NCBI RefSeq assembly: GCF_000189295.2
Contig: NC_016803.1
Span: 1,950,001 to 1,982,000 of the forward strand
Length of the DNA: 32,000 nt
Source of the DNA: Pseudodesulfovibrio mercurii
Lineage (GTDB): Bacteria > Desulfobacterota > Desulfovibrionia > Desulfovibrionales > Desulfovibrionaceae
Reading direction: 5' to 3'
Part shown: piece by piece, positions 1 through 32,000 of the stretch
How positions within the stretch are numbered: position 1 is the first letter of the stretch
How the letters are laid out: the number at the start of each line of letters is the position of its first letter
Position numbers and translations under genes: made by a program
Notes under the pieces: model-generated
The model's database searches: none
Told to the model about the DNA's origin: nothing
Seen by the model: only the letters and a program-made list of their open reading frames with translations

Positions 1-402
1 TTCTATGAGGACGTGGCCGAGCCCGCTCCGGCCCCGGCTCCGGTCGTCGTGGCCCCGGCCCCGGCCAAGGAAGTGGTCACCTTCAACCTGAACTTCGGCT
101 TCGACAAGTACCAGATCACCGATGAGATGGTCCCCGTGCTGGAACAGGCCAAGATGATCCTCGAGGAAGACACCGCAGCCACCTACGAGATCTCCGGCCA
201 CACCGACTCCACCGGCACCGAGGCCTACAACCAGGGCCTGTCCGAACGCCGCGCCAACTCCGTCATGAAGTGGCTGACCGACAACGGCGTCAGCGCCGAC
301 CGCCTGGAAGCCAAGGGCTACGGCGAACTCGCGCCCAAGTATGACAACGCCACCAAGGAAGGCCGCAAGCTGAACCGCAGGGTTGAAATCCAGACCAAGT
401 AG
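1..402 (+). CDS. OmpA-family protein, C-terminal peptidoglycan-binding domain (5' end outside window)
   Basis: The frame is open from base 1. A Pro/Ala linker is followed by OmpA-like hallmarks GHTDSTGTEAYNQGLSERRANSV and NRRVEI, with the stop at 400-402. Confidence 0.85.
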   Translation, partial: FYEDVAEPAPAPAPVVVAPAPAKEVVTFNLNFGFDKYQITDEMVPVLEQAKMILEEDTAATYEISGHTDSTGTEAYNQGLSERRANSVMKWLTDNGVSADRLEAKGYGELAPKYDNATKEGRKLNRRVEIQTK

Positions 403-477
403 CGCTATAGGAAATCAAGGTTGGGCGGTGCCCTGCCGCCGCCCAACCTCCTGCTCTGGTTGGAAGGACTCAACGCC

Positions 478-981
478 ATGCACAAATTTACCGTTTATGC
501 CACGTTGGCCGTGTTTCTGACCGGGGCTTTTTTTGCGGCCTCCGCCCTGCCCTGCCGGGCCCAGGACGTCGCAGCCATCGCGCCGGGTGACGCCACCACC
601 CACATCAACACCAAGAACATGCCCCTCTACCTCGACGAGGGGCTGGTCGCCAAGAACGCGGACTTCAGCAAGTTCGCCCGGGTCCGGGCCAAGGCCCTGG
701 ACCGGAACCACCGCCTGGCCCGCTCGCGCATGCAGATCATCAAGCAGGCCGACGGCTCCTTCCTGGCCCGCTACCACGCCATCGACATGGACTCCATCGT
801 CACCAAGGTCAGCCGCTCCAAGTCCAAGACCATCCCCTTCGTGGGCGTCATGCGCTTCTGCGAGCTGGTCATGGAGGCCACGGGCGAGTCCCCGGCCGCC
901 TGCCGGGCCGCCGAGTTCACCCCCGTGACCGTCATCCCCAACCGCCAGATATTCAGCTACAAGAAAGGCACCTGGCAGTAG
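478..981 (+). CDS. Hypothetical secreted protein
   Basis: ATG at 478 gives a signal-peptide-like N terminus, MHKFTVYATLAVFLTGAFFAASALPCRAQ. The TTG at 421 listed in the ORF track adds a non-signal-like extension. Codon third positions are GC-rich like the neighbouring genes. I do not recognise the family. Confidence 0.6.
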   Translation: MHKFTVYATLAVFLTGAFFAASALPCRAQDVAAIAPGDATTHINTKNMPLYLDEGLVAKNADFSKFARVRAKALDRNHRLARSRMQIIKQADGSFLARYHAIDMDSIVTKVSRSKSKTIPFVGVMRFCELVMEATGESPAACRAAEFTPVTVIPNRQIFSYKKGTWQ

Positions 982-1164
982 GCCGACCCGCTCCCCGTTC
1001 CCCCGGCGGTCCGCACCGCTCTCGACGCACGTCCATCGTCCGCCCATCGCCCGCCTGGCCTGGGGCCGCGCCGGGTTGCCAGGAGCGCGCCGCCATTCTA
1101 TACAGGGTTTGATCCCCGCCGTCCGGGAACGCCCGGCCGGCCACCTTCCGCCAAGGGGGCGACG

Positions 1165-2355
1165 ATGATCAACTACTGGCCGCTCAAGTACGAAACCCCG
1201 GACATGCGCCGCCGCACCGTGGACGGGCTGCGCTGCCTGCGCAAGCTGATCGGCGAGGCCATGCCCGAGCCCTCCCTGCACGACACCCTGGTGCTCGGCA
1301 CCTGGAACATCCGCAACTTCGACGACAACCGCTTCGGCCACGGCCCGCGCATCAGGGAGGCCATGTACTTCCTGGCCGAGACCATCTCGGCCTTCGACGT
1401 TCTGGCCGTGCAGGAACTCTGCCGCGACCTCGGCCCCCTGCGCCAGCTCATGCGCCTGCTCGGCCCACAGTACGACTACATCGTCACCGACGTGGCCGAA
1501 CAGGACGGCGGCAACCGGGAGCGGCTCGGCTTCATCTACAACCGGGCCAAGGTCCGGTTCAAGGGCGTGGCCGGGGAGATGGTCCTGCCGGTGCGCGACC
1601 TCATCGAACACGGCGACGCACACCTCCAGCCCGCACGCTCGCCCTTCGGCTGCGAGTTCCAGGCGGGCTGGTTCCGCTTCCTGTTCACCACGGTGCACAT
1701 CTATTTCGGCAAGGAGAGCCAGGGGTCCCCGGAATACGCCCGGCGCGTGGCCGAGATCGACGCCGTGGCCGCCAACATCGCGGCCCGCGCCGAAAAGGAG
1801 CCGTGCAGCTACATCCTGGTGGGCGACTTCAACATCGACAAGATGGGCGATCCCTCGGGCAACGCCCTCATCCGCAACGGCTTCCAGGCCGCCCAGAACA
1901 ACGTGGGCTCCAACGCGGACAGGACCAAGTTCTACGACCAGATCTCCTGGCTGCCGCGCAAGGGCACGGTCCGCCAGACCCGCTCGGCCCGCAACCAGGG
2001 CGTCCTGGACGTGCTCTCGGCGGTCATGGACGAAGACCGCTTCCCGGACTACCGGCAGGCCGTGGAGGCCACGGTCCGAGGTCAGCTCGACAAGGCCCGG
2101 ACCGAACGCGCCGAGGCCCTGGCCGGACACAAGGACACGGACACCCTGGACAGGCGCATCGCCAAACTCGATGCCCTGCTGGCCGACCCGGCCGGGCTCA
2201 GGGACTACTATCTCACGACCTGGCGGACCTTCCAGGTCTCCGACCACCTGCCCCTTTGGGTGGAACTGTCCATCGACTTCAGCGCCGAATACCTCACCCG
2301 GCTGCGCAACATGTCCGGCACCCTGATCCGGGACAATGTGGATATCCCCATGTAG
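1165..2355 (+). CDS. Endonuclease/exonuclease/phosphatase (EEP) family protein
   Basis: EEP motifs are present: LGTWNIRNF near the N terminus, LAVQE, GDFN, and SDHLPLWVEL near the C terminus. AAGGGGG lies upstream of the ATG. Confidence 0.8.
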   Translation: MINYWPLKYETPDMRRRTVDGLRCLRKLIGEAMPEPSLHDTLVLGTWNIRNFDDNRFGHGPRIREAMYFLAETISAFDVLAVQELCRDLGPLRQLMRLLGPQYDYIVTDVAEQDGGNRERLGFIYNRAKVRFKGVAGEMVLPVRDLIEHGDAHLQPARSPFGCEFQAGWFRFLFTTVHIYFGKESQGSPEYARRVAEIDAVAANIAARAEKEPCSYILVGDFNIDKMGDPSGNALIRNGFQAAQNNVGSNADRTKFYDQISWLPRKGTVRQTRSARNQGVLDVLSAVMDEDRFPDYRQAVEATVRGQLDKARTERAEALAGHKDTDTLDRRIAKLDALLADPAGLRDYYLTTWRTFQVSDHLPLWVELSIDFSAEYLTRLRNMSGTLIRDNVDIPM

Positions 2356-2430
2356 CGGCTGGACAAACCCGGCCCGGACCCGCATGATGCGGGTCCACCG
2401 GAACCGGCAACCTCCCGAGGAAGTACAGAC

Positions 2431-2634
2431 ATGGACGGAAGAACCCGCAAGGACATCCACCCCGGCCAGCTGGTGGACATCGTGCTCAAGCAGGATCAGC
2501 CCACCGGCAGGCTGACCCGCGGCACGGTGGCCGCCCTGCTGACCAAATCCCCCACCCACCCGCACGGCATCAAGGTCCGCCTGACCGATGGCCGGGTGGG
2601 CCGGGTCAAGGCCATCCTCGAGCAGGGAGACTGA
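2431..2634 (+). CDS. ywbE: YwbE family small protein (DUF2196-like)
   Basis: The 67-aa product has the pattern GxxVxIVLKQDQxTGxLTxGxVxxxLTxSxxHPHGIKVRLxxGxVGRV, which is typical of YwbE. Confidence 0.7.
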   Translation: MDGRTRKDIHPGQLVDIVLKQDQPTGRLTRGTVAALLTKSPTHPHGIKVRLTDGRVGRVKAILEQGD

Positions 2635-2636
2635 CC

Positions 2637-3092
2637 GTGGCCCTGCGCATATGGGTGGACGCCGACGCCTGCCCCAACACGGTCAAGGAAATCCTGTTCA
2701 AGGCCGCCCTGCGCCGCCAAATCCCCATGACCCTGGTGGCCAACATGCCGCTACGCGTGCCGCCCTCCCCGCTCATCGAGACCATCCAGGTGGGCGCGGG
2801 CTTCAACGCGGCAGACGACGAGATCGCCCGCCGGGTCCAACCCGGCGACCTGGTTGTCACCGCCGACATCCCCCTGGCCGACGCCGTCGTGACCCGAGGC
2901 GCCACCGGCCTCAACCCGCGCGGCGAACTCTACACCGAAGACAACGTCAAGAGCCTCCTGCGCATGCGCAACCTCATGGAGGAACTGCGCTCCGCCAACC
3001 TCGCCCCCGGCGGCCCCGCCCCCCTCGGGTCCAAAGACAAACAACTCTTCACCAACCAACTCGACCGCTTCCTGACCAGGAATACGAAGTAG
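2637..3092 (+). CDS. yaiI: YaiI/YqxD family protein (UPF0178/DUF188)
   Basis: GTG start lies 2 nt after the ywbE stop, with GGGAGA upstream. N terminus IWVDADACP and internal GxxAADDxI...GDLVVTxDIPLA match the UPF0178 pattern. Confidence 0.75.
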   Translation: MALRIWVDADACPNTVKEILFKAALRRQIPMTLVANMPLRVPPSPLIETIQVGAGFNAADDEIARRVQPGDLVVTADIPLADAVVTRGATGLNPRGELYTEDNVKSLLRMRNLMEELRSANLAPGGPAPLGSKDKQLFTNQLDRFLTRNTK

Positions 3093-3158
3093 GATGCCTC
3101 CGGGCCTCCAGCCGTTGGCGAGTCTTCGAGCCTTACGGATGAGGACAGCAGCGATCGG

Positions 3159-3214
3159 CCGGGGGAAGGGGAGGAAAAACCCTTTGAAAAGGGTTTTTCC
3201 TCCCCTTCCCCCGG
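3159..3214. repeat. Perfect 26-bp-stem palindrome with TGAA loop (REP-like element)
   Basis: I paired it base by base: 3159-3184 is the exact reverse complement of 3189-3214. The core AACCCTTT..AAAGGGTT is shared with the palindrome at 31646-31675. Confidence 0.9.
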
Positions 3215-3333
3215 ACCCCCATCCCCTCCTTTTCCCAAACTCTTTGTCGCCGCTTCGCGGGGAGGGTTGCAGCTTCACCGCCTTCGCCCAATAAACCGAC
3301 CGGAAGCCCCCTCTTCCCTCTTCCTGGAGCGTT

Positions 3334-3362
3334 TCGGGTGCGCAGCACCCGACAGCGGCTCT
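3334..3362 (+). repeat. Hairpin module TCGGGTGC-GCA-GCACCCGA followed by CAGCGGCTCT
   Basis: The same module occurs in inverted orientation at 28981-29011. Confidence 0.8.
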
Positions 3363-3400
3363 TCTTCGCCGCACCTCCGTCCTCGGAAGCCGCTTCACAC

Positions 3401-3430
3401 AAAAAAAGCCCGGTCTCCAAGAGACCGGGC
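3401..3430 (-). terminator. Rho-independent terminator downstream of roo
   Basis: Minus strand reads GCCCGGTCTC-TTG-GAGACCGGGC followed by T7, starting 25 nt after the roo stop. Confidence 0.85.
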
Positions 3431-3454
3431 CTTGATTGCATAATGAGAAGGAGA

Positions 3455-4657
3455 CTAGAAGCCCCACTTCGCCTTGATCGCGGCGGCGATCTGCTTGCCC
3501 TGCTCGTAGCACTTGCCGAGCACTTCATGGTCGGGCACATACTGGTTCTTGACCGGCTCGACCATCTCCATGCCCATGTCCTCGAGCCACTGGGTCAGGA
3601 TCTTGACGCATTCGCCGGACCAGCCGAAGGAGCCCACGGCGGAACCGATCTTGTTCTGGGGGCGCAGACCCTTCATGTAGGTCAGCATGTCGCCCATGAG
3701 CGGCAGGATGCCGTTGTTGTGGGTCGGGGACCCGACGACCACGGCGGCCGCGTCGAAGACCTCGGCCATGACGTCGGAGTGGTGGTTGTTCTTCATGCAC
3801 ATGACGCGCACGGACACGCCCTCGTCGGCCAGGCCCGCGGCGACGGCCTCGGCCATCTTCTCGGTGGAGTGCCACATGGTGTCGTAGACGATGACCGCCT
3901 TGTTCTTGGGCTTCTGCTCGGCGTACCCCTGGTACGTCTCCATGACCCAGTTGCAGTCGTCGCCCCGGAAGAGCAGGCCGTGGTCCGGGCAGATGGTGTC
4001 GATCTCCAGCCCCATCTCCTTGATGGCGGCCAGGGTCTTGAGCACCACCGGGGAGTACGGCAGGACGATGTTGGCGTAGTAGTTGGCCATGAGCTCTTCC
4101 AACCGGTAGCGGTCCACCTGGTCGGCCCAGCGCTCGGAAGTGGCCCAGTTCTGGCCGAAGGCGTCGTTGGTGAAGACGATCTTGTCCTCCGGGCAGTAGG
4201 TCAGCATGGAATCGGGCCAGTGCAGCATGCGGGTCTCGACAAAGGAGAGGGTCCGCGCGCCGATCTTGATCTCGGTGCCGGTGGGCACGACCTCCACGGG
4301 CCAGTCCGTGTACTTGAAGTGGGCCTTCATGGCCTTCTGGCCCATGGGCGAGGTGTAAACCTTCTCGGGCTGGTATTTCTCCACGACCTTGGCCAGGCAG
4401 CCGGAGTGGTCGGGCTCGAGGTGGTTGGCCACCACGTAGTCGATCTTCCGGTCGCCGAGCACCTGGGCGATGTTGCACTGCAGGGTGCCCCAGAATCTCT
4501 CGTCCACGGTATCGATCAGGGTCACCTTCTCGTCCACGATCAGAAAATTATTGTAGGTGGTGCCCTTGTGCGCCTTGGAATAGCCGTGGAAGTCGCGACG
4601 GTTCCAGTCCACCGCGCCCAGCCAGTAAATGCCCTTCTTGATTTCAACAGGTCTCAT
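3455..4657 (-). CDS. roo: Rubredoxin:oxygen oxidoreductase (flavodiiron protein, class A)
   Basis: Similar from end to end to my memory of D. gigas ROO: DWNxRDFHGY, HLEPDHSG, MLHWPDSM, WHSTEKMA, GSPTHNNGILP, GSFGWSGE. ATG at 4657 has GGAGAAG 6 nt upstream, so I prefer it to the GTG at 4669 in the ORF track. Confidence 0.93.
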   Translation of the reverse strand: MRPVEIKKGIYWLGAVDWNRRDFHGYSKAHKGTTYNNFLIVDEKVTLIDTVDERFWGTLQCNIAQVLGDRKIDYVVANHLEPDHSGCLAKVVEKYQPEKVYTSPMGQKAMKAHFKYTDWPVEVVPTGTEIKIGARTLSFVETRMLHWPDSMLTYCPEDKIVFTNDAFGQNWATSERWADQVDRYRLEELMANYYANIVLPYSPVVLKTLAAIKEMGLEIDTICPDHGLLFRGDDCNWVMETYQGYAEQKPKNKAVIVYDTMWHSTEKMAEAVAAGLADEGVSVRVMCMKNNHHSDVMAEVFDAAAVVVGSPTHNNGILPLMGDMLTYMKGLRPQNKIGSAVGSFGWSGECVKILTQWLEDMGMEMVEPVKNQYVPDHEVLGKCYEQGKQIAAAIKAKWGF

Positions 4658-4696
4658 GGTCTTCTCCACATTGAGCGGTTGCTCAACCGCTATGGT

Positions 4697-4730
4697 AAAA
4701 AAAGGAGCGCGAACCGTGGGTGCGCGCTCC
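4697..4730 (-). terminator. Rho-independent terminator between rubredoxin ORF and roo
   Basis: Minus strand reads GGAGCGCG-(11-nt loop)-CGCGCTCC followed by T7. A second 7-bp hairpin (4674-4691) sits just before the roo SD. Confidence 0.7.
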
Positions 4731-4753
4731 CTGGCCGCTGGTCGGGCCGAAAA

Positions 4754-4915
4754 TTAACCCTCGGGTACGAAGCTGTCCTTGCCCGCACCACAGACCGGAC
4801 AGGTCCAGTCGTCCGGCAGGTCCTCAAACTTGGTCCCGGCCGGGATGTCGGCATCGGAATCACCCTCGGCGGGGTCGTAAACATAGCCACAAATCTCGCA
4901 CACGTATTTCTGCAT
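4754..4915 (-). CDS. rub: Alternative product: stand-alone 53-aa canonical rubredoxin from an internal start
   Basis: The internal ATG at 4915 is preceded by AAGGAG with a 9-nt spacer. The 53-aa length is that of a classical Desulfovibrio rubredoxin. Confidence 0.45.
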
Positions 4916-5203
4916 GGGATCGGTCTCCTTTTGGACTTGTATTTTTGCAGCAGCGGCGGCCGCTGTCAACTTCTTGGGGTCGGTTTCAACGGGCAATTCA
5001 CAATCCGTCCGGGTCGAACCCGGACCGGCCAGGGGGCGGAAACACTTCTTGGTGCCCCCGCAGATGGGACAGCGCCAGTCGTCCGGCAGGTCCTCGAACC
5101 GGGTGCCCTTGGGGATCTTGCCCTTCCGGTCGCCCTTGTCCGGGTTGTAGATATAGCCGCAGTTCACGGTTTGGCACTGATACATCTCTTCGGGCAGGGC
5201 CAT
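4754..5203 (-). CDS. rub: Tandem rubredoxin ORF: N-terminal CX4C...CX2C (type-II-like) rubredoxin domain, 38-aa linker, C-terminal canonical rubredoxin
   Basis: A single 149-aa ORF with no in-frame stop. Domain 1 is [14 protein letters not shown]...[10 protein letters not shown]. Domain 2 is [12 protein letters not shown]...[22 protein letters not shown] lies upstream of the ATG at 5203. Confidence 0.65.
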
Positions 5204-5219
5204 GTCGCCTCCCTGGGGG

Positions 5220-5247
5220 AAAAGGGGCGGGCCTTGCGGCCCACCCC
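5220..5247 (-). terminator. Terminator/attenuator-like hairpin between dfx and the rubredoxin ORF
   Basis: Minus strand reads GGGGTGGGCC-GCAA-GGCCCGCCCC (one G-T wobble) followed by TTTT then C-run. The short T tract makes this weaker than the other terminators. Confidence 0.4.
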
Positions 5248-5295
5248 GGGGTGTCTCTCACGCGCGCCCTGCGGCGTCGCGGCACAGGGGATCGC

Positions 5296-5685
5296 CTACG
5301 CGGAGGCGGTCCACAGACCGTGAATGTTGCAGTACTCGCGGGCCTTGAGCGGGCCGGACAGGCCGCAGATGCAGAATTCGGCCTCGGGCTTCTCGCCGGG
5401 CTTGAGCATCTTGGTCAGGACCACGTCGCCCACCTGGAGCTCGATCCACTCGATGTAGTGCTTCTCCTCCATGGGATGGGCCACGGAACCGACCTTGACG
5501 GTGACCTTGTCGCCGTCCTTCTCGATGACGGGGACGTGCTTTTCCTTGGCGGCGTCCACAGTGTTTTCGGTCATCTGGACCATCTCCTCGCCGCAGCAGA
5601 CCAGGCTGCCGCCGCCTTCGTGAATGGCCATGACGATGTTGCCGCAGATATTACACTTGTACACTTCGCCCAGTTTGATAGCCAT
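5296..5685 (-). CDS. dfx: Desulfoferrodoxin (2Fe superoxide reductase)
   Basis: N-terminal desulforedoxin motifs are CNICGN and LVCCGE. The neelaredoxin domain shows [28 protein letters not shown] and [16 protein letters not shown] lies upstream of the ATG. Confidence 0.93.
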
Positions 5686-5713
5686 GTCGAATCCTCCTTG
5701 GATGACGTAAAAA

Positions 5714-6286
5714 TTACCAGTTGGTGTCCTTGATCTCGAAATGGGCCTGGGGATGGTCGCAGGCCGGGCACTTCACGGGAGCGGTGGTGCCCCTGTGATT
5801 GTAACCGCAGTTCTGGCAGCGCCAGACGATCTCCTCGTCCTTGGAAAAGACGCGGTCGGTCTCGATGTTCTTGATGAGGGCCTTGTAGCGCTCCTCATGG
5901 TACCGCTCGGCCACGGCGATGTTCTCCATGACCGCGGCGATCTCGTTGAAACCCTCCTGGCGCGCGATCTTGGCGAACCCGGGGTACATCTCGGTGTTCT
6001 CCTCGTGCTCGCCGGCCGCGGCGGCCTTGAGGTTCTCCAGGGTGTTGCCGATGACCCCGGCGGGGAAGGTGCCGGATACCTCGGCGGTGCCGCCCTCCAG
6101 GAACTTGAACAACCGCTTGGCGTGTTCCTTCTCGTGTCCGGCGGTCTCCTCGAAAATCTTGGAAATCTGCACGTAGCCCTCTTTCTTGGCCACGCTGGCG
6201 TAGTAGGTATACCGGTTGCGGGCCTGGGACTCGCCGGTGAATGCATACATCAGGTTCTTCTCGGTCTGGGTTCCTTTCAGGGACAT
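5714..6286 (-). CDS. rbr: Rubrerythrin
   Basis: Ferritin-like diiron domain ([37 protein letters not shown]) plus a C-terminal rubredoxin-like CQNCG...CPACDHP. ATG at 6286 has AAGGAGG 5 nt upstream and gives 190 aa. I reject the 6334 start in the ORF track. Confidence 0.92.
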
Positions 6287-6446
6287 TATTCCTCCTTGTG
6301 GAATGGATCCTTGGTGTTCCGATTCAGATGCCACCGTACACGAAAACAGGGGGCTTGTCGCATTATTCCGTGAGAAGGTGTTGCGTCTTTCGTTCTTTCA
6401 TCGTTTATCCTGGCGGCGCATTGGCTTATTGCCAAGATGGGAATTA

Positions 6447-6475
6447 TTACTAATTATAAACCCGCTCCCTGTCAA
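6447..6475 (-). promoter_or_regulatory. Putative sigma70 promoter of rbr (TTGACA-N17-TAGTAA) overlapped by an AT-rich PerR/Fur-type box
   Basis: The minus strand has TTGACA (6475-6470), a 17-nt spacer and TAGTAA (6452-6447). The imperfect palindrome ATTATTA-C-TAATTAT (6443-6457) covers the -10. The perR promoter has the same architecture. Confidence 0.5.
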
Positions 6476-6496
6476 GCGATGTGCGGGCCATAGAAT

Positions 6497-6533
6497 CAAA
6501 AAATAAAGCCGGTTGCCCCGAGAGGCAACCGGC
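6497..6533 (-). terminator. Rho-independent terminator downstream of perR
   Basis: Minus strand reads GCCGGTTGCC-TCTCGG-GGCAACCGGC followed by TTTATTTTTTG. Confidence 0.85.
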
Positions 6534-6567
6534 CTTGCGCCGCGGATGCGGATATTTTCCGAAATGT

Positions 6568-6966
6568 CTATTGCCGCGCGGCCTGGCACTTGGGGCAGAT
6601 GCCCACGAATTCCACGTTGGTGGTCAGGATCTTGAAGCCGCCGGCGCAGCTCTCCGGGATGTCCGGGATGTCGATGTCGCACTCCACGTCCACCACGGCC
6701 GTGCAGATCTCGCAGCGGATGTGCGGATGCGGCTCAGGAGTGCCGTCGAACCGTTTCTGCTCGCCGGGCGCACCCAGCTTGAGGACCAGTCCCTTGGAGG
6801 ACAGGAACTCGAGATTCCGGTACACGGTGCCCAGGCTGATCCTGGGAATGATCTTGCGCACCATGTCGTAAACCTCGTCGGCCGTGGGGTGCGTCTTCAC
6901 TTTCCGCAACTCTTCCAATATCACTTTCCGCTGCTTGGAAAGCCTGAAACCCATTTCCTGAGCCAT
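6568..6966 (-). CDS. perR: Fur-family transcriptional regulator, probably peroxide-responsive PerR
   Basis: A winged-helix region (RKVILEEL...HPTADEVY...ISLGTVYRNLEFL) is followed by two CXXC pairs, CEIC and CPKC. ATG at 6966 has GGAGG 6 nt upstream. The PerR call comes from adjacency to rbr, as in D. vulgaris perR-rbr. Confidence 0.8.
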   Translation of the reverse strand: MAQEMGFRLSKQRKVILEELRKVKTHPTADEVYDMVRKIIPRISLGTVYRNLEFLSSKGLVLKLGAPGEQKRFDGTPEPHPHIRCEICTAVVDVECDIDIPDIPESCAGGFKILTTNVEFVGICPKCQAARQ

Positions 6967-6991
6967 GGACGTCCTCCATATTTGATAACAA

Positions 6992-7020
6992 TTACTATTC
7001 CCCTGGTCCATTCTTGTCAA
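6992..7020 (-). promoter_or_regulatory. Putative sigma70 promoter of perR (TTGACA-N17-TAGTAA) with overlapping AT-rich operator-like sequence
   Basis: The minus strand has TTGACA (7020-7015), a 17-nt spacer and TAGTAA (6997-6992). GAATAGTAATTGTTATCAAAT spans the -10 and the likely start site. Confidence 0.5.
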
Positions 7021-7163
7021 GAGGAATCCGTGCAGGCGGAATCATGGCGTATTAGCCCAGAAAACAAAATACTGCAAATGGTCCGGTTGTGTCGACCGCA
7101 GTACCTTTGATTTGCTGGACAAGTTACGCCCGTCACGGACGGCGCGCCGCGCCCGGAGCAGGG

Positions 7164-7189
7164 AAAAGGGCCCGGCCGAAGCCGGGCCC
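7164..7189 (-). terminator. Rho-independent terminator downstream of the MCP gene
   Basis: Minus strand reads GGGCCCGGC-TTCG-GCCGGGCCC followed by TTTT. Confidence 0.75.
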
Positions 7190-7206
7190 CGTCATGCGTT
7201 GGGCCG

Positions 7207-9228
7207 CTAGTCGCGGAACTTGGAAACCAGTTCGGCCAGTTCCCCGGCCAGTTCCGAGACCTCCTGGATACCCCGGTTGGACTCGCGGATGCCGGACAGG
7301 ACCTCCTGGGAGAGGTGGTTGATCTGGGTCACGCGCGTGTTGATCTCGTCCGAGGTGGAGGACTGCTGTTCCGCCGCGGTGGCGATGCCGTTGACCATGT
7401 CGGCGATGGAGTTGGAGTGCCTGACGATCTCGTCGAGCACGCCGCCCGCCTCCTGGGCCATGCCCGAGGTGTTCAGGACCCGCTTCTTGGCGGTGTCCAT
7501 CTCCTTGACCACGTCCGTGGTGGACTGCTGGATGAGCGAGATGGCCCCCTCCACCTCCTTGGTGGCGTCCATGGTCTTCTCGGCCAGCTTGCGGACCTCG
7601 TCCGCGACCACGGCGAAGCCTCGGCCGGCCTCGCCCGCGCGGGCCGCCTCGATGGCCGCGTTGAGCGCCAGCAGGTTGGTCTGGTCCGCGATGTCGTTGA
7701 TCACGGCCATGACCTTGCCGATGTTCTCGGCCCGACTGGACAGGGAGGCCAGAGCCTCGGCCAGGTGTTCGGTGATGTCGGCCACGGAGTTGATCTCCTC
7801 CACGGTCTTGCCCACCACCACGCCGCCCGAGGCGGCCACCTTGTTGGCCTGGTCCGAGGCCTCGGCGGTCTCGGCGGCGTTCTTGGCCACCTCCAGCACC
7901 GTGGCGTTCATCTCCTCCATGGCCGTGGCCACCTGGCTGGTCTGGTCGGCGGTGGTGTCCACCCCGCTGGCCAGCTGGTCCATCCGGGTGGACAGCACGT
8001 TGGAGGCCTCGTTGAGCCTGTTGGCCACCTGGGTGACCTCGTTGGCCACTTCCAGGAGGCTCTGGCGCTGGAGTTCGATGCTCTTCTTGTCCTCCTCCTC
8101 GCGGGTCAGGTCGATGAGCACGCAGATGACGCCCACGGTCTCACCCTCGGCGTCCTTGAGCGGCGAGGCCTCGAACAGGAGCGGGAAGGTGGTGCCGTCC
8201 CGGCGGGTGAACAGGAAACGCCCGTTGAGGGGTTCGCCCAGGGCGATGACCTCGCCCGCGTTGCAGGCGGAACCGTCCTCGGACTCGCAGGCGAAAACCT
8301 CGGCCACGGCACGGCCCTTGAGCTCGTCCTCGGTCAGGTCCAGGATGGCCTGGAGGGGCGGGTTGACGAATTGCAGAGTCTGTTTGGCGTCGGTCACGAA
8401 CAGCGGGACCACGATGCCGCCGAGTACGCTCTGGTTGTATTCGAGCTGGTCCTTGATCTGGTTGACCATGGCCCCCAGGTAGCGGGACAGGGAGCCGAGC
8501 TCGTCGGACCCGGACACGGTGAACTGGGCGTCCAGGTTGCCGTGGGCCACGTCCTTGGCCGTGGTGGCGATGGAGGTGATGCGGTTGACGATGGCCTTGC
8601 GCATGAAGATGATCAGCGCGGCCAGCAGGGCCAGGACCCCGAGCAGGGAGATGCCCGCGGACTTGAACTGGTTGTCCTTGAGCGCGCCGTACTGCGGGCT
8701 GATGTCCACGGCCACGACCATGGCCCCGAGAATCTCCCGGCTGCGTCCATGGCAGTGGTAGCAGAACGGGTTGTTCCCGATGGACTTGACCTCCACGAAG
8801 TGGCGCTTGCCGCCGACCTCCTCCATCTTGCCCTCGGCCACCTTCTCCTCGAGCCCCCGGGCCACAAGGTCGGGCAGTCCGGCCTCGGGCATGACCTCGA
8901 AGATCTTCTTGCGCTCGGCCTCGGTCTCCGTGGAATAGGTGATCTCGCCCTTGTAGTCGGTCAGGTAGACCTGGATGTCCGGATAGCGCTCGGCCATCTG
9001 GAGGAACTTGATCTCCGTGCCCTCGTTGTCGCCCTTGGCCATGGGGTCCTCGATGGCGATGTAGAGCATGTCCGCCACCCGCTCCGCGGCCACGGCCACC
9101 TCATGCAGGGTGTGGTCCTTGGTCGTGATGGAGGTGTAGGCGAACAGCCCGGCAAAGGCCAGGATGGTCAGCAGGGACGAGAGCAGGATGAGTTTGACGC
9201 CCAGCGAGCGCGTGATGAAATTGTCCAT
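7207..9228 (-). CDS. dcrA: Methyl-accepting chemotaxis protein with periplasmic c-type haem motif, HAMP and cytoplasmic PAS domain (DcrA-like)
   Basis: Two TM segments flank a roughly 170-aa periplasmic domain carrying CYHCH (nt 8749-8763). After TM2 comes a HAMP-like segment, then a PAS-like segment. The C-terminal MCP signalling domain includes EQTNLLALNAAIEAARAGEAGRGFAVVADEVRKLAE. The size (673 aa) and haem motif resemble D. vulgaris DcrA. Confidence 0.85.
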   Translation of the reverse strand: MDNFITRSLGVKLILLSSLLTILAFAGLFAYTSITTKDHTLHEVAVAAERVADMLYIAIEDPMAKGDNEGTEIKFLQMAERYPDIQVYLTDYKGEITYSTETEAERKKIFEVMPEAGLPDLVARGLEEKVAEGKMEEVGGKRHFVEVKSIGNNPFCYHCHGRSREILGAMVVAVDISPQYGALKDNQFKSAGISLLGVLALLAALIIFMRKAIVNRITSIATTAKDVAHGNLDAQFTVSGSDELGSLSRYLGAMVNQIKDQLEYNQSVLGGIVVPLFVTDAKQTLQFVNPPLQAILDLTEDELKGRAVAEVFACESEDGSACNAGEVIALGEPLNGRFLFTRRDGTTFPLLFEASPLKDAEGETVGVICVLIDLTREEEDKKSIELQRQSLLEVANEVTQVANRLNEASNVLSTRMDQLASGVDTTADQTSQVATAMEEMNATVLEVAKNAAETAEASDQANKVAASGGVVVGKTVEEINSVADITEHLAEALASLSSRAENIGKVMAVINDIADQTNLLALNAAIEAARAGEAGRGFAVVADEVRKLAEKTMDATKEVEGAISLIQQSTTDVVKEMDTAKKRVLNTSGMAQEAGGVLDEIVRHSNSIADMVNGIATAAEQQSSTSDEINTRVTQINHLSQEVLSGIRESNRGIQEVSELAGELAELVSKFRD

Positions 9229-9237
9229 GCCGCCCTC

Positions 9238-9723
9238 CTAGTGCGCCCCGCCGTACAACAGCGGCTTGAAGTCAAAGGCCTCGACCCGTTCGGGATTGTG
9301 GCAGACCGTACAGTCGTCCAGGGTCAGGTTCCGCTTGATCAGGTCCGGGTCGCCCCCGGACTCCACGTGGTCGTAGCCCGGCCCGTGGCAGACCTCGCAC
9401 CCGGCCTGGGCCATGTTCGGTGTCTGCTCGAAGCTGACGAATCCTCCCGGCTTGCCGTACCCGGTCATGTGGCAGCCGTAACACTCGGCCAACTCCTCCT
9501 TGGTCAGGTCGCCCATCATGATCTTGACGGACTCTCCGGAGTGGGCCTTTTTCGCGAATTTCTTGTAATTGCCGTATTCCTTTTCGTGGCATTCGCTGCA
9601 CGATTCGGACCCGACGTAGCGGCCGGAATTTGCCCGACCGGACTCCGCCAGGACCGCGAAAACGACAAGGGCTGCCAGCGAAAGCGCACAGCAGCCCTTG
9701 ATCCACAACGATCTGTTGAACAT
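9238..9723 (-). CDS. Periplasmic tetrahaem c-type cytochrome (cytochrome c554-like family)
   Basis: Signal peptide plus four CXXCH motifs: CSECH, CYGCH, CEVCH and CTVCH. Its stop codon TAG is part of the MCP Shine-Dalgarno string (TAGGAGGG). Confidence 0.85.
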   Translation of the reverse strand: MFNRSLWIKGCCALSLAALVVFAVLAESGRANSGRYVGSESCSECHEKEYGNYKKFAKKAHSGESVKIMMGDLTKEELAECYGCHMTGYGKPGGFVSFEQTPNMAQAGCEVCHGPGYDHVESGGDPDLIKRNLTLDDCTVCHNPERVEAFDFKPLLYGGAH

Positions 9724-9866
9724 GAACCAACCCCCATAGCTATATAGCCCGGTGCCGCAACCGGCCGGGCACCCTTAACCCGGCCTGGTCAAATACGCCG
9801 TCACCATAGAGAAATATTCACTTTTGGTAAAGGGTTGGAGCTTGGGGGATCGACCTTCTCGATGTT

Positions 9867-12863
9867 TTACCAGGCCAAAGTCTCCTTGAAGGCGGCGGCC
9901 AGCCCGTCCACGGGCGCATCCAGCACCTTTTCGTCCGCCAGGGTGGCGATGAACGCGGGTTCCTCCGAGACGTCGCCGATCCAGGCGCAGGCCTGTCCGG
10001 CGAACAGGGCCTCGAACCGGTCGCGGTTCGACGGGGCCACGGTGACCAGCAGGCGGCTGGCCGATTCCGCGTAGAGCAGACCGGTCAGGTTGAGCTCGCC
10101 ACAGGCCGGGACCTGGTCCAGGTCCACCTCGGCGCCGAGCCGTCCGCCGATGCACATCTCGGCCAGGGCCACGCCCAGGCCGCCGTCCGAGCAGTCGTGG
10201 CAGGCGGTGATCAGCCCTTCCTGGGCGGCCGCGAACACGGTCTCGTAGCGCTTCTTCGCGGTCAGCAGGTCCACCTGCGGCACGCGGGCGTCGGAGAACT
10301 TGAGCTCGTCCGCGACCTCGCTGCCGCCCATCTCCGGCCGGGTCAGGCCGAGCAGGTAGATCAGGTCGCCGGGCTTCTTGAAGTCCGAGGTCAGGCACTT
10401 GTTCACGTCCGGGATGACGCCGATGATCGAGAAGAGCACGGTCGGGGGAATGGATATCTTGCGCCCGCCGCCCTTGTAGTCGTTCTTCATGGAGTCCTTG
10501 CCGGACACGCAGGGCACGCCGAAGCCGAGGCAGTAGTGGGCCAGGGCCTGGTTGGCCCGGACCAACTGGGCCAGCTTGTAGTGGCCGTCCGGGGTGGACT
10601 CGGACTGGACCGGGTCGCACCAGCAGAAGTTGTCCACGCCGGCCATGTAGGAGACGTCGCCGCCCACGGCCACGGCGTTGCGCACGGCCTCGTCGATGGC
10701 GTTGGCCATCATCCAGTAGGTGTCGTAGTCCGAGAACTGCGGGCAGATGCCGTGGGAGACCACCAGCCCCTTGTCCGAGCCGTACTCGGGCCGGATGACG
10801 CCCGCGTCGGACGGGCCGTCCGCCTTGACGCCGACCATGGGCTTGACCGCGGACTTGCCCTGGACCTCGTGGTCGTACTGCCGGACCACGTATTCCTTGG
10901 AGCAGATGTTCAGCCGGCCGAGCATGGCCTTGAGCAGTGCGTTCTGGTCGTCGGCAACGGGCACGGCGTCCTGGGCGATCTCGGGCCGTTTCCAGACGGC
11001 CTTGAGCTCCATCTGGGGCACGCCGTGGTGCAGGAAGTCCATGTCCAGGCAGGTGACCAGCTTGTCGCCGTAGCGCACCAGGTACTTGCCCGACTCGGTG
11101 AAGGTGCCGAGGGCGGTGGACTCCACGTCCATCTCCTCGGACAGGCGCATGAACTCGTCGAGCTTGTCCGGGGGCACGGCCATGGTCATGCGCTCCTGGG
11201 CCTCGGAGATGAGGACCTCCCAGGGACGCAGCCCGTCGTACTTGAGCGGGGCCTTTTTCAGGTCCATGTCGAAGCCGCCGGAGTCCTCGGCCATCTCGCC
11301 CACGGAGGAGGACAGGCCGCCCGCCCCGTTGTCGGTAATGGCGTGGTACAGCCCGAGGTCGCGGGCGCGCATGAGAAAGTCGTACATCTTGCGCTGGGTG
11401 ATGGGGTCGCCGATCTGGACCGCCGTGGCCGGGGAGCCCTCGTGCAGCTCCTCGGACGAGAAGGTCGCGCCGTGGATGCCGTCCGCGCCGATGCGGCCGC
11501 CGGACATGACGATGATGTCGCCGGGCAGGGCGCATTTCTCATAGGACGGATGGCCGGAGACCATGACCGGCATGGTCCCGATGGTCCCGCAGTAGACCAG
11601 GGGCTTGCCCAGGTAGCGCTCGTCGAAGACGATGGACCCGTTCACGGTCGGGATGCCGGACTTGTTGCCGCCGTGCTCCACGCCCTCGCGCACGCCCTCG
11701 AAGACGCGGCGCGGGTGCAGCAGCCTGGGCGGCAGCTCGCCCTCGTGGAACGGGGAGGCGAAGCAGAACACGTCGGTGTTGCACAAAAGGTTCGCGCCCA
11801 TGCCCGTGCCCATGGGGTCGCGGTTCACGCCGACGATGCCGGTCAGGGCCCCGCCGTAGGGGTCCAGGGCGGACGGCGAGTTGTGGGTCTCCATCTTGAC
11901 GCAGACGTTGATGGACTCGGAGAACTTGATCACGCCCGCGTTGTCCTTGAACACGGACAGGCAGTAGTCGCCGCCCTCGCGGGAGGCCGCGTTGCGCGCG
12001 CGGATCTGCTTGGTGGAGTTCTGGATGAAGGTCTTGTACAGGCTCGAATACTCGACGGTCTTGCCGGTCTCGGTGTTCTCGTATTCGATCTTGGCCGAGA
12101 AGATCTTGTGCTTGCAGTGCTCGGACCAGGTCTGGGCCAGGACCTCGATCTCGGCGTCCGTGGGATCGGCGGCGAGGCCCATGGTCTCGCGCTCCGCCCG
12201 GACCGCCGAGTCCGCGAAGTAGGCGCGGATGTCGTGCAGCTCCCTGAGGGACAGGGCCAGGGTGTTGGCACGGGAAAAGTCGGTCAGCTCGTCGTCGGTC
12301 ATGGTGGACAGGGGAATGATCCCGACCTCGTCCGAGGCCTGGCCCGTGACCCGTGCGGCCTTGGCCGCGAAGCCGGGGTCCTCGGCCCACTGGGCGGCGG
12401 ACTTGTACTCGAAGCGCTGGATCAGTTCGTTGGCCAGCAGGTCCTTGGCGATGCGGTGCGCGCCCGCCTCGTCCATGTCGGCCTGGATCAGGTACTGCCG
12501 CGAGGTGTAGACCTTGATCCCCTCGCGCTCGGCCCGGGTCAATCCCAGGACCACGCCCAGGGTCTCGCGGGCGGTCCGCCCCTCGTTGTCGGTCACGCCG
12601 GGCCGGAAGCCGACCTCGATGATCCAGTCGAAGTCGCGGGCCAGGGGCGCGAGCGACACCTCGTGCAGGACCGGGTCGTGCAGGGCGGCCCGCTCGATGG
12701 CCAGGTCCACCTGCTCCCCGGTCACGCCCTCCAGGGTGAAGACGTTGACGATGCGGACGTCGCGCACGTCCATGCCGAGTTCGCTCCTGATCTTGCGGGC
12801 GATCTTCTCGCCGAGCACGTCCCGGACGCCTTCCTTCAGTCCAACGATCACACGACAAAGCAT
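9867..12863 (-). CDS. purL: Phosphoribosylformylglycinamidine (FGAM) synthase, PurL synthetase with fused N-terminal PurS-like region and no glutaminase domain
   Basis: 998-aa ORF with PurL/AIR-synthase-related motifs: ETHNHPSA-like METHNSPSALDPYGGA, DNGAGGLSSSVGEMA, SGKDSM. GAGGAGAG lies upstream of the ATG. Confidence 0.9.
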   Translation of the reverse strand: MLCRVIVGLKEGVRDVLGEKIARKIRSELGMDVRDVRIVNVFTLEGVTGEQVDLAIERAALHDPVLHEVSLAPLARDFDWIIEVGFRPGVTDNEGRTARETLGVVLGLTRAEREGIKVYTSRQYLIQADMDEAGAHRIAKDLLANELIQRFEYKSAAQWAEDPGFAAKAARVTGQASDEVGIIPLSTMTDDELTDFSRANTLALSLRELHDIRAYFADSAVRAERETMGLAADPTDAEIEVLAQTWSEHCKHKIFSAKIEYENTETGKTVEYSSLYKTFIQNSTKQIRARNAASREGGDYCLSVFKDNAGVIKFSESINVCVKMETHNSPSALDPYGGALTGIVGVNRDPMGTGMGANLLCNTDVFCFASPFHEGELPPRLLHPRRVFEGVREGVEHGGNKSGIPTVNGSIVFDERYLGKPLVYCGTIGTMPVMVSGHPSYEKCALPGDIIVMSGGRIGADGIHGATFSSEELHEGSPATAVQIGDPITQRKMYDFLMRARDLGLYHAITDNGAGGLSSSVGEMAEDSGGFDMDLKKAPLKYDGLRPWEVLISEAQERMTMAVPPDKLDEFMRLSEEMDVESTALGTFTESGKYLVRYGDKLVTCLDMDFLHHGVPQMELKAVWKRPEIAQDAVPVADDQNALLKAMLGRLNICSKEYVVRQYDHEVQGKSAVKPMVGVKADGPSDAGVIRPEYGSDKGLVVSHGICPQFSDYDTYWMMANAIDEAVRNAVAVGGDVSYMAGVDNFCWCDPVQSESTPDGHYKLAQLVRANQALAHYCLGFGVPCVSGKDSMKNDYKGGGRKISIPPTVLFSIIGVIPDVNKCLTSDFKKPGDLIYLLGLTRPEMGGSEVADELKFSDARVPQVDLLTAKKRYETVFAAAQEGLITACHDCSDGGLGVALAEMCIGGRLGAEVDLDQVPACGELNLTGLLYAESASRLLVTVAPSNRDRFEALFAGQACAWIGDVSEEPAFIATLADEKVLDAPVDGLAAAFKETLAW

Positions 12864-12886
12864 ATCTGGTCTCTCCTCTCGATATG

Positions 12887-12928
12887 AAAAAGCGGAAAGG
12901 CCGGTCCCGCTTGGGGGCGACCGGCCTT
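12887..12928 (-). terminator. Possible terminator downstream of the polyprenyl synthase gene
   Basis: Minus strand reads AAGGCCGGTC-(12-nt loop)-GACCGGCCTT, then TCCGCTTTTT. The T tract is not flush with the stem. Confidence 0.45.
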
Positions 12929-12933
12929 GAAAA

Positions 12934-13902
12934 TCACTTGGTTCGGGTCAACACAAAATCCGCGGCCTGCTTGAGCACGGTCAGTTCCCCGCCGGGCTCG
13001 TAGCCGTCCAGGCACGCCTTGGCCTTTTCAATATACCGGGCGGCCTCCTCGCGGGTCTTCTCCGAATAGCCGCCCTCCCGGACCTGCTCCAGGACGTCGC
13101 GGCTCTGGGCCTCGCTCAGGGAGCCGTCCCGCAGGGCCTCCAGCAGGACCTCGGCCCCGGCCTCGTCGCCCTCCTCCATGAGCAGGATGAGCGGCAGGGT
13201 GACCTTGCCCTCCTTGAGATCGCCGCCCTCGGGCTTGCCCGTCTCGGACGTGGGCGAGGCATAGTCCAGGGCGTCGTCCACCAGCTGGAAGGCGATGCCC
13301 ACGTTCAGGCCGAACTCGCCCGCCGCGTCCTCCTGCTCCGGGGTGGCCCCGGCCAGGGCCGCGCCGCACCGGCAGGCGCACTCGATGAGCCGCGCGGTCT
13401 TGCCGACGATGATGCGCATGTAGGTCTCGCGGTTCAGCGACGGGGCGCGCGAAAATTCGATCTCCTCGATCTCGCCCGTGGCCGTCTCCATGATGCCCTT
13501 GGCCAGCAGCCAGGACAGCCGGGGATTGCCGTAGCGCGCGCCCATCTCGTTGGCCAGGGCGAGCAGGGCGTCGCCCGCCAGGATGGTCTCGGTCCGGCCG
13601 AAGACCAGATGGGACGCGGCCCTGCCGCGCCGAAGCTCGGCGTCGTCCAGGTAGTCGTCGTGCAGCAGGGTGGCGGAGTGGAGCAGCTCCAGGGCGCAGG
13701 CGATGGCCAGGTAGTCGTCCTTGGCATAGCCCAGCGCCCGGGCGAACAGGAGCGTGAACAGGGGCCGGATGCGCTTGCCGCCGGACCCGAGGATGTGCTT
13801 GGCGACGTCCCGGACCAGACCGTTCAGCTGATCGGCTTCACGGTCGAGAAAGTCATTGATTCCGGGAAGTTCCCGTTGAAAATAGCGCAGAAGTTCGTCC
13901 AT
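12934..13902 (-). CDS. Polyprenyl diphosphate synthase (trans-IPPS; menaquinone side-chain type)
   Basis: First and second aspartate-rich motifs are LLHDDYLDD and FQLVDDALD. GKRIRP lies near the N terminus. Confidence 0.88.
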   Translation of the reverse strand: MDELLRYFQRELPGINDFLDREADQLNGLVRDVAKHILGSGGKRIRPLFTLLFARALGYAKDDYLAIACALELLHSATLLHDDYLDDAELRRGRAASHLVFGRTETILAGDALLALANEMGARYGNPRLSWLLAKGIMETATGEIEEIEFSRAPSLNRETYMRIIVGKTARLIECACRCGAALAGATPEQEDAAGEFGLNVGIAFQLVDDALDYASPTSETGKPEGGDLKEGKVTLPLILLMEEGDEAGAEVLLEALRDGSLSEAQSRDVLEQVREGGYSEKTREEAARYIEKAKACLDGYEPGGELTVLKQAADFVLTRTK

Positions 13903-13911
13903 ATGTGCGTA

Positions 13912-14637
13912 CTATGTCAGGTTGCTGGTTGCGGGGCAAGCCCCGGATTGCGCGGCGAACAGGGTGGCCGTGGCCCCGGCCAGGGCGCGCAGCGCGCCTT
14001 TCAGGTCCCAGTCCCCGGCCCCCCGGGAACCCGCCAGGTTGGAGATGGTCCGCACCTCCAGGAAGGGCTTCCCGGCCAGGGCGGCCGCATAGGCCAGGCC
14101 GAATCCCTCCATGCTCTCCATGCCTCCGCCCCGGGCCTCGCGCAGCAGGGCCGCGCGCTCCGGGGTTCCGGACACGCCGGACACGGTCACGCCGGTCACG
14201 GGCGTCCAGTCCGCGCCGAGGCCGAGGTTCATGGCTTCGGCGTCCTCGCGCGGCGACAGCTCCAGGCGGTCCCAGACCTGCTCGCCCCGGACACGGCCCT
14301 GGGCGAACCCGATGCCTCGGGCGTCGGCCAGGCCGTCCGCGCCGAGCAGCCCGTACTCGGGCCAGACCTCACCCTCGGCGAAACAGGCGCGCAGCAGCGG
14401 CGTACGCTGCAGGTCATACCCTCCGGCGATGCCGAGGTTGACCGCCCCGGCCACGTCCGCCCGCCCGAGCAGCCATCCGGCCATGAGCGCGGTGTTGACC
14501 AGCCCCACCCCGGACACGGCCAGAAGCAGTGCATGGCCGCCCAATTCGTATGCGGCCGTCCCGCCCTGGGCCGGAACGGGCCCTCCGGGAAAGGCGGCCC
14601 GCATCTCGTTGGCTGTGGCGGTCATGACCAGGAGCAC
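13912..14637 (-). CDS. mqnB: PNP_UDP_1-family nucleosidase, probably futalosine hydrolase (MqnB)
   Basis: Phosphorylase-family motifs are SGVGLVNTA and ESMEGFGLAYAA. The N terminus MLLVMTAT (GTG at 14637) is typical of the family. The stop lies 9 nt from the polyprenyl synthase start. The MqnB assignment is contextual. Confidence 0.6.
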   Translation of the reverse strand: MLLVMTATANEMRAAFPGGPVPAQGGTAAYELGGHALLLAVSGVGLVNTALMAGWLLGRADVAGAVNLGIAGGYDLQRTPLLRACFAEGEVWPEYGLLGADGLADARGIGFAQGRVRGEQVWDRLELSPREDAEAMNLGLGADWTPVTGVTVSGVSGTPERAALLREARGGGMESMEGFGLAYAAALAGKPFLEVRTISNLAGSRGAGDWDLKGALRALAGATATLFAAQSGACPATSNLT

Positions 14638-14647
14638 GGAGCCGCCC

Positions 14648-15970
<1,323 letters not shown>

Positions 15971-16032
15971 ATATACTCCCTAACCATGGGTCCGGGTGGA
16001 CACCCATCGGGTTCTGTGGCTTACTGGGCGGC

Positions 16033-16239
16033 ATGAACATCGACTGGTCGCTTCTCATCGCCGCCGTGGGGTTGGCCCTGGTCTTCGAGGGCATCCCCTA
16101 TTTCCTGTTCGCCGAGCGCATGCCGGGCCTGCTGGCCCGGCTGGCGATCCAGCCGCCCAAATTCCTGCGCTTCGTCGGCCTGGTGGCCATCATCCTCGGC
16201 CTGCTGATCATCTCGTTCGGCCGCTCATTATCCCTTTAA
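16033..16239 (+). CDS. DUF2065 (YjeT-like) small membrane protein
   Basis: 68 aa with two TM segments. GLALVFEGIPYFLFAERM matches the DUF2065 pattern. Confidence 0.7.
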   Translation: MNIDWSLLIAAVGLALVFEGIPYFLFAERMPGLLARLAIQPPKFLRFVGLVAIILGLLIISFGRSLSL

Positions 16240-16285
16240 CGGCCGGGCGTCCAGAACGGGCGCGGCGCGCCGGCAAGGCCGGGCC

Positions 16286-17161
16286 CTAGCCCTTTTTCGC
16301 CTGCCCGGTCCCGGCGGCCTTCGAGGCGCCTTTCTTCGGGGACGCCCCTTGCGGGGCCTCCGGCGCGGCGGGTTCCGCTTCGGGGGCCGGTTCCGGCACG
16401 GACCCGGTCCGCTCGCCGCCCGGCTTCTCGGCCACGTGCAGGTAGACGATGCCGGACATCATGGGCACGTTGTAGACCCGCTCGAAGCCCGCTTCAAGCA
16501 GTTCCATGCCCAGGGCCCGTTCGTCGGGAAAACTCTTGATGGTCTCGGCCAGGTAGCGGTACGCGCCCGGATCGCCGGAGATGCGGTCCCCGAGGAACGG
16601 CAGGACCTTGTCCAGGTAGAAGTTGTACAGCCCCTTCCAGACCTTTTTCGAGCCGGTGCCGAACTCCAGGATGCACAGCCGCGCGCCGGGCTTGAGGACC
16701 CGCAGGAACTCGGCGTAGGCCTCCGCGCGGGGCAGGATGTTGCGGATGCCGAAGGCGATGGTGGCCGCGGCCATGCACTCGTCGGGCAGGGGCAGGTTGC
16801 GGCCGTCCGCCTGGACCGGGAAGATGCGCTCCTCGCGCCCGTTCTTCAGCTTCTTGGCCTTGCCGTTCTCGAGCATGGGCAGGGTGAAGTCCAGGGCCGC
16901 CACCTTGCAGTCCGGGTACTGCCGGAGCAGCTCCACGGACACGTCCATGGTCCCGGCGGCCAGGTCCAGGACCATGCCGCCCGGCTCGGGACGGGCCGCC
17001 CGGACCAGCCGGTAGCGCCAGTAGATGTCCTGGCCCCCGGACAGGGCGTGGTTGAGAAAGTCGTACCACCCGGCGATGCGGCCGAACATGTCCGCCACCC
17101 GCCTGCCGTGCTCGGCGGGGGTGGAGGCCCCGGTTTGGGACGCGCATTCGGGGCGGGCCAT
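16286..17161 (-). CDS. ubiE: Demethylmenaquinone/ubiquinone methyltransferase UbiE/MenG with Pro/Ala/Lys-rich C-terminal tail
   Basis: VADMFGRIAGWYDFLNHALSGGQDIYWR and the SAM motif VLDLAAGT are present, as is FGIRN. An extension of about 48 aa (PEPAPEAEPAAPEAP...KKG) follows the methyltransferase fold. Confidence 0.85.
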   Translation of the reverse strand: MARPECASQTGASTPAEHGRRVADMFGRIAGWYDFLNHALSGGQDIYWRYRLVRAARPEPGGMVLDLAAGTMDVSVELLRQYPDCKVAALDFTLPMLENGKAKKLKNGREERIFPVQADGRNLPLPDECMAAATIAFGIRNILPRAEAYAEFLRVLKPGARLCILEFGTGSKKVWKGLYNFYLDKVLPFLGDRISGDPGAYRYLAETIKSFPDERALGMELLEAGFERVYNVPMMSGIVYLHVAEKPGGERTGSVPEPAPEAEPAAPEAPQGASPKKGASKAAGTGQAKKG

Positions 17162-17355
17162 TATTCGGCCTCGTCCTCGATGATCACGTCGCGCGAGCCG
17201 TCCCCGGCGGTCACGCCGGTGATGGTGCGCATGATGTCCTTGTAGATGACGTCGAAATTCTGGCCGAAATTGGAGGGGGAGATGCGCCCCACCTCGATGA
17301 ACTTGATGACCACTTCCTTGGCCACCTGCAACGCCTGCTTGTCGTACTTGTCCAT
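17161..17355 (-). CDS. Hypothetical 64-aa protein, translationally coupled to ubiE (TAATG overlap)
   Basis: The ORF has coding-like composition. Its TAA stop shares one base with the ubiE ATG. I do not recognise the family. Confidence 0.55.
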   Translation of the reverse strand: MDKYDKQALQVAKEVVIKFIEVGRISPSNFGQNFDVIYKDIMRTITGVTAGDGSRDVIIEDEAE

Positions 17356-17626
17356 GGAAACACGCTCCCGGTCGTCAAAGGAAAAACCGCCCGGTGGGAA
17401 ATGGCCTTGACCAACACAGTCAGGGTATGCCGGGCGGGGAAAAGGGAGAAACCGGAAAGCCCCTCTCTTTTTTCGGGTTCCGTATCATGCGCCGGACCGT
17501 TCGTCGAGGCTTTTGGGTCCGGGAAAAATCGCCGCACCGCACGGATTTCGCTGGACCGGCGGGGGTGGTCCGCCCTATTTTCGGCCGGGCCCGGTCCGCC
17601 GGGCACCCTTCCTCTCCGAGGTACCC

Positions 17627-17968
17627 ATGCGCATCCCCCTGTTCACCGCCCTGTTGCTGACCGCCTCCAACGTGTTCATGACCTTCGCCTGGTACGCCCA
17701 CCTGAAGGAGCTGAACCAGCGGCCGTGGTACGTGGCCGCCCTGGTCAGCTGGGGCATCGCCCTGTTCGAGTACCTGATCCAGGTCCCGGCCAACCGGCTG
17801 GGCTACACGGCCATGACCCTGCCGCAGCTCAAGATCATGCAGGAGGTCATCGCCCTGGCCGTGTTCGCGCCGTTCTGCCTGCTGTACATGCACCAGCCCC
17901 TCAAACTCGACTACCTCTGGGCCGCCTGCTGCCTGCTCGGCGCGGTCTATTTCATCTTCCGCTCCTGA
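17627..17968 (+). CDS. DMT-superfamily small membrane protein (DUF486-like)
   Basis: ATG at 17627 gives 113 aa with four TM segments. [14 protein letters not shown] and QLKIMQEVI match the DUF486 pattern. The upstream part of the listed ORF is Gly/Pro/Arg-rich and does not look coding. Confidence 0.7.
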
Positions 17969-18068
17969 GGCCGGGCCGAGCGCCGGAAACCGGCCCCGGC
18001 GCGGCGGGGACCGGGCCAGGAATAGTTCCTTCTTGCATTTCTTGCAGCCCCTTGCTACAGCTGCCCCA

Positions 18069-18578
18069 ATGCGAAAACTCGGTCATCCCCATCACAGACG
18101 ACGCTCCTTTTCCCGCCTGCCGGGCGCGCTCCTGCTCGCCCTGCTGCTGTGCGCGGCCTTTCCCGCGCCCGTGGCCTCGGAGGTCATCGGCACCGTGGAC
18201 ACGGTCTTCCACATGTTCTCGCGCGACGACGACATCGTGGTCGAGGCCTTCGACGACCCGGACGTGTCCGGCGTGACCTGCTATCTGAGCCGGGCGCGCA
18301 AGGGCGGGGTCAAGGGCATGATCGGCGTGGCCGAGGACCCGTCCGACGCCTCGATCATGTGCATCGCCACCGGGGACATCTCGGTGCCCGAGCGGGTGTC
18401 GAGCGGCAAGGCCGACGGCGAAAAGGTCTTCAAGAAGAGCACCTCGCTGGTCTTCAAGTCCATGCAGGTGGTCCGGTTCTACGACAAAAAGCGGGACGTC
18501 CTCGTGTACATGGTCTACAGCGACCGCGTGGTCGAGGGCTCGCCGAAAAACAGCATCACCTGCGTCAGGGTCAAATGA
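18069..18578 (+). CDS. creA: CreA family periplasmic protein
   Basis: Signal peptide, then [28 protein letters not shown], and [37 protein letters not shown], which are typical CreA blocks. Confidence 0.8.
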
Positions 18579-18591
18579 CGGGGAGCATGTC

Positions 18592-18849
18592 ATGAGCAGG
18601 GACGAATTATCGCGGCTTCTGGGCGACGCCCTGGCCGACCCGGACATGATCCGGAAGGCCATGACCCTCACGGACCGCCCGGCCATGGAGACCTACATCC
18701 GGGAGCGGGGCTACGCCCTCGCCCCCGAGGAGATGGACGAGGTCTGGACCCTGGCCCGCGACGTCATGGGCAGCGAGGCCGGGCCCATGAGCGCGGCCCG
18801 CTGGCGGCTGACCACCATGGGCGGCGAACATTCCGCCCCGACGGACTAG
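18592..18849 (+). CDS. Small protein with Nif11-like N-terminal domain
   Basis: The first ~48 residues (MSRDELSRLLGDALADPDMIRKAMTLTDRPAMETYIRERGYALAPEEM) fit the Nif11 pattern MSxxxLxxFLxxxxxDxxLxxxLxxxxxxxxxxxxAxxxGFxxxxEEL. GGGGAG lies upstream of the ATG. Confidence 0.55.
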   Translation: MSRDELSRLLGDALADPDMIRKAMTLTDRPAMETYIRERGYALAPEEMDEVWTLARDVMGSEAGPMSAARWRLTTMGGEHSAPTD

Positions 18850-18856
18850 TCCCGGC

Positions 18857-19789
18857 TCAGAACCGCCAGAGAATCCGGGCGTAGCCGCCCAGGGCGCTGT
18901 CCAGGTCGTGGGACGACTTGTACGTGCCCGCCTTGTTGTACAGCTTGTACTTCCGATTATAGTTGTATTCCGGCCCGATGCTGAAGGTCAGGGCCTTGTT
19001 GGGCAGGTAGTCCAGGTAGATGCCTATCTTGGAGCGGACCACGCCGAGGTAGCCGCTGCCGTAGAGCGGGTTGTCCGAGGACAGCCGGTAGGTCTTCTCC
19101 TGGGTGGACAGGACGAAGTTCAGGCCGATGTTCTCCGAGCCGGGCTTGCTGTTCCTGACCAGCCCCACGGCCTCCAGGGTCCGGCGCAGGGTCTTCTGCG
19201 ACACGGCCACGGCCAGGCCGAGCTCCAGGTCGCCGAACAGGTCGCTGCTCAGGGCCGACACGGCCTGGGTCCGGGCGGTGATGCCGAGCATCCAGCCGTC
19301 CCAGAAGTCATAGGCCACCCCGCCGTCGAAACCCACGCCCACGGCTCCCGGGGCCACGTCCTCGTAGGAGCAGTCCAGCGCCCCGTTGACCCAGTACCGC
19401 CAATTGTCGCCCAGCCGGTTGTTGAACATCCGGGCCTGGACCGAGATGTTTTGGAGCGAATCCCACGGGGTGATCGTGCCCGAGGCCCCGAACCGCCGGG
19501 CCAGGGCGGCCCTGTCGGTCCATTCGAAATAGTCGATCTGGTAGGCCAGGTGGAAGATGGAGTAGTCGGCGGACATGGAGGCGCGGTTCACGGTCACGCT
19601 GCCCAGCCCGTTGGTGAAATCCGCATTGCCCACGAAACCGAGGTCGGCCTGGAGTTGCAGGTCCTGATTCACGTTGGTGGGCGCGGCCACCAGGAAGCCG
19701 GGCTCGTTGCCCATGGACAGGTCGGTGTCGGCCAGGGCGCAGGGCGCGCTGCCGAGCAGGATCAGGAGGATGACGAGGGCGCGCAACAT
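18857..19789 (-). CDS. Putative outer-membrane beta-barrel protein (family not recognised)
   Basis: ATG at 19789 gives the signal peptide MLRALVILLILLGSAPCALA. The sequence shows alternating hydrophobic beta-strand patterning, is rich in Tyr/Gly/Asn, and ends in the terminal aromatic motif ILWRF. Confidence 0.6.
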   Translation of the reverse strand: MLRALVILLILLGSAPCALADTDLSMGNEPGFLVAAPTNVNQDLQLQADLGFVGNADFTNGLGSVTVNRASMSADYSIFHLAYQIDYFEWTDRAALARRFGASGTITPWDSLQNISVQARMFNNRLGDNWRYWVNGALDCSYEDVAPGAVGVGFDGGVAYDFWDGWMLGITARTQAVSALSSDLFGDLELGLAVAVSQKTLRRTLEAVGLVRNSKPGSENIGLNFVLSTQEKTYRLSSDNPLYGSGYLGVVRSKIGIYLDYLPNKALTFSIGPEYNYNRKYKLYNKAGTYKSSHDLDSALGGYARILWRF

Positions 19790-19850
19790 GCGGCGAGAAA
19801 TACACCGTCGCCCTGGCGAAGGCAATAGCGCCCCCTCGGGCGCGGGGCGC

Positions 19851-19885
19851 AAAAAGGCCCGGTGCGGCGTGCGCCGGACCGGGCC
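19851..19885 (-). terminator. Rho-independent terminator downstream of secA
   Basis: Minus strand reads GGCCCGGT-(14-nt loop)-ACCGGGCC followed by TTTTT. Confidence 0.7.
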
Positions 19886-19912
19886 TGGACATGCGTCTTG
19901 CGCGCTGCGGGA

Positions 19913-22459
<2,547 letters not shown>

Positions 22460-22643
22460 GTATGGGTTCTCCAGAAAATCTTTGGCGGCCGGGGAGAGCG
22501 CGGCCGCGAACGCTGTAGTGCAAGATAACGTCGGGGAGGGGAAAGTCAACGCGACAATCGCGTGACAAAGCCCCTTTTCGCCCGGCGCGAACAGGGATAG
22601 CACAAACCGGGTCGGGCGTAAAAGGGCCGGTCCGGGCGGGAAA

Positions 22644-23449
22644 TCAGGCCGGGCGGTCGCCGTCCACCACGGACGCGGCCCCGCGCAGGCGCACGTACCA
22701 GGCAGCGCCCACGGCCCAACCCAGGACGGACACGCCGCACTGGACCGGAAGATGGAGCCACCGGGCATAGAATTCGGTGACCGGGCTCATGGGAGCCGCG
22801 GTGTGCGGGATATCCATGGGCAGCCGCCGGGCCGCCCACCACAGCAGCGCCGTCAGGAACAACGTCCCGGCGACCGGGCGCGACAATGCCCAGGAGCGCC
22901 GAAAGGACACGCGGTCCCCCACGGCCGCGCCCGCCAGGGTGAACCCGAAGCGGACGAGCAGGTGCAGCAGCGGCATGGCCGCCAGGTGGTAGGAGGCGGC
23001 CCAAAGCGGATAGACGTTCATGTCGAACAATGGCCCGGCCAGCCACTGCACACCCCGGCCGAGCAGTCCCCAGGCCTGGTCGAAGCAGAGATAATAACAG
23101 AAGGCGTAGGGCAGCGCCCGCAGGAACCGACGCGAAAAGTCCGGACAAAAAAACCGACGCTCCCCCTCCCCGTGCAGCACGGCGTTCGCCACGACCACGA
23201 GCAGGCCCAGGTGCAGCAACATCCTCAGTATGGACCACGACCGGCCGCCACGGAGAGCGGAACCCCGGTCATTCGCTCCAACGGCACCAGCTTGAAGGCG
23301 AGCGCCCACAGGTACAGACACGCGGCGCTCACGGCATAGAACGACGGGTCGGCCCGCAACCGTCCCGCAACCATGCAAAGGACCCCGCCGATCCGCCCCA
23401 GGGACGCCCGCCAGGCATCCTCGGCCTGCAGAAACCAGGGGATGGACAC
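22644..23449 (-). pseudogene. Membrane-protein paralog P4, apparently disrupted by a 1-nt frame change (or sequence error)
   Basis: The N-terminal third (GTG 23449; SIPWFLQAEDAWRASLG...) is in the frame of ORF 23225..23506. The rest (SILRMLLHLG...[11 protein letters not shown]) is in the frame of ORF 22644..23378. Both parts align with P1-P3. Confidence 0.6.
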
Positions 23450-23453
23450 GGGC

Positions 23454-24231
23454 TCAACCCCCTTCCGCCGGACTCGACGCCGCGTCTTCGCGGACCGCGA
23501 TGGCATACCACACGACCGTCAGGGCAAAGAGCGGCGGGACGAACAGGGAGGTCAGCAGGGAGAGGGCCACGGTCCAGGCCAGGGGGCCGGGGGAGGCGAA
23601 CCACTGCGCCATGCCCCAGTCCAGCCCCGCCAGCGGGGCGAAGGGCGCCCCCAGGAGAAGCAGCCCGGACAGCAGCATGGCCAGGCCCCGCCCATGAGTC
23701 AGCCGGAAGGACCGTTCGAGCGGCGACTTGCGCCCGTCCACCACGGCGGCCGGGACCAGAATGAGGCGCAGGGCCAGCCAGACGGCGGGCAGGCAGGACA
23801 CGGCCGTGACCACCAGGCGCGTCCCGAACCCCACGTCGGCAAGGGGCGTGTCCAGGAACATCCCCAGGACCGCCATGCCCGCGAGGGTCAGAATGACGGC
23901 GAAGACGCCCACCAGGGCGAAGACCGCCGCCGAGTACAGCCCGTACAACAGGAACTTTTTTCAGGAACGCCCGCGGCAGACGGCGGGCGTCGCCCTCCCC
24001 GTGCAGCAGGGCGTGCAGGAGGGCCACCTCCACCGGTATGAGCAGGATGGAAAAGGGCAGGCCGTACACGAACCATTCCAGCAGGTCGGCATCGGGCCGC
24101 AGCCAGTCGAGGGAGTCCCGGACCAGGCCGATGGCGGCCAGAAGGAGAAACGGGACGAGCAGCAGCCGCCGGCGTTCGGCGAGGAGCGTGAGGGCGCGTC
24201 GCGCCGCGACCCACGGGGACGGATTCGTCAC
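23454..24231 (-). pseudogene. Membrane-protein paralog P3, frame change inside an A6 tract (or sequence error / +1 slippage)
   Basis: The N-terminal 89 codons (GTG 24231; MTNPSPWVAARRAL...RLPRAFLKK) then turn into Arg/Pro/Gly-rich nonsense. The +1 frame continues as FLLYGLYSAAVF...VVWYAIAVRE (ORF 23454..23948). The junction is the T6 run at 23956-23961 on the plus strand. Confidence 0.65.
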
Positions 24232-24234
24232 CGC

Positions 24235-25146
24235 CTACCTGTCCTCCGGCAGGTCCGCGTACGGCCCCACGCCCGCTCCGCGCGCCGGGCCGGGGGCGGT
24301 TCCGGGCTCGGCGGAGAACCGGAATGCGGCCCCGGAACCGACGCCCGGTGCGGCCGCGCGCAGGCGGAGCTTCTCGTACCAGACCGCGTTCATGACCAGC
24401 AGGACGATCCAGGAGAACAGGTCGAGGACCAGCAGGACCAGGAACGACACGGCGGTCCCCGCGCCGATCCCCCCGCCCCCGTCCTTCATGGCGGAACCGA
24501 TGACGGCGACCTCGAAGAGCCCGGTCAGGATCATGACCGGCAGGACCACGGTCAGCATGGACCAGAACATACGCCAGGCGTGGCCCCTGGTCAGGGCCAG
24601 GGCCTCGCGCACCCCAACCACGTGGCCCACGGCCGCGCCGGGGATCATGACCATGAGCCGCAGGATCAGGCCGACGACGAAGGCATAGACCACGACCCCC
24701 GCGACCATGAACAGCGCGAGCAGGGACGGGTTGAACCCGGCCGGATCGGCGGGATCGTGGGGCAGGACCGCATAGGCCACGGCCGCCAGCGGCACCCCGA
24801 CCGCGAGCATGACGCCGAACATGACGGCCACGATGATCAGGCCACGGACAAAGACGCGGCCCATGGCGGGCCAGAAGGGTTGCGGCAGGACCGTGCCCGC
24901 CCCCCGCTGCATGGTCACGGCCAGGTGGTTGGACGCGGTCATCAGGAAGAGCGTGACCAGGACGTGAAGGACCACGGACAGCGCCACGGCCGGGCCGTAC
25001 CAGGAACGCGCCAGCGCGGGCAGGACCGTGACCGTCGGCAGGAGCACCAGGCTGACCAGGAGCAGTCCGAGGAACGCCCATTTCCGCCTCCAGCTCAGGG
25101 CCACGGACTCCCTGACCACGGCCCACGGCGAGATCTTGTTCGACAT
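24235..25146 (-). CDS. Membrane-protein paralog P2 (six predicted TM segments, unassigned family)
   Basis: ATG at 25146 has GGAGGA upstream and lies 2 nt after the P1 stop. The product starts MSNKISPWAVV, contains ALTRGHAWRMFW and ends near WYEKLRLRAA. The longer listed ORF (to 25605) overlaps P1 and is Arg/Gly-rich there. Confidence 0.75.
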   Translation of the reverse strand: MSNKISPWAVVRESVALSWRRKWAFLGLLLVSLVLLPTVTVLPALARSWYGPAVALSVVLHVLVTLFLMTASNHLAVTMQRGAGTVLPQPFWPAMGRVFVRGLIIVAVMFGVMLAVGVPLAAVAYAVLPHDPADPAGFNPSLLALFMVAGVVVYAFVVGLILRLMVMIPGAAVGHVVGVREALALTRGHAWRMFWSMLTVVLPVMILTGLFEVAVIGSAMKDGGGGIGAGTAVSFLVLLVLDLFSWIVLLVMNAVWYEKLRLRAAAPGVGSGAAFRFSAEPGTAPGPARGAGVGPYADLPEDR

Positions 25147-25148
25147 GT

Positions 25149-25958
25149 CTATTCCTCCCCGGCGGTCTGTTGTTGCGCGTCCGTCGGCGTCCCGGCGGCG
25201 CGCAGGCGGAGCTTCTCGTACCAGATGATGAAGGCCGCGAAGGTGAACCACATCACGGCCGTGCCCGCGACCATGAACCCCAGGTTCGCGGGCGAGAATG
25301 GATCGAAGGTCCGGGCCTCCACGGCCGGGCCGTTGACGACCTGCATGGCCCCATTCAGGAGGAGGAACGGCAGGGTGAACAGGAGCATCCGCAGGGAATG
25401 GCCCCGGGTCATGCGCCAGGAGAGCCGGAAGGAGGACTCGTCGCCCATGACCGTTGCGGGCAGAACCGGCCACCAGCGCACCGAGAAAAAGGCCAGGGGC
25501 AGCATGACCGCCGCCACGGTGAGCAGGGTCATGGCGAAGGACGGCTCCGCCCCTTCCGGCGCAGGCCACAGGATGACCACCGCCGCCACCATGACGACCC
25601 CGCACAGCATGCCCGCCCCCATGACCATGAACATCAGCAGGAACCCCCGGCCCAGAAAGCGCAGGTACCGGCCGAGGAAATGGTCGGGCAACAGGCCGGG
25701 GCGTTCGCGCAGGGCCGACAGGGAGTCGTGCAGCACCACCACGTACACGGCCGCCCCCGCCAGCAGGGAGAGGAGCCAGACCGTCAGGGTGAGCCCGTTG
25801 AACGGTTGGGCGGGATCCACGGAACCGGAAAGATAGATCGAGGGCGCCCCGGCCGCGAGCACGCCCAGCGCCCCGCCCAGATAGACCCGCCCGCGCAACC
25901 GCATGAGCCGCAGGGCGTCCACGGCCACTTCCAGGGGCGATATCCTGTCTCCCGCCAC
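25149..25958 (-). CDS. Membrane-protein paralog P1 (six predicted TM segments, unassigned family)
   Basis: GTG at 25958 lies 6 nt after the Fe-S subunit stop, with AAGGTAGG upstream. The product starts MAGDRISPLEV, contains LSWRMTRGHSLRMLLF and ends near WYEKLRLRAA. Confidence 0.75.
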   Translation of the reverse strand: MAGDRISPLEVAVDALRLMRLRGRVYLGGALGVLAAGAPSIYLSGSVDPAQPFNGLTLTVWLLSLLAGAAVYVVVLHDSLSALRERPGLLPDHFLGRYLRFLGRGFLLMFMVMGAGMLCGVVMVAAVVILWPAPEGAEPSFAMTLLTVAAVMLPLAFFSVRWWPVLPATVMGDESSFRLSWRMTRGHSLRMLLFTLPFLLLNGAMQVVNGPAVEARTFDPFSPANLGFMVAGTAVMWFTFAAFIIWYEKLRLRAAGTPTDAQQQTAGEE

Positions 25959-25964
25959 AAGTAC

Positions 25965-27107
25965 CTACCTTATGGTTTCAAGCCAGTGGCCCACCTCCAC
26001 GCGGTCCGGGGCCGTGGCCGAGAGCTGGGCCAGACAGGCGGAGCAGCCCGAGAGGACCACGTCCGCACCCTTGAGCGCCTCCCAGCAGGCGCGGTTGACC
26101 GGTTCGGTCAGGCCGGGCGCGGCCAGGCGCATGACCCCGCCGAAGCCGCAGCACTGCTCGTCCGTAACCCTGACCAGCCGGTCGCCCAGGAGCGCCCGGA
26201 GCCAGGTCCGGTCCGGGTCGTCCTTGCCCGCGTGGCACGGGTGGTGGTAGCCGAGCCGGTCCGGTGCATTGTCGGATATCATAAATTCTATGCCCCGTAC
26301 AGCCACCGACAAGGGCAAAAGCGCCTGGTTCCACTGCGCCTTTTCCCCGTCGGACTCGAAGGCGTCGTAGGCCCGCAGCCCGGCCAGGCAGGAGGCGCAG
26401 AACACGGCCACGCGCGGCCGCCCGGCCTCGCGCCAGACCGCCACGTTGCGCCGGGCCATCTCCCCGGCCTCGTCCGCGAACCCGGCCCCCTTCAGCCCCG
26501 AGCCGCAGCAGGCGAAGTCGCCGGGCAGGACGTCCGCGCCCAGGCCGTCCAGCAGCCGCAGGGCGGCCGTGAGCCAGCGGCCCTGCACGTAGTTGGCCGT
26601 GCAGCCCGCGAACAGGAGCATGCGTTCGCCGCGCCAGTCGTCGGGGAAGGCCCTGGGCGTGAGGAAGGGATCGAGGCCCGGCCCGCCGGTCATGCCCGCG
26701 AGCATCTTGAGCATGGGCCCGAGCTTCTCGGTGCGGAACCGCTCGGGGATGAGCGCGGCGGCCTTGGAGCTGGGCGACCAGAGCTGGCGGGCGCGGGTCA
26801 GCCAGGTCTTCCACAGCCAGGACTTGAAATTCGGGTGCGCACCGCGCAGGGCGGCCACCAGGCCGGGCACGTCCTGACCCTGGGAGCAGACCTCGCGGCA
26901 CCGGCCGCAGCCCAGGCAGAGCCCGGCCAGCCGGGCGGCGTCGGTCTCGGACAGCTTGTCCGGGTCCTCGGCCAGGACCCGGCAGAGGTCGGACTTGGAA
27001 CGCGGCCCGAGTTCCTCGCGGCCCGTGGCCTTGAGCAGCGGGCAGGCCTGGAGGCACTTGCCGCACAGGATGCAGTGGGAGACGTGTTCGGAAACGGGGT
27101 CGGCCAT
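25965..27107 (-). CDS. (Fe-S)-binding oxidoreductase subunit, GlcF-like (two 4Fe-4S motifs plus CCG domains)
   Basis: Ferredoxin-type motifs are CILCGKCLQACP and CLGCGRCREVC. Cysteine-rich CCG-type segments are CCGSG, HHPCH and EQCCGFGG. The start lies 7 nt after the GlcD-like stop. Confidence 0.85.
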   Translation of the reverse strand: MADPVSEHVSHCILCGKCLQACPLLKATGREELGPRSKSDLCRVLAEDPDKLSETDAARLAGLCLGCGRCREVCSQGQDVPGLVAALRGAHPNFKSWLWKTWLTRARQLWSPSSKAAALIPERFRTEKLGPMLKMLAGMTGGPGLDPFLTPRAFPDDWRGERMLLFAGCTANYVQGRWLTAALRLLDGLGADVLPGDFACCGSGLKGAGFADEAGEMARRNVAVWREAGRPRVAVFCASCLAGLRAYDAFESDGEKAQWNQALLPLSVAVRGIEFMISDNAPDRLGYHHPCHAGKDDPDRTWLRALLGDRLVRVTDEQCCGFGGVMRLAAPGLTEPVNRACWEALKGADVVLSGCSACLAQLSATAPDRVEVGHWLETIR

Positions 27108-27114
27108 GGTCCGC

Positions 27115-28503
27115 CTACCACCCCTTACCGGGGTTCATGATCTCGTGGGGGTCGAAGACGCGGCGCACGGTCTCCATGAAATGGAGCTGGTCCGCGCCGA
27201 GCTGCTCGGGCACGAAGGAGGCCTTGGTCAGGCCGGTGCCGTGCTCGCCCGAGATGGTCCCGCCCAGTTCCACGGCGGCCCGGAAGAGCCGCTCCTTGAC
27301 CTGGTGGGCGGCGCGGACCTCCTCGGGGTGGGCCGCGTCGTGCATGATGTTGGTGTGGATGTTGCCGTCGCCCAGGTGGCCGTAGCAGAGCACGGGCAGC
27401 CCGGCGTCGGCCCCGGCCTTTTGGGCGATGCGCACCAGCTCGGGCACGCGGCCGCGCGGCACGGCCAGGTCCTCGGAAAGCTTGTCGGGCCGGAGCCGGT
27501 AGGAGCCGGGCGAGATGTCCCGGCGGGCGGCCCAGACCGCTTCCTCGGCCTCGCCCTCGCCCACCTCCAGGGAGACCGGCCCCACGGCCGCAAGCGCCGC
27601 CTCGAGCCGTCGGATCTCGGCGGCCACGCCCTCGGCCGTGCCGTCGAACTTGAAGAGCAGCGCGGCCTGGGCCTGCGGGGCCAGGGGGATGTCGCCGCCC
27701 AGGCGCACGGCCTTGATGGTGGTCACGTCCATGAACTCGCAGGCGCAGGGCAGGAGCCCGGCCCCGAAGACGGCCATGGCCCCGTTCATGGCCCCGTCCA
27801 GGTCGGCGAAGCCCACCAGCACGGAGCTGGAGGTCTCGGGCAGGGGGATGAGCTTGACCGTGGCCCGGGTGATCAGGCCGAGCTTGCCGTCCGCGCCGAC
27901 AAAAAGGCGCTTCAGGTCCAGGCCGACCACGTCCTTCTGGGCCCGGCCGCCCATGGTCAGGACCTTGCCGCCGGGGAGCACGGCCTCGATGCCCAGGACC
28001 CAGTCGCGGGTCACGCCGTACTTAACGGCCCGCAGCCCGCCCGCGCAGGTGGAGATGTTCCCGCCCATGGTGGAGATCTTCACGCTGGCCGGGTCCGGGG
28101 GATAGAAGAGCTTCTTCGCGGCGCATGCCTGCTGGAAGTCCGCCGTGATCACGCCGGGCTCCACCTCGGCGGCGAAGTCGCGTTCGCTGATGTCGAGGAT
28201 GCGGTTCATGCGTAGCAGGGACACGGTCACGCCGTGCAGGAGCGGCACGGTGTTGCCCACCTGCCCGGTGGCCCGTGCGCGCGGATAGAGCGGCATGCGC
28301 TCGGCGTCGGCCCAGCGCAGGAGTTCGGCCGCCTGGTCCCGGCTCTCGGGCCGGACCACGGCCCAGGGCATGGACCGCTCGCGGCTCGCGTCCGTGGAAA
28401 AGGCGTTCATTTCCTCGGTGTCGAGGACGCACCCGTCGCCGGGGAAGAGATCGGTCAGGAACGCCCGGTGGGCGTCTGTCAGGGAGGTGGCGTAATTCGG
28501 CAT
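27115..28503 (-). CDS. glcD: FAD-linked oxidase, GlcD-type (probable D-lactate dehydrogenase)
   Basis: FAD-binding PCMH domain shows PWAVVRPES...PRARATGQVGNTVP. The C-terminal oxidase domain shows GTISGEHGTGLTK and FDPHEIMNPGK. Pairing with a GlcF-like Fe-S subunit matches the Desulfovibrio Dld-II arrangement. Confidence 0.88.
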   Translation of the reverse strand: MPNYATSLTDAHRAFLTDLFPGDGCVLDTEEMNAFSTDASRERSMPWAVVRPESRDQAAELLRWADAERMPLYPRARATGQVGNTVPLLHGVTVSLLRMNRILDISERDFAAEVEPGVITADFQQACAAKKLFYPPDPASVKISTMGGNISTCAGGLRAVKYGVTRDWVLGIEAVLPGGKVLTMGGRAQKDVVGLDLKRLFVGADGKLGLITRATVKLIPLPETSSSVLVGFADLDGAMNGAMAVFGAGLLPCACEFMDVTTIKAVRLGGDIPLAPQAQAALLFKFDGTAEGVAAEIRRLEAALAAVGPVSLEVGEGEAEEAVWAARRDISPGSYRLRPDKLSEDLAVPRGRVPELVRIAQKAGADAGLPVLCYGHLGDGNIHTNIMHDAAHPEEVRAAHQVKERLFRAAVELGGTISGEHGTGLTKASFVPEQLGADQLHFMETVRRVFDPHEIMNPGKGW

Positions 28504-28509
28504 GCGCCG

Positions 28510-28538
28510 AGCCTACGAGTACGATTATCGAGTGTCAA
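28510..28538 (-). promoter_or_regulatory. Possible sigma70 promoter placed so that the glcD mRNA would be leaderless
   Basis: The minus strand has TTGACA (28538-28533), a 17-nt spacer and TAGGCT (28515-28510). Six nt then precede the ATG at 28503, and there is no Shine-Dalgarno sequence. Confidence 0.3.
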
Positions 28539-28563
28539 TGACATGAGAGGCGGGATGGGGGAT

Positions 28564-28666
28564 GGAGCCTGCGGCTCCGCGCTGAAGAGCGCGCCTGCGG
28601 CGCGGAGAGCCGGGATGGAGCTGCGCTCCTCCCTCCGAGAGCCAGCGAGGCGGTTGCACCGCCTCG
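28564..28666. repeat. Cluster of four short GC-rich hairpins, all with a TGC triloop
   Basis: GGAGCC-TGC-GGCTCC (28564-28578), CGCGCC-TGC-GGCGCG (28590-28604), GGAGC-TGC-GCTCC (28617-28629), CGAGGCGGT-TGC-ACCGCCTCG (28646-28666). Confidence 0.8.
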
Positions 28667-28980
28667 GCTTCCATGCCCTCCCGGCGGGGTCCATTTTTTT
28701 GCTGGCCCAAAAAAATAGACGAAAAAAAGGGCCTTGCGGGGGGAGCGGCCGCCCGGGGAGGGGGCGCAAGAATCCGATCCGCTCGGGGCGGCTCCATCTG
28801 AGCAAAAGTATAGTGCGACTCCCGGAGCGGAATGCCCCCTTTTGGGAAAGACCGAGCCTCGAAGGGACAAGAGCCGCCACCCCTTCGCGGTCGGCTTCTA
28901 CGCGCCCCCTCCAGGGCTGTGACGGTGCGGTGAAGAGGTGCGGGGGGGGACGCGGCGGGGCGTGCGTTTTGGTGGGGCCG

Positions 28981-29011
28981 AGAGCCGCTGTCGGGTGCCG
29001 GGGGCACCCGA
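28981..29011 (-). repeat. Inverted copy of the hairpin+CAGCGGCTCT module seen at 3334-3362
   Basis: Minus strand reads TCGGGTGCC-CCC-GGCACCCGA-CAGCGGCTCT. The arms and the 10-nt tail match the 3.3-kb locus. Confidence 0.8.
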
Positions 29012-29297
29012 GTCGCTCCAGTGGGTGCGAGTTGGGGGAGTGTGGGCTTGGGGATGGGGGTTGAAGGCGGGAGTTTGCGTTGGGAGAGCCATGAAAGGGA
29101 AGGAAATGTGGGGGCTCCTACACCTCCCGCGACGCGTTTCTCCTGAGTCCCCAATTTTTCCCAGGGCCGCCGCCAAGGCGGTCCGCCACCCCCCTGTCGC
29201 GAGTGCGGCCAAACCCGCTGTGCTCTTTTCAAGCCCGTCTACAGACGAGGCCCCCCAACCTCCACCGCGCGAGCGCGGCCCAATTTTTCTCACCCCG

Positions 29298-29593
29298 CCT
29301 CTTCGTGCCCGGCCATTCGTCCCGGCCCACTCCCCACACCCGAAGAGCGGTAGTCGGCGGCGGACCCTAGAGCCCGTGTTCGGCGGCGAAAGCGCGGGTT
29401 TGAGCGCGTCTGCGCAGCAGACATTCGCTCACAACCAGCGAAAGCCGCCTACGGGCTCTTGGGTCCGTCGGCGGGCGGCAGCACCGAAGCGCAGTTTTTG
29501 CTTCCTTTTTTCTGCGCCGGCAAAAAGGAAGTCGCCGTAAAGGCGAAATACGATGTGAGGATGACAGTCCTCAGCTCCGACGCGGATGCGCGG
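29298..29593. repeat. Tandem direct repeat, copy A (about 296 bp), non-coding
   Basis: It aligns by eye with 29686-29982, with about 20 differences including one 1-nt indel. It contains a 105-nt rod hairpin (29362-29466) and the hairpin CTTCCTTTTT...AAAAAGGAAG. Confidence 0.9.
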
Positions 29594-29685
29594 ATAAATC
29601 CAAGGAGTCTCTCCCTCCCAGGCCCGCCGCAGGGCGATCCACTACAACACCGCCGCGCAAGCGCGGACAACTTCTCGACTTCAGA

Positions 29686-29982
29686 CCTCTTCGTACCCGG
29701 CCATCCGCTCCGGCCCACTCCTCGCACCCGAAGAGCGGTAATGGGCGGCGGACCCTAGAGCCCGTGTTCGGCGGCGAAAGCGCGGGTTTGAGCGCGTCTG
29801 CGCGGCAGACATTCGCTCACAACCAGCGAAAGCCGCCTACGGGCTCTTGGGTCCGTCGACGCGCGGCAGCACCGCAGCGCAGTTTTTGCTTCCTTTTTTC
29901 TGCGCCAGCAAAAAAGGAAGTCGCCGTAAGGGCGAAATACGATGTAGGGATGACAGTCATCAGCCCCCACGCGGATGCGCGG
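29686..29982. repeat. Tandem direct repeat, copy B (about 297 bp), non-coding
   Basis: It starts 388 bp after copy A. The rod hairpin is at 29750-29854. The ~92-bp spacer (29594-29685) resembles the sequence preceding copy A more loosely. Confidence 0.9.
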
Positions 29983-30009
29983 CCATATTCAAGCGCCCCA
30001 CTTCTTCAT

Positions 30010-30043
30010 AAAAAAGGGCCGCTCCCCGGCAGGGGAACGGCCC
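30010..30043 (-). terminator. Rho-independent terminator downstream of the 117-aa gene
   Basis: Minus strand reads GGGCCGTTCCCC-TGCC-GGGGAGCGGCCC (one mismatch) followed by T6. Confidence 0.8.
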
Positions 30044-30065
30044 TTCACCTCTTCAAACGAAGGGA

Positions 30066-30419
30066 CTAGGCCTCCAGTTCCTTCATCAACCACTCCTTGA
30101 TGGGCGGGGTCAACTCGAGGATGCCCTTGATGCCCTTGATGTCTTCGAGCAGCTGCTTGGCCAGGTCCTCGGGAATCTTCTTGGAACACAGGATGGTCGA
30201 TCCGTAGTTGTCCATGCGCATGAGCACCACCTTGGGCTCACCCCAGGTGTCCATGGCGAAATATACCGAATATTCCCCGGACGTGGTCACCGGCGAACGC
30301 ATGGCGTCGCGATAGTTGTTGTTGCCCCATTCCAGGTACAGGGTGACGGCATCCTCGTGGATCATGTCCCAGTTCACTTCGTTCAGCCACTGCCTGCATG
30401 CGTTGGTGTCGTCGCTCAT
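30066..30419 (-). CDS. Hypothetical 117-aa cytoplasmic protein
   Basis: A clean ORF with GGAGGA 4 nt upstream of the ATG, its own promoter and its own terminator. Composition is coding-like but slightly less GC-rich than the neighbours. I do not recognise the family. Confidence 0.7.
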   Translation of the reverse strand: MSDDTNACRQWLNEVNWDMIHEDAVTLYLEWGNNNYRDAMRSPVTTSGEYSVYFAMDTWGEPKVVLMRMDNYGSTILCSKKIPEDLAKQLLEDIKGIKGILELTPPIKEWLMKELEA

Positions 30420-30449
30420 ATTTCCTCCAAAAGTGTGTTGTCCATTTTT

Positions 30450-30480
30450 TGATAATAAGTATCACTTGGAGTTCTGTCCA
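30450..30480 (-). promoter_or_regulatory. Sigma70-like promoter (TGGACA-N17-TATTAT) with a Fur-box-like 6-1-6 inverted repeat over the -10
   Basis: The minus strand has TGGACA (30480-30475), a 17-nt spacer and TATTAT (30457-30452). TGATACT-T-ATTATCA (30464-30450) matches GATAAT-N-ATTATC at 11 of 12 arm positions. Confidence 0.5.
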
Positions 30481-30485
30481 GCCTC

Positions 30486-30908
30486 TTACGGATCAATGCC
30501 GTCCTCCCGGTTCCGGCGCATCACCCAGACCAGCACCGCGAAGCCGAAAAGCAGCCCCAGCGCGGCCAGTTCGCGCACCCACAGTCCCCAGACCAGCACC
30601 CCGGCCAGCAGCAGCGCGCCCAGCAGCCGCGACCACTTGACCCGGTTCCACGGCGCGGCCGACCAGTTCTTCTCCCACTCCACGCCCCGGCGGGCCAGCC
30701 CGAACCACCAGTTCTCCGGCGGCGCGGGCAGGTCCAGCTCGAAAAATCCCGCGCCCAGCAGGATCAGCGAGGCGGCCAGCAACAGATAGCCGTGCGCGAA
30801 CAGGGCCAGGCCGAACAGGACCAGGGCCGCCGCATGCAGGCTCCAGTTCCACGGCTGGCGGTGTCTCGACAACGCGAGCGCAAACAACGACGACGGCGTG
30901 ACGGCCAT
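30486..30908 (-). CDS. Hypothetical small membrane protein (about four TM segments)
   Basis: ATG at 30908 has GGAGGAG upstream. Hydrophobic segments alternate with Trp/Arg-rich loops. I do not recognise the family. Confidence 0.6.
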   Translation of the reverse strand: MAVTPSSLFALALSRHRQPWNWSLHAAALVLFGLALFAHGYLLLAASLILLGAGFFELDLPAPPENWWFGLARRGVEWEKNWSAAPWNRVKWSRLLGALLLAGVLVWGLWVRELAALGLLFGFAVLVWVMRRNREDGIDP

Positions 30909-30947
30909 GACTCCTCCCGCCCGACCATACAAACGACCTCGCCGTCA

Positions 30948-30976
30948 TTGCAACCCATTACGGGTTTTTGTAAAAC
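30948..30976 (+). promoter_or_regulatory. Possible sigma70 promoter of the pncC-like gene (TTGCAA-N17-TAAAAC)
   Basis: The hexamers lie at 30948-30953 and 30971-30976. The SD GGAGGA is at 30985-30990 and the ATG at 30996. Confidence 0.35.
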
Positions 30977-30995
30977 CGGAACACGGAGGACAAAC

Positions 30996-31481
30996 ATGGA
31001 CACCTATCTCATCGCGCGGGCCGTGGCCGAACTCGGCGAATGCCTGCGCGCGCAAAATCACTTCCTGGCCACCGCCGAGTCCTGCACCGGCGGGCTGCTC
31101 GCCAGCACCCTGACCGATACCCCCGGCAGCTCCGAATGGTTCGCCGGGTCCGTGGTCGCCTACTCGAACACGGTCAAGAACAAACTCCTGGACGTGCCCG
31201 CCGCCACCCTCGAAGAACACGGCGCGGTCTCCGAACCCGTCGTCCTGGCCATGGCCCGGGGCGCGCTCAAGACCATCGGCGCGGACGTGTCCGTGGCCAT
31301 CTCCGGCATCGCCGGACCCTCCGGCGGCACCCCGGACAAACCCGTGGGCACCGTCTGGATCGCCTGGGCCTGGCCCGACGGCATACGCGCCCGAAAATAC
31401 CACTTCCAGGGCAACCGCGACCAGATCAAGGGACAATCCGTCATGACCGCCATCAACGGGCTGCTCGGCGTGACGAAGTAG
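30996..31481 (+). CDS. pncC: Nicotinamide-nucleotide amidohydrolase, CinA C-terminal domain type (PncC-like)
   Basis: LATAESCTGGLLA, GSVVAYSNxxKxxLLxV and VAISGIAGPSGGTPDKPVGTVWIA are characteristic CinA-C blocks. The product is 161 aa. Confidence 0.85.
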   Translation: MDTYLIARAVAELGECLRAQNHFLATAESCTGGLLASTLTDTPGSSEWFAGSVVAYSNTVKNKLLDVPAATLEEHGAVSEPVVLAMARGALKTIGADVSVAISGIAGPSGGTPDKPVGTVWIAWAWPDGIRARKYHFQGNRDQIKGQSVMTAINGLLGVTK

Positions 31482-31645
31482 CAAGGGGGCGTGAAAGGGC
31501 GAGCGGGGAATGCCTCCGGCGGCCCCTTCGGGACGCCGCATGGCCGCGCACAGCCAGGCCCTCCACCAAGCAGCACCCAACCCAACCGGATGCCATCCCG
31601 CGTCCGCACGCCCCTGCCGAAGGCACACAAAAAGTTTGGGAGAGT

Positions 31646-31675
31646 CCAGAGAACCCTTTTCAAAGGGTTCTCTGG
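31646..31675. repeat. Perfect 14-bp-stem palindrome CCAGAGAACCCTTT-TC-AAAGGGTTCTCTGG (REP-like; related to 3159-3214)
   Basis: I checked the arms base by base. On the minus strand it is followed by TCCCAAACTTTTTGTG, which mirrors TTCCCAAACTCTTTGTC after the 3.2-kb palindrome. A second hairpin, CTGGGGC-AGC-GCCCCAG, follows at 31682-31698. Confidence 0.85.
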
Positions 31676-31742
31676 CGGGGCCTGGGGCAGCGCCCCAGCC
31701 GTCGGAGACGCCCGCCCGGCGAGGGCCCGCCGGAGGCTTCTT

Positions 31743-32000
31743 CTACTCCATGCCCTCGTCCACGAGCAGGCCTCTGCCCGAGGCGGCGCCTCTGGCCAGG
31801 TCGTCCACGCGTTCGTTGAGCAGGTGACCGGCGTGTCCCTTGACCCAGTGGAAGGTGACGTCGTGTTCTTCGATGAGGGGCATGAGCCGTTGCCAGAGGT
31901 CCTGGTTCTTGACCGGTTTCTTGGCGGCGGTTTTCCAGCCGTTGCGTTGCCAGTTCTTGAGCCAGCGTTGGGTGATGGCCTGCTGGACGTATTTGGAGTC
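31743..32000 (-). CDS. rnhA: Ribonuclease HI (3' part; 5' end outside window)
   Basis: It is not in the ORF track because it is truncated by the window edge. My reverse-complement translation reads ...[20 protein letters not shown]...[26 protein letters not shown]...DEGME, with the stop at 31743-31745. Confidence 0.85.

Follow-up and report, generated by a model that had tools for sequence, protein, structure and literature searches.

Intrastrand-triplex repeats, described under the names BoxC, PIT and TM-ECO, have been known in bacteria since the 1990s; to our knowledge, the triplex of the BoxC/PIT elements has never been shown to form in cells, and no function has been assigned to them. These elements, from E. 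coli and other Proteobacteria, are the closest known kind to the two loci described here, and the likeness extends to several properties: they are short, intergenic and multi-copy, without an associated gene; they contain purine and pyrimidine hairpin blocks, a 3-nt turn and a mirror block; they fall into two subtypes, often arranged as inverted pairs (A and B for TM-ECO, type A on the plus strand with type B on the minus strand here); and copies are deleted or mutated among relatives. They were described by Hoyne et al. (2000) and Hoyne & Maher (2002), both cited here as reported in PMC4666352, and by Holder et al. (2015, PMC4666352). Oligonucleotides with TM-ECO, BoxC and PIT sequences form stable triplexes in vitro and have been linked to local instability (PMC4666352); in vivo DMS footprinting of TM-ECO detected no triplex, the double-stranded DNA remaining duplex (PMC4666352). 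In the ITxF search definition the stem is homopurine/homopyrimidine, 6–15 nt long and has no more than one mismatch, and the loops measure 1–6 nt (PMC4666352).

Two palindromes with a common core and tail

The window, that is, the whole 32-kb stretch of DNA analysed, contains two loci (Table 1), whose palindromes are the best two perfect inverted repeats within it. Locus 1 (3159–3214) had been described in the initial annotation as a flawless 26-bp inverted repeat with a TGAA loop, and its 27-nt arms (3159–3185 and 3188–3214, with 2 nt between them) are indeed 100% complementary, equivalent to such a stem and loop in a type A copy; the 14-nt arms of locus 2 (31646–31659 and 31662–31675) are likewise 100% complementary. 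The sequence common to both palindromes is the 18-mer AACCCTTTGAAAAGGGTT, with a GA loop at locus 1 and a TC loop at locus 2, so that the minus strand of locus 2 carries the identical 18-mer, oriented as its tail. A common core had been claimed for the two palindromes, and AACCCTTTNNAAAGGGTT occurs exactly twice in the window (3178–3195 and 31652–31669), with no match in 100 shuffles. The shared tail, said to lie on the plus strand at locus 1 and on the minus strand at 31.6 kb, was likewise confirmed: within the window, TCCCAAACTNTTTGT is present only at 3233–3247 (plus) and 31627–31641 (minus), and the oriented tail common to both loci is CCCAAAC. Folded as DNA, locus 1 has an energy of −33.8 kcal/mol (z = −8.7); that of locus 2 is −13.4 kcal/mol (z = −6.2). 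Both loci lie between convergent genes, as first noted, and the annotations were confirmed: yaiI (NF001095/PF02639) and an FprA/Roo-type flavoprotein (roo) at locus 1, pncC/CinA and RNase H (rnhA; PF00075) at locus 2. The best homologue of the Roo protein of the window is 88% identical and occurs in Pseudodesulfovibrio-like organisms.

Table 1. Parts of the two loci and of the partial element, with positions in the window.
Feature	Position	Strand	Remarks
Locus 1 (type A)
5' box, part 1 (GCCTCCGG)	3096..3103	+	Starts 4 nt after yaiI stop TAG 3090–3092
52-nt inserted unit (GCCTCCAGCCGTTGGCGAG...GACAGCAGCGAT) splitting the 5' box	3104..3155	+
5' box, part 2 (CGG)	3156..3158	+	Sequence read, family consensus
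Perfect palindrome, 26-bp stem and TGAA loop	3159..3214	+	Inverted-repeat search, DNA fold
All-purine 5' arm (R block) GGGGGAAGGGGAGGAAAAA	3161..3179	+	19 nt
Apex 18-mer AACCCTTTGAAAAGGGTT; 7-bp mixed stem and TGAA loop	3178..3195	+	Conserved
All-pyrimidine 3' arm (Y block) TTTTTCCTCCCCTTCCCCC	3194..3212	+
Turn GGA	3213..3215	+	Mirror repeat with 3-nt spacer
Putative third strand CCCCCATCCCCTCCTTTT	3216..3233	+	Mirrors 3195–3212 at 17/18 positions
Tail CCCAAAC, then TCTTTGT	3234..3247	+	Tail co-varies with apex pyrimidine half in variants
3' mini-hairpin CGCCGCTTCGCGGGG (CCGC/GCGG stem, TTC loop)	3248..3262	+
Locus 2 (type B)
5' box GCCTCCGGCGG	31727..31737	−	5 nt past rnhA stop codon 31743–31745
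Hairpin A, CTGGGGC-GCT-GCCCCAG	31682..31698	−	Sequence, DNA fold
GCCCCG, mirror (putative third-strand) segment of hairpin A	31676..31681	−
Apex hairpin (CCAGAG + 18-mer + CTCTGG)	31646..31675	−
Linker ACTCT (31641–31645) and tail CCCAAAC (31634–31640)	31634..31645	−
TTTTTGTGT and 3' mini-hairpin GCCTTCGGC	31616..31633	−
Partial element
Second exact 5' box and CCCCTTCGGG hairpin	31512..31532	+	30 nt after pncC stop

The 5' box of the family has the consensus GCCTCCGGCGG and abuts the hairpin directly; removal of the 52-nt unit from locus 1 restores this consensus, as GCCTCCGG, CGG and CCGGGGG joined. Related units with the GACAGCAGCGAT motif are also present inside a type B copy of L030, at a site where the D. 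caledoniensis orthologue has no such unit, and elsewhere in the yaiI–roo spacer of L121. At locus 1 the putative third strand complements the purine arm in parallel orientation, and 3195–3233 is the sole combination of mirror repeat and hairpin of at least 10 nt in the window; the 3' mini-hairpin is found in most type A copies. Similarity of locus 2 to other type B copies spans 31593–31726. The partial element lies opposite this type B copy and faces it, and the same 5' box with CCCCTTCGGGG is also present in L026. With about four or five canonical triples, locus 2 would by itself be a weak triplex candidate.

The remark that no T tract flanks the palindrome holds directly after the stem but not beyond the tail, where most family members have TTTTT and where the T-rich stretch reads CTCTTTGT at locus 1 and TTTTTGT at locus 2. 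The distance from stem to T-rich stretch, 18 + 7 nt, is not that of an intrinsic terminator, and a terminator scan of 2900–3600 called only the roo terminator (3433–3405, minus strand) and none at the element. A promoter reading was rejected: no −10 hexamer comes after the TTGAAA of the apex, and nothing resembling a promoter was called; nor do the sequences fit the consensuses of a sigma-54 promoter, attC, dif or a DNA-uptake sequence. A search for tRNA and tmRNA gave none. A candidate third repeat at 7570–7704 was also discarded, being a conserved MCP signalling domain.

Co-variation of hairpin, mirror strand and tail

The initial annotation gave spacers of 17 and 4 nt between palindrome and tail. 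The lengths do differ, but what had appeared to be a variable gap repeats the stem in mirror order, tracking it in both length and sequence: the spacer mirrors the 3' arm of the hairpin, which makes it complementary, in parallel orientation, to the purine 5' arm. Core and tail lie about two arm lengths apart (r = 0.97, slope 1.78), t − 2j is −1 or 0 in 49/69 copies, and linkers lengthen with their stems over the range of 1 to 27 bp. Across copies, many of which are akin by descent, 424 of 503 mirror-strand positions are parallel-complementary, compared with 359 ± 8 for swapped linkers, 289 ± 8 for shuffled linkers and 276/486 for the reversed linker; when each of 10 arm families was represented once, the score was 101 against 73.9 ± 5.7, and none of 5000 permutations reached it. 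The letter code was G to C in 304/328 cases, A to T in 176/217 (A to A in 26) and T to A in 11/13. Counting pairs in a fixed register gave 88.3% and 96.7% complementarity, compared with 72.2% and 87.4% after shuffling (0/500), values that were best or near-best at zero slide.

The hairpin itself is constrained too, with 98.7% of cells paired in the family alignment and all eight variable pairs changing on both sides (38 cells, compared with 11.5 ± 2.8 in shuffles). Stem mismatches comprise three G.T and four A.C, and this lack of a G.T excess fits a constraint at the DNA level. The mirror rule also holds in hairpin A and in a different hairpin of P. sediminis. In 19 copies of hairpin A, arms ending in GGGC go with CCCG and those ending in GGGAC with CCCTG, giving a score of 109 against 94 ± 3.3 with swapped spacers, a value reached in none of 2000 swaps. 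A short member of the family reads GCGAGAGGGGA-apex-TCCCCTCTCGC-G-CTCTCCCCTT-CCCAAAC.

The third partner in the co-variation is the tail. Read by eye, the apex variants CCTTTT (three copies), CCTCTT (two) and CCCTTTT (two) have the tails CCAAAAC, CCAGAAC and CC(C/T)AAAAC, respectively, and CTTTTT and CTTTT go with TCAAAAAC and TCAAAAC; against this matching, three copies with a CCTTTT apex keep CCCAAAC. The register requires one A to be skipped at the purine-to-pyrimidine junction, and the CCC run of the tail lies opposite C-G pairs, where the mirror rule predicts G.

These controls bear on the suggestion that the locus is a REP-like palindrome or cruciform of the ordinary kind beside a protein-binding motif, its mirror symmetry being a by-product of G/A versus C/T low complexity, which we consider very improbable. 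Purine- or pyrimidine-rich arms that are in part self-symmetric do inflate mirror scores, so that even the reversed linker still reaches 57%, and the apex is a perfect dyad, AACCCTTT-GA-AAAGGGTT, of the kind used by dimeric DNA-binding proteins. However, shuffles, copy swaps and the family permutation all fall far below the observed values, linker length follows that of the stem, apex variants come with matching tails, and stems that are not of low complexity obey the rule as well (GCGAGAGGGGA, TTTGAGGGGGAA, CTTA with AAT, GGGAC with CCCTG). The controls have thus largely refuted this explanation.

A G-quadruplex or i-motif element is hardly credible. The bottom strand of locus 1 does read GGGG-AT-GGGGG-TCC-GGGGG-AA-GGGG, with four C-runs on the top strand at 3202–3226, and G-rich triplex motifs are readable as G-quadruplex motifs too (PMC4666352); but most arm families have just one G-run per arm, hence two per strand (GCGAGAGGGGA, TTTGAGGGGGAA, CTGGGGGG), locus 2 has none, and a G-quadruplex requires neither the interspersed A/T nor the co-variation of apex and tail. 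For TM-ECO, NMR favoured the triplex over the G-quadruplex (PMC4666352).

Spread, position at gene ends and local instability

Family copies, gathered by exact match to the 18-mer in reference genomes, number at least 132 on at least 120 stretches. Among the matches listed are Desulfovibrionaceae, Armatimonadota, Clostridia, Omnitrophota and Nitrospira, at least five phyla, a taxon spread that, like the conservation of the apex, refers to the matches listed and is biased by the exact-18-mer collection. The element, non-coding and about 60–130 bp long, is oriented, with the tail on the 3' side in 103/134 copies and on the other side in two (matches listed, window included), and types A (plus) and B (minus) form inverted pairs in L048, L095 and L052. 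Relatives carry dozens of copies per genome. At least 16 copies coincide with genuine contig ends in assemblies of short reads; the elements break such assemblies.

Proximity to gene ends was measured for 64 copies as the presence of ORF ends within 150 nt, with random positions as the control. A sense ORF ends no more than 150 nt upstream of 44/64 copies (69%), and a convergent ORF no more than 150 nt downstream of 34/64 (53%), compared with 25% of random positions. The fully convergent setting is found in 22/64 copies, so that the question of whether copies always occur at convergent gene ends is answered in the negative. All-against-all clustering of 372 ORFs within 3 kb of at least 100 copies found no recurrent neighbour protein or transposase; where copies lie close together, the ORFs between them are housekeeping genes, URO-D and a TIM-barrel protein.

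The position after sense genes is one reason to ask whether the element acts as RNA, as a triple helix (U.A-U, C+.G-C) in the 3' UTR that would protect the mRNA end or promote termination at ACUUUUU, a bacterial counterpart of ENE/MALAT1 and of stabilization by REPs; purine arm, pyrimidine arm and Hoogsteen strand would be co-transcribed with the upstream gene. At both loci and in many relatives, a co-directional gene precedes the element, which begins 4–30 nt past its stop codon, the sense side is the more frequent (69% versus 53%), yaiI has no canonical terminator, a T run usually follows the tail, and pyrimidine-motif intrastrand triplexes can form in RNA (PMC4666352). Nevertheless, we judge this reading quite unlikely. 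About 8/48 copies lie directly after the T-run of a canonical terminator, beyond the end of the transcript; orientation is loose, some Armatimonadota copies being antisense to the nearest gene and a convergent gene end being nearly as common (53%); the stem mismatches show no excess of the G.U over the A.C type; the purine third-strand bases of the apex–tail segment (AAA, AGAA) are those of the purine motif, and RNA is reported to be excluded from that motif (PMC4666352); and PIT elements showed no terminator activity in E. coli (PMC4666352). Rfam 15 gave no family match in the window at the gathering threshold, matches below it being to generic hairpins (miRNA precursors) and far under the cut-off.

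In the comparison of presence and absence in relatives, as had been proposed, orthologous sites are occupied or have lost the hairpin alone, and small insertions are seen. In the L123 orthologue the hairpin is deleted, while the box, third strand and tail are kept; the window and L121 differ by rearrangement of the flanking blocks; and insertions of 52–54 nt are present in the window and in L030. In sulfate reducers, in gut Clostridia and in several candidate phyla, the elements mark hot spots of small rearrangement at the ends of genes.

Spread and instability could also be those of a non-autonomous MITE- or REP-like element, mobilized as single-stranded DNA by an enzyme acting in trans that would recognize the apex hairpin and cut within or beside the tail, in the way that the HUH/Y1 transposases of IS200/IS605 or RAYTs treat a hairpin and its neighbouring short motif; the triplex rule would then merely keep the tail beside the hairpin. 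The identical 18-mer and tail in at least five phyla with lineage-specific flanks suggest horizontal spread, and the high copy number, the polymorphism of small inserted units, the weakly complementary ends (CCTCCG..CGGC and GCCG..CGGAGG) and the sharp 5' boundary at GCCTCCGGCGG, which in many cases immediately follows a terminator T-run or a stop codon, would all agree with mobility. We nonetheless think it unlikely, given the lack of any transposase or recurrent protein within 3 kb of at least 100 copies, of a target-site duplication in the 11 type A copies aligned, and of a clean empty site for the whole element among the orthologous sites compared. The plasmid collection gave no match for the element, and viral contigs three hits, one of them a genuine copy.

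A proposed intrastrand triplex repeat and its relation to known elements

Taken together, both loci are copies of a small, dispersed, non-coding DNA repeat lodged just past gene ends and probably of the triplex type, acting at the DNA level and selfish or neutral. In this family a turn of 1–3 nt and then a mirror copy of the 3' arm come after each hairpin; under this rule one strand could fold into a hairpin plus third strand, and so into an intramolecular triple helix. Locus 1 represents the long-stem form (19-nt purine arm, apex hairpin, pyrimidine arm, GGA, 18-nt mirror strand and CCCAAAC) and locus 2 the short-stem form, which has another small module of hairpin plus mirror on its upstream side. 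The tail would be that part of the third strand lying along the conserved apex stem, and the variable stem with its mirror linker may serve as a self-compensating spacer, holding the tail beside the apex at any stem length. As is thought for BoxC/PIT of E. coli, the element would most likely act at the DNA level, folding when the DNA is single-stranded or supercoiled, stalling polymerases and making its surroundings unstable; such a structure-prone repeat would be essentially selfish or neutral, tolerated at gene ends. We infer that a triplex may form in cells, and we are similarly guarded about the strand that would form it and about a host benefit, if any. Formed from the top strand, the third strand would be rich in C and so need cytosine protonation.

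A bolder reading, which we put forward tentatively, is that the repeats are a previously undescribed, cross-phylum, modular family, that their three-way co-variation (5' arm, 3' arm and third strand, with a strand switch at the conserved apex) is evolutionary evidence of triplexes formed and selected in vivo, and that apex and tail dock an unknown, widely distributed structure-specific protein, perhaps a transposase or nuclease. A literature search with sequence strings returned nothing relevant. If this reading were true, the elements would reveal in vivo selected triplexes of a kind that the experiments on E. coli BoxC/PIT could not show, and the docking role of the invariant apex and tail would make them a new class of mobile or regulatory DNA. 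The many independent stem sequences and lengths with matching mirror strands, together with the apex variants and their matching tails, offer evidence that is hard to obtain from the E. coli elements, by the same logic of co-variation that established RNA secondary structures; should it hold, the triple helix would be a selected feature and directly testable.

Several other known systems resemble the family in part. As in the REP/BIME sequences of Enterobacteria and Pseudomonas, the copies are short extragenic palindromes in high number (at least dozens per genome) at 3' gene ends and between convergent genes, with alternating orientation inside clusters. The initial label of a dispersed REP/BIME-type family is right in that the repeats are dispersed, oriented, composite, sited at gene 3' ends and frequently in inverted A/B pairs, but no GTAG-type 5' motif was seen, no RAYT or other recurrent gene lies within 3 kb of the copies, and REPs have neither a mirror third strand nor a co-varying tail. 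MITEs such as Correia, RUP and Nezha are likewise under 200 bp, non-coding, dispersed and structured, with weakly complementary ends; here, by contrast, neither a target-site duplication nor a related autonomous IS was found, and conservation falls on an internal part (apex and tail) rather than on the ends. In the ENEs of PAN and MALAT1 a downstream pyrimidine strand also clasps a stem, and a position at the transcript 3' end would fit, but ENEs use a U-rich internal loop with a poly(A) or A-rich tail. An H-DNA motif is present at locus 1 only, where 3195–3233 is a polypyrimidine mirror repeat of 18 + 18 nt with a 3-nt spacer (3195–3212, GGA, 3216–3233), as H-DNA classically requires; as a difference from H-DNA, this tract takes part in an inverted repeat as well, so that three strands could come from a single DNA strand, and the rule runs through mixed-sequence stems too.

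Because the spacer tracks the stem, we place the element with the BoxC/PIT repeats and not with plain cruciform or terminator palindromes. Locus 1 has the three-block PIT/ITxF motif (3161–3179, 3194–3212 and 3216–3233, 17/18 mirrored), and hairpin A, with 7 bp and loops of 3 and 1 nt, lies within the ITxF size definition. A 14–18-nt apex hairpin in place of a loop and a 19-nt stem lie outside it, and the CCAGAG of locus 2 is not homopurine; with its limits on loops (1–6 nt) and stems (6–15 nt), an ITxF search would miss the type A form. There is no sequence similarity to TM-ECO, whose consensus, CCCTCNCCC N3-6 GGGNGAGGG N3 GGGNGAGGG, has no match in the window. The order of blocks also differs, being pyrimidine, purine, third strand (class II) in TM-ECO and, in the present family, third strand, purine, pyrimidine on the G-rich strand (class I) or purine, pyrimidine, third strand on the C-rich strand (class III). 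The first 'loop' of the present family is a conserved 14–18-nt mixed-sequence hairpin read by the tail, which would entail a switch of the recognized strand. Finally, stems range from 0 to 27 bp compared with a fixed 9 in TM-ECO, the 5' box, hairpin A and 3' mini-hairpin are additional modules, and the family is spread over several phyla, whereas TM-ECO belongs to the Proteobacteria only.

The two palindromes and their repeat family

The palindromes described in the initial annotation were recovered with the same geometry. At locus 1, the long-stem (type A) copy between yaiI (NF001095/PF02639) and the FprA/Roo flavoprotein gene, two 27-nt arms, 100% complementary and 2 nt apart, form a 26-bp stem with a TGAA loop; at locus 2, the short-stem (type B) copy between pncC/CinA and the RNase H gene rnhA (PF00075), the arms are 14 nt each and perfectly complementary. 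The flanking genes are those named earlier, and the best match to the window Roo in the protein collection was 88% identical, the host being a Pseudodesulfovibrio-like sulfate reducer. A window-wide search placed the two loci as the top two perfect inverted repeats of the window, the roo terminator being the sole other convincing hairpin, and folding as single-stranded DNA gave −33.8 kcal/mol (z = −8.7) for locus 1 and −13.4 kcal/mol (z = −6.2) for locus 2. In the window, AACCCTTTNNAAAGGGTT occurred at these loci alone, with 0 matches in 100 shuffles. The two loop bases differ, with GA in the first locus and TC in the second, so that the minus strand of locus 2, the strand of its tail, carries the identical 18-mer, AACCCTTTGAAAAGGGTT; the tail pattern TCCCAAACTNTTTGT was likewise found at both loci and at no other site in the window, bearing out a common core with a tail on the same relative strand.

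Taken in tail orientation, a copy from the Desulfovibrionaceae begins with a 5′ box, GCCTCCGGCGG, followed in type B alone by hairpin A (stem-GCT-stem) and a short C-rich segment. Then come the main hairpin, with an invariant apex and a variable extension of 0–27 bp, a turn of 1–3 nt, the linker, the tail CC(C/T)AAAC with TTT(TT) after it and, usually, a mini-hairpin, CCGCTTCGCGG or TCGCCTGCGGCGA. Clostridial copies are the minimal form of the element, made up of hairpin A, apex hairpin, 1–2 nt and CCTAAACTTTA. The 5′ box of locus 1 is interrupted by a 52-nt insertion, removal of which restores GCCTCCGG+CGG+CCGGGGG; that of locus 2 is intact, 5 nt past the rnhA stop. A second exact 5′ box, with a CCCCTTCGGG hairpin, faces the type B copy 30 nt past the pncC stop; this element is partial, without the apex hairpin, and the same box-plus-hairpin start occurs in L026, a locus from another genome.

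Copies were gathered by exact match to the 18-mer in one genome per species, so that all counts are lower bounds and conservation of the apex is overstated. At least 120 DNA stretches matched, and a pattern of this length is expected to give roughly 20 matches by chance in the whole collection. Among the matches listed, window included, YYYAAAC[T/G] lay within 80 nt of the core on one side in 103 of 134 cases and on the other in 2 of 134. The dispersed family proposed earlier is thus a real, oriented and widespread one. BLAST of the window against the family loci delimited the repeated units and revealed further variant-apex copies in the same loci. The element matched no Rfam family, tRNA or tmRNA, and clustering of 372 neighbouring ORFs, among the matches listed, gave no recurrent neighbour protein; the genes between nearby copies are housekeeping genes.

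Features of the window and of loci from other genomes (L-numbers)
Feature	Location	Strand	Remarks
~52-nt unit	window 3104-3155	+	…GGCGAG-TCTT-CGAGCC…GACAGCAGCGAT
Related ~52-nt unit	L030 about 4594-4647		in hairpin A of a P. karagichevae copy
Related ~52-nt unit	L121 about 4330-4400		yaiI-roo spacer
Type A repeated unit	window about 3156-3267		
Locus 1 arms	window 3159-3185 / 3188-3214	+	
Hairpin plus mirror	window 3195-3212 / GGA / 3216-3233		
Tail pattern, locus 1	window 3233-3247	+	
roo intrinsic terminator	window 3405-3433	-	canonical; GCCCGGTCTC-TTGG-AGACCGGGC, then TTTTTTT; none on yaiI side
Oxidative-stress cluster	window about 3455-7110		MCP, Fur, rubrerythrin, desulfoferrodoxin, rubredoxin(s), Roo; order conserved, synteny in three relatives (L121-L124); DUF2196-YaiI convergent
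Rejected repeat candidate	window 7570-7704		78-89% identical to three other loci; conserved signalling domain of a methyl-accepting chemotaxis protein gene
Strongly positive AT skew	window 23000-26000		+0.29 to +0.46 over ~3 kb at 68-71% GC
Partial element	window 31512-31532	+	
Type B repeated unit	window 31593-31726		
Tail pattern, locus 2	window 31627-31641	-	
Locus 2 arms	window 31646-31659 / 31662-31675		
rnhA stop codon	window 31743-31745		
Type A/type B pairs	L048 2680-3020; L095 4610-5040; L052 1-280	+ / -	tail-to-tail, between convergent genes
Nitrospira MAG copies	L110 9-26; 160-177	+; -	tail-to-tail, ~130 nt apart, long palindrome between tails
Roseburia MAG tandem repeats	L003 about 7545-7660; L063 about 7150-7235		GAATTAAAGAGA-like units, before element

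The linker as a mirror of the stem

The 17-nt and 4-nt spacers between palindrome and tail had been read as a variable gap. In a comparison of copies, the linker instead mirrored the stem in both length and sequence: it is the 3′ arm reversed, which makes it complementary, in parallel orientation, to the purine-rich 5′ arm. In the window, 5′ arm, 3′ arm and linker are GGGGGAAGGGGAGGAAAA, TTTTCCTCCCCTTCCCCC and CCCCCATCCCCTCCTTTT; other sets, in the same order, are GCGAGAGGGGA, TCCCCTCTCGC and GCTCTCCCCTT; TTTGAGGGGGAA, TTTCCCCTCAAA and CTCCCCTTTT; TCGAGAGAGGGGAGAAGG, TCCTTCTCCCCTCTCTCGA and GCTCTCACCCCTCATCCT; and TTGGAGAA, TTCTCCAA and ACCTCTTT. Core and tail are separated by about two arm lengths (r = 0.97, slope 1.78); of 69 distinct copies among the matches listed, 49 show a difference of −1 or 0 from that value. 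Between 5′ arm and linker, the rule G to C and A to T was obeyed at 424 of 503 aligned positions, compared with 359 ± 8 for linkers swapped between copies, 289 ± 8 for shuffled and 276 of 486 for reversed linkers; by letter, G was read as C in 304/328, A as T in 176/217 (as A in 26) and T as A in 11/13. Many copies are related by descent, and this kinship is addressed by taking one representative of each of 10 arm families, which scored 101 against 73.9 ± 5.7, a value reached by 0 of 5000 permutations.

Parallel column pairs, counted at one fixed register across all 30 sequences, gave a similar picture. The two sets of pairs held complementary letters in 88.3% and 96.7% of cases, against 72.2% and 87.4% in shuffles (0/500); cells with changes on both sides numbered 20 and 16, compared with 7.8 and 5.8. 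Of the two sets, the first (four pairs) peaked clearly at zero slide; in the second, the percentage paired was about as high at +1 to +3, from fewer pairs. The Watson–Crick hairpin was 98.7% paired, all 8 variable pairs having changes on both sides, and its few mismatches were symmetric (A/C 4, G/T 3). A window-wide scan for a hairpin followed by its mirror found the locus 1 structure alone, the remaining matches being 8–9 nt and GC-rich.

The same rule extends to hairpin A, where GGGAC at the end of an arm is followed by CCCTG and GGGC by CCCG, the C count tracking the G count; the score was 109 versus 94 ± 3.3, and none of 2000 swaps attained it. In P. sediminis, the 5′ box precedes a different hairpin, CCAAAGGAC-AT-GTCCTTTGG, and then AATCCTTG. 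An altered apex also goes with a correspondingly altered tail. Apex pyrimidine halves CCTCTT (L081, L117), CCCTTTT (L043, L079), CTTTTT (L083), CTTTT (L017) and CCTTTT (L030, L106, L119) accompany tails CCAGAAC, CC(C/T)AAAAC, TCAAAAAC, TCAAAAC and CCAAAAC, respectively, the exception being three CCTTTT copies that retain CCCAAAC, with one uncompensated position. At one orthologous site all three strands differ between D. caledoniensis and P. karagichevae: arms CCAAAG/CTCTGG versus CCTAAG/CTTAGG, linker ACTCT versus AATCT, apex CCCTTT versus CCTTTT and tail CCTAAAC versus CCAAAAC. Judged by these variants, the CCCAAACT tail is no motif in its own right and is the mirror-strand stretch opposite the conserved apex stem. 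Because the stem extension and its mirror cancel, the tail always stays beside the apex, hence its position at 17 nt from the stem where that has 26 bp and at 4 nt where it has 13 bp.

Slippage gives rise to direct repeats and template switching to inverted repeats, and neither yields mirror symmetry. Such symmetry is the defining requirement of H-DNA and intrastrand triple helices (PMC4666352). On background triplex chemistry, in part from the introduction of that paper and including the reported exclusion of RNA from the purine motif, the top strand, in which the purine arm is followed by the pyrimidine arm and then by a pyrimidine third strand, would belong to class III (pyrimidine motif), its triples being C+.G-C and T.A-T and its third strand lying parallel to the purine arm. 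The bottom strand (purine third strand, purine arm, pyrimidine arm) would belong to class I (purine motif), its triples being G.G-C and either A.A-T or T.A-T. At the apex the purines move to the opposite arm and the third-strand letters switch too, T-A being read by A and an isolated C-G by G, as expected under the purine motif when the third strand runs antiparallel to that arm; we infer that the element may form an alternate-strand triple helix. Three features fit poorly: one A at the purine-to-pyrimidine junction is without a partner, the commonest register being a shift of 1; the C-run of the tail faces C-G pairs, for which the mirror rule would call for G; and at some A-T pairs the reading base is A, not T. 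We regard the element as a potential intrastrand-triplex repeat, for which a triplex in cells is predicted. Comparative evidence for a triple helix is seldom as clean as this three-way co-variation, which can be tested directly.

Gene ends, spread and local instability

With gene positions taken from ORF heuristics (ORFs ending within 150 nt of a copy), a sense ORF of at least 100 codons ended upstream of 44, and a convergent ORF downstream of 34, of 64 copies among the matches listed, against 25% for random positions; both ends occurred together in 22 of these 64. Convergent gene ends, the setting remarked at both window loci, are thus not universal. The 5′ box commonly starts 5–30 nt past a stop codon. 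In the tail-to-tail type A/type B pairs, each copy begins right after the terminator or stop of its own gene.

The explanation we think probable is a structure-prone repeat tolerated at gene ends and acting at the DNA level, in which the fold of hairpin plus third strand would be the selected feature, and stalled polymerases and local instability its consequences. A triple helix at RNA 3′ ends seems unlikely, as in about 8 of 48 cases among the matches listed the 5′ box begins directly behind a canonical terminator's T-run, which is hard to reconcile with a purely RNA role.

Copies of the 18-mer occur in Desulfovibrionaceae (at least nine in P. karagichevae, at least eight in D. caledoniensis, also in Maridesulfovibrio and several MAGs), in one Armatimonadota MAG, SKW107 (at least 30), and, among the matches listed, in gut Clostridia (including the isolate Lachnospiraceae B68), Omnitrophota, UBP15 and Nitrospira. 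Movement of the element in single-stranded form, by an enzyme reading apex and tail, would account for this spread across phyla and is compatible with the DNA-level explanation; we think it rather unlikely. In front of many SKW107 copies (loci L012, L032, L034, L037, L045, L093, L113 and L115 are from this MAG) stands a further conserved hairpin, GGGGGAACCCC-GCTTTTTGCCCAAA-GGGGGGTTCCCCC, perhaps an extra module specific to the lineage.

The yaiI-roo spacer varies among relatives. In L121 (Roo 88% identical) a type A copy follows the yaiI stop immediately, and both its arm and its linker differ from those of the window; in L123 (Roo 85%) the whole palindrome is gone and the box, third strand, tail and mini-hairpin are kept; and in P. 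sediminis the arrangement is different. A short block, GATGAGGACAGCAGCGAT, lies on opposite hairpin sides in the window and L121. It is part of the ~52-nt unit, which is also inserted in hairpin A of a P. karagichevae copy and is missing from the D. caledoniensis ortholog of that copy; this looks like a second small insertion-prone unit landing in or beside these elements. In short-read assemblies, at least 16 copies are found no more than 40 nt from a true contig end, as expected of repeated long palindromes.

Comparison with known repeats

No earlier description of the family was found by text or sequence search. Of the REP/BIME reading in the initial annotation, dispersal, location and copy number stand; the defining REP/RAYT features are lacking here as far as testable, and the reading is sharpened to a potential intrastrand-triplex repeat. 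The family failed the test for a MITE target-site duplication, and the element does not have the intrinsic-terminator pattern.

The nearest known kind is the BoxC/PIT element of E. coli, TM-ECO; the present family operates in the manner of these elements and is, by sequence, not a member. TM-ECO, with the consensus CCCTCNCCC-N3-6-GGGNGAGGG-N3-GGGNGAGGG, is intergenic, multi-copy and not tied to mobile elements; CD and NMR show it as a stable triplex in vitro, with none detectable in vivo, and it is without promoter or terminator activity (PMC4666352). Its consensus was not matched in the window. The block order differs between the two, and in place of the 3–6-nt loop of TM-ECO the present family has a long structured apex; unlike TM-ECO, it also has a variable stem length, extra modules and a range over several phyla. 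The published triplex-motif search was limited to loops of 1–6 nt and stems of 6–15 nt (PMC4666352), limits that the type A form would escape. The type A (+)/type B (−) pairs resemble the A and B types of TM-ECO, which are paired in inverted orientation, and the small deletions, insertions and rearrangements seen here are of the kind reported around TM-ECO, with which local instability is associated (PMC4666352).

Follow-up and report, generated by a model that had tools for sequence, protein, structure and literature searches.

In sulfate reducers, rubredoxin serves as the shared electron donor for the enzymes of oxygen defence, which include rubredoxin:oxygen oxidoreductase (ROO), superoxide reductase and rubrerythrin (Rbr), and the free protein is the known donor form for desulfoferrodoxin (Dfx), Rbr and ROO. 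Two rubredoxin domains joined by a linker on one chain are found in AlkG of Pseudomonas putida GPo1, where it forms part of an alkane hydroxylase system; AlkG was the only two-domain rubredoxin returned by our literature search for such proteins. It is also known that initiation at an internal in-frame start can yield a short isoform, as for CheA-S, IF2-beta and ClpB-79.

As for the type-II rubredoxins, we take these to be represented by Rdl of Desulfovibrio vulgaris, encoded in the perR-rbr-rdl operon, and by Rd-2 of D. desulfuricans ATCC 27774 (LeGall et al. 1998, FEBS Lett 429:295). The rdl gene of D. vulgaris stands in a PerR/rubrerythrin context, like the gene considered here (PMC545781). 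The CX4C...CX2C spacing of Rdl and Rd-2 is shared by the first domain of the present protein, where Rd-2 was compared by its description and PDB entry 8ITO by sequence. Stand-alone type-II rubredoxins are 62–78 aa long (about 60–80 aa was taken as the size of the class), whereas the type-II domain of this locus makes up the N-terminal portion of a protein of 149 aa. The canonical Desulfovibrio rd gene, found in rbo-rub-roo or rd-roo units, corresponds to the second domain, which is likewise a 53-aa CX2C...CX2C rubredoxin encoded between dfx and roo; however, this domain has no stop codon upstream, and its start, ribosome-binding site and candidate promoter are embedded in the sequence that codes for the preceding linker. 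In our literature search, no paper describing an Rdl-Rd fusion was found, and none that mentions 8ITO.

Results

The window, that is, the whole 32-kb stretch of DNA that was analysed, contains a complete ORF of 149 aa on the minus strand (4754..5203; ATG 5203-5201, TAA 4756-4754), with the Shine-Dalgarno (SD) sequence AGGGAGG in front of it (5208..5214, minus; anti-SD duplex of -11.1 kcal/mol). The Pfam rubredoxin profile PF00301 matched two separate stretches of this ORF (150.2 bits, cut-off 23), with no stop codon between them, and the polypeptide has two rubredoxin domains with a linker in between. The ligands are C10-QTVN-C15 ... C45-PI-C48 in domain 1 and C102-EI-C105 ... C135-PV-C138 in domain 2; all eight cysteines are invariant among 43 homologues, as are Q9 and Q11, and the Q-C-Q...N-C-G motif of domain 1 is invariant or nearly so across the family. 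Judged from the profile match and the cysteine spacing, the ORF is a genuine heterotypic didomain rubredoxin. The preliminary description of this DNA had already reported an ORF with two rubredoxin types at this place, which is correct, although it gave no strand, and the gene is on the minus one.

The first module (residues 1–73; 4985..5203, minus) is a type-II, Rdl/Rd-2-like rubredoxin, C10-X4-C15...C45-X2-C48, with a conserved tail, and it matches the stand-alone 75-aa rubredoxin 8ITO_A (CQTVNC) with an E value of 1.8e-36. The type-II assignment made earlier from C-QTVN-C is in agreement with a 78-aa stand-alone protein of P. hydrargyri that is 97% identical to domain 1 and annotated as "Rubredoxin-2". 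On the other hand, the linker of 38 residues proposed at that time is too long, because residues 55–73 can be aligned with the stand-alone 8ITO protein and were therefore assigned to the first module, leaving a linker of about residues 74–96 (4916..4984, minus), whose protein sequence is variable and predicted to be disordered and which holds conserved nucleotide motifs. The second module (residues 97–149; 4754..4915, minus) is a canonical 53-aa CX2C...CX2C rubredoxin, which in the PDB is matched best by classical rubredoxins from Desulfovibrio and clostridia (1E8J, D. gigas Rd, E 6e-21). In the AF2 model, two independent domains with pLDDT of 75–85 were obtained (pTM 0.35), and residues 67–95, with pLDDT below 50, correspond to the disordered linker.

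The best 120 database homologues cover 93–100% of the query at lengths of 130–159 aa, and include proteins of P. cashew and Desulfocapsa sulfexigens. Genomes that carry the fused gene include those of P. cashew (CP046400) and D. caledoniensis (CP195092). Both domains lie in one frame at 79 loci, 53 of which are fused, counting the window and the two run assemblies identical to it; split loci were 26 in the same frame (genome set) and 16 in another frame (metagenome set), and 35 lone Rdl genes were also present in the metagenome set. Since the 80-locus genome sample was biased to same-frame gene pairs, the fused-to-split ratio is no census, and neither is the representative search at 50% identity, where the whole family falls to one representative (P0023). 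A rough tree shows the fused state throughout one clade of Desulfovibrionaceae and one of Desulfobulbales, with split versions of the gene pair elsewhere and occasionally nested within the fused clades; for example, L014 has a stop two codons upstream of the rd ATG, and its sister sequences are fused. A metagenome scan for further close relatives returned only L083 and L084.

In Desulfovibrionaceae, in-frame stops occur in 1 of 28 linkers, versus 21 in the +1 and 18 in the +2 frame, and in Desulfobulbales the corresponding numbers are 3 of 35 versus 12 and 25. From these counts, the linker frame is held open by selection. Independent assemblies of two sequencing runs gave the identical protein with the same neighbours. 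By its distribution, the fusion is old and conserved, and the ORF is a member of a conserved gene family. The comparison of orthologues for a stop codon between the domains, as proposed in the preliminary description, showed that fused and split forms both exist. The same description had considered that the fusion arose recently when a stop codon was lost; this does not hold, because the fused state is common to whole clades in two orders and the other linker frames are full of stops. A recent fusion or a missed stop codon was also ruled out by the breadth of the fused form together with the two independent assemblies.

Within the linker, codons Lys92-Glu93 form the SD-like site AAGGAG (4925..4930, minus), and a spacer of 9 nt, ACCGATCCC, separates it from an in-frame ATG (4913..4915, minus; Met97), which begins the canonical rubredoxin and, in split loci, serves as the start of a separate rd gene. 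The anti-SD duplex of AAGGAG (-8.7 kcal/mol) is equalled by only 2.9% of the 171 internal in-frame ATGs of the putative genes of the window. Comparison of loci extends this result: an internal ATG with an SD-like core is kept in 48 of the 51 fused loci analysed, the median duplex at the internal start is -7.7 kcal/mol versus -2.2 for 1,765 other internal ATGs, and in 80% of fused loci this start ranks within the highest 5% of internal ATGs, these cross-locus statistics being calculated with no regard to phylogeny. In most loci, the SD-like window at the internal start also ranks first, or within the top 5%, in its own ORF.

Among 16 sequences of the Pseudodesulfovibrio clade, AGGAG is invariant with its third codon positions included. 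TTGACA is the longest nucleotide run of the locus without variation, and AGGAG also ranks among the longest. Of the 149 third positions in this alignment, no more than 10 are invariant (mean pairwise identity at third positions 0.53), and of the seven that are invariant in degenerate codons of the ORF, five are within the linker. The SD core is also conserved in three other clades, within linkers that are otherwise variable. Three independent fused lineages (L038, L051 and L068) have lost the internal ATG, with Ser, Gly or Ala in place of Met, and have no SD-like signal (+0.2, +0.4 and +1.2 kcal/mol). The duplex is weaker in fused than in split genes (-7.5 vs -10.6 kcal/mol), and the SD-ATG spacing is long (10–11 nt) in some Desulfobulbales.

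Reshuffling of synonymous codons gave no significance for the SD site in the clade of the window (p 0.2–0.55; about 0.5 for the window itself), because Lys-Glu with preferred codons already reads AAGGAG, and it was significant only in the clade with TCA-GGG-AGT. Reshuffling was therefore rejected as the sole test, and positional rank, invariant third positions and the correlated loss were used instead; the case for the internal start accordingly depends on comparative conservation. By that measure, the internal ATG and its SD site are under selection. The ATG at 4915 and the AAGGAG 9 nt before it, both pointed out in the preliminary description, are thus present and carry comparative evidence of selection (48/51, the invariant third positions and the correlated loss). 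Two features expected of a gene with two products are found here, namely an SD site at functional spacing from an in-frame start and conservation beyond what the protein requires.

A further element of the linker, absent from the preliminary description, is a candidate sigma-70-like promoter. It consists of the hexamer TTGACA as a candidate -35 (4964..4969, minus; codons Leu79-Thr80) and, 17 nt after it, a candidate extended -10, TGcAAAAAT (4941..4949, minus). TTGACA-17-AAAAAT plus the upstream TG, with 10 of 12 hexamer positions matched, ranks first among the sigma-70-like sites of a 3.9-kb region, where four were found versus 0.9 expected from shuffles. The TTGACA, the 17-nt spacer, the TG and the A at hexamer position 2 are kept in 15 of 17 clade members. 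The spacing falls within the 16–18 nt taken for sigma-70-type promoters. The conservation is partial, as the -10 hexamer is poor and variable, with its final T missing in four members. The 32-kb window has just four copies of TTGACA, two of which belong to the perR and rbr promoters with the same N17 layout, and the hexamer is also found upstream of the free-standing rd in L169 and L084. In P. hydrargyri and L084, an extra rd gene is inserted in the linker, and the identical module now stands in non-coding DNA before a free-standing rd; this insertion looks recent, and the preserved module there may therefore partly reflect a short divergence time. No enriched sigma-70-like site was found upstream of rd in the other fused clades or in the split loci; a promoter as a family-wide feature was thus ruled out, and the element (TTGACA-N17-TGnAAAAAT) is limited to one subclade, the Pseudodesulfovibrio clade. 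By its layout, the linker of this clade apparently holds a sigma-70-type promoter, and its -35 hexamer, judged by invariance, is under selection.

The gene belongs to an oxygen-defence cluster in the order perR - rbr - dfx - [rdl~rd] - roo, all on the minus strand. The cluster comprises a Fur-family (PerR-like) regulator gene (6568..6966; domain match), a rubrerythrin gene, rbr (5714..6286; domain match, with the length taken from the gene calls of relatives), the desulfoferrodoxin (superoxide reductase) gene, dfx (5296..5685; PF06397 and PF01880), and a ROO-type flavodiiron gene, roo (3455..4657; Metallo-beta-lactamase/ODP and flavodoxin domains). For roo, ATG 4657 is a likelier start than GTG 4669 of the ORF listing, and ATGA at 4657-4654 is invariant in the 16-sequence alignment. 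Upstream of rbr, TTGACA (6475-6470)-N17-TAGTAA is overlapped by the PerR-box-like TAGTAATAATTCCCA, and upstream of perR, TTGACA (7020-7015)-N17-TAGTAA is overlapped by the PerR-box-like TAGTAATTGTTATCA; the latter box resembles the PerR site of perR-rbr-rdl in D. vulgaris (PMC545781).

Terminator-like hairpins, which had not been described earlier, lie on both sides of the rubredoxin gene. The one 3' of dfx (5220..5247, minus) has a 10-bp GC stem, a GCAA loop and TTTT, stops a few bases short of the SD site of the ORF, and has a similar counterpart in nearly all clade members. The other, 3' of the rubredoxin ORF and before roo (4697..4730, minus), is GGAGCGCG-11 nt-CGCGCTCC followed by T7; a GC hairpin with a T-run is kept at this place clade-wide, although the stem sequences differ. 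An Rfam scan of 3300-7300 gave no match in the region of interest.

Discussion

We consider it fairly likely that this is a dual-output gene, from which both a tethered Rdl-Rd and a free Rd would be made; the conserved start signals suggest that the second rubredoxin is probably also made on its own. The last part of the linker would be the former 5' control region of rd, now translated, which would have retained the SD site and the start codon of rd and, in the Pseudodesulfovibrio clade, also a sigma-70-type promoter. Transcripts from upstream that pass the hairpin 3' of dfx would give the 16-kDa tethered protein, while initiation at the internal SD site and ATG would give a free rubredoxin of 5.6 kDa, either from this long mRNA or from a short one of about 250 nt reaching from the internal promoter to the hairpin 3' of the ORF. 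More tentatively, the whole linker could be viewed as an exapted control region, in which the promoter, ribosome-binding site and start codon of rd were read through at the fusion and still work, so that one locus would give tethered Rdl-Rd from the upstream transcript (of the rbr promoter with its PerR-box-like site) and free rubredoxin from a promoter with no such box. We hold this last proposal with less confidence than dual output as such.

It seems unlikely, although worth serious consideration, that only the full-length didomain protein is made and that the ATG, the SD-like stretch and TTGACA have no function today, being leftovers of an ancestral pair of genes or side effects of a linker rich in Gly, Glu and Lys. 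The linkers are indeed typically rich in G, E and K, AAGGAG of the window is what preferred codons give for Lys-Glu, and the SD sites are weaker than those of split genes. However, in a fusion of this age third positions are largely randomised, and yet AGGAG and TTGACA are invariant; moreover, the SD-like site is top-ranked in its ORF across clades with differing linker amino acids, and the ATG and the SD site were lost jointly in three independent lineages.

A less probable explanation concerns TTGACA, which could belong to the binding site of another regulator, or to an mRNA structure that gates the internal start, instead of a promoter. The weak -10 hexamer, or one with no final T in several members, would fit this, as would the GC-rich spacer, which, read by eye, could form a small hairpin in some sequences. 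We doubt this, since the -35 is perfect, the spacing is exactly 17 nt, and the TG and the A at -10 position 2 are conserved, all in keeping with the grammar of extended -10 promoters, and the perR and rbr promoters share TTGACA-N17, with TAGTAA -10 hexamers that also have no final T.

Pausing of ribosomes by SD-like sequences inside ORFs has been proposed and contested, and on this basis the internal site could serve as a translational pause during which domain 1 folds and binds iron first, the Met being kept for structural reasons; the site does lie exactly at the domain boundary. We regard this as very improbable, because an ATG (or GTG) always follows the site at the distance of a start codon, the site is gone when the ATG is gone, split relatives use the same sequence as the ribosome-binding site of their separate rd, and the Met is not structurally required, as the three fused lineages with Ser, Gly or Ala demonstrate. 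Finally, that the fusion is an artefact, with a stop or frameshift erased by an assembly or sequencing error from what are truly two genes, has a negligible chance: P. hydrargyri, a close relative whose domain 1 is 97% identical, has separate genes and could suggest it, but that split is a whole extra gene inserted and not a point difference, the identical ORF is present in two independent run assemblies, and over 50 further genomes and MAGs, complete genomes among them, have the same open frame.

Coming back to dual output, the ratio of tethered to free rubredoxin would, if the proposal is true, set the sharing of electrons among ROO, superoxide reductase and rubrerythrin. Conserved fusion of both rubredoxin types in many Desulfovibrionaceae and Desulfobulbales suggests that the two types work together, and to hypothesize from it, electrons may be handed over within the chain, or both domains may have a common docking partner. 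As a gene fusion that appears to retain the downstream ribosome-binding site, start codon and apparently promoter, the locus is an unusually clean evolutionary case, with natural controls in the split, inserted-gene and start- and SD-less forms of its relatives. If the exapted control region is real, the family would offer a system for studying how expression signals of the downstream partner are kept or lost after fusion. The result also matters for annotation, since such genes are named simply "rubredoxin" and the nested 53-aa product escapes gene callers.

Regarding known systems, AlkG resembles the present protein in carrying two rubredoxin domains and a linker on one chain, but the two domains here differ in type, unlike those of AlkG. 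AlkG serves AlkB in aerobic alkane oxidation, while the present family belongs to anaerobes and stands beside dfx, rbr, roo and perR. The similarity of domain 2 to the C-terminal domain of AlkG (1S24; E 1e-13) is only that of rubredoxins in general, and the locus shows neither an alkB association nor specific AlkG homology.

[quoted passage not shown] 2014, PMC4161247). As in these, the locus has an in-frame ATG with its own SD site and a promoter-like element within the coding sequence, conserved genus-wide. In contrast to them, the nested unit would be a complete former gene (promoter, ribosome-binding site, ORF and terminator) kept after fusion, and the present family has fused, split and start-less variants occurring in nature.

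The Didomain ORF and Its Neighbourhood

The ORF at 4754..5203 (minus strand, 149 aa) contains two rubredoxin stretches (Pfam, 150 bits; cut-off, 23), with the ligands C10-QTVN-C15 ... C45-PI-C48 in domain 1 and C102-EI-C105 ... C135-PV-C138 in domain 2, and two independent sequencing-run assemblies give an identical didomain protein with the same neighbours. The two rubredoxin types in one ORF, as read in the preliminary description, are borne out. The cluster on the minus strand consists of a Fur/PerR-family regulator, rubrerythrin, desulfoferrodoxin, the didomain ORF and flavodiiron ROO, and the order MCP-Fur-Rbr-Dfx-didomain Rd-ROO is kept across the window's clade. For roo, rbr and perR, a mechanical ORF list (3455-4669, 5714-6334, 6568-7020) extends the genes too far, to GTG/TTG starts upstream of the likely ones, which conservation and relatives' gene calls place at ATG 4657, 6286 and 6966.

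The 38 residues first assigned to the linker are too many: since the 75-aa rubredoxin PDB 8ITO, a stand-alone protein, matches residues 1-73 (E 1.8e-36), residues 55-73 belong to the first module and the true linker spans approximately residues 74-96. An alignment of 43 members shows no variation in any of the eight Cys, in Q9 and Q11 or in the tail F-x-P-L-x-G, while the linker is variable. The AlphaFold2 model from this 43-sequence alignment has two confident small domains (pLDDT 75-85), while residues 67-95 have pLDDT <50 (pTM 0.35); the model thus presents residues 67-95 as a flexible tether, with the domains in no fixed arrangement. The domain 1 tail also carries extra cysteines, Cys54 (5044-5042) and Cys67 (5005-5003), kept in fused and stand-alone Desulfovibrionaceae members, including PDB 8ITO, with Ala or other residues there in Desulfobulbales; a disulfide or an additional ligand pair is possible.

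Age and Spread of the Fusion

Among 5.8 billion proteins searched there were 1,436 relatives, of which the top 120 all cover both domains (93-100% coverage, 130-159 aa) and include Pseudodesulfovibrio cashew, Desulfocapsa sulfexigens and one Dissulfuribacterales MAG. The family is compact, because clustering at 50% identity leaves one representative for the whole of it. The genome scan gave 80 loci, a sample biased towards same-frame pairs. When orthologues were compared for a stop codon between the domains, as had been proposed, 53 of the 79 same-frame loci were fused, a count that includes the window and the two run assemblies identical to it, and 26 had stops, the separate rd gene of the latter starting at the Met equivalent to Met97. 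In the metagenome scan, a further 16 split pairs had their two domains in different frames, and 35 Rdl genes stood alone.

The fused state is found throughout two clades of a rough NJ tree, one in Desulfovibrionaceae (Pseudodesulfovibrio, Salidesulfovibrio, Humidesulfovibrio, Desulfocurvus) and the other in Desulfobulbales, and split forms make up a third, in Desulfobacterales. A few split loci (L014, L079/L081/L082) sit inside the fused clades, and about 5-8 changes of state are implied. In-frame stops occur in 1/28 Desulfovibrionaceae linkers, versus 21/28 in the +1 frame and 18/28 in the +2 frame, and in 3/35 Desulfobulbales linkers, versus 12 and 25, respectively. These counts indicate that selection keeps the linker frame open. 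A recent fusion, which had been considered at first, is rejected, as whole clades are fused and their linker frame is kept open.

In L014 (Desulfovibrionaceae bacterium CG1_02_65_16, ~4240-4262), a TAG separates the SD (AAGGAGA) from the rd ATG, GAAGGAGAATAGACGATG, and all sister sequences are fused; here a single codon switches the locus between fusion and separate genes, in a layout that suits termination-reinitiation. Reverse-order fusions also exist: P0274 (120 aa) and P0275 (124 aa) have a canonical rubredoxin, a linker and then a CX4C Rdl-type domain, which again starts with Met (M-x-M-[WY]-QCQ). Some Desulfobulbales have tandem copies, with an extra stand-alone Rdl gene directly preceding the fused (or second) one (L064 at 391, L067 at 580 and 803, L068 at 196, L087 at 1527).

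Candidate Internal Initiation Site

The internal AAGGAG-N9-ATG already recognised in the linker is confirmed, with AAGGAG at 4930-4925 (minus strand) 9 nt 5' of the in-frame ATG at 4915-4913. Its anti-SD duplex has -8.7 kcal/mol, a strength reached by only 2.9% of the 171 in-frame ATGs that lie inside the window's putative genes. Domain 2's initial Met is kept in 48 of the 51 fused loci analysed. The median duplex at this ATG, computed for 18 to 4 nt upstream, is -7.7 kcal/mol versus -2.2 at 1,765 other internal in-frame ATGs in long ORFs of the same loci (statistics not corrected for phylogeny); the internal start is in the top 5% for 80% of loci (median percentile 1.8%), and in most it ranks first or close to first among the SD-like windows of the ORF.

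Between clades, the linkers have no amino-acid sequence in common (KETDPM, AGETTM, SGSTGTM, KGTENGM, SEGGNM and others), and all of these still encode an AGGAG, GGGAG or AAGGA core. Codon choice in the SGSTGT clade (TCA GGG AGT) is significantly SD-favouring (p 0.002-0.01, synonymous test); the same test is not significant in the window's own clade, because its preferred Lys-Glu codons already yield AAGGAG. In an alignment of 16 Pseudodesulfovibrio-clade nucleotide sequences (130 nt upstream, ORF, 200 nt downstream), the invariant run AGGAG (5 nt) shares second place in length with GAAGA near the 5' end. Of the 149 third codon positions, just 10 never vary; seven of these are in degenerate codons, and five of the seven fall in the linker (Leu79, Thr80, Ala85, Lys92, Glu93). 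As a side observation, the Lys99 codon is AAA in 10/10 clade sequences of one set and 16/18 of another, and the GC3 of the ORF (4754-5203) is 0.76, clearly lower than its neighbours' 0.82-0.94, in keeping with constraint on the nucleotide sequence and with A-rich motifs both in the linker and 3' of the internal ATG.

Three fused lineages from different clades lack the ATG (L038 with Ser, L051 with Gly, L068 with Ala), and all three lack an SD-like signal (+0.2, +0.4 and +1.2 kcal/mol, respectively). To our reading of the sequences, this joint loss is a natural control and the strongest single argument, since correlated loss of ATG and SD is expected for an initiation site, whereas it is not predicted by a site for ribosome pausing, by linker composition or by a Met kept for structural reasons. 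The data thus favour an internal start that is under selection.

Candidate Promoter in the Linker

The longest invariant run of the 16-sequence alignment is TTGACA (4969-4964, minus strand), part of a promoter-like element that the preliminary description does not mention; it spans the Leu79 and Thr80 codons, both rare here. In a promoter scan, TTGACA-17-AAAAAT with an upstream TG (4969..4941) is the best sigma-70-like site in 3.9 kb, matching at 10 of 12 positions; four sites were found in total versus 0.9 expected. TTGACA, the 17-nt spacing, TG and A at -10 position 2 are all present in 15 of 17 clade members, and the distance from the -10 end to the internal ATG is 22-25 nt. The element is clade-specific, with no enrichment in the remaining clades, whether fused or split.

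The 32-kb window contains just four copies of TTGACA, and two of these belong to what are evidently the promoters of perR and rbr (7020-6966 and 6475-6440, minus strand, both TTGACA-N17-TAGTAA), which are overlapped by the PerR-box-like sequences TAGTAATTGTTATCA and TAGTAATAATTCCCA, resembling the D. vulgaris perR-rbr-rdl site (PMC545781); unlike these two, the linker site has no PerR-box-like sequence. P. hydrargyri and the metagenome contig L084 have the same perR/rbr arrangement. perR and the rbr promoter are separated by a strong terminator-like hairpin (14 pairs, then a T-run; 6536-6505, minus strand), so perR is probably a separate transcription unit here, in contrast to the D. vulgaris perR-rbr-rdl operon. 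The fourth TTGACA (28538-28504, minus strand) is followed by N17-TAGGCT and, 6 nt later, by the ATG of a 462-aa ORF (27118-28503), and may be the promoter of a leaderless mRNA.

GC-rich hairpins with T-runs flank the didomain ORF on both sides and are conserved in the clade, one 3' of dfx ending a few bases before the ORF's SD and the second between the ORF and roo. The nested unit from linker promoter to hairpin would give an rd mRNA of ~250 nt.

Domain 1 of P. hydrargyri is 97% identical to the window's (78 aa, annotated 'Rubredoxin-2'). In this species (LKAQ01000004.1, 3001-3705) and in L084 (1500-2320), the Rdl part ends with ...ELPVE(S/T)D and is parted from the canonical rd by the insertion of an additional rubredoxin gene of CPEC type, making three separate rubredoxin genes before roo; the inserted gene encodes 54 aa in P. 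hydrargyri and 56-60 aa, depending on the start, in L084, with CPEC in the second knuckle. The break point coincides with the C-terminus of stand-alone Rdl proteins, and 3' of the insertion the same module as in the window's linker, TTGACA-N17-TGcGAATAT and then AAGGAG-N9-ATG, now in non-coding DNA, precedes a free-standing 53-aa rd. This supports a model of Rdl (~75 aa), a translated rd control region (~22 aa) and Rd. Because the insertion seems to be of recent date, it shows the module serving a separate gene and adds little to the conservation argument.

Proposed Dual Output and Relation to Known Systems

Selection appears to act on both outputs: the open linker frame points to the full-length protein, and the ATG, the SD and, in the window's clade, the promoter point to a separate canonical rubredoxin; we therefore read the locus as a putative dual-output gene. 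An upstream transcript, probably PerR-controlled, would read past the dfx hairpin and give tethered Rdl-Rd, internal initiation would give free rubredoxin, and the linker promoter, if it fires as we infer, probably supplies free rubredoxin too. The dual-product idea of the preliminary description is thus strengthened together with its internal ribosome-binding site, and its recent fusion is given up. The value lies in the way the locus ties the two rubredoxin types together functionally, and in a well-controlled example of a fusion keeping the expression signals of its downstream partner.

Rub and Rdl have been described as common intermediary electron donors of Desulfovibrio oxidative-stress enzymes (PMC545781), and in Shewanella, conserved sense-strand internal TSSs with promoter motifs drive protein expression (PMC4161247). 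Our literature search found no paper describing an Rdl-Rd fusion, and databases name the didomain proteins simply 'rubredoxin'. By sequence, domain 1 is a type-II rubredoxin (Rdl/Rd-2), although it is not a stand-alone protein, and domain 2 belongs to the canonical rubredoxins. The only two-domain rubredoxin returned by the search was AlkG of the alkane hydroxylase system, from which the didomain rubredoxin differs in both context and domain types.

Follow-up and report, generated by a model that had tools for sequence, protein, structure and literature searches.

The locus under study lies in a 32,000-nucleotide stretch of DNA from Pseudodesulfovibrio mercurii (the window), where the genes are arranged in the order purL-cyt-MCP-perR-rbr-dfx-rub-roo. 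The cyt gene encodes a small multihaem cytochrome c and is directly followed by a gene for a methyl-accepting chemotaxis protein (MCP), and perR and rbr (rubrerythrin) are inserted between MCP and dfx-rub-roo. The features of the locus are listed in Table 1.

Table 1. Features of the cytochrome–MCP locus (positions in the window).
Feature	Position	Strand	Remarks
Candidate promoter, TTTACC (9831-9826), 17-nt spacer, TATGGT (9808-9803)	9803..9831	(-)	Immediately 3' of purL stop
GGGGG, Shine-Dalgarno-like run	9731..9735	(-)	8-12 nt 5' of cytochrome ATG
c554-family tetrahaem cytochrome c (predicted), 161 aa	9238..9723	(-)	N-terminal signal/anchor helix; final residue His
Cytochrome TAG stop overlapping MCP AGGAGG Shine-Dalgarno	9234..9240	(-)	9-nt gap, from sequence
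DcrA-type MCP, 673 aa	7207..9228	(-)	HAMP + PAS_9 + MCPsignal domains
Periplasmic haem-c PAS-like (PDC-like) sensor domain (predicted), residues ~32-191	8656..9135	(-)	Profile and Foldseek
Putative haem-binding motif C156-Y-H158-C159-H160, then G161	8749..8763	(-)	Residues 156-160
Cytoplasmic PAS domain, residues 275-375	8104..8406	(-)	PAS_9, 1.1e-14
MCP signalling domain, residues 456-639	7312..7863	(-)	PF00015, 1.3e-50
Intrinsic-terminator-like hairpin: 10-bp G+C stem, UUCG loop, UUUU	7164..7190	(-)	Begins 17 nt past MCP stop
dfx (desulfoferrodoxin)	5296-5685	(-)	Downstream, same strand as pair
Rubredoxin	4754-5203	(-)	Downstream, same strand as pair
Flavodiiron ROO	3455-4669	(-)	Downstream, same strand as pair

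Results

Gene junction and expression signals

From the end of the cytochrome gene to the start of the MCP gene, the minus strand reads ...GCG CAC TAG GAGGGCGGC ATG. The initial annotation had described a 161-residue cytochrome with four CXXCH motifs that ends 9 nt before the MCP start, and a TAG stop codon embedded in the Shine-Dalgarno sequence of the MCP gene; both descriptions were confirmed from the sequence, with TAG overlapping AGGAGG. The intergenic gap in related cytochrome–sensor pairs has a median of 14 nt and is at most 30 nt in 55 of 74 cases, and the genes overlap in some pairs. Judging from the letters of the junction, the two P. mercurii genes are translationally coupled, and they are almost certainly co-transcribed: the 9-nt gap, the stop codon within the Shine-Dalgarno sequence, and the terminator-like hairpin past the MCP gene argue together for a bicistronic operon. 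That hairpin (-38.6 kcal/mol and z = -3.4 in folding calculations), which was also found by a terminator scan, stands between the cytochrome–MCP pair and perR. A search of Rfam gave no match in the operon or in the whole window.

A TATATA about 20 nt upstream of the cytochrome gene had been proposed as a promoter-like element. It is indeed present at 9741-9746, that is, 18-23 nt 5' of the ATG, but its reading as a promoter was dropped because the stretch is unconserved in 12 close relatives and lies so near the ATG; a sigma-70 scan upstream of the cytochrome gene found no site, the TATATA stretch included. TTTACC-N17-TATGGT, on the other hand, is the sole conserved block in the alignment of the purL-cyt intergenic regions of the 12 relatives, the flanks of which are unalignable. 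It agrees with the consensus at 8 of 12 positions, which is under the threshold of the sigma-70 scan, and can be regarded as a better promoter candidate than TATATA. The arrangement GGGGGTTGGT-N-ATG ahead of the cytochrome gene is also kept in the 12 relatives.

The cytochrome

The haem motifs of the cytochrome are CSECH, CYGCH, CEVCH, and CTVCH. The protein matches the Pfam family Cytochrome_C554 (PF13435) at 1e-18 (68.4 bits against a cut-off of 20.8) and cytochrome c554 of Nitrosomonas europaea in the PDB at 3e-7 with its own sequence and at 2.5e-10 with the family profile, whereas its score of 44.5 bits falls far from the cut-off of 400 of the NCBIfam equivalog NF043010, which represents nitrifier c554. 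On the basis of these matches, it is a member of the c554 family, not the nitrifier c554 itself. One P. mercurii protein is 100% identical to the cytochrome. Among 79 homologues, the four CXXCH motifs, H119, the C-terminal H161, and K59 are invariant, M69 is conserved in 95%, and H61 is found in 66%. The invariance of these motifs, and that of the CxHCH motif in 74 linked sensors described below, puts the haem motifs beyond chance occurrence. The C-terminal His was considered as a ligand specific for the partner protein, but this idea was rejected because stand-alone paralogues of the cytochrome retain the residue, which suggests an internal ligand. An AlphaFold2 (AF2) model of the cytochrome, built without haems, had a pLDDT of 75; a Foldseek search of the PDB with this haem-free model gave no significant match, and multihaem folds without their haems are poor queries. 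Three long homologues (P0098, P0117, and P0120) that looked like Rosetta-stone fusions were rejected because they proved to be over-extended N-termini only.

The haem sensor domain

The MCP has hydrophobic segments at residues ~12-31 and 192-212, and the domain of ~160 residues between them contains the single CXXCH motif. Lying between the two segments, the CYHCH motif is periplasmic, as had been annotated initially. A HAMP domain (residues 208-259) precedes the cytoplasmic PAS and signalling domains, and the solved structures that best match the C-terminal part of the protein are MCP signalling domains. In the 74 cytochrome-linked sensors, which share 18-60% identity, residues N152, C156, H158, C159, H160, G161, and G168 are invariant, and position 63 is Met in 78% and otherwise Leu. 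The sensor is likely to carry a c-type haem attached covalently at C156-x-H-C-H160.

The family profile of the sensor matches GSU0935 (3b42) at 1.7e-9 and GSU0582 (3b47) at 2.3e-6, in alignments that bring N-E-x-x-C-x-x-C-H ... L-G-G into register. The P. mercurii sensor alone scores 15.2 bits against PF21563 (E = 0.028), under the cut-off of 27, while 19 of the 74 linked partners match this family at a whole-protein E of 1e-5 or lower, and four of the partners that were scanned singly reach the 27-bit cut-off. An AF2 model of the sensor made from a 5-sequence alignment had a pLDDT of only 52 and the topology alpha-alpha, beta-beta, alpha-alpha, beta-beta-beta; Foldseek with this low-confidence model placed 3b42 at the top (6e-7) and the PDC sensors WalK, DctB, LuxQ, and CitA next. 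The profile matches make the sensor remotely homologous to the haem-c PAS-like sensors of Geobacter (3B42 and 3B47). The latter form a helix-swapped dimer and have a distal Met ligand. In the alignment, M63 falls in the Met-Met-Ala-Gly-Asp stretch of GSU0582, which we take to be the site of that ligand.

Linkage of the two genes in genomes and metagenomes

The cytochrome and the haem sensor are kept together in more than 90% of ~160 related loci, these being the best 80 matches in each of two surveys. In the survey centered on the cytochrome, the best 80 genome loci were inspected, 1 of which was cut by a contig end, and a sensor homologue was found immediately downstream in 74 of the 79 assessable loci (94%). 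A single CxHCH occurs in 73 of these 74 sensors, at residues 153-180 and mostly at 154-162. In the survey centered on the sensor, the metagenome scan was performed with a 20-sequence subset, as the full alignment of 74 sequences was too diverse, and one of the two search patterns demanded CxHCHG; the cytochrome was found immediately upstream in 78 of the best 80 loci (97.5%). Because both surveys take the best 80 matches, they favor relatives of the P. mercurii pair. The linked pairs of the cytochrome-centered survey come from Desulfovibrionales, Desulfobacterales, Desulfarculaceae, Desulfobulbaceae, Syntrophobacterales, and Thermodesulfobacteria. Conserved linkage is thus found from both sides and in several orders of sulfate reducers, and on these comparative data the cytochrome is a dedicated partner of the haem MCP. 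Of the initial proposal of a dedicated and co-expressed partner, the first half is borne out by this linkage, the absence of which in relatives had been named as a refutation, and the second half, which follows from the gene arrangement, is almost certain.

The outputs of the 74 linked partners comprise 66 MCPs and 4 histidine kinases, 3 of the latter being hybrid, and P0350 is one more cytochrome-linked hybrid kinase. Since the pair also stands ahead of histidine kinases, it appears to be an input module and not an accessory of chemotaxis; the exchangeable output implies that the cytochrome travels with the sensor domain. Outside Desulfovibrionaceae, the pair persists while the neighboring genes change. 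The divergence of the cytochrome correlates with that of the sensor (Mantel r = 0.69, a value reached in 0 of 2000 permutations), at a mean identity of 56% for the cytochrome versus 28% for the sensor. The association is not absolute, as 2 sensor loci behind cheA-cheW have no cytochrome, and 5 cytochrome paralogues stand alone.

The motif C-x-H-C-H-G is common to all cytochrome-linked sensors, with the His at X2 invariant in the 74. Among relatives without His at X2, 7 of 8 have no c554-like gene nearby, while a c554-like gene is nearby in all 3 assessable remote members of the family that have it. The co-occurrence of His-X2 with the cytochrome gives a Fisher p of ~3e-8 when phylogeny is ignored, and the correlation may reflect a single clade.

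Discussion

Possible role of the cytochrome–sensor pair

The findings of the present study lead us to propose, with moderate confidence, that the pair constitutes a bicistronic operon for a two-protein input that senses redox state or oxygen in the periplasm, and the classic oxygen/redox sensor would then probably work as a two-protein unit. The comparative data indicate that the two proteins belong together, and what passes between them lies outside gene linkage; an electron relay to the sensor haem in place of direct ligand sensing, as suggested in the initial annotation, goes beyond these data. Electron exchange between the cytochrome and the sensor haem is proposed as the most likely mechanism; proteins of the c554 family serve in electron transfer, which we count in favor of such exchange. 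We infer physical contact of the cytochrome with the sensor, as well as the direction of electron transfer and the nature of the signal that are suggested here. The small cytochrome, either soluble or anchored, would swap electrons with the haem of the PAS-like domain of the receptor and tie the redox state of that haem to the periplasmic electron pool, that is, the network of hydrogenase and cytochrome c3. When the sensor haem is oxidized by O2 or another oxidant, the cytochrome would re-reduce it, and the output of the sensor would represent the balance between the supplies of oxidant and reductant. A change at the sensor haem that follows its redox state would move the transmembrane helices, from which the signal would pass through HAMP, the cytoplasmic PAS domain, and the MCP signalling domain to CheA. 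A redox-linked ligand switch of this kind is known from isolated DcrA and from the Geobacter homologues.

Another role of the cytochrome, which we regard as rather unlikely, is that of the primary ligand sensor: one five-coordinate haem would bind O2, NO, or CO, and the MCP haem would only receive the resulting redox or conformational change. The haem 2 segment C81-x-x-C-H-x-T-G-Y-G-K-P-G-G-F aligns with the haem-2 region of c554, and the two invariant non-motif His residues plus M69 are too few conserved ligands for four haems, so one haem may be without a distal ligand from the protein; a cytochrome far more conserved than its sensor would also be in keeping with such a role. The invariant K59 or the less conserved H61 could, however, fill the coordination, the five-coordinate haem of nitrifier c554 (haem 2 in N. 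europaea) is buried and poorly reactive, and the haem-free AF2 model and its uninformative Foldseek search lend nothing to the idea. Moreover, this role would assign no function to the haem of the sensor itself or to the invariant signature around it.

About equally doubtful is a role of the cytochrome as a structural co-receptor, comparable to that of LuxP with LuxQ or of TorT with TorS. It would sit stably on the PAS-like domain, where His158 or another sensor residue contacts or ligates one of its haems, and redox-dependent association or ligation would give the signal in place of electron transfer to the sensor haem. Invariance of His-X2 is confined to sensors that have the cytochrome, CQSCH is the motif of the Geobacter homologues, whose structures were determined on isolated domains, and LuxQ, one of the PDC neighbors found by Foldseek, itself uses a periplasmic partner protein. 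Retention of the C-terminal His by stand-alone cytochromes nevertheless speaks against it, and the co-receptor role overlaps with electron exchange and is compatible with it. A stronger form of the idea, to which we give a similarly low probability, is that cytochrome and sensor make up one inter-protein assembly of five haems, in which His158 is an axial ligand or contact of a partner haem and the redox-dependent ligation across the proteins, not gas binding, is the transmembrane signal. If this were true, DcrA-type receptors and the histidine kinases with the module would be obligate heteromeric haem-wire sensors, with a mode of signal input undescribed for any chemoreceptor. By far the least probable is functional independence of the two genes, with the cytochrome acting as a general periplasmic electron carrier or a member of the oxygen defence that is merely co-located or co-regulated, because the purL ... 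perR-rbr-dfx-rub-roo setting of the pair conserved in Desulfovibrionaceae and the stand-alone paralogues, which would suit it, are outweighed by two-way linkage, gaps of a few nucleotides or overlapping genes, and persistence of the pair amid wholly different neighbors and ahead of histidine kinases.

If electron exchange within a coupled pair does operate, the tetrahaem partner offers a concrete and testable answer to the question, asked since 1994, of what DcrA senses, and it also bears on how the very low-potential haem of DcrA stays poised in the periplasm. The conservation of the partner over the orders of sulfate reducers and its reuse with histidine kinases point to energy or redox taxis coupled to the electron pool, and to a portable redox input module of two genes, for which the C-x-H-C-H-G signature would predict the haem sensors that need a cytochrome partner. 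Because the partner is nearly obligate, studies of isolated sensor domains in vitro may have missed half of the system.

Comparison with known systems

By its place in the order purL-cyt-MCP-perR-rbr-dfx-rub-roo, the MCP gene corresponds to dcrA of Desulfovibrio vulgaris, which presumably adjoins rbo(dfx)-rub-roo, and one related locus (L018) has exactly cyt-MCP-dfx-rub-roo. The adjoining genes for PerR, rubrerythrin, desulfoferrodoxin, rubredoxin, and ROO fit a role in oxygen or redox sensing. To our knowledge, DcrA is the first c-haem sensor protein described. Its isolated periplasmic domain is reportedly redox-active, binds CO, and autoxidizes alone, so the partner would not be required for haem chemistry in vitro. 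DcrA of D. (Nitratidesulfovibrio) vulgaris Hildenborough (Fu, Wall & Voordouw 1994; Yoshioka et al. 2005) and the P. mercurii MCP are both ~670 residues long and both have two transmembrane segments and, within an N-terminal domain on the periplasmic side, a single c-type haem motif, so that the resemblance to DcrA noted in the initial annotation holds for architecture, motif, length, and gene neighborhood. The cytoplasmic PAS domain, which was noted there as an additional one, is present but is not additional, since a review assigns DcrA a haem-free cytoplasmic PAS domain. Reviews treat DcrA as a stand-alone, direct sensor of oxygen or redox state, whereas the P. mercurii MCP is translationally coupled, as far as the gene junction tells, to a tetrahaem cytochrome that is almost always linked in relatives. 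In the accessible literature, we found no mention of a partner cytochrome of DcrA and no report of such a partnership, and an earlier mention, for example in comparative genomics of the cytochromes of sulfate reducers, is possible.

In GSU0582 and GSU0935 of Geobacter sulfurreducens, the haem domain occupies the same place in the MCP, between two transmembrane helices. In the Geobacter proteins, however, the motif is CQSCH with a D or E after it, in place of C-x-H-C-H-G, and HAMP is followed by the MCP domain without the cytoplasmic PAS domain of the P. mercurii protein. Cytochrome c554 of N. europaea (CycA; 1BVB and 1FT5) is likewise tetrahaem and belongs to the same Pfam family as the P. mercurii cytochrome, and haems 1-3 and the T-G-[YF]-G-x-x-G-G-[FY] segment past haem 2 can be aligned between the two. 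The mature P. mercurii protein is shorter (~130 versus 211 residues), lacks the context of hydroxylamine oxidoreductase, has the invariant C-terminal His, and has a sensor, not an enzyme, as its partner. The LuxP-LuxQ and TorT-TorS systems similarly combine a periplasmic partner protein with a PDC/PAS-like sensor, and LuxQ is a structural neighbor of the low-confidence P. mercurii sensor model in Foldseek, but the partners in those systems are not cytochromes. CetAB of Campylobacter, in which CetB is a cytoplasmic PAS protein, is classed as a bipartite energy-taxis sensor. LuxP, TorT, and CetB have no homology to the cytochrome, but LuxP-LuxQ, TorT-TorS, and CetA-CetB share with the pair proposed here the logic that a membrane transducer gets its signal by way of another protein, which perceives or conditions it.

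Organization of the gene pair and its surroundings

When the gene anatomy, motifs and junction were re-read, all the sequence details of the initial annotation, which described a tetrahaem cytochrome c gene followed by a c-haem chemoreceptor (MCP) gene, proved correct. The two genes are encoded on the minus strand, and their junction, GCG CAC TAG GAGGGCGGC ATG, leaves a gap of 9 nt, with the stop codon of the cytochrome gene contained in the AGGAGG ribosome-binding site of the MCP. On the 3' side of the MCP stop codon, a 10-bp G+C hairpin, capped by a UUCG loop and leading into a U-run, sets the pair apart from the next gene. Alignment of the purL-cytochrome spacers of 12 relatives revealed two conserved blocks only, and the TATATA sequence (9741-9746) once considered promoter-like falls in the variable stretch between them; since a sigma-70 scan upstream of the cytochrome gene also gave no match, we no longer regard it as a promoter. 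An Rfam search gave no family match.

Features of the cytochrome-MCP region, in window positions
Feature	Position	Strand	Remarks
purL	9867..12863		upstream of the pair
Spacer block 1	9831-9803	-	purL-cytochrome spacer; TTTACC-N17-TAT(A/G)(G/A)N, conserved in 12 relatives
Spacer block 2			purL-cytochrome spacer; GGGGGTTGG ribosome-binding region, conserved in 12 relatives
Cytochrome	9238..9723	-	161 aa; four CXXCH motifs; hydrophobic signal/anchor segment at the N terminus
MCP	7207..9228	-	673 aa; hydrophobic segment, ~160-aa region, second hydrophobic segment, HAMP, PAS_9, MCPsignal
CYHCH	8749-8763	-	MCP residues 156-160, within the ~160-aa region
Fur/PerR-family regulator	6568-7020	-	oxygen-defence cluster
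Rubrerythrin	5714-6334	-	oxygen-defence cluster
Desulfoferrodoxin	5296-5685	-	oxygen-defence cluster
Rubredoxin	4754-5203	-	fused, two-domain, 149 aa; oxygen-defence cluster
ROO-type flavodiiron protein	3455-4669	-	oxygen-defence cluster

The oxygen-defence cluster directly downstream of the MCP gene, on the same strand, is complete (3455-7020), and a strong terminator-like hairpin (6536-6505) lies between its regulator and rubrerythrin genes. The D. vulgaris layout, dcrA-rbo-rub-roo, equals that of the window minus the inserted perR-rbr, and a locus from Desulfovibrio sp. UBA6079 (L018) has exactly the order purL-cyt-MCP-dfx-rub-roo. Because this gene order is shared by the window, L018 and, in part, about 20 Desulfovibrionaceae loci, the MCP is the positional counterpart of dcrA, which encodes the haem-c chemoreceptor of D. 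vulgaris.

Linkage of the cytochrome and the sensor

The expectation that the two genes would be linked across genomes was borne out in both directions, in surveys that each took the best 80 matches, from phylogenetically non-independent loci, with CxHCHG contained in one of the two sensor search patterns. When one genome per species was scanned with a cytochrome alignment, a sensor-domain homologue started directly downstream on the same strand in 74 of the best 80 loci (of 420 relatives), which came from Desulfovibrionales, Desulfobacterales, Desulfarculaceae, Desulfobulbaceae, Syntrophobacterales and Thermodesulfobacteria and included two contigs that are probably mis-binned. The gap had a median of 14 nt and was 30 nt or less in 55/74 pairs, several of which overlap by one base. 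A single C-x-H-C-H occurs at residues 153-180, mostly 154-162, in 73 of these 74 linked sensors, the remaining one reaching a contig end after 57 residues. As for the six loci without a downstream sensor, one contig ends 253 nt after the cytochrome gene, and five hold stand-alone paralogues with no haem sensor nearby (L017, L026, L032, L057 and L068); the L032 genome also holds a linked copy (L007), and the upstream neighbour of L032 resembles a PAS-containing protein. Conversely, when metagenomes were scanned using an alignment of 20 sensor sequences, the cytochrome lay immediately upstream in 78 of the best 80 loci (of 368 relatives), down to 32% sensor identity. The two exceptions, CxHCH-type MCPs with no cytochrome gene in front (L142:2982-3563 and L150:825-2861), lie directly behind cheA-cheW, and their genomes may encode the cytochrome elsewhere. 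Independence of the two genes is very unlikely.

The partners encoded by the 74 linked genes were 66 MCPs and 4 histidine kinases (3 hybrid), the rest being cut or frameshifted; in one of the loci (L038:4403-6103), the MCP ORF stops after PAS and the signalling domain goes on in another frame, probably through a frameshift or an assembly error. One linked MCP, the DcrA-type receptor at L018:6421-8781, has an extra C-terminal PilZ domain (7e-10), implying that c-di-GMP feeds into a redox chemoreceptor. Two further representatives follow this pattern: one has the gene order cheW-cyt-MCP-cheR-cheB, and the other is a hybrid kinase of 1100 aa, the start of which overlaps the cytochrome gene. Beyond Desulfovibrionaceae, the pair is flanked by unrelated genes. 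What is conserved as a unit is the cytochrome together with the haem sensor domain; the cytochrome partners the sensor, not chemotaxis.

The cytochrome

The window comes from Pseudodesulfovibrio mercurii, and its cytochrome is 100% identical to a P. mercurii protein. The cytochrome matches Pfam Cytochrome_C554 at 1e-18, and its best solved relative is Nitrosomonas europaea cytochrome c554 (3e-7 with the single sequence, 2.5e-10 when a profile of 59 sequences was used), in a match spanning haems 1-3. Among 79 sequences, the four CXXCH motifs, K59, H119 and the C-terminal H161 are fully conserved, while M69 is conserved in 95% and H61 in only 66%. The four haems thus have as possible distal ligands two His that never vary and one Met that seldom does, so one of the haems may be five-coordinate or have Lys as a ligand. 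The T-G-Y-G-K-P-G-G-F stretch after the second motif matches the haem-2 region of c554, and haem 2 is five-coordinate in nitrifier c554. The C-terminal residue is His in 80/80 proteins, and the stand-alone paralogues retain it too, which makes it a ligand internal to the cytochrome. The C-terminal 120 residues of NCBIfam NF041198, a UshA-like (seleno)protein family, resemble the window cytochrome (1.7e-21), indicating that the same tetrahaem module is also fused to a periplasmic enzyme. The cytochrome is far better conserved than the sensor (mean identity 56% versus 28%), and their distance matrices are correlated (Mantel r = 0.69).

The sensor domain and its signature

The ~160-aa region between the hydrophobic segments of the MCP had no Pfam hit; the window sequence alone found only the Geobacter haem-c sensor GSU0935 (3b42), at E = 1, and PF21563 scored 15 bits, under the cut-off. 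A profile built from the 74 linked sensors matched GSU0935 at 1.7e-9 and GSU0582 (3b47) at 2.3e-6, in register at the haem motif, and the best structural match of a low-confidence AF2 model (pLDDT 52) was 3b42 (6e-7), followed by PDC-type sensors. These matches place the domain, as a distant relative, in the haem-c PAS-like sensor superfamily. The sensor family is small, with 252 clusters at E <= 1e-3 among 1.84 billion representative proteins.

Only N152, C156, H158, C159, H160, G161 and G168 are invariant in the linked sensors (18-60% identity), which gives the signature N-x3-C-x-H-C-H-G; in the Geobacter structures the motif is CQSCH, with D or E next. Among the best 150 representatives, 130 have C-x-H-C-H, followed by G in 127, 13 have another CXXCH, and 7 are fragments. 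For eight members lacking the extra His, a c554-like gene was not found within reach in seven; the eighth, a CQPCH member (L169:233-2955) in the order hypA-MCP-cheW-cytochrome, has a divergent one two genes downstream, whose product ends in ...GGGLKF rather than His, which suggests that c554-like cytochromes became associated with haem MCPs earlier or independently. Of four remote members with the extra His (~25% identity), all three that could be assessed have the cytochrome directly upstream. The association of the extra His with a cytochrome neighbour (Fisher p ~3e-8, phylogeny ignored) may reflect a single clade, but it is the strongest hint of contact between the two proteins.

Possible mechanism and known systems

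The comparative data establish that the cytochrome and the sensor belong together; what passes between them is a separate matter. Electron exchange between the cytochrome and the sensor haem is the most economical reading, because c554-type proteins are electron carriers and the DcrA haem reportedly (Yoshioka et al. 2005) has a very low potential, rapid autoxidation and a redox-linked ligand switch. The cytochrome would act as a dedicated reductant of, or relay to, the sensor haem, and the receptor would then convey how oxidant and the periplasmic electron pool are balanced, a role that also speaks for this reading. Alternatively, the cytochrome might be a structural co-receptor making cross-protein haem contacts through H158, or might itself be the actual ligand-binding element.

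No description of the cytochrome-sensor linkage was found in the literature searched; it may have been noticed earlier, for instance in comparative genomics of sulfate-reducer cytochromes. Haem-c chemoreceptors themselves are already known from DcrA and the Geobacter sensors, and the reviews examined, which make no mention of a partner, present DcrA as a direct sensor that works on its own.

Follow-up and report, generated by a model that had tools for sequence, protein, structure and literature searches.

The window analyzed here, a 32,000-nucleotide stretch of Pseudodesulfovibrio mercurii ND132 DNA, carries four consecutive genes (P1 to P4) of a membrane-protein family, whose members we call M, directly behind the genes of a GlcD-like oxidase subunit and a CCG/Fe-S subunit. 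Judged from its subgroup, the GlcD/Fe-S pair is a DVU0826:DVU0827-type FAD/Fe-S dehydrogenase, predicted to function in pyridoxal phosphate (PLP) synthesis and not in lactate oxidation. We tentatively favor the reading that the M proteins are accessory docking subunits without heme that keep the Fe-S subunit at the membrane.

Arrangement of the locus

All of the genes are on the minus strand. The gene for the GlcD-like FAD-linked oxidase subunit (27115 to 28503; DND132_1780, UniProt F0JFZ0; Pfam FAD_binding_4 and FAD-oxidase_C) is followed by that for the Fe-S subunit, which has two [4Fe-4S] motifs and two CCG domains and is the counterpart of DVU0826 (25965 to 27107; DND132_1779; Pfam Fer4_8 and CCG). 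P1 (25149 to 25958; DND132_1778; GTG start) and P2 (24235 to 25146; DND132_1777) encode intact six-TM family members of 269 and 303 amino acids (aa), and P3 (23454 to 24231) and P4 (22644 to 23449) carry one frameshift each. The original prediction of this array was right in position, strand, and gene order; of the four genes, only P1 and P2 are intact. The P3 frame is lost at an A6 homopolymer run at 23956 to 23961 (CTGAAAAAAGTT), and the annotation includes only a C-terminal fragment of 164 aa (DND132_1776); removal of one A gives a 258-aa protein with 54% identity to the intact ortholog in the related locus L015. P4, annotated as two fragments, DND132_1775 (74 aa) and DND132_1774 (192 aa), is broken near 23242, and the repaired 268-aa protein has 57 to 68% identity to intact orthologs in loci L003, L008, and L015. 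No paper mentioning DND132_1777 to DND132_1780 was found in the literature.

The junctions, re-read exactly, are as originally claimed: Fe-S TAG-6 nt-GTG (P1), P1 TAG-2 nt-ATG (P2), P2 TAG-3 nt-GTG (P3), and P3 TGA-4 nt-GTG (P4), with AGGTAGG lying over the upstream stop codon at Fe-S/P1 and P2/P3. Neither a promoter nor a convincing terminator was found in the sequence inside the array. Its 3' boundary is marked by a sigma-70-like promoter match (TTGACT-16 nt-TATCTT; 22522 to 22549, minus strand) in the 184-nt spacer between P4 and secA (19913 to 22459), the conserved downstream neighbor in all related loci. P1 to P4 are co-operonic with the CCG/Fe-S subunit gene and are probably translationally coupled to it.

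A family of six-helix membrane proteins

The motifs by which the four genes had been grouped are all present (SPL/SPW/IPW; VVLH, ALLH, and AVLH; LPDHF, LPQPF, and LPRAF; SWRMTRGH and SFRLTHGR). P1 and P2 share an identical WYEKLRLRAA, and the DNA coding for it matches at 32 of 33 nucleotides (24351 to 24383 and 25193 to 25225). At a nominal database size of 1e6, BLASTP aligned P1 and P2 with an E value of 2.5e-5, and direct comparisons of P3 or P4 with P1 or P2 by pairwise BLAST were marginal (E about 1 to 10). A family HMM from which both P3 and P4 had been left out matched the N- and C-terminal fragments of P3 at 2.3e-8 and 2.4e-19 and the C-terminal fragment of P4 at 1.9e-24. By these comparisons, the similarity among P1 to P4 exceeds chance. 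The expansion had been judged to be old, and orthologs of the P2, P3, and P4 types do occur in other genomes, the P2 type being the most widely conserved among relatives, while all four are intact and identically ordered in L015. Proteins in which two M domains are naturally fused were also found (P0016, which is P1-P2, and P0017, P0022, and P0023).

An exhaustive profile search returned 86 cluster representatives at E<=1e-10. Family members have 254 to 304 aa and contain nothing beyond the membrane domain, the longer ones being tandem M-M fusions only. P1 to P4 had been left without a family assignment, and none of the Pfam or NCBIfam models reached its cutoff on the M family. The earlier guess of a GPDPase_memb/DUF975-like layout fits the only weak matches found, which were subthreshold matches to GPDPase_memb, DUF975, and DUF7847. 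For GPDPase_memb (PF10110; cutoff, 29.6 bits), P1 scored 18.3 bits and family member P0002 scored 20.6 bits, P2, P3, and P4 had no match, and 6 of 51 members matched with a best E value of 2.6e-5; the UniRef name of P2 derives from this family. For DUF975 (PF06161; cutoff, 34.8 bits), P2 scored 7.2 bits (E value of 5.5) and 2 of 51 members had weak matches. The best match of the P2 model among viral predicted structures (BFVD) was a DUF975 protein, with a probability of 0.99 and a TMt of 0.57 but an E value of 0.17 and an rmsd of 7.7. For DUF7847 (PF25231; cutoff, 28.7 bits), P0002 scored 14.3 bits (E value of 0.025); P1 and P2 had no match in the scan, although the precomputed collection table does tag P1 with DUF7847. 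A PDB search with the P2 model gave no significant match (best E value of 0.38, TM <= 0.49). The M family, which is largely restricted to Pseudodesulfovibrio, probably branches distantly from the GPDPase_memb/DUF975/DUF7847 fold group.

M proteins are approximately 260 to 300 aa long, with six TM helices and cytoplasmic N and C termini. The six helices that had been predicted for all four proteins were recovered for P1 to P3 by hydropathy and the positive-inside rule, in agreement with the AlphaFold2 model of P2 (pLDDT 89.8, pTM 0.84), but not for P4, which is less hydrophobic and has only three segments that pass the threshold. Conserved positions, defined as those kept in at least 60% of 75 family members, numbered 27, of which 26 are cytoplasmic and one (P119) lies within a helix, with none on the periplasmic side (Fisher P value of 6e-11). 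The helices are the most variable part of these proteins. His74 (72%) and His189 (64%) face the cytoplasm and are missing from some members. The M genes are under purifying but relaxed selection, with omega values of 0.44 to 0.69 compared with 0.15 to 0.32 for GlcD, Fe-S, and SecA and a nonsynonymous rate 4 to 6 times that of the Fe-S gene.

Conservation of the slot between the Fe-S gene and secA

The original prediction of one tightly packed unit, to be checked for synteny with the dehydrogenase genes, was borne out across relatives. The order GlcD, Fe-S, one to four M genes, and secA was found in 12 independent loci, including family members as distant as E 1e-10, and every member looked up (8 of 8, down to the same E value) was in the Fe-S/secA slot and nowhere else. 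The gaps from Fe-S to the first M gene in 10 loci were 6, 6, 6, 14, 21, -11, 22, 6, 6, and 6 nt; an AGG/GAGG motif overlaps the Fe-S stop codon. In L008 and L015 other genes intervene between GlcD and Fe-S, and in L001 the gene upstream of Fe-S is not GlcD; in all three the M genes remain with Fe-S. No trace of the family was found in P. tunisiensis, D. aminophilus, or Maridesulfovibrio hydrothermalis, in which Fe-S adjoins secA.

The main rival to docking is that the M genes are cotranscribed passengers in a permissive slot, having an independent membrane function (for example, envelope/stress or immunity-like) and no tie to the dehydrogenase, which we regard as a real but lesser possibility. 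Consistent with passengers, M copy number ranges from 0 to 4, remnants are present, and losses within species include a 669-bp internal deletion and frameshifts; the omega of about 0.5 and the elevated nonsynonymous rate point the same way. A subunit with a fixed interface would not usually evolve so fast or be deleted and frameshifted within species. By itself, the position might be that of a permissive site, because in other lineages unrelated genes have inserted in this region (SIMPL in the L022 slot and rhodanese or SatD between GlcD and Fe-S). A distant superfamily member, P0140 (E value of 8e-8), has a SUKH-type immunity gene as its neighbor in an unrelated setting. Against passengers are the single slot occupied by all sampled members, a first copy that always starts no more than 22 nt from the stop codon of Fe-S, which a ribosome-binding motif overlaps, and the retention of M genes beside Fe-S where GlcD is displaced.

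A further point against passengers comes from the Fe-S subunit itself. Its AlphaFold2 model (pLDDT 92.2) had Foldseek matches to LutA, EtfD, and HdrB and contains a helical, Trp-rich segment at residues 92 to 150 (FKSWLWKTWL) that could lie on the membrane surface. The identity of this segment relative to the rest of the protein gave ratios of 1.03 to 1.26 (more conserved) in 13 of 13 M-bearing loci and of 0.78, 0.85, and 0.46 (less conserved) in 3 M-less loci. The conservation of segment 92 to 150 thus covaries with M presence, in a comparison with only three M-less genomes that are also the most diverged.

Proposed role of the M proteins

In the docking proposal, the variable helices would serve only for embedding in the membrane, and the conserved cytoplasmic face would bind the Fe-S subunit, probably via the helical segment 92 to 150. 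The binding face would be made up of an amphipathic helix at the N terminus, two loops (H..T..RG....P, which follows TM2, and R..PGAAVG...S..AW.MTRGH..RM, which follows TM4), and the WYEKLR helix at the C terminus. With the enzyme held at the membrane, its Fe-S clusters could pass electrons to menaquinone, the M proteins themselves presumably being without a cofactor. The paralogs probably coassemble, because natural two-M-domain fusions exist, and are likely to be partly redundant, which would explain the copy number of 0 to 4 and the tolerance of two frameshifted copies in ND132. More speculatively, and with considerable doubt, the M proteins may represent a new type of cofactor-less integral membrane subunit for CCG/Fe-S dehydrogenases that docks a PLP-pathway enzyme, so that a biosynthetic oxidation feeds the menaquinone pool, with interchangeable paralogs forming hetero-oligomers. 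If true, service as an enzyme-docking platform would be the first function assigned within the GPDPase_memb/DUF975/DUF7847 fold group.

We also considered whether M might transport, or form a channel for, a B6 vitamer, an intermediate of the pathway, or the substrate of the enzyme. Vitamin transporters frequently cluster with biosynthesis genes, B6 transporters are described in PMC9997740 as unidentified in many bacteria, and the M proteins have six helices, conserved arginines (R81, R163, and R263), and, in the P2 model, a faint, nonsignificant structural resemblance to CysZ and choline-transporter-like proteins. However, only 1 of the 27 conserved positions is in a helix, the fold match to any transporter is not significant, and multiple dispensable, fast-diverging paralogs would be atypical of a vitamin carrier. 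A transport component had been among the original suggestions, and it is disfavored because no membrane-embedded polar residue was found among the conserved positions; we consider it improbable.

Identity of the dehydrogenase

The neighboring genes had originally been labeled as a D-lactate dehydrogenase, a label that found no support. In Table S9 of PMC9997740, F0JFZ0 is placed under DVU0827, "Predicted B6 synthesis," and not in the DVU3027 D-lactate group, and the window's pair has the two-gene GlcD plus CCG/Fe-S architecture of the DVU0827 subgroup. Published RB-TnSeq data tie this subgroup to pyridoxal phosphate synthesis, with a proposed function as 4-phosphoerythronate dehydrogenase. In published genetics, DVU0826:DVU0827 mutants required pyridoxine and had no D- or L-lactate phenotype; the B6 requirement and the cofitness with pdxA and pdxJ pertain to D. 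vulgaris Hildenborough and Miyazaki F only. The luo-operon D-lactate dehydrogenase (Dld-II, DVU3027-28) was rejected as the identity of the pair, as F0JFZ0 is not in the DVU3027 subgroup.

The M unit is not obligatory for the enzyme, because the three M-less relatives keep the enzyme genes; D. vulgaris, in which the B6 phenotype was defined, is not known to carry an M gene in the interval from DVU0826 to secA.

That M anchors a D-lactate dehydrogenase of lactate utilization to the membrane or is its transport partner, as first suggested, is largely refuted by the published genetics and very improbable. In its favor, Dld-II likewise pairs GlcD with a CCG Fe-S subunit, an earlier listing had DVU0826-27 as a Dld-II paralog (PMC4481167), and Desulfovibrio lactate dehydrogenase activity is published as membrane associated. 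Against it, besides the grouping of F0JFZ0, no por, lactate permease, pta, ack, or lldEFG gene was identified next to the pair (the open reading frames selected at the far end of the window, 1 to 12 kb, gave almost no Pfam matches); the genes identified nearby were secA, a UbiE-type methyltransferase, UDP-glucose dehydrogenase, polyprenyl synthetase, and cinA. Finally, Sec-related membrane proteins acting with secA, the invariable same-strand downstream neighbor, are scarcely credible, given a spacer of 183 to 209 nt before secA in 8 of 9 measurable loci (9 nt in L013), a promoter-like site whose sequence is common to the ND132 and L008 spacers, the adjoining of Fe-S and secA also where M is absent, and no similarity of M to SecYEG, SecDF, or YidC.

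Comparison with known systems

The window's Fe-S model superposes on HdrB and, over about 450 columns, on EtfD of Mycobacterium smegmatis (9ojn, E value of 1.7e-8, TMq 0.58; match no. 2). EtfD fuses the same CCG/Fe-S module to a membrane domain from which electrons pass to menaquinone and which has five helices, a heme b held by two histidines, and a menaquinone site (PMC13083937). By the same logic, EtfD, HdrED, and DsrMK join a module of two [4Fe-4S] motifs and two CCG domains to a menaquinone-reducing or -oxidizing membrane part, and here too a membrane protein is encoded directly beside the CCG protein (12 loci; -11 to 22 nt apart in the 10 that were measured). Unlike the EtfD membrane part, the M family has six helices and no conserved intramembrane histidine or polar residue, heme-b histidine ligands inside TM helices of the EtfD, HdrE, or DsrM type not being conserved, and the M genes are separate and dispensable. 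EtfD (9ojn) was absent among the matches listed for the P2 model, which had no PDB match below E 0.38.

GPDPase_memb is a membrane domain fused to a soluble glycerophosphodiester phosphodiesterase (Pfam description); it anchors a soluble enzyme, the role proposed for M, whereas M has no fused GDPD domain, its partner would be a separate Fe-S protein, and its score is below the cutoff. DUF975, DUF7847, DUF996, DUF4013, and DUF7544 are uncharacterized multipass families with weak M sequence matches, all below cutoffs; no known function and no known dehydrogenase link was found for them.

The window's Fe-S subunit also has distant NCBIfam similarity to GlpC and GlcF. These CCG subunits of E. coli GlpABC and GlcDEF are membrane associated without a known integral partner. 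Their systems are not known to have a dedicated downstream membrane-protein gene, whereas most Pseudodesulfovibrio loci have one to four. Another close system is DVU0826:DVU0827 of D. vulgaris Hildenborough, the proposed 4-phosphoerythronate dehydrogenase replacing PdxB/PdxR, which belongs to the same subgroup and has the same two-gene architecture as the window's pair; published accounts of it mention no membrane partner, and the M array is a Pseudodesulfovibrio addition.

Array composition and integrity of the membrane-protein genes

On the minus strand of the window, which is from Pseudodesulfovibrio mercurii ND132, the gene for a GlcD-like FAD oxidase (28503 to 27115; UniProt F0JFZ0) is followed by the gene for an Fe-S protein with two CCG domains (27107 to 25965), the four membrane-protein genes P1 (25958 to 25149), P2 (25146 to 24235), P3 (24231 to 23454), and P4 (23449 to 22644), a spacer of 184 nt, and secA (22459 to 19913). 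The P1 sequence was identical to DND132_1778, and the remaining ORFs matched DND132_1774 to DND132_1780. The junctions of 6, 2, 3, and 4 nt were read from the sequence as originally predicted, and the string AGGTAGG overlaps the stop codon at the Fe-S/P1 and P2/P3 junctions. The four-gene array itself is real and beyond chance, but two of its genes are broken: P1 (269 aa) and P2 (303 aa) have uninterrupted reading frames, whereas that of P3 shifts at a run of six A's (23956 to 23961) and that of P4 near position 23242. Removal of one A gives a P3 protein of 258 aa, and a one-base repair gives a P4 protein of 268 aa. For these two genes the public annotation holds fragments only (DND132_1776, 164 aa; DND132_1775, 74 aa; and DND132_1774, 192 aa), with no entry for the P3 N terminus.

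After repair, P3 and P4 exhibited the same omega as intact P2. Similarity to the orthologue after and before the lesion was 56% and 53% for P3 and 58% and 69% for P4. Since the part of each protein beyond the lesion matches its orthologue as well as the part ahead of it does, each gene has either one recent lesion or an error in sequencing. The fragments of 164 and 74 aa are flagged as occurring in Logan assemblies as well, which weakly favors real lesions. A programmed frameshift at the P3 A6 run was rejected because it needs a +1 shift and the +1 frame has a TGA directly upstream; transcriptional slippage was likewise set aside, six A's being short for it.

In the noncoding stretch upstream of glcD there are two tandem copies of an element of approximately 345 nt (29262 to 29604 and 29650 to 29993), which are 88 to 90% identical, are spaced at 388 nt, and each carry a 30-nt inverted repeat. 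No further copy was found within the window. Rfam searches of the repeat and of positions 22300 to 30300 returned no family at the gathering score, with one chance miRNA match to the repeat (E value of 0.059).

P1 to P4 form one family of six-helix membrane proteins

P1 and P2 are 27% identical (E value of 2.5e-5 for a nominal database of 1e6), while P3 and P4 gave marginal matches only in pairwise BLAST. A family profile of 51 members that included P1 and P2 and left out P3 and P4 matched the P3 N-fragment (2.3e-8), the P3 C-fragment (2.4e-19), and the P4 C-fragment (1.9e-24), as well as intact P4 orthologues elsewhere (2e-25 to 2e-37). Since this profile recognizes both excluded proteins, P1 to P4 all belong to one family. 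A word-index homologue search was insensitive for the family, the P1 query returning itself and one relative and the family profile returning 19 proteins; a related-locus scan with a P2-type alignment found one genome locus and three metagenome loci. When 1.84 billion representatives were searched exhaustively with the profile, 649 matched at E≤1e-3, of which 86 reached ≤1e-10 and 20 reached ≤1e-30; among the matches were two-domain members such as the database protein P0016, an in-frame P1-P2 fusion.

Hydropathy indicated six helices each in P1 to P3. The Lys and Arg residues of P1 number 5, 5, 5, and 3 in the even loops and 0, 0, and 1 in the odd loops, which places both the N and C termini in the cytoplasm. 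The AlphaFold2 model of P2 was confident (pLDDT 89.8, pTM 0.84) and showed six long helices together with short cytoplasmic ones.

The original prediction had left the family unassigned, with a guess at the GPDPase_memb/DUF975 type. This guess is reasonable in that the weak matches agree with it, but every named family fails the score test. In Pfam, the matches were all subthreshold, with GPDPase_memb at 18 to 21 bits against a cut-off of 29.6 and traces of DUF975, DUF7847, DUF996, DUF4013, and DUF7544, and an NCBIfam scan gave no match. Neither a fold search with the P2 model (best E value of 0.38) nor a sequence-profile search found a relative in the PDB; the top match of the model in a viral predicted-structure library was a DUF975 protein (probability 0.99, TMt 0.57, E value of 0.17). 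Nothing useful was found in the literature on the functions of DUF975 or GPDPase_memb.

The neighboring enzyme is assigned to vitamin B6 synthesis

The array had been described as a membrane module attached to a D-lactate dehydrogenase. The label was that of the wrong enzyme: F0JFZ0 is listed in Table S9 of PMC9997740 under "Predicted B6 synthesis, DVU0827" and not under "Predicted D-lactate catabolism, DVU3027", and none of por, pta, ack, and a lactate permease gene was recognized adjoining the GlcD/Fe-S pair. In D. vulgaris Hildenborough, RB-TnSeq showed that DVU0826:DVU0827 is needed for pyridoxal phosphate synthesis, with cofitness to pdxA of 0.81 and 0.84, and its authors proposed a novel 4-phosphoerythronate dehydrogenase (PMC10102598). 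This corrects an easy misannotation: in Desulfovibrionaceae, paired GlcD and Fe-S genes need not encode a lactate dehydrogenase. The searchable papers mention neither the locus tags of the array nor a membrane partner for DVU0826/27-type enzymes.

The family stays with the Fe-S gene in the relatives that carry it

Twelve independent loci with family members were examined, ranging from those of close relatives to that of a member with an E value of 1e-10. All 12 contained GlcD, Fe-S, one to four family genes, and secA in the same order and on the same strand. A single copy was present in L009, L010/11, and L018/19, and one copy with a 45-aa P4 remnant in L004-7; two copies were found in L003, L012, and L013, two copies and a 63-aa remnant ending in WYEKLR in L001, and three in D. 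caledoniensis L008 and in L017. In L015, all four copies are intact and in the ND132 order (272, 297, 264, and 267 aa). The gap between Fe-S and the first copy was 6, 6, 6, 14, 21, -11, 22, 6, 6, and 6 nt in the ten loci measured, with a Shine-Dalgarno-like AGG/GAGG overlying the Fe-S stop codon. The last copy lies 183 to 209 nt from secA in eight of the nine measurable loci and 9 nt from it in L013. This synteny and coupling bear out the predicted tie of a conserved membrane module to the GlcD/Fe-S enzyme.

The family genes remain with Fe-S even where GlcD does not. Two unrelated genes split GlcD from Fe-S in L008 (rhodanese-like and C_GCAxxG-like genes, 5837 to 6986) and in L015 (SatD and DUF3307 genes, 1590 to 3069); as the inserted pairs differ, the enzyme's two subunit genes are not always adjacent. 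In the metagenomic locus L001, where the family genes also remain with Fe-S, the gene upstream of Fe-S is that of a class I/II aminotransferase (PF00155; 156 to 1280), which overlaps the Fe-S gene start where glcD would be. An aminotransferase gene likewise overlaps the Fe-S gene start in place of glcD in P. tunisiensis (L024, 4776 to 6038), with glcD approximately 4 kb off. In view of the enzyme's B6 assignment, the aminotransferase could supply the missing transaminase step (SerC/PdxF role).

The family is dispensable: an unfiltered HMM scan of the Fe-S/secA slot in P. tunisiensis, D. aminophilus, and Maridesulfovibrio hydrothermalis found no member, not even remnants. P0140, a more distant member that matches the family profile with an E value of 8e-8, is encoded downstream of an immunity-type gene of the SUKH/SMI1_KNR4 kind (L020, 55 to 2193), a context unrelated to the dehydrogenase, indicating that the tight family ends at an E value of approximately 1e-10.

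A few kilobases downstream of secA, two minus-strand genes (12934 to 13902 and 16286 to 17161) encode a polyprenyl synthetase and a UbiE/COQ5-type methyltransferase, which are plausibly menaquinone-synthesis genes. The methyltransferase gene lies near secA also in L003 to L005, a proximity that may be coincidental.

Transcription and translation signals

No promoter match was found between Fe-S and P4, and terminator-like matches were at chance level (7 observed versus 4.1 ± 2.6 expected), in keeping with a tightly packed unit of the array and the Fe-S gene. In the P4-secA spacer, a sigma-70-like match (22522 to 22549, minus strand) lies within a stretch nearly identical in D. caledoniensis L008, so that secA probably has its own start site.

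In six loci, the window (25959 to 25967), L003, L004, L008, L015, and L018, Fe-S and the first membrane gene share a reading frame, with only TAG and 6 nt between them (AGG TAG GTA xxx ATG/GTG). Read-through of the TAG would yield an Fe-S-membrane fusion with an EtfD-like layout; no such fusion protein was found among the best 150 database matches.

Rapid divergence and copy number changes

Between ND132 and L008/L015, Fe-S was 85 to 87% identical, P4 67 to 68%, P2 53 to 56%, P3 54% (L015 only), and P1 25 to 27% (43% to L001). Omega (Nei-Gojobori) was 0.15 to 0.32 for GlcD, Fe-S, and SecA and 0.44 to 0.69 for the family genes, the nonsynonymous divergence of which was four to six times higher. 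Within one species, P2 of L003 has a 1-nt insertion, and P4 of L004-7 has a 669-bp internal deletion between short direct repeats, seen in L004 near position 10100. The DNA encoding WYEKLRLRAA in P1 and P2 is identical at 32 of 33 nt (24351 to 24383 and 25193 to 25225), despite the 27% identity of the proteins. The deletions, remnants, and fusions observed could plausibly have arisen through such nearly identical C-terminal stretches; the 63-aa remnant of L001 (3126 to 3317) retains the last helix and motif only. These data point to local gene conversion and unequal recombination as the likely source of the copy number changes.

A conserved cytoplasmic face and a proposed docking role

Among 75 members, conservation reached at least 60% at 27 positions, of which 26 lie in predicted cytoplasmic segments, 1 in a helix, and none in the periplasm (Fisher P value of 6e-11). 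R163, R81, Y257, and L260 are invariant or nearly so, and both of the partly conserved histidines (72% and 64%) face the cytoplasm. The location of these positions outside the membrane argues against a heme-binding or substrate-translocating core and for a cytoplasm-facing binding surface. A heme-b or quinone-binding redox subunit was rejected, as no residues are conserved inside the membrane.

In the Fe-S protein, segment 92-150 is a three-helix, Trp-rich region. Its conservation relative to the rest of the protein gave a ratio of 1.03 to 1.26 in 13 of 13 loci with the family and of 0.78, 0.85, and 0.46 in three family-less loci, a small sample confounded by phylogeny; the Fe-S proteins P0217 and P0218 are among those with a low ratio. 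This covariation is nonetheless what a contact surface would be expected to show.

Based on the conserved cytoplasmic face and the segment 92-150 pattern, we tentatively propose a role for the family proteins as accessory docking subunits, which would hold the Fe-S subunit at the membrane, near menaquinone; the paralogues may assemble with one another. The data show the family, its topology and conserved face, its synteny and coupling, the identity of the enzyme, and the dispensability of the genes, whereas physical contact and the menaquinone link are the parts that we infer. The main rival, which we consider rather unlikely, is that the genes are cotranscribed passengers in a permissive slot. 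A transport role for these six-helix proteins is improbable, as the conserved positions argue against a substrate-translocating membrane core. Partnership with a D-lactate dehydrogenase is very improbable next to an enzyme of the DVU0827 group, and a Sec role, for all the constancy of secA downstream, is the least credible.

If docking subunits they are, the consequences concern vitamin B6 synthesis in sulfate reducers, where DVU0826:DVU0827-type enzymes are proposed to fill the missing step. If the enzyme has a membrane partner of its own, menaquinone would be indicated as the acceptor, a directly testable handle, and a large group of membrane families listed under "domain of unknown function" would be placed in a functional context for the first time. 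Because ND132, a model for mercury methylation, is amenable to genetics, the array is testable there. The general importance is moderate, since the family is dispensable, evolves fast, and occurs in a single genus-level lineage.

The model of the Fe-S protein (pLDDT 92.2) matched LutA, Mycobacterium smegmatis EtfD (E value of 1.7e-8 over approximately 450 columns), and HdrB. EtfD carries the same module in fusion with a five-helix membrane part that contains heme b and a menaquinone site (PMC13083937). In contrast to that part of EtfD, the family described here would be a heme-less membrane partner for a CCG/Fe-S enzyme and comes from an uncharacterized fold group.

What the first reader, a model, noticed from the sequence alone, without database searches (positions are those of the whole stretch)
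23940..23965. Paralog P3 changes reading frame inside an A6 tract that allows perfect +1 re-pairing
In the minus-strand reading, ...CTG AAA AAA GTT... continues into Arg/Pro/Gly-rich nonsense. The +1 frame (AAA AAG TTC CTG TTG TAC...) continues as KKFLLYGLYSAAVFALVG. That sequence aligns with the LPxxF-loop/TM3 region of P1 (LPDHFLGRYLRFLGRGFLL) and P2 (LPQPFWPAMGRVFVRGLII). With five A residues the gene would be an intact 258-codon ORF. There are four possible explanations: a homopolymer sequencing error, a genuine 1-nt insertion (young pseudogene), a length-variable on/off switch, or ribosomal +1 slippage. For slippage, tRNA-Lys can re-pair perfectly on the A run. Six A is short for classical phase variation or transcriptional slippage, so error or pseudogene is the default.
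Basis: seen in the sequence. Interest (0 to 1): 0.5.

Follow-up and report, generated by a model that had tools for sequence, protein, structure and literature searches.

The report
Frameshift-broken membrane-protein paralog, likely young pseudogene
One of four tandem membrane-protein genes in Pseudodesulfovibrio mercurii ND132 really is broken by one extra base at a run of six A's, and since its neighbour is broken too while relatives keep both genes intact, this is most likely ordinary recent gene decay, not programmed frameshifting.

Summary
On the minus strand, gene P3 (24231..23454) changes frame at CTG AAA AAA G TTC, where the A6 run is 23961..23956. Removing one base gives an open 258-codon gene that aligns without gaps to intact orthologs.

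The window is Pseudodesulfovibrio mercurii ND132. A separately assembled read set (Logan contig of SRR3926153) matches the window base for base across the site, so a sequencing error is unlikely.

The closest relative found (82.5% nt identity, nine contigs) has the same A6 in frame (AAA AAA TCC) and an intact gene. The extra base may therefore be the G after the run (23955) and not a sixth A. Two more distant species are intact and have no A run there.

The next gene, P4, carries a second, independent lesion. It has lost the T of a conserved Trp codon at 23243|23242, and its protein has evolved faster on the ND132 branch (23 vs 7 changes, p=0.005). Other species have only two or three genes in this array, so P3 and P4 are dispensable.

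I found no shift-site conservation, no Shine-Dalgarno-like stimulator, no unusual RNA structure and no Rfam match.

Verdict: a young, lineage-specific frameshift pseudogene. A low level of +1 slippage that rescues some product (rare AAA codons, abundant AAG in the +1 frame) is possible but untested.

The parts
25149..25958 (-). P1, an intact paralog (269 aa) and the first gene of the array after the CCG/Fe-S gene
   Evidence: ORF. Weak, sub-threshold Pfam hit to PF10110 GPDPase_memb (E 0.001, 18.3 bits against a cut-off of 29.6). Aligned with the other paralogs.
24235..25146 (-). P2, an intact paralog (303 aa), annotated as DND132_1777
   Evidence: P0003 is 100% identical and is named hypothetical protein DND132_1777 of Pseudodesulfovibrio mercurii. 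Orthologs of 282-303 aa occur in every related locus examined.
23956..24231 (-). P3, upstream-frame part (GTG start, codons 1-92, ...RLPRAFLKK)
   Evidence: Aligns to residues 4-93 of the intact ortholog (frame -3).
23956..23961 (-). A6 run (AAA AAA, Lys-Lys), the only place where a +1 shift could be productive
   Evidence: Also present in frame in the closest relative. AAA makes up 4 of 105 Lys codons in six intact genes of the window.
23961..23963 (-). TGA in the downstream (+1) frame, which sets the 5' limit of the frame-change window
   Evidence: frame 0...CRGRS*KKFLLYG
23955..23955 (-). G directly 3' of the A6 run. This is the base with no counterpart in the alignment to the closest relative, so it is the candidate inserted base.
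   Evidence: ND132 has AAAAAA G TTC CTG TTG TAC; the relative has AAAAAA TCC GTG ATG TAC.
23454..23954 (-). P3, downstream-frame part (FLLYGLY... to the TGA stop). Positions 23454..23948 are annotated as the 164-aa protein DND132_1776, starting at a TTG.
   Evidence: tblastn frame -1 for ortholog residues 92-258. GC3 is 0.90-0.97.
23329..23955 (-). Continuation of the unshifted frame: 208 codons of Gly/Arg/Pro-rich out-of-frame sequence. It ends 120 nt inside P4, past the P4 start codon.
23243..23449 (-). P4, N-terminal part (GTG start, VSIPWFLQ...PLSVAA). Its unshifted frame stops after 74 codons.
   Evidence: tblastn frame -2 for ortholog residues 5-69.
23242..23243 (-). P4 lesion: a 1-nt deletion. 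The T of a conserved Trp codon is missing (GCC-GG TCG TGG, where four relatives have GCC/GGC TGG TCG/TTG TGG).
   Evidence: Present in the separately assembled contig L003.
22644..23242 (-). P4, C-terminal part in the -1 frame. Positions 22644..23222 are annotated as the 192-aa protein DND132_1774.
   Evidence: tblastn frame -1 for ortholog residues 70-260.

Best explanation
P3 is a recently inactivated gene. It sits in a four-gene tandem array of paralogous multi-helix membrane proteins of unknown function, between a CCG-domain Fe-S oxidoreductase gene and secA, in Pseudodesulfovibrio mercurii ND132.

One extra base entered the DNA at the 3' edge of an ancestral in-frame Lys-Lys tract (AAA AAA). 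It is either the G at 23955 or one A, if the second codon had first become AAG. Ribosomes starting at GTG 24231 therefore read 92 correct codons, covering the first two predicted helices. They then read 208 out-of-frame codons and stop inside P4. The product is presumably useless.

The downstream paralog P4 was inactivated separately by a 1-nt deletion and already shows faster protein evolution. P4 probably decayed first and P3 followed, because the pair is dispensable in this lineage.

Shown here: the lesion is real, it is specific to this lineage, orthologs are intact, P4 carries a second lesion, and array size varies across the genus. Inferred: loss of function, the order of events, and the absence of meaningful recoding.
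For: - Identity of the window: DND132_1776; DND132_1777.
- The lesion is real: Logan contig L003 from SRR3926153 is an exact 982-nt match to window 23122..24103 and covers both lesions.
- Orthologs are intact and align without gaps across the junction. These are P0002/L001 at 264 aa, P. karagichevae L004 at 264 aa, and the closest relative L005/L010-L017, which is intact in nine contigs from eight SRA runs plus one JGI metagenome.
- Frame switches are local: of 14 syntenic genes compared with L001, only P3 and P4 switch frame.
- P4 lesion. Ten full-length P4 orthologs (261-267 aa) and two shorter hits (207 and 241 aa) were found; only ND132 has a fragment caused by the lesion.
- Polarised amino-acid changes, ND132 branch versus relative branch: P4 23:7 (p=0.005), P3 31:23 (p=0.34), P2 11:14.
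- Dispensability: the array has two genes in L009 and three in L008 (P3 absent), with no remnants. P3-type proteins are very rare, with 6 hits among 1.84 billion representatives.
- No recoding signals: the nearest Shine-Dalgarno-like GGGGAGGG ends about 30 nt upstream (sequence), the downstream RNA fold has z = -0.9, and there is no Rfam hit.
- No intact 258-aa ND132-type protein exists in the 5.8-billion-protein collection.
Against: - P3 shows no decay beyond the single lesion. The repaired frame is open for 258 codons, all family-invariant residues are kept, GC3 downstream is as high as in intact genes, and there is no significant rate acceleration. This fits a very young lesion, but it equally fits a gene that is still expressed.
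- The site is mechanistically favourable for +1 slippage. The P-site Lys-tRNA can re-pair perfectly, the unshifted A-site codon AAA is rare (4 of 105), and the +1 codon AAG is the common one (101 of 105).
- dN/dS is high even for the intact P2 (0.85), so it cannot discriminate.
- The nature of SRR3926153 is unknown.
- No second P. mercurii strain was available.
Confidence: 0.78

Rival explanations
1. Leaky or compensatory expression. The lesion is a real mutation, but spontaneous +1 ribosomal slippage on AAA AAA G, or loss of one A during transcription, restores the frame in a fraction of products. Some full-length P3 (LKKF junction) would then be made, and the gene would stay partly functional. 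During a pause on the rare second AAA codon, the P-site Lys-tRNA would move from AAA to the overlapping AAA. The abundant AAG decoder would then read the +1 codon.
For: - Perfect re-pairing is possible on the A run (sequence).
- AAA is 4 of 105 Lys codons and AAG is 101 of 105.
- A slow-to-decode A-site is the main driver of +1 shifting, for example Ty1 CUU_AGG_C (PMC5009743).
- P3 shows no decay beyond the lesion.
- The TGA in the +1 frame lies just 5' of the run, so any shift on the run is productive.
Against: - There is no stimulator: no Shine-Dalgarno-like sequence at the right spacing, no unshifted-frame stop, and no RNA structure.
- The shift site is not conserved, because all relatives are in frame.
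- Six A's is below the run length usually needed for transcriptional slippage in bacteria, about 8-9 (PMC5009743; PMC3711429).
- The partner gene P4 is broken at a non-slippery site with no rescue path.
- The tRNA-Lys complement of ND132 was not checked.
Confidence: 0.12
2. Sequencing or assembly error in the ND132 reference. The real gene would be intact, and the extra base an artefact at a homopolymer.
For: - The site is at a homopolymer.
- BLASTp-validated singleton frameshifts in genomes are often sequencing errors (PMC3711429).
- From my own knowledge, not checked here: the reference genome dates from the 454 era.
Against: - The Logan assembly of SRR3926153 reproduces the window exactly over 982 nt, including this site and the P4 deletion.
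- The P4 lesion is not in a homopolymer.
- The closest relative also has A6, so the unmatched base is a G and not a run-length miscount.
- The 12 other syntenic genes show no frame breaks.
Confidence: 0.05
3. Evolved recoding or an on/off switch: a programmed +1 frameshift, or phase variation by change in A-tract length, that regulates P3.
For: - The frame change lies on a slippery homopolymer made of two rare codons, and the relative keeps the same unusual AAA AAA.
- The array behaves as a fast-evolving locus with variable copy number, a setting in which contingency genes are sometimes found.
Against: - It is a singleton: no ortholog has a frameshift. Under the criteria of PMC3711429, programmed frameshifts need a conserved site in several genes.
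- A6 is too short for classical phase variation.
- Tract length is identical in the reference and L003, and in all nine contigs of the relative.
- No intact ND132-type allele is present in the protein collection.
Confidence: 0.03

Closest known systems
Lineage-specific frameshift pseudogene (a 'singleton' frame transition validated by homology, as classified by GeneTack; Antonov et al. 2013, PMC3711429)
   Same: A single 1-nt indel at or next to a homopolymer. Both halves match one intact homolog. The lesion is not shared with any other genome. A neighbouring paralog is also disrupted. The gene is absent from other species of the genus.
   Different: There is no secondary decay yet in P3 (no further indels or stops, and no rate acceleration), so it is very young. 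The sequence context could allow some translational rescue.
Hungry-codon +1 frameshift sites (yeast Ty1 CUU_AGG_C) and compensatory frameshifting at indels in homopolymers (herpesvirus thymidine kinase G-run); review PMC5009743
   Same: The P-site tRNA can re-pair in the +1 frame. The unshifted A-site codon is rare in this genome, and the +1-frame codon is the common synonym. The unshifted-frame product would be useless.
   Different: There is no evidence of any shifting here and no conservation. The tRNA pools of ND132 are unknown. The Ty1 and thymidine kinase cases were shown experimentally.
prfB (release factor 2) programmed +1 frameshift, CUU_UGA_C with an upstream Shine-Dalgarno-like stimulator
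   Same: The required shift is +1 and occurs at a single P-site slip.
   Different: There is no unshifted-frame stop codon at the site and no Shine-Dalgarno-like sequence 3 nt upstream. The site is not conserved in orthologs.
dnaX-type A_AAA_AAG -1 frameshifting, and transcriptional slippage on A/T runs (Thermus dnaX, IS elements, Buchnera poly(A) rescue)
   Same: The sequence AAA AAA G resembles the dnaX slippery motif. Loss of one A during transcription would also restore the frame.
   Different: A -1 shift here gives a stop after 24 codons (frame 1), not the conserved frame. The run is 6 nt, whereas transcriptional slippage usually needs about 8-9.
Pfam PF10110 GPDPase_memb (membrane domain of glycerophosphoryl diester phosphodiesterase) and similar uncharacterised multi-pass membrane families
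   Same: About 260-300 aa with about six long helices. P1 has a weak local match. A source name for P2 begins 'Glycerophosphoryl dieste...'.
   Different: All scores are below the Pfam threshold, and P3 and P4 have no hit. There is no phosphodiesterase domain and no structural match in the PDB.

Membership tests
Frameshift pseudogene (recent, lineage-specific) | Both halves of the broken gene align colinearly to one intact homolog, with a 1-nt offset | tested here: met
   The repaired P3 aligns without gaps across the junction to orthologs of 259-264 aa. tblastn HSPs change frame at 23956-23960.
Frameshift pseudogene (recent, lineage-specific) | The lesion is present in the organism's DNA and is not an assembly artefact | tested here: met
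   the Logan contig from SRR3926153 is identical over 982 nt. Caveat: the type of that run is unknown, and raw reads were not inspected.
Frameshift pseudogene (recent, lineage-specific) | The lesion is not shared by orthologs | tested here: met
   L001, L002, L004, L005 and L010-L017 are all in frame.
Frameshift pseudogene (recent, lineage-specific) | Signs of relaxed constraint (extra lesions, faster non-synonymous change) | tested here: inconclusive
   P3: 31 vs 23 polarised changes (p=0.34), no further lesion, omega 0.99 against 0.85 for the intact P2. The neighbour P4 shows 23 vs 7 (p=0.005) and has its own frameshift.
Frameshift pseudogene (recent, lineage-specific) | The gene is dispensable in related genomes | tested here: met
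   P3 is absent from L008 and L009, with no remnant by tblastn; in L006 and L007, P2 is followed directly by a P4-like gene.
Programmed +1 ribosomal frameshift (prfB-like / Ty1-like) | The frameshift and shift site are conserved among orthologs | tested here: not met
   no ortholog needs a shift. The more distant orthologs have AGG AAA TCT.
Programmed +1 ribosomal frameshift (prfB-like / Ty1-like) | A slow or stop codon in the unshifted-frame A site, with P-site re-pairing possible | tested here: inconclusive
   Re-pairing is perfect. There is no stop codon. AAA is rare by codon usage (4 of 105), but tRNA abundance was not measured.
Programmed +1 ribosomal frameshift (prfB-like / Ty1-like) | A stimulatory element (Shine-Dalgarno-like sequence a few nt upstream, or a 3' structure) | tested here: not met
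   The nearest GGGGAGGG ends about 30 nt upstream. The downstream 95 nt fold with z = -0.9. There is no Rfam match.
Programmed +1 ribosomal frameshift (prfB-like / Ty1-like) | The trans-frame protein is actually produced | not testable with these tools
   This needs proteomics or a reporter assay.
Programmed transcriptional realignment | A homopolymer of about 8-9 nt or more, conserved in homologs | tested here: not met
   The run is 6 nt. The thresholds come from PMC3711429 and PMC5009743.
Phase-variable (contingency) gene | Tract length is polymorphic between isolates or read sets, and both on and off alleles are seen | tested here: not met
   The reference and L003 are identical. Nine contigs of the relative all have A6. 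No intact ND132 allele is in the protein collection. Only consensus assemblies were compared, not reads.
Pfam PF10110 GPDPase_memb | Score at or above the family's gathering threshold | tested here: not met
   P1 scores 18.3 bits against a cut-off of 29.6. P2, P3, P4 and their orthologs have no hit.

The most novel reading that the evidence does not exclude
The AAA AAA G site acts as a natural hungry-codon +1 shift site in a high-GC bacterium: two rare AAA codons, with the abundant AAG available in the +1 frame. On this reading, ND132 still makes a useful fraction of full-length P3 from a gene that looks broken. The frameshift would tune P3 down instead of destroying it.
Probability: 0.08. Interest if true: 0.5.

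Novelty: new member of a known kind. Interest (0 to 1): 0.15.

Why it matters
The practical consequence is for annotation. DND132_1776 (164 aa) and DND132_1774 (192 aa) are not genuine short proteins. They are the C-terminal pieces of two frameshifted paralogs, and both should be marked as pseudogenes.

The case also shows that a frame change sitting on a homopolymer need not be a change in run length. Here the closest relative carries the same A6 in frame.

If low-level +1 slippage were shown at this site, it would be a clean bacterial example of codon-usage-driven compensatory frameshifting. Nothing here requires that.

The wider locus may be of more interest than the frameshift. It is a fast-evolving array of membrane proteins of unknown function next to secA, and its copy number varies between species.

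Tried and rejected
- dN/dS between ND132 and the closest relative was uninformative. Omega was 0.85 for the intact P2, 0.99 for P3 and 0.50 for P4.
- Both metagenome scans found nothing, one with a protein-alignment pattern and one with a junction DNA pattern.
- The genome-contig scan returned one locus only and did not return ND132 itself.
- Exact-product look-ups of ND132 P1, P2, the 300-aa unshifted-frame ORF and the CCG protein found nothing on record. SRR3926153 is therefore the only extra read set, and I could not establish what kind of run it is.
- Paper searches for SRR3926153, for DND132_1774-1778 locus tags, and for ND132 sequencing data gave nothing useful.
- Pfam gave no family above threshold.
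- The AlphaFold2 model of the intact ortholog was of low confidence (pLDDT 66), and Foldseek against the PDB gave no meaningful match (best E 0.93, TM below 0.3).
- Rfam gave no match except a chance CRISPR-repeat hit (E 0.39).
- A -1 shift was rejected because it reaches a stop after 24 codons.
- A separately translated C-terminal half was rejected because there is no Shine-Dalgarno sequence before the TTG at 23948 (sequence).

Full report
**What is there.** The window comes from Pseudodesulfovibrio mercurii ND132. ORF 23454..23948(-) is 100% identical to the product of DND132_1776, and the upstream paralog is DND132_1777. On the minus strand, four paralogous genes lie between a CCG-domain Fe-S oxidoreductase gene (25965..27107) and secA (about 19913..22459):
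- P1: 25149..25958
- P2: 24235..25146
- P3: 23454..24231
- P4: 22644..23449

The + strand has T6 at 23956..23961, which is A6 in the sense of the gene.

The ORF from GTG 24231 reads ...RLPRAFLKK. It then runs through 208 codons of Gly/Arg/Pro-rich sequence to a stop at 23329. The +1 frame reads KKFLLYGLYSAAVFALVG... to the stop at 23454.

In that +1 frame, a TGA (23963..23961) overlaps the first A of the run. The upstream frame matches orthologs up to FLKK. The frame change is therefore confined to the A6 plus the following G.

Removing one base gives 258 codons. The result aligns with the LPxxF / third-helix region of P1, P2 and P4. GC3 periodicity changes phase at about 23960 and stays at 0.90-0.97 afterwards.

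**Is it an error?** A Logan assembly of a different sequencing run (SRR3926153, contig L003, 982 nt) is an exact match to window 23122..24103. I could not find out what kind of run this is, and no raw reads were inspected. Even so, an independent assembly giving the same sequence makes an assembly artefact unlikely. Among 14 genes syntenic with a related genome, only P3 and P4 change frame, so the region does not carry scattered indel errors.

**Relatives.**
- A Pseudodesulfovibrio MAG (L001/L002) and P. karagichevae 9FUS (L004) carry intact P3 orthologs of 264 aa, 54-55% identical. The junction reads TTA AGG AAA TCT TTG/CTG AGC (L R K S L S), with no A run.
- The closest relative found is 82.5% identical at the nucleotide level over 1366 nt. 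It is one JGI metagenome contig (L005) plus eight Logan contigs from eight runs (L010-L017), all identical to each other at the junction. Its P3 is intact and has the same A6 in frame: CTG AAA AAA TCC GTG ATG TAC.
- ND132 reads CTG AAA AAA G TTC CTG TTG TAC. The most parsimonious alignment makes the G at 23955 the unmatched base.
- The alternative is that the second Lys codon first changed to AAG and an A was then inserted into the A5 run. That costs one more substitution but uses a more mutable site. I regard the two as about equally likely. Both repairs give the same protein (LKKF).

**A second lesion next door.** P4 is also frameshifted. ND132 has GCG GCC -GG TCG TGG, where four relatives have GC(C/G) TGG T(C/T)G TGG. 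The T of a conserved Trp codon is missing between 23243 and 23242. This is not a homopolymer and not a slippery site. L003 has it too. Ten full-length P4 orthologs (261-267 aa) and two shorter hits (207 and 241 aa) were found, whereas the ND132 annotation holds only a 192-aa C-terminal piece, DND132_1774.

Using L001 and L004 as outgroups, I counted amino-acid changes on the ND132 branch against the branch of the closest relative:

| Gene | ND132 branch : relative branch | p |
|---|---|---|
| P4 | 23 : 7 | 0.005 |
| P3 | 31 : 23 | 0.34 |
| P2 | 11 : 14 | 0.69 |

P4 looks like the older casualty and P3 the recent one. Nei-Gojobori dN/dS was not informative, because even the intact P2 gives 0.85.

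**Dispensability.** The array has two genes (P1, P2) in one Pseudodesulfovibrio genome (L009) and three (P1, P2, P4) in 'Desulfovibrio caledoniensis' (L008). It has four in L001 and L004. In the closest relative it has four plus a 518-aa fusion of two P1-like modules. tblastn finds no P3 remnant in L008 or L009. P3-type proteins are extremely rare, with six hits among 1.84 billion representative proteins. With P3 and P4 broken, ND132 effectively has the two-gene state that other species show.

**Recoding.** A productive shift must be +1 and must happen on the two AAA codons.
- Against a programmed event: no ortholog needs a shift. There is no unshifted-frame stop. The nearest Shine-Dalgarno-like motif (GGGGAGGG) ends about 30 nt upstream. 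The 95 nt downstream fold no better than shuffles (z = -0.9). Rfam finds nothing.
- By the published criteria for classing frame transitions, this is a homology-validated singleton, meaning an error or a recent indel and not a programmed frameshift (PMC3711429).
- Six A's is below the run length at which bacterial transcriptional slippage is usually seen, about 8-9 (PMC5009743; PMC3711429).
- A -1 shift gives a stop after 24 codons.
- In favour of some leakiness: in six intact genes of the window, AAA makes up 4 of 105 Lys codons and AAG 101 of 105. A ribosome would pause on a rare AAA with a P-site Lys-tRNA that can re-pair perfectly one base on, and the new A-site codon would be the common AAG. 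This is the logic of hungry-codon +1 sites such as Ty1 (PMC5009743). It is an inference only. I did not check ND132's tRNA genes, and nothing shows that shifting occurs.

**What the proteins are.** No Pfam family reaches threshold. P1 has a weak local match to PF10110 GPDPase_memb (18.3 bits against a cut-off of 29.6). An AlphaFold2 model of the intact P3 ortholog has low confidence (pLDDT 66) and shows six long helices. The lesion falls at the start of the third helix, so the truncated product would keep two. Foldseek against the PDB gave no meaningful match. The function is unknown.

**Verdict.** This is a real, lineage-specific 1-nt insertion at the edge of an ancestral Lys-Lys A6 tract, and it makes P3 a young pseudogene (confidence about 0.78). 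It lies next to an independently frameshifted and more decayed P4. Rival explanations are leaky compensatory slippage (about 0.12), reference error (about 0.05) and an evolved switch or programmed recoding (about 0.03). This is an ordinary kind of feature, so interest is low.

Noticed in passing
window 22644..23449 (-), lesion at 23243|23242: The next paralog, P4, is also frameshifted, by a 1-nt deletion in a conserved Trp codon. The annotated DND132_1774 (192 aa) is only its C-terminal piece. Its protein has evolved faster on the ND132 branch (23 vs 7 changes, p=0.005).
   Followed up: yes
window 22644..25958 compared with L001, L004, L008, L009, L010: The array between the CCG/Fe-S gene and secA varies from 2 to 4 genes across Pseudodesulfovibrio. 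The closest relative has an extra 518-aa gene made of two fused P1-like modules (L010 1912..3468). In P. karagichevae, P1 and P2 read as one 569-aa ORF (L004 2280..3989).
   Followed up: partly
window 18857..28503 compared with L001: The array proteins diverge far faster than their flanks. Amino-acid identity is 0.93 for SecA, 0.91 for the FAD oxidase and 0.87 for the CCG protein, but 0.26 for P1, 0.55 for P2, 0.53 for P3 and 0.67 for P4. Synonymous divergence is also higher (0.44-1.15 against 0.19-0.33). This suggests allele replacement by recombination, or diversifying or relaxed selection, at this locus. The cause is unexplained.
   Followed up: partly
window 23956..23961 and L005/L010-L017: The Lys-Lys pair is encoded by two AAA codons in both ND132 and its closest relative, although AAA is only about 4% of Lys codons in the intact genes of the window. 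I do not know why this unusual pair is kept.
   Followed up: partly
window 23147..23153: P4 contains an in-frame T7 run in the gene's sense (CGG TTT TTT TGT, R F F C). The closest relative has T5 there (CGG TTT TTC GGG). This is another mutable homopolymer in the same array.
   Followed up: no
window 19913..22768 (-): The longest secA ORF (951 aa) carries an N-terminal extension of about 100 aa with no counterpart in the 848-aa orthologs. The true start is most likely the ATG of [10 protein letters not shown]... at 22459.
   Followed up: partly

Follow-up and report, generated by a model that had tools for sequence, protein, structure and literature searches.

Upstream of glcD in Pseudodesulfovibrio mercurii: a probable copy of a large, modular, hairpin-rich family of non-coding interspersed repeats

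The largest gene-free gap in the 32,000-nt stretch of Pseudodesulfovibrio mercurii DNA analysed here (the window) most probably (a probability of about 0.7) contains, at 28550-30007, a copy of a large, modular, non-coding family of palindromic interspersed repeats that is BOX- or MITE-like and has terminator-like ends. By homology, the ~1.46 kb from ~28550 to 30007 represents a single copy from a dispersed, modular family of non-coding, hairpin-rich repeats, and the matching loci place this family at many intergenic sites in Pseudodesulfovibrio and related Desulfovibrionaceae. The gap, 28504-30065, is bounded by two minus-strand genes, glcD at 27115-28503 and its neighbor at 30066-30419. An earlier sequence-only reading had singled it out as a 1.56-kb outlier, and the ranking of gaps in the window agrees, with 1562 nt in first place followed by 372 and 362 nt. 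A literature search for MITE, REP or palindromic repeats of Desulfovibrio or Pseudodesulfovibrio returned nothing relevant, and the family is apparently undescribed. Recognizing the repeat explains the window's largest non-coding gap and removes the false lead of a glcD riboswitch or leader; it also shows that high-G+C sulfate reducers carry abundant kilobase-sized, protein-free modular repeats, for whose annotation the profiles from this analysis can be used.

Dispersed homologous copies were recovered from relatives' loci and metagenome contigs, which, rather than the source genome, are what all copy counts given here refer to. In P. karagichevae (L001) a copy at 5985-6790 is flanked by an oxidoreductase gene and a DUF3089-like gene, while a ~1.8-kb copy at a second locus (L081, 5340-7100) lies between flagellin and flgE and has the same architecture as the window copy, including two tandem R-modules. 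Another locus (L006) holds two copies within 17 kb, one after secA and the other beside dapF; two partial copies occur in L012 and a solo block in L003. The metagenome scan yielded 103 matching stretches, and nhmmer confirms family copies in roughly 45 of these; 11 of the confirmed loci are composites, arranged as one to three L-modules followed by one or two R-modules. One 492-kb metagenome contig carries at least 4 composites, and contigs of 165-227 kb carry four to five or more elements each. Other contigs hold more than 20 instances of a simpler palindromic form of 590-640 nt (Group B), in which the inverted end blocks, 135-170 nt long, are clear. An exact 20-mer from a hairpin arm found no match in the genome contigs because the relatives differ in that arm, and an exact-sequence search with GlcD had no match either.

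Across 12 composites the module arrays vary in number, with the L-module (~365 nt) present 1-3 times at a period of about 365 nt and the R-module (~380 nt) 1-2 times at a period of 348-400 nt, always in the order L then R, and whole elements span 0.7-1.9 kb. Each module consists of a long imperfect hairpin and, adjoining it, a block of ~60 nt in which T-runs and A-runs are combined with short GC stems, and the modules inside one array belong to different subtypes. The suggestion of a nest of REP/BIME/MITE-like elements was right in that this is a multi-copy, dispersed, palindromic repeat, but one large modular element is a better description of the region than a set of unrelated small ones. 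The parts of the window copy and its immediate flanks are as follows.

28504-28549, minus strand: glcD-proximal unique DNA, outside the repeat
28550-28665, no strand: left terminal segment, beginning GCGGGATGGGG, with four short GC hairpins
28676-28733, no strand: L-block, inverted homologue of the R-block
28733-28770, no strand: hairpin H (CTTGCG...CGCAAG), between the L-block and the long hairpin
28763-28906, no strand: L-module long imperfect hairpin, arms 28763-28795 and 28869-28906
28907-29261, no strand: central segment, whose G-rich half (to about 29100) folds onto its C-rich half
29262-29649, no strand: R-module copy 1, homologous to L001 6400-6790, two L081 copies and 12 Group A copies
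29356-29473, no strand: 115-nt nested hairpin, with a twin at 29744-29861 (1 difference in about 112 nt)
29489-29546, no strand: R-block copy 1, with a twin at 29877-29935
29650-30007, no strand: R-module copy 2, with the element end at ~29996-30007
30010-30043, minus strand: intrinsic terminator of the DVU0772-family gene (30066-30419), flanking the element and not part of it

The left terminal segment is homologous to the left ends of L081 and the Group A loci (shared GCGGGAAGGTG... and GAGAGCCAGTG-hairpin-CAGCTTCC). Its four GC hairpins (28564-28578, 28589-28604, 28617-28629 and 28647-28665; TGC loop in three of the four) stand in a single orientation and are fixed parts of a conserved L-module. 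The L-block follows with a GC hairpin (28676-28689), a T-run, a T-run/A-run hairpin (28689-28720, loop GCTGGCCC) and an A-run plus GGGCC (28721-28733). The A/T-run hairpin sequence TTTTTTTGCTGGCCCAAAAAAA reported earlier does exist; it lies at 28694-28715, within the 28689-28720 hairpin, instead of at 28685-28706. Hairpin H keeps its position in all L-modules while its inner sequence varies, and the arms of the L-module long hairpin, whose loop holds a conserved AAAAGTATAGT at 28804-28814, are conserved and complementary across 22 aligned L-modules. In the central segment the GC skew passes from +0.44 to -0.27; this part includes a conserved hairpin (28981-29021), and 28976-29075 is collinear with L001 6335-6425 and L081 5653-5803. 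A solo copy of the 41-nt hairpin of the central segment is also present elsewhere in the window (3324-3362).

The right half of the element is the large tandem duplication described in the sequence-only reading, with a period of 388-389 nt and aligned units 90% identical (29262-29526 versus 29650-29914 at 90%, extended by 29522-29604 versus 29911-29993 at 88%). The first unit contains hairpins at 29265-29278 and 29299-29347, the long hairpin at 29356-29473, the R-block at 29489-29546, CGCGGATGCGCGG at 29581-29593 and CCAGGCCCGCCGCAGGGCG at 29618-29636; in the second, the corresponding hairpins lie at 29653-29666, 29687-29735 and 29744-29861, the R-block at 29877-29935 and CGCGGATGCGCGG at 29970-29982. 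The small repeated module CCAATTTTTC occurs at 29151-29160 (in the central segment) and at 29280-29289, exactly where it had been reported. A template/variable repeat of the DGR type was considered for the two units and rejected, as the differences between them are not adenine-specific. The right end of the element matches the right ends of Group A (CGCGAAGCGCGGCA...CTACTTCC). The R-block of copy 1 reads GCGCAG-TTTTTG-CTTCCTTTTTT-CTGCGC-CGGC-AAAAAGGAAG-TCGCCGTAAAGGCGA and contains two interleaved stems (a/a' and b/b') as well as a hairpin C. The L and R profiles cross-match in reverse orientation (nhmmer, E about 5e-4), and within the window this homology appears as inverted repeat I1 (28695-28727 versus 29883-29915, 82% over 33 nt) and a further inverted repeat, I10. 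Since the L- and R-blocks are inverted homologues, the whole element amounts to a giant imperfect palindrome. This inverted homology is internal; the termini of the composite form make at best a weak inverted repeat, and the outer motif CTTGGAGGGTTGACA, tried as the true terminus, is unpaired.

The claim that no ORF in the gap looks coding was borne out by two kinds of evidence. None of the gap's ten ORFs of 60 aa or more has a coding signature in GC by codon position, which is flat (GC3 0.60-0.71, GC3 minus GC2 at most 0.10), compared with GC3 of 0.76-0.96 in the window's real genes. Additionally, alignments of homologous copies contain many 1- and 2-nt indels, and frame-breaking indels separate element copies even within the 58-nt T-run/A-run block that is otherwise nearly invariant. 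On these grounds the element (28550-30007) is judged to encode no protein. A decayed protein gene, or a tandem toxic-peptide cassette built like the long direct repeats of type I toxin-antitoxin systems, is scarcely credible, even though the unit length (365-390 nt) is reminiscent of LDR/SIB-type repeats, each reading frame across the block encodes a hydrophobic stretch followed by lysines, and a gene caller called a 535-aa ORF on the L081 copy. However, a single extra A in the A-run puts the two R-block copies of the window in different frames, no small ORF is conserved per unit, and the three run-length indels of another copy (L143) preserve its hairpins and not a peptide. The block varies by paired rather than synonymous changes, the codon-position GC signature is absent, a six-frame protein search returned one spurious ORF only, and tblastn with the genes flanking L001 and L002 detected no remnant. 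A remnant of the DUF3089 and oxidoreductase genes that flank the L001 copy was likewise rejected, there being no tblastn signal beyond the repeat itself. In annotation, gene callers mistake such repeats for genes, with spurious ORFs that reach 535 aa.

The hairpin density noted earlier holds up against dinucleotide shuffles, with fold z-scores of -2.7 for 28549-28910, -2.8 for 28911-29298, and -5.6 (plus strand) and -4.6 (minus strand) for 29340-29560, and with seven terminator-like sites observed versus 2.7 +/- 1.7 expected. Pairing among homologous copies is upheld by compensatory change. In an alignment of 17 copies of the 115-nt hairpin, pairing holds in 98.5% of cells; both sides have changed at 14 pairs, compared with 6.3 +/- 1.2 in shuffles (0 of 500 reach 14) and 1-5 in slid controls. 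Both interleaved stems of the block also covary, over more than 10 variants. The 58-nt block is 97-100% identical between copies, whereas the adjoining hairpins and flanks are 70-83% identical; it stays invariant where neutral sites are ~80% identical. This invariance points to a function of the block, possibly one exerted in RNA, and makes the block a short, defined target for termination, protein-binding or RNA-folding experiments.

These patterns also bear on the idea that the modules are multi-copy genes for structured non-coding RNAs, in which the modules would be transcribed, the long hairpin and the invariant block (as a pseudoknot or conformational switch) would act as RNA in stability, processing, as a sponge or as a regulator, and the repeats would be gene copies instead of selfish DNA. 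Compensatory change that keeps pairing in all helices of the 115-nt hairpin, covariation of both block stems, invariance of the block against ~80% identity at neutral sites, and retention of copies at the same loci in different species are all consistent with it, as is a slight asymmetry of folding energies that favors the outward-reading strands (plus for R-modules, minus for L-modules). However, G-U versus C-A pair counts give no clear strand, no conserved promoter was found, and the region contains no sigma-54 promoter consensus (matches in the window are fewer than chance). The orientation of elements relative to neighboring genes is arbitrary, tandem arrays and inverted pairs typify DNA repeats, and matched arms are also kept by palindromic DNA elements. 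The Rfam check suggested for the region gave no family match: Rfam 15 covariance models at the gathering score match nothing in the whole window, a permissive search (E up to 10) of the element region returned chance-level matches only, and the sole match in eight loci with other copies is a tRNA elsewhere. Taken as a whole, RNA genes are an unlikely explanation.

A bolder and rather improbable proposal is that the block, whose interleaved stems covary and whose T-rich linker changes along with them, is a functional nucleic-acid device, which could take the form of an RNA pseudoknot or three-way switch, or of single-stranded DNA folded for recognition. If so, the block and adjacent long hairpin would represent a hitherto unrecognized class of large, modular non-coding element. 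Such an element might move by a novel mechanism that leaves no target-site duplication, or might serve as a programmable insulator of transcription in both directions, retained at fixed Pseudodesulfovibrio loci. A triple-helix pseudoknot, with the T-rich linker parallel to the A-run, was set aside as the main reading: the linker repeats part of stem strand b in direct orientation, the variant linker of one copy (L098) fits antiparallel pairing only, and in the R-block six linker bases are too few to reach across an 11-bp stem while also forming triples.

The left syntenic block stops 16-37 nt upstream of glcD (homology to relatives' glcD loci ends at 28519-28540), and on the right synteny extends no further than the stop codon of the DVU0772-family gene, which in relatives is followed by an MFS gene, with the element absent there. 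The terminator at 30010-30043 was correctly located in the sequence-only reading, and relatives carry a different terminator at that position. Judged from these alignments, the element sits exactly at a synteny break on both sides, that is, at a point of chromosome rearrangement, and because the elements mark synteny breakpoints they probably drive rearrangements.

A long regulatory leader had been offered as one possibility. That the region is a 5' leader or regulatory region (attenuator or riboswitch-like) of glcD and its lactate/glycolate oxidase operon has in its favor that it lies directly upstream of glcD and that its minus strand is rich in terminator-like hairpins. It is nevertheless very improbable, and the claim failed on the relatives' loci, where the element is elsewhere, inverted or absent. 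In L001 and L124 it lies upstream of the DUF3089-like gene, inverted relative to glcD; L002 lacks it, and in L001 and L002 glcD starts about 70 nt past the preceding gene. Full copies lie beside unrelated genes (flagellin/flgE, secA, dapF), and since copies are dispersed over many intergenic sites the element is not a glcD-specific regulator. Three terminator-like sites together with the 30010-30043 terminator would also block an upstream transcript. Both ends of the element carry terminator-like sites that face inward, one in the L-block on the plus strand and others on the minus strand (29546-29532 and 29935-29921), where hairpin C of the R-block followed by a T-run resembles a terminator. 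With inward terminators at the ends, transcription of glcD would have to begin in the gene's own 45-nt upstream segment, in which TTGACA (28538-28533), a 17-nt spacer and TAGGCT (28515-28510) stand on the minus strand just ahead of the ATG as a putative promoter. The inward hairpin and T-run at each end would most likely stop transcription arriving from the flanks, and the elements probably insulate neighboring genes from each other's transcription.

As a mechanism, the element would be a piece of selfish or structural DNA, comparable to the BOX elements of pneumococci or to MITEs, that has spread to many intergenic sites. Identity is 92-97% between loci within one genome versus 74% at the same locus in two species, and the likeness of copies within a genome may be upheld by re-insertion or gene conversion. 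Slippage or unequal exchange would alter module numbers, and recombination between copies would rearrange the chromosome; in the window, the element lies exactly where two blocks that are syntenic elsewhere meet. The presence/absence polymorphism anticipated for such elements was found, as L002 has only 75 nt at the site where L001 has the element (an empty site). Copies shared at the same locus by two species (L001/L124 and L081/L110) suggest that elements are retained for long periods more than that they moved recently. Around 51 element regions, the 280 ORFs lying within 1.5 kb include no recurrent transposase-like family or other recurrent neighbor gene, and none of the copies has a visible RAYT gene nearby. 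Pfam scanning of ten larger window ORFs detected a transposase family in none (three have no match at all), and the region has no BLAST match among plasmids or phages. Ten Group B copies show no direct repeat at their ends, and their flanks continue the palindrome; for the composite form, the ends are not fixed to the base and the empty-site comparison is too diverged for a duplication search. Against a mobile repeat stand the lack of a definable target-site duplication and of a transposase or recurrent gene beside the copies, the at best weak inverted repeat of the composite termini, a size far above that of typical MITEs, a G+C content only slightly below that of the surroundings, the retention at shared loci and the invariance of the 58-nt block.

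Among known systems, SPRITE and related Rho-independent-terminator-like repeats (PMC3049150) resemble the end blocks, which consist of a short GC hairpin and then a T-run read inward. However, no more than about 25 nt of the 1.5-kb element here is terminator-like, and the second interleaved stem pair is without a SPRITE counterpart. REP/BIME (RAYT) sequences share the serial short GC-rich hairpins (28564-28665), the mosaic clusters in long intergenic regions, and possible roles in termination and rearrangement; the hairpins here differ in being fixed within a large module, rather than free alternating units of 20-40 nt, and in having no RAYT. MITEs are AT-rich, base-paired, non-autonomous, multi-copy elements with terminal inverted repeats and target-site duplication (PMC3049150). 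The MITE, Correia/NEMIS, ERIC/IRU, RUP and Nezha elements resemble the present family in being multi-copy, non-coding and highly base-paired with an inverted-repeat architecture, and in presence/absence polymorphism and terminator-like features. Dispersed copies in one genome and absence of coding capacity are MITE traits that the family possesses. It is, however, not AT-rich (G+C of the element region is 0.59-0.71 versus 0.68-0.78 in flanking genes, only slightly poorer), its composite form is two to ten times larger (MITEs are usually under about 600 bp), neither a target-site duplication nor a matching IS or transposase was found near copies, and the inverted homology of the composite form is internal and not strictly terminal.

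The BOX elements of Streptococcus pneumoniae, built as boxA, n copies of boxB and boxC from modules of 45-60 nt to a total of 67-637 bp (PMC3049150), are compared in architecture only, with no sequence similarity known or expected. They differ in size (modules here are 365-390 nt and whole elements 0.7-1.9 kb), in having one amplifiable module kind rather than two, and in host, the family described here belonging to a G+C-rich deltaproteobacterial lineage and carrying a 58-nt invariant block with interleaved stems. Both are composite, modular, non-coding interspersed repeats with internal modules in variable tandem arrays and end modules that pair to give a tight overall fold. Both lie in intergenic DNA beside unrelated genes, without a transposase of their own and with a mode of spread that is unclear in either case, and in both the structure is expected to affect the transcription of neighboring genes.

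The gap between glcD and the DVU0772-family gene spans 1562 nt and is by far the widest in this G+C-rich Pseudodesulfovibrio window, the runners-up being 372 and 362 nt. As the sequence-only reading had proposed, none of the ORFs in the gap has the look of a coding one: in all candidates GC3 lies between 0.60 and 0.71 and exceeds GC2 by no more than 0.10, compared with GC3 of 0.76-0.96 in the real genes of the window. The non-coding nature of the element that fills it is also seen in a one-A difference in an A-run between its two window copies, and in the L143 copy, whose three run-length indels keep the hairpins and break every peptide. The suspected tandem duplication is real (period 388-389 nt, ~90% identity), and hairpin density is indeed above chance, with folding beating shuffled controls throughout the region (one repeat unit, plus strand z = -5.6, minus strand z = -4.6; 28549-28910, z = -2.7; 28911-29298, z = -2.8) and 7 terminator-like sites observed versus 2.7 +/- 1.7 expected. 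The coordinates assigned earlier are correct except those of the A/T hairpin motif, which lies at 28694-28715 rather than 28685-28706.

Features of the gap and its flanks (window positions)
27115-28503, minus strand: glcD, with FAD_binding_4 and FAD-oxidase_C domains
28676-28733: inverted, diverged, glcD-proximal copy of the 58-nt block, identified by the inverted repeat and by reverse-strand cross-matches of the L- and R-module profiles
28763-28795 and 28869-28906: arms of a second long hairpin, next to that block copy
28907-29261: centre, a G-rich half folding onto a C-rich half
29356-29473 and 29744-29861: 115-nt nested hairpin, one inside each tandem unit
29489-29546 and 29877-29935: 58-nt block, 3' of the 115-nt hairpin in each unit
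30066-30419, minus strand: DVU0772-family gene (117 aa), next gene upstream of glcD

Because of the inverted block copy, the long hairpins and the folding centre, the whole region is a large imperfect palindrome with a duplicated right part. The twin 115-nt hairpins have 1 difference in ~112 positions, while the remainder of the unit differs by ~15%. The 58-nt block reads GCGCAG-TTTTTG-CTTCCTTTTTT-CTGCGC-CGGC-AAAAAGGAAG-TCGCCGTAAAGGCGA, with two interleaved stems (a/a' = GCGCAG/CTGCGC; b/b' = CTTCCTTTTTT/AAAAAGGAAG) followed by a small hairpin, C.

As a repeat, the element is palindromic, modular, non-coding and present in many copies; its pairing is conserved and its block invariant. The proposed hairpin structure is paired in 98.5% of cells over 17 R-modules, and two-sided changes occur in 14 pairs, versus 6.3 +/- 1.2 in shuffles (none of 500 attains 14) and 1-5 in slid controls. 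The 58-nt block is 97-100% identical across copies with hairpins that are 70-83% identical; between the window and the Pseudodesulfovibrio karagichevae locus (L001), four-fold degenerate glcD sites show 80% identity. Both interleaved stems covary in more than 10 variants from L-modules, R-modules and the simpler metagenomic Group B elements (for stem a/a', GCGCAG/CTGCGC, GGCCC/GGGCC, GGGGC/GCCCC, GGCGG/CCGCC, AAGCAG/CTGCTT, AGGCAC/GTGCCT, AGGCGC/GCGCCT, AGCCG/CGGCT and GCCGG/CCGGC), and mean stem length among block variants is 4.8, versus 4.13 +/- 0.12 with partners swapped (0 of 200 swaps reach 4.8). Since the T-rich linker (T7, TTTTCTTT, TTTCTTT) varies in step with stem b, which it partly repeats in direct orientation, several readings are possible, and the block could be a pseudoknot, an alternative hairpin set or overlapping DNA sites. 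Folding energies are slightly better on the plus strand for R-modules and on the minus strand for L-modules, which does not establish a strand preference, and counts of G-U versus C-A pairs give no decisive strand signal. Selfish spread on its own does not explain the function that the block's invariance calls for, and for that reason a family of structured RNA genes, one of the sequence-only proposals, is kept as the main rival, though an unlikely one. The Rfam comparison suggested with that proposal yielded no family matching the element.

The element belongs to a dispersed family. In the P. karagichevae locus, a collinear homologue (L001:5985-6790) with a single R-module is placed 1.2 kb upstream of glcD, with an oxidoreductase gene on one side and a DUF3089-like gene on the other; its orientation to glcD is the reverse of that in the window. 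In the 'Desulfovibrio caledoniensis' locus (L002), the corresponding site is just 75 nt long. The family is also present in other glcD loci, as two copies in L006 (after secA and beside dapF), two partial copies in L012 and a solo block in L003. Six-frame translation of the R-module gave one match, a spurious 535-aa 'protein' on contig L081, where the entire element, with two tandem R-modules as in the window, lies between flagellin and flgE. The public gene call (L081:5555-7162, P0001) spans the whole repeat element and is almost certainly spurious, illustrating that such elements yield false 'hypothetical proteins' in high-G+C genomes. The variable centre of this copy also holds an AT-rich insert (L081:5945-5990), missing from the window copy, with a perfect 16-bp palindrome, TTGTATGTACATACAA, that could be an operator-like site. 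A ~85-nt mini-repeat (ATTCRCCCCGTCCTGGGG...CCAAATCCGCTGTCCTGCGGATTTGT) is nested in two different L-module copies (L006:1125-1210 and L012:2945-3022, in the latter interrupting the loop of the A/T hairpin) and resembles a further mobile repeat family of smaller size.

A metagenome scan with a degenerate 25-mer from the L-module found 103 matching stretches, and nhmmer on the retrieved loci separated two groups. Group A is ~75% identical to the window element, and its GlcD is 87% identical, placing it in the same genus; module order is constant (one to three L-modules with a period of ~365 nt, then one or two R-modules), with at least 4 composites on one 492-kb contig. Group B comprises palindromic elements of 590-640 nt whose ends carry inverted blocks of 135-170 nt; there are more than 20 instances, and contigs of 165-227 kb hold several each. 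Group B ends (e.g., L093:4100-4830, L113:960-1640, L153:1636-2430) are bordered by AAAGRCA motifs, iterated and in mirror orientation, and the motif CTTGGAGGGTTGACA lies ~45 nt outside the ends in several copies; the motifs may serve as subterminal binding repeats or belong to an independent promoter-like repeat. Elsewhere in the window, the 362-nt intergenic gap at 3093-3454 contains a solo copy of the element's central 41-nt hairpin (3324-3362; 85% over 41 nt, E = 2e-6), and also a near-perfect palindrome with a 28-bp stem (CGGCCGGGGGAAGGGGAGGAAAAACCC...GGGTTTTTCCTCCCCTTCCCCCGG, 3157-3215). This palindrome recurs in L186 (14497-14556), with argJ on one side and an HD-domain gene on the other. 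Several repeat families seem to share the intergenic space of this genome. No match to the element was found in plasmid and phage collections, nor any description of it in literature searches.

Within one genome, R-modules from different loci share 92-97% identity, compared with 74% for same-locus copies across species (L001 versus L124), a pattern that indicates homogenisation or repeated re-insertion. The two modules of Group A two-copy arrays belong to different subtypes, each common to several loci, so the arrays are not simple recent local duplications. L001 and L124, from different species, both carry a copy at the oxidoreductase/DUF3089 site, as do L081 and L110 at the flagellin site.

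The element is polymorphic in presence and sits at a rearrangement junction, a double synteny break in the window. On the glcD side, where GlcD shares 90% identity with the P. karagichevae protein and 89% with its 'D. caledoniensis' counterpart, the match to both loci ends 16-37 nt upstream of the ATG. On the other side (DVU0772-family protein 94% identical to that of P. methanolicus), the match to P. methanolicus and two metagenome contigs ends at the stop codon; in these the DVU0772-family gene is followed by an MFS gene, and the element is absent. This conserved family of unknown function has 74 relatives in Desulfovibrionaceae; the window protein is without a Pfam domain, and its gene lies in a patch of G+C 0.50-0.58 (30066-30500; ~0.70 elsewhere). 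Two additional genes (246 and 264 aa; L001:9515-11042) separate glcD from the Fe-S/CCG-domain subunit gene in P. karagichevae, versus 7 nt in the window.

The suggestion that the region is a glcD leader is refuted by the inverted copy in L001, the absence of the element from L002 and the other copies beside unrelated genes. Each end has an inward hairpin with a T-run (28676-28700, plus; 29546-29520 and 29935-29909, minus) that would probably terminate transcription entering the element, so that glcD, with only ~45 nt of its own upstream DNA, would probably be transcribed from there. With a TTGACA-17 nt-TAGGCT sequence (28510-28538, minus), transcription would start at the ATG or immediately beside it, and since a Shine-Dalgarno sequence is absent upstream of glcD, its mRNA may be leaderless. 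The REP/BIME/MITE-like interpretation is the one borne out, by a dispersed, multi-copy, non-coding palindromic family. We infer that, like BOX elements or MITEs, the element spreads or is exchanged at the DNA level, that slippage or unequal exchange would alter module numbers, and that recombination between copies may have given the local rearrangement.

Against the MITE features listed in PMC3049150, the element agrees in being multi-copy, non-coding and base-paired, and differs in size and AT-richness; inverted terminal repeats are clear in Group B only, and neither target-site duplications at copy ends nor a transposase among genes near the copies was found. We accordingly class it as an interspersed repeat that works in the BOX/MITE manner and not as a proven MITE. 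By analogy, its closest counterpart in architecture is the pneumococcal BOX element, in which the end modules pair and the internal modules form tandem arrays of variable copy number (PMC3049150). Modules of the present element exceed those of BOX five- to eightfold in size and, unlike in BOX, two module types are amplifiable; nothing gives grounds for expecting homology between the two.

Follow-up and report, generated by a model that had tools for sequence, protein, structure and literature searches.

The tandem copies at 29298–29593 and 29686–29982 of the window, the whole 32,000-nucleotide stretch of Pseudodesulfovibrio mercurii DNA analysed here, belong to an apparently undescribed family of about 50 related noncoding modules, which is so far restricted to Pseudodesulfovibrio. 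Each copy (unit) carries a long rod-like hairpin, a near-invariant core with two crossing helices (block 2) and smaller hairpins, and the structure of the unit is under selection. We tentatively explain the units as transcribed, structured RNA modules, a reading that we consider plausible but far from secure.

The duplication was originally predicted from manual comparison to have a 388-bp period and about 93% identity with some 20 differences. A repeat search bore out the period, with copies reaching 29262–29604 and 29650–29993 and a spacing of 388 or 389 nt on either side of a 1-nt indel, and pairwise alignment of 29298–29593 with 29686–29982 gave 20 differences in 297 columns (93.3% identity). 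The repeat is absent from the Tandem Repeats Finder list for the window because fewer than two copies are present at this long period. As predicted, the 1-nt indel gives copy A (A5) an A/T hairpin of 10 bp and copy B (A6) one of 11 bp. The two units are laid out as follows:

29262–29649, plus strand: unit A, first full 388-bp period (repeat search; nhmmer unit profile 29290–29615, E = 4.5e-78)
29355–29473, plus strand: rod hairpin of unit A, the predicted 29362–29466 plus a 7-bp extension CGGCGGC/GTCGGCG; −85.2 kcal/mol
29489–29531, plus strand: block 2 core of unit A, near-invariant in about 30 copies
29533–29545, plus strand: small hairpin of unit A, CGCC-GTAAA-GGCG, with a GNRA-like loop; two of five pairs compensatory, one copy with U-G
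29581–29593, plus strand: 3′ GC hairpin of unit A, CGCGGATGCGCGG, kept in all clades and followed by a C-rich, G-poor spacer
29650–30005, plus strand: unit B, second copy (repeat search; nhmmer 29672–30013, E = 1.4e-83)
29743–29861, plus strand: rod hairpin of unit B, the predicted 29750–29854 plus the extension; −81.7 kcal/mol on the plus strand versus −73.4 on the minus strand
29877–29934, plus strand: block 2 core and small hairpin of unit B
29970–29982, plus strand: 3′ GC hairpin of unit B
30010–30045, minus strand: intrinsic terminator of the DVU0772-family gene (30066–30419, minus strand), GGGCCGTTCCCCTGCCGGGGAGCGGCCC then TTTTTT; context only

The 3′ end of unit B abuts this terminator, which belongs to a convergent gene. 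GC skew at 29575–29724 is −0.29, and some units end in a hairpin with a U/C-rich tail. The small-hairpin loops found are GUAAA, GUAAG, GGAAA and GUAA. An AAGGAUG motif in the variable region, which had raised the idea of a CsrA sponge, is not placed consistently in a loop, and some copies lack it.

Covariation was assessed in 20 units from at least five lineages. In this set, 98.4% of cells pair, against 41–46% in slid controls, and 22 of the 61 pairs are changed on both sides, a number reached by none of 500 shuffles. Folding of the homologs thus shows pairing kept across species. Mutation of the hairpin arms without compensation had been named as the observation that would speak against the original prediction; the arms instead change with compensation, which supports its view of a structured RNA or protein-binding DNA element rather than neutral spacer.

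The predicted 105-nt hairpins (29362–29466 and 29750–29854) each fold at −71.6 kcal/mol with 41 pairs, with z-scores of −8.6 and −7.3, and none of 200 shuffles folds equally well. Their positions and fold were thus confirmed, but the stem runs 7 bp past the predicted arms, giving a rod of about 119 nt. The extension itself covaries (CGGAAGC/GCTTCCG, CGAAAGC/GCTTTCG and GGAATC/GATTCC in other copies); over the whole rod, 14 of 39 pairs are changed on both sides while the internal loops are fixed. The reverse strand of the 105-nt hairpin folds nearly as well (−68.4 kcal/mol), and energy alone therefore cannot name the strand. Five copies that retain block 2 have the rod deleted or half-deleted, so that the rod is not essential to every copy. 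Within the 105 nt, the two window copies differ only at 29416 (A/G) in the apical loop, exactly as predicted. The further claim that the hairpin is better conserved than its flanks holds in part: there is one difference in the hairpin versus 19 in the remaining 192 columns (Fisher p = 0.0027), but the best-conserved part is the 62-nt A/T-hairpin region, block 2.

Block 2 is non-palindromic and near-invariant, in copies that elsewhere diverge by 10–25%; its core is constrained. From 5′ to 3′, the core consists of the S1 5′ strand, a U-rich loop (L1), the S2 5′ strand, the S1 3′ strand, a second loop (L3) and the A-rich S2 3′ strand:

29489–29494, plus strand: unit A, S1a, GCGCAG
29495–29500, plus strand: unit A, L1, TTTTTG
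29501–29511, plus strand: unit A, S2a, CTTCCTTTTTT
29512–29517, plus strand: unit A, S1b, CTGCGC
29518–29521, plus strand: unit A, L3, CGGC
29522–29531, plus strand: unit A, S2b, AAAAAGGAAG
29877–29882, plus strand: unit B, S1a
29883–29888, plus strand: unit B, L1
29889–29899, plus strand: unit B, S2a
29900–29905, plus strand: unit B, S1b
29906–29909, plus strand: unit B, L3
29910–29920, plus strand: unit B, S2b
29922–29934, plus strand: unit B, small hairpin

S1 is a G+C-rich helix of 6 bp and S2 a U/A-rich helix of 11 bp; among units, four of the six S1 pairs and two of the 11 S2 pairs are changed on both sides. In the divergent species L031, GCGCAG/CUGCGC of S1 is replaced by AAGGCG/CGCCUU, and CUUCCUUUUUU/AAAAAAGGAAG of S2 by CCUACUUUUGU/ACAAAAGUAGG, with pairing kept in both cases. 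Pairing is likewise kept in S1 of the second module type described below (GGCCC/GGGCC or AGCCGC/GCGGCU), and there are five different S1/S2 sequence versions among the two module types. The helices cross and each covaries, as is looked for in an H-type pseudoknot. Covariation of both S1 and S2 in L031 points to either an H-type pseudoknot or a two-state switch. L1, at 5–9 nt, is of adequate length, and L3, at 2–4 nt for an S1 of 5–6 bp, is marginal; with so short a crossing loop, a switch is as likely as a static pseudoknot, and S1 and S2 may possibly form as mutually exclusive hairpins.

The length of the U-run in L1 follows that of the A-run in S2 (5/6, 5/4, 7/7, 8/8, 6/6 and 7/6 in six variants); in V2, all three runs carry matching C/G/G changes. 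The runs fit a triple-helix register, in which a pyrimidine third strand lies parallel to the purine strand, but the L031 unit breaks it at one position. Moreover, AAAGAAA in the core reads symmetrically, and alternative Watson-Crick pairings account for the covariation of the three runs equally well. A U-rich triple helix in the core is thus possible but unproven. The fuller proposal, that the modules are a new multi-copy class of bacterial structured RNA, whose polar arrays occupy tens of loci in each genome, with a core built as an H-type pseudoknot containing a U-A-U (and C+-G-C) major-groove triple helix, strikes us as rather unlikely. The A/T hairpin was also considered as an intrinsic terminator, in which a G+C-rich stem leads straight into a U-tract, but it is followed by TCGCC on the plus strand and CAAAAAC on the minus strand; a terminator scan flagged only a 5-bp CGCC hairpin with a T-run beside it, on the minus strand.

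Upstream of the units lies the other module type of the array, U, which has the same part order as the units on the opposite strand:

28575–28964, minus strand (apparent fold strand; DNA match on the plus strand): U module (nhmmer U profile, E = 7e-83)
28689–28733, minus strand: U core, inverted counterpart of block 2, with GC clamp S1 GGCCC/GGGCC, U-run, linker CGUCUA, U-run, AGC and A-run
28745–28918, minus strand: long imperfect U hairpin, arms GGCAAGAATCCGATCCGCTCGGGGCGGCTCC and GAGCCGCCACCCCTTCGCGGTCGGCTTCTACGC, apex variable (RNAalifold, 21 U copies)
28980–29019, no strand assigned: conserved small hairpin of the U–unit spacer, GAGAGCCGCTGT-stem-loop-GTCGCTCC

The U core forms an inverted repeat with 29883–29915 (33 nt, 82%), the U profile matches the units on their minus strand (nhmmer, E = 1e-5), and the U core motif was also recovered by a pseudoknot search. 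In the consensus structure that RNAalifold gave for the 21 copies, 10 pairs over the full U module show double changes. The spacer hairpin is CGGACG..CGTCCG in L010 and L023 and TGGATGCC..GGCATCCA in L031, compensatory changes read from the sequences. In the U variants V1, V2 and V3, three A/T runs change jointly. Block 2 was rejected as a long-range pairing partner of the U core over the complementary 33 nt, because U varies among V1–V3 without covarying change in block 2.

Arrays are polar, with one to three U modules followed by one to three units; one to three U copies precede the units in L010, L016, L023, L027, L031 and MAG loci, and the module period is 293–432 nt across loci. At the locus orthologous to the window there are one to three units. 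The copy-number variation of the 388-bp unit that the original prediction proposed to look for is thus present; unequal recombination lengthens and shortens the array, and the window shows it in a two-unit state.

A search for further copies, also proposed originally, placed the related modules in 'Desulfovibrio' caledoniensis (four dispersed copies), P. thermohalotolerans, another Pseudodesulfovibrio species and several MAGs; nhmmer counted about 23 copies. A single 493-kb contig carries at least nine units at five loci, and metagenomes contributed 11 loci, many with tandem pairs. Arrays upstream of a glcD-like gene consist of three U modules and three units in P. thermohalotolerans, and of one U module and two units in both MAG L023 and Pseudodesulfovibrio sp. 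L031; in strain Huiquan2017, the contig begins inside a unit at this place. A recent strain-specific duplication, which had been named as grounds for giving up the prediction, is not what was found, since the family is dispersed. The element is missing beside the DVU0772-family gene in P. methanolicus, P. profundus and MAG loci, because the synteny break in the window falls at the array. At other loci, arrays likewise end against the terminator of the neighbouring gene. The density in MAG contigs is about one array per 100 kb; selfish intergenic repeats typically show such a density and lie beside the terminators of neighbouring genes, and both points were counted against the RNA reading.

No part of the window matched Rfam 15 at gathering thresholds, and in 28450–30100, with E up to 10, Rfam returned only hairpin look-alikes that scored far below threshold, plant miRNA precursors among them. 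No tRNA or tmRNA came up with ARAGORN, searches of plasmids, phages and viral contigs gave no family match, and no description of the element turned up in the searched literature on small RNAs or repeats of Desulfovibrio and Pseudodesulfovibrio. Readings as group II intron domain V, a retron or a 6S-like RNA were rejected on anatomy.

The element is not coding. The three long ORFs across the gap (28234–29064 and 28938–29540 on the plus strand, 28525–29232 on the minus strand) had no Pfam match, indels between copies are not multiples of three, and the frames of small candidate ORFs (ATG after AGGA; ATGCCC in U) differ between copies. Sigma-70 consensus sites were absent from the arrays of the window, L027 and L023, except for one in an AT-rich insert, and inspection by eye of block 2 and the region upstream of the hairpin found no correctly spaced sigma-54 (TGGCAC-N5-TTGC), ECF or sigma-28 site.

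Folding favours the plus strand in 15 of 17 units and the minus strand in 17 of 17 U modules, and the GNRA-like loops of the small hairpin occur only on the favoured strand. On the plus strand of the units, G-U pairs occupy 12 pair positions (33 cells) versus three for A-C, a tally biased by the fact that structure prediction used this same strand. Some single changes speak for the opposite strand, namely GAACCC in L023, AAAAAAGAAAG in L022 and ACGCAG in L021. These hints suggest the plus strand as the sense of a putative unit transcript.

Read from the plus strand, the unit RNA would comprise the rod of about 119 nt, the crossing-helix core as an H-type pseudoknot or a two-state switch, the small hairpin, and a terminal GC hairpin with a C-rich tail. 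The invariant core may be a recognition surface for a conserved trans-acting factor, and the rod could offer a double-stranded handle through which multi-unit transcripts are processed, for instance in an RNase III-type manner. On this view the modules would work as stable structured RNAs and be neither coding nor promoter DNA.

The units may instead be selfish or mobile DNA repeats (REPIN, MITE, BOX or foldback-like), a possibility that we take seriously but doubt. In that case a transposase or recombinase acting in trans would recognise the hairpins and the invariant block in single-stranded or cruciform form, and the structure would be kept for propagation rather than for the host. Consistent with this, the copies in a genome are many and invariably intergenic, most often wedged by neighbours' terminators, and composites of about 1.05–1.2 kb are 88–95% identical between unrelated loci of one MAG. 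The array is absent at the glcD locus of P. indicus, P. hydrargyri and P. sediminis, the window array sits at the synteny break, and the inverted, partly homologous U and unit cores resemble subterminal inverted repeats. However, alignment of seven full arrays with their flanks showed a fuzzy left boundary and neither the terminal inverted repeats nor the target-site duplication that mark the sharp ends of TIR-type MITEs. No transposase adjoins any array, and plasmids, phages and viral contigs gave no match. Arrays keep an orthologous position in several species, with block 2 near-invariant while the flanks diverge, which is unexpected for dead copies of a selfish element, and the GNRA-like loops and G-U bias suggest RNA.

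An array acting at the DNA level on transcription or chromosome structure, whether as an insulator with outward weak terminators, through A-tract bends or as nucleoid-protein sites, appears quite improbable. Terminator-like sites (a small GC hairpin with a T-run) do lie exactly on U (plus strand) and unit (minus strand) in every array, the arrays usually follow a codirectional gene and often face a convergent one, and the joint change of the three A/T runs in U would fit. The stems of these "terminators" are just 4–5 bp, however, the orientation of flanking genes is inconsistent (the downstream gene is codirectional in L023, L027 and L031), and the 119-nt rod with its 14 compensatory pairs and the S1 covariation are left unexplained.

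Very unlikely is a role in cis for the adjacent glcD-like FAD-oxidase operon, be it as a long regulatory leader or as a control region upstream. The array adjoins glcD or DUF3089-glcD in five lineages, but this reading is largely refuted because the same arrays are dispersed over many unrelated loci; moreover, the window array is inverted relative to glcD, a promoter-like site of glcD's own lies directly at its start codon, and the three species lacking the array there have the operon. A neutral recent spacer duplication with a chance palindrome, which has nothing but the tandem arrangement in its favour, can be dismissed given hairpin z-scores near −8, a covarying cross-species family and a near-invariant core.

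If the modules are RNAs, they form an undescribed, unusually large and abundant structured RNA family in sulfate-reducing bacteria, and conservation of the core more strictly than the neighbouring protein genes would point to a partner and a cellular role. Should they prove to be selfish DNA, their structured modules of 300–430 bp in two orientations would make them a new type of modular repeat, one that marks rearrangement points, as in the window, and breaks short-read assemblies (Logan contig L001 ends within block 2). Either way, with a model of a rod hairpin, two crossing helices and a possible triple helix, they are a defined, testable target, and complete genomes exist for the array carriers P. 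thermohalotolerans and 'D.' caledoniensis.

Among known systems, the BOX elements of Streptococcus pneumoniae are modular boxA-boxB(n)-boxC intergenic repeats with modules of 45–60 bp. The arrays described here are likewise dispersed, intergenic and noncoding, with locus-variable module number, partly complementary end modules and predicted stable folds. They differ in module size (300–430 bp), share no sequence similarity, occur in a different phylum and have covariation-supported crossing helices in the core, and a transposase link is known for none of them.

REPs are sequences of 20–40 nt with a GTAG or CGTC head, present in hundreds of copies and mobilised by RAYTs, and a REPIN is two inverted REPs. 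With the REPs, BIMEs and REPINs of gamma-proteobacteria, the arrays share imperfect palindromes, opposed orientations, location at gene 3′ ends and variable copy number, and the rod resembles the long hairpin of about 100 nt of a REPIN doublet. They differ in that the rod belongs to a larger module of 300 nt, is dispensable in some copies, and the most constrained part is the non-palindromic 62-nt block. The rod is a single 119-nt hairpin whose arms start GGACCCTAGAGCC, without GTAG or CGTC.

Two other array types were considered and rejected. In integron attC sites, which stand in cassette arrays, the palindrome is bounded at its base by the core sites R″ (RYYYAAC) and R′ (GTTRRRY); the hairpin base here is GGACCC...GGGTCC, and GTT occurs only in the window copies (GTCTCC and GTCTGA elsewhere). 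ToxI-like type III toxin-antitoxin arrays are tandem repeats of 34–45 nt directly upstream of an endoribonuclease toxin gene; the period here is 293–432 nt, with no constant neighbouring gene across loci.

The order of strands in the core, with a U-rich L1 and an A-rich S2 3′ strand, is like that in H-type pseudoknots and triple helices with a U-rich loop in the major groove (the telomerase RNA pseudoknot, the SAM-II/SAM-V riboswitches and ENE/MALAT1), but there is no sequence or Rfam similarity to them here and L3 is only 2–4 nt; unlike riboswitches, the elements are not upstream of a consistent gene. The sibling small RNA genes Qrr1–5, PrrF1/2, OmrA/B and LhrC1–5 are 80–150 nt long and have recognisable promoters and intrinsic terminators. 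The units resemble them as tandem or multi-copy noncoding units with one perfectly conserved stretch amid diverging sequence, but are about 300 nt long, have no promoter consensus that we found and are apparently present in far more copies per genome. OLE, GOLLD, ROOL and HEARO are single-copy RNAs, whereas the modules here are repeated in two orientations at many loci per genome and have no Rfam match; what they have in common is that they are long, multi-helix, covarying noncoding elements whose function was unknown at discovery.

The duplicated pair, from a high-G+C Pseudodesulfovibrio, lies in a 1.56-kb gap free of genes (28504-30065). A profile search resolved the array in this gap into one U module, a degenerate stretch and two units:

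27115-28503, - strand: glcD-like FAD-linked oxidase gene (Pfam matches), one flank of the gap
28575-28964, fold apparently on the - strand: U module
29262-29649, + strand: unit A
29650-30005, + strand: unit B
30010-30045, - strand: terminator of the DVU0772-family gene, read from the sequence
30066-30419, - strand: DVU0772-family gene, other flank; its protein is 94% identical to the P. methanolicus counterpart

All features of the original prediction were present. The copies had been estimated as ≈93% identical with about 20 differences, and alignment gave 20 differing columns of 297 (93.3%). Only one of the 20 fell within the 105-nt hairpin, in the apical loop to which the difference had been assigned (Fisher p = 0.0027). 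A repeat search of the window extended the full repeat to 29262-29604 and 29650-29993 (period 388/389), and the stem continues 7 bp past the predicted arms, giving hairpins at 29355-29473 and 29743-29861. The fold energy of the 105-nt hairpin is -71.6 kcal/mol in each copy (z -7.3 to -8.6). Between 28900 and 29124 the + strand is strongly enriched in G (GC skew 0.35-0.44; one of the runs is GGGGGAGTGTGGGCTTGGGGATGGGGG), and it turns C-rich at 29125; in MAG loci, the corresponding spacers that separate U modules show similar G-richness.

The tandem pair belongs to a dispersed family rather than being a duplication confined to this locus. Searching with both arms as an exact pattern located four copies scattered through 'Desulfovibrio' caledoniensis lm2024, which share ≈80% identity with the window unit, and a 23-nt pattern from the best-conserved stretch matched 11 metagenome loci, many with tandem pairs spaced by 293-375 nt. 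A single 493-kb contig held at least nine units in five loci, and nhmmer recovered about 23 copies from the loci collected up to that stage. Searches of viral contigs, plasmids, phages and Rfam gave no match, and no description of the element was found in the literature on Desulfovibrio and Pseudodesulfovibrio sRNAs or repeats. The family is apparently undescribed and restricted to one genus, with strong comparative support for its fold. One Logan contig (SRR3926153, 1160 bp) corresponds to window 29917-31076, is 100% identical over the 149 nt overlapping the gap, and looks like a public short-read assembly of the same strain. It breaks off within the core of unit B (block 2), as would be expected if the assembly collapsed at the family's most repeated exact sequence.

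Alignment of all copies divided the unit into five parts, all on the + strand of the window:

Part i: rod, a long hairpin of ≈119 nt with a U-U mismatch and two purine-rich internal loops, GAA(A) and GAAA, all of them fixed
Part ii: spacer of 20-30 nt
Part iii: block 2, 62 nt, AGCGCAGTTTTTGCTTCCTTTTTTCTGCGCCAGCAAAAAAGGAAGTCGCCGTAAAGGCGAAA
Part iv: variable stretch of ≈25 nt
Part v: GC hairpin CGCGGATGCGCGG, followed by a tail rich in C and poor in G (GC skew ≈-0.3)

Across about 30 copies, drawn from several species and differing by 10-25% elsewhere, block 2 was nearly invariant. Five copies (L016 and the second copy in several tandem pairs) retain block 2 and lack the rod or its 5' half. The hairpin first proposed as the conserved structured core thus proves a genuine module, though not an indispensable one, and block 2 is the most constrained part. 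An A(A/G)GGAU(G) motif recurs in the variable stretch, at window 29553-29575 and at the matching positions of other units (versions GUAAGGAUGAC, GUGAGGAUGAC and CAAAAGGAUGAC). It is similar to a CsrA-type GGA site or a Shine-Dalgarno sequence, but some copies have lost it and it is inconsistently placed in loops. The 3' GC hairpin motif (CGCGG-NNN-GCGCGG, then CCAAT...) is repeated two to three times after units in MAG L023 (8320-8480), and degenerate remnants of it occur at window 29125-29292, including a direct repeat, CCCAATTTTTCYCA, at 29150 and 29279.

The dispersed repeat of the MAG contigs measures 1.05-1.2 kb, shows 88-95% identity from one unrelated locus to another, and consists of 2-3 copies of U (≈370 nt) followed by 1-3 units. 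This polarity is kept at every locus, and units also occur solitary. U and unit share a common order of parts in inverted orientation, reading on U(-) and unit(+) as long hairpin, GC clamp, U-run, linker, U-run, clamp, (C)AGC, A-run and small hairpin. In L023, an A+T-rich insert of ≈290 bp between U and the first unit (≈7700-7990) contains a perfect palindrome, TTGTATGTACATACAA, and the sole sigma-70-like match of any array.

Pairing was counted in 20 units, including the divergent pair of Pseudodesulfovibrio sp. GCA_022832675 (L031):

Standard pairs formed: 98.4% of cells
Pairs with both sides changed: 22 of 61, reached by 0 of 500 shuffles
Slid controls: 41-46% pairing
Rod helices: compensatory pairs 14 of 39

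The hairpin arms thus change with compensation in homologs, supporting the predicted structured element. In the rod, CCCGT/ACGGG becomes CCTGT/ACAGG, the apical stem GUCUGC/GCAGAC becomes GUCCAC/GUGGAC, and the outer extension has four sequence versions. The key result of the structural comparison came from block 2 of L031, in which S1, one of its two crossing helices, has AAGGCG/CGCCUU (AAGGUG in the pair's second unit) in place of GCGCAG/CUGCGC, and the other, S2, has CCUACUUUUGU/ACAAAAGUAGG in place of CUUCCUUUUUU/AAAAAAGGAAG. In the small hairpin, CGCC-GUAAA-GGCG is replaced by GCGCU-GUAAG-AGCGC. U modules have the same two helices in other versions (S1, GGCCC/GGGCC or AGCCGC/GCGGCU; S2, GUCUAUUUUUUU/AAAAAAAUGGAC or GGUUCUUUUUUGG/CCAAAAAAGAACC). 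The 5' strand of S2 lies inside S1. The two helices can both be real only if they form an H-type pseudoknot or alternate as two states. When ≈0.45 Mb was searched by brute force on both strands for this crossing topology, the family members were recovered, with no more than about four weak outsiders.

Loop L1 of block 2 is a U-run in every case, with a length that tracks the A-run of S2 (L1/A-run 5/6, 5/4, 7/7, 8/8, 6/6 and 7/6), and variant V2 of the U core has a matched C/G/G change in all three runs (TTTCTTTT / AAAAGAAA / AAAGAAAA). These lengths and changes would fit a hypothetical parallel pyrimidine-motif triplex similar to the one in telomerase RNA or SAM-II. This support is not decisive, because the AAAGAAA core is symmetric, allowing the T-run to pair with either A-run, loop L3 is only 2-4 nt long, and the register is broken at one position in an L031 unit.

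On the + strand of units, G-U appears at 12 pair positions (33 cells in all) and A-C at three; on the - strand of U modules the numbers are 16 and 10. The structures behind these tallies were predicted on the favoured strand, which biases them. The + strand was the better folder in 15 of 17 unit copies and the - strand in 17 of 17 U modules, and GNRA-like small hairpin loops (GUAAA, GUAAG, GGAAA, GUAA) occur only on unit(+) and U(-). The three indicators agree with each other and match the strand with the U-rich loop; a few single changes favour the opposite strand. Transcribed structured RNA modules are our top-ranked reading, held tentatively, in which the invariant core would be a recognition site for a factor and the rod a double-stranded handle. 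No consensus promoter was found in the arrays, so transcription is something we infer. Single-stranded DNA would give the same strand bias, and a selfish or mobile DNA repeat with hairpins acting in that form, while unlikely, comes second. On the opposite strands, U(+) and unit(-), the small hairpin and T-run resemble a weak intrinsic terminator; a DNA-level insulator, terminator or nucleoid-protein array seems improbable.

Orthologous loci were found by anchoring on the glcD-like protein. The array adjoins DUF3089-glcD or glcD in four relatives:

P. thermohalotolerans: three U and three units
MAG L023: one U and two units
Strain Huiquan2017: partial unit visible, the contig starting inside the unit
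Pseudodesulfovibrio sp. GCA_022832675 (L031): one U and two units

The array was absent from the glcD loci of P. hydrargyri, P. indicus and P. sediminis. The proposed check for copy-number variation thus found between one and three units at one orthologous locus. In relatives the order is upstream gene, array, DUF3089 and glcD (window 28504-30065 compared with L023, L027, L028 and L002-L007). The window lacks the DUF3089 gene and has the array inverted with respect to glcD; on its other side the array meets the cinA/DVU0772 neighbourhood, which continues into MFS or DUF3124 genes in relatives. These differences place the window array at a rearrangement junction. In one P. profundus genome (L006, 10421-11652) an IS element (rve integrase and HTH genes) lies directly downstream of the DVU0772-family gene, but it is absent from that spot in a second (L005), suggesting that insertions or rearrangements have hit this intergenic spot repeatedly. 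A promoter-like TTGACA-17 nt-TAGGCT (28510-28538, - strand) precedes the glcD-like gene, with the -10 box ending 6 nt before the ATG, so the gene's transcript would be leaderless or nearly so; a glcD leader is a very improbable identity for the array. The same layout (TTGACA-17-TAAGTT or TACTTT, 6 nt, ATG) occurs in P. hydrargyri (L029, ≈9960-10000) and L031 (≈9963-10003). Neutral duplication is hardly credible for a dispersed family with compensated arms.

Modular BOX elements and REP/BIME arrays share the lifestyle of the family but differ greatly from it in size and anatomy. Also among the closest known systems are tandem sibling sRNAs and pseudoknots with a U-rich loop; membership tests did not place the family in any of these.
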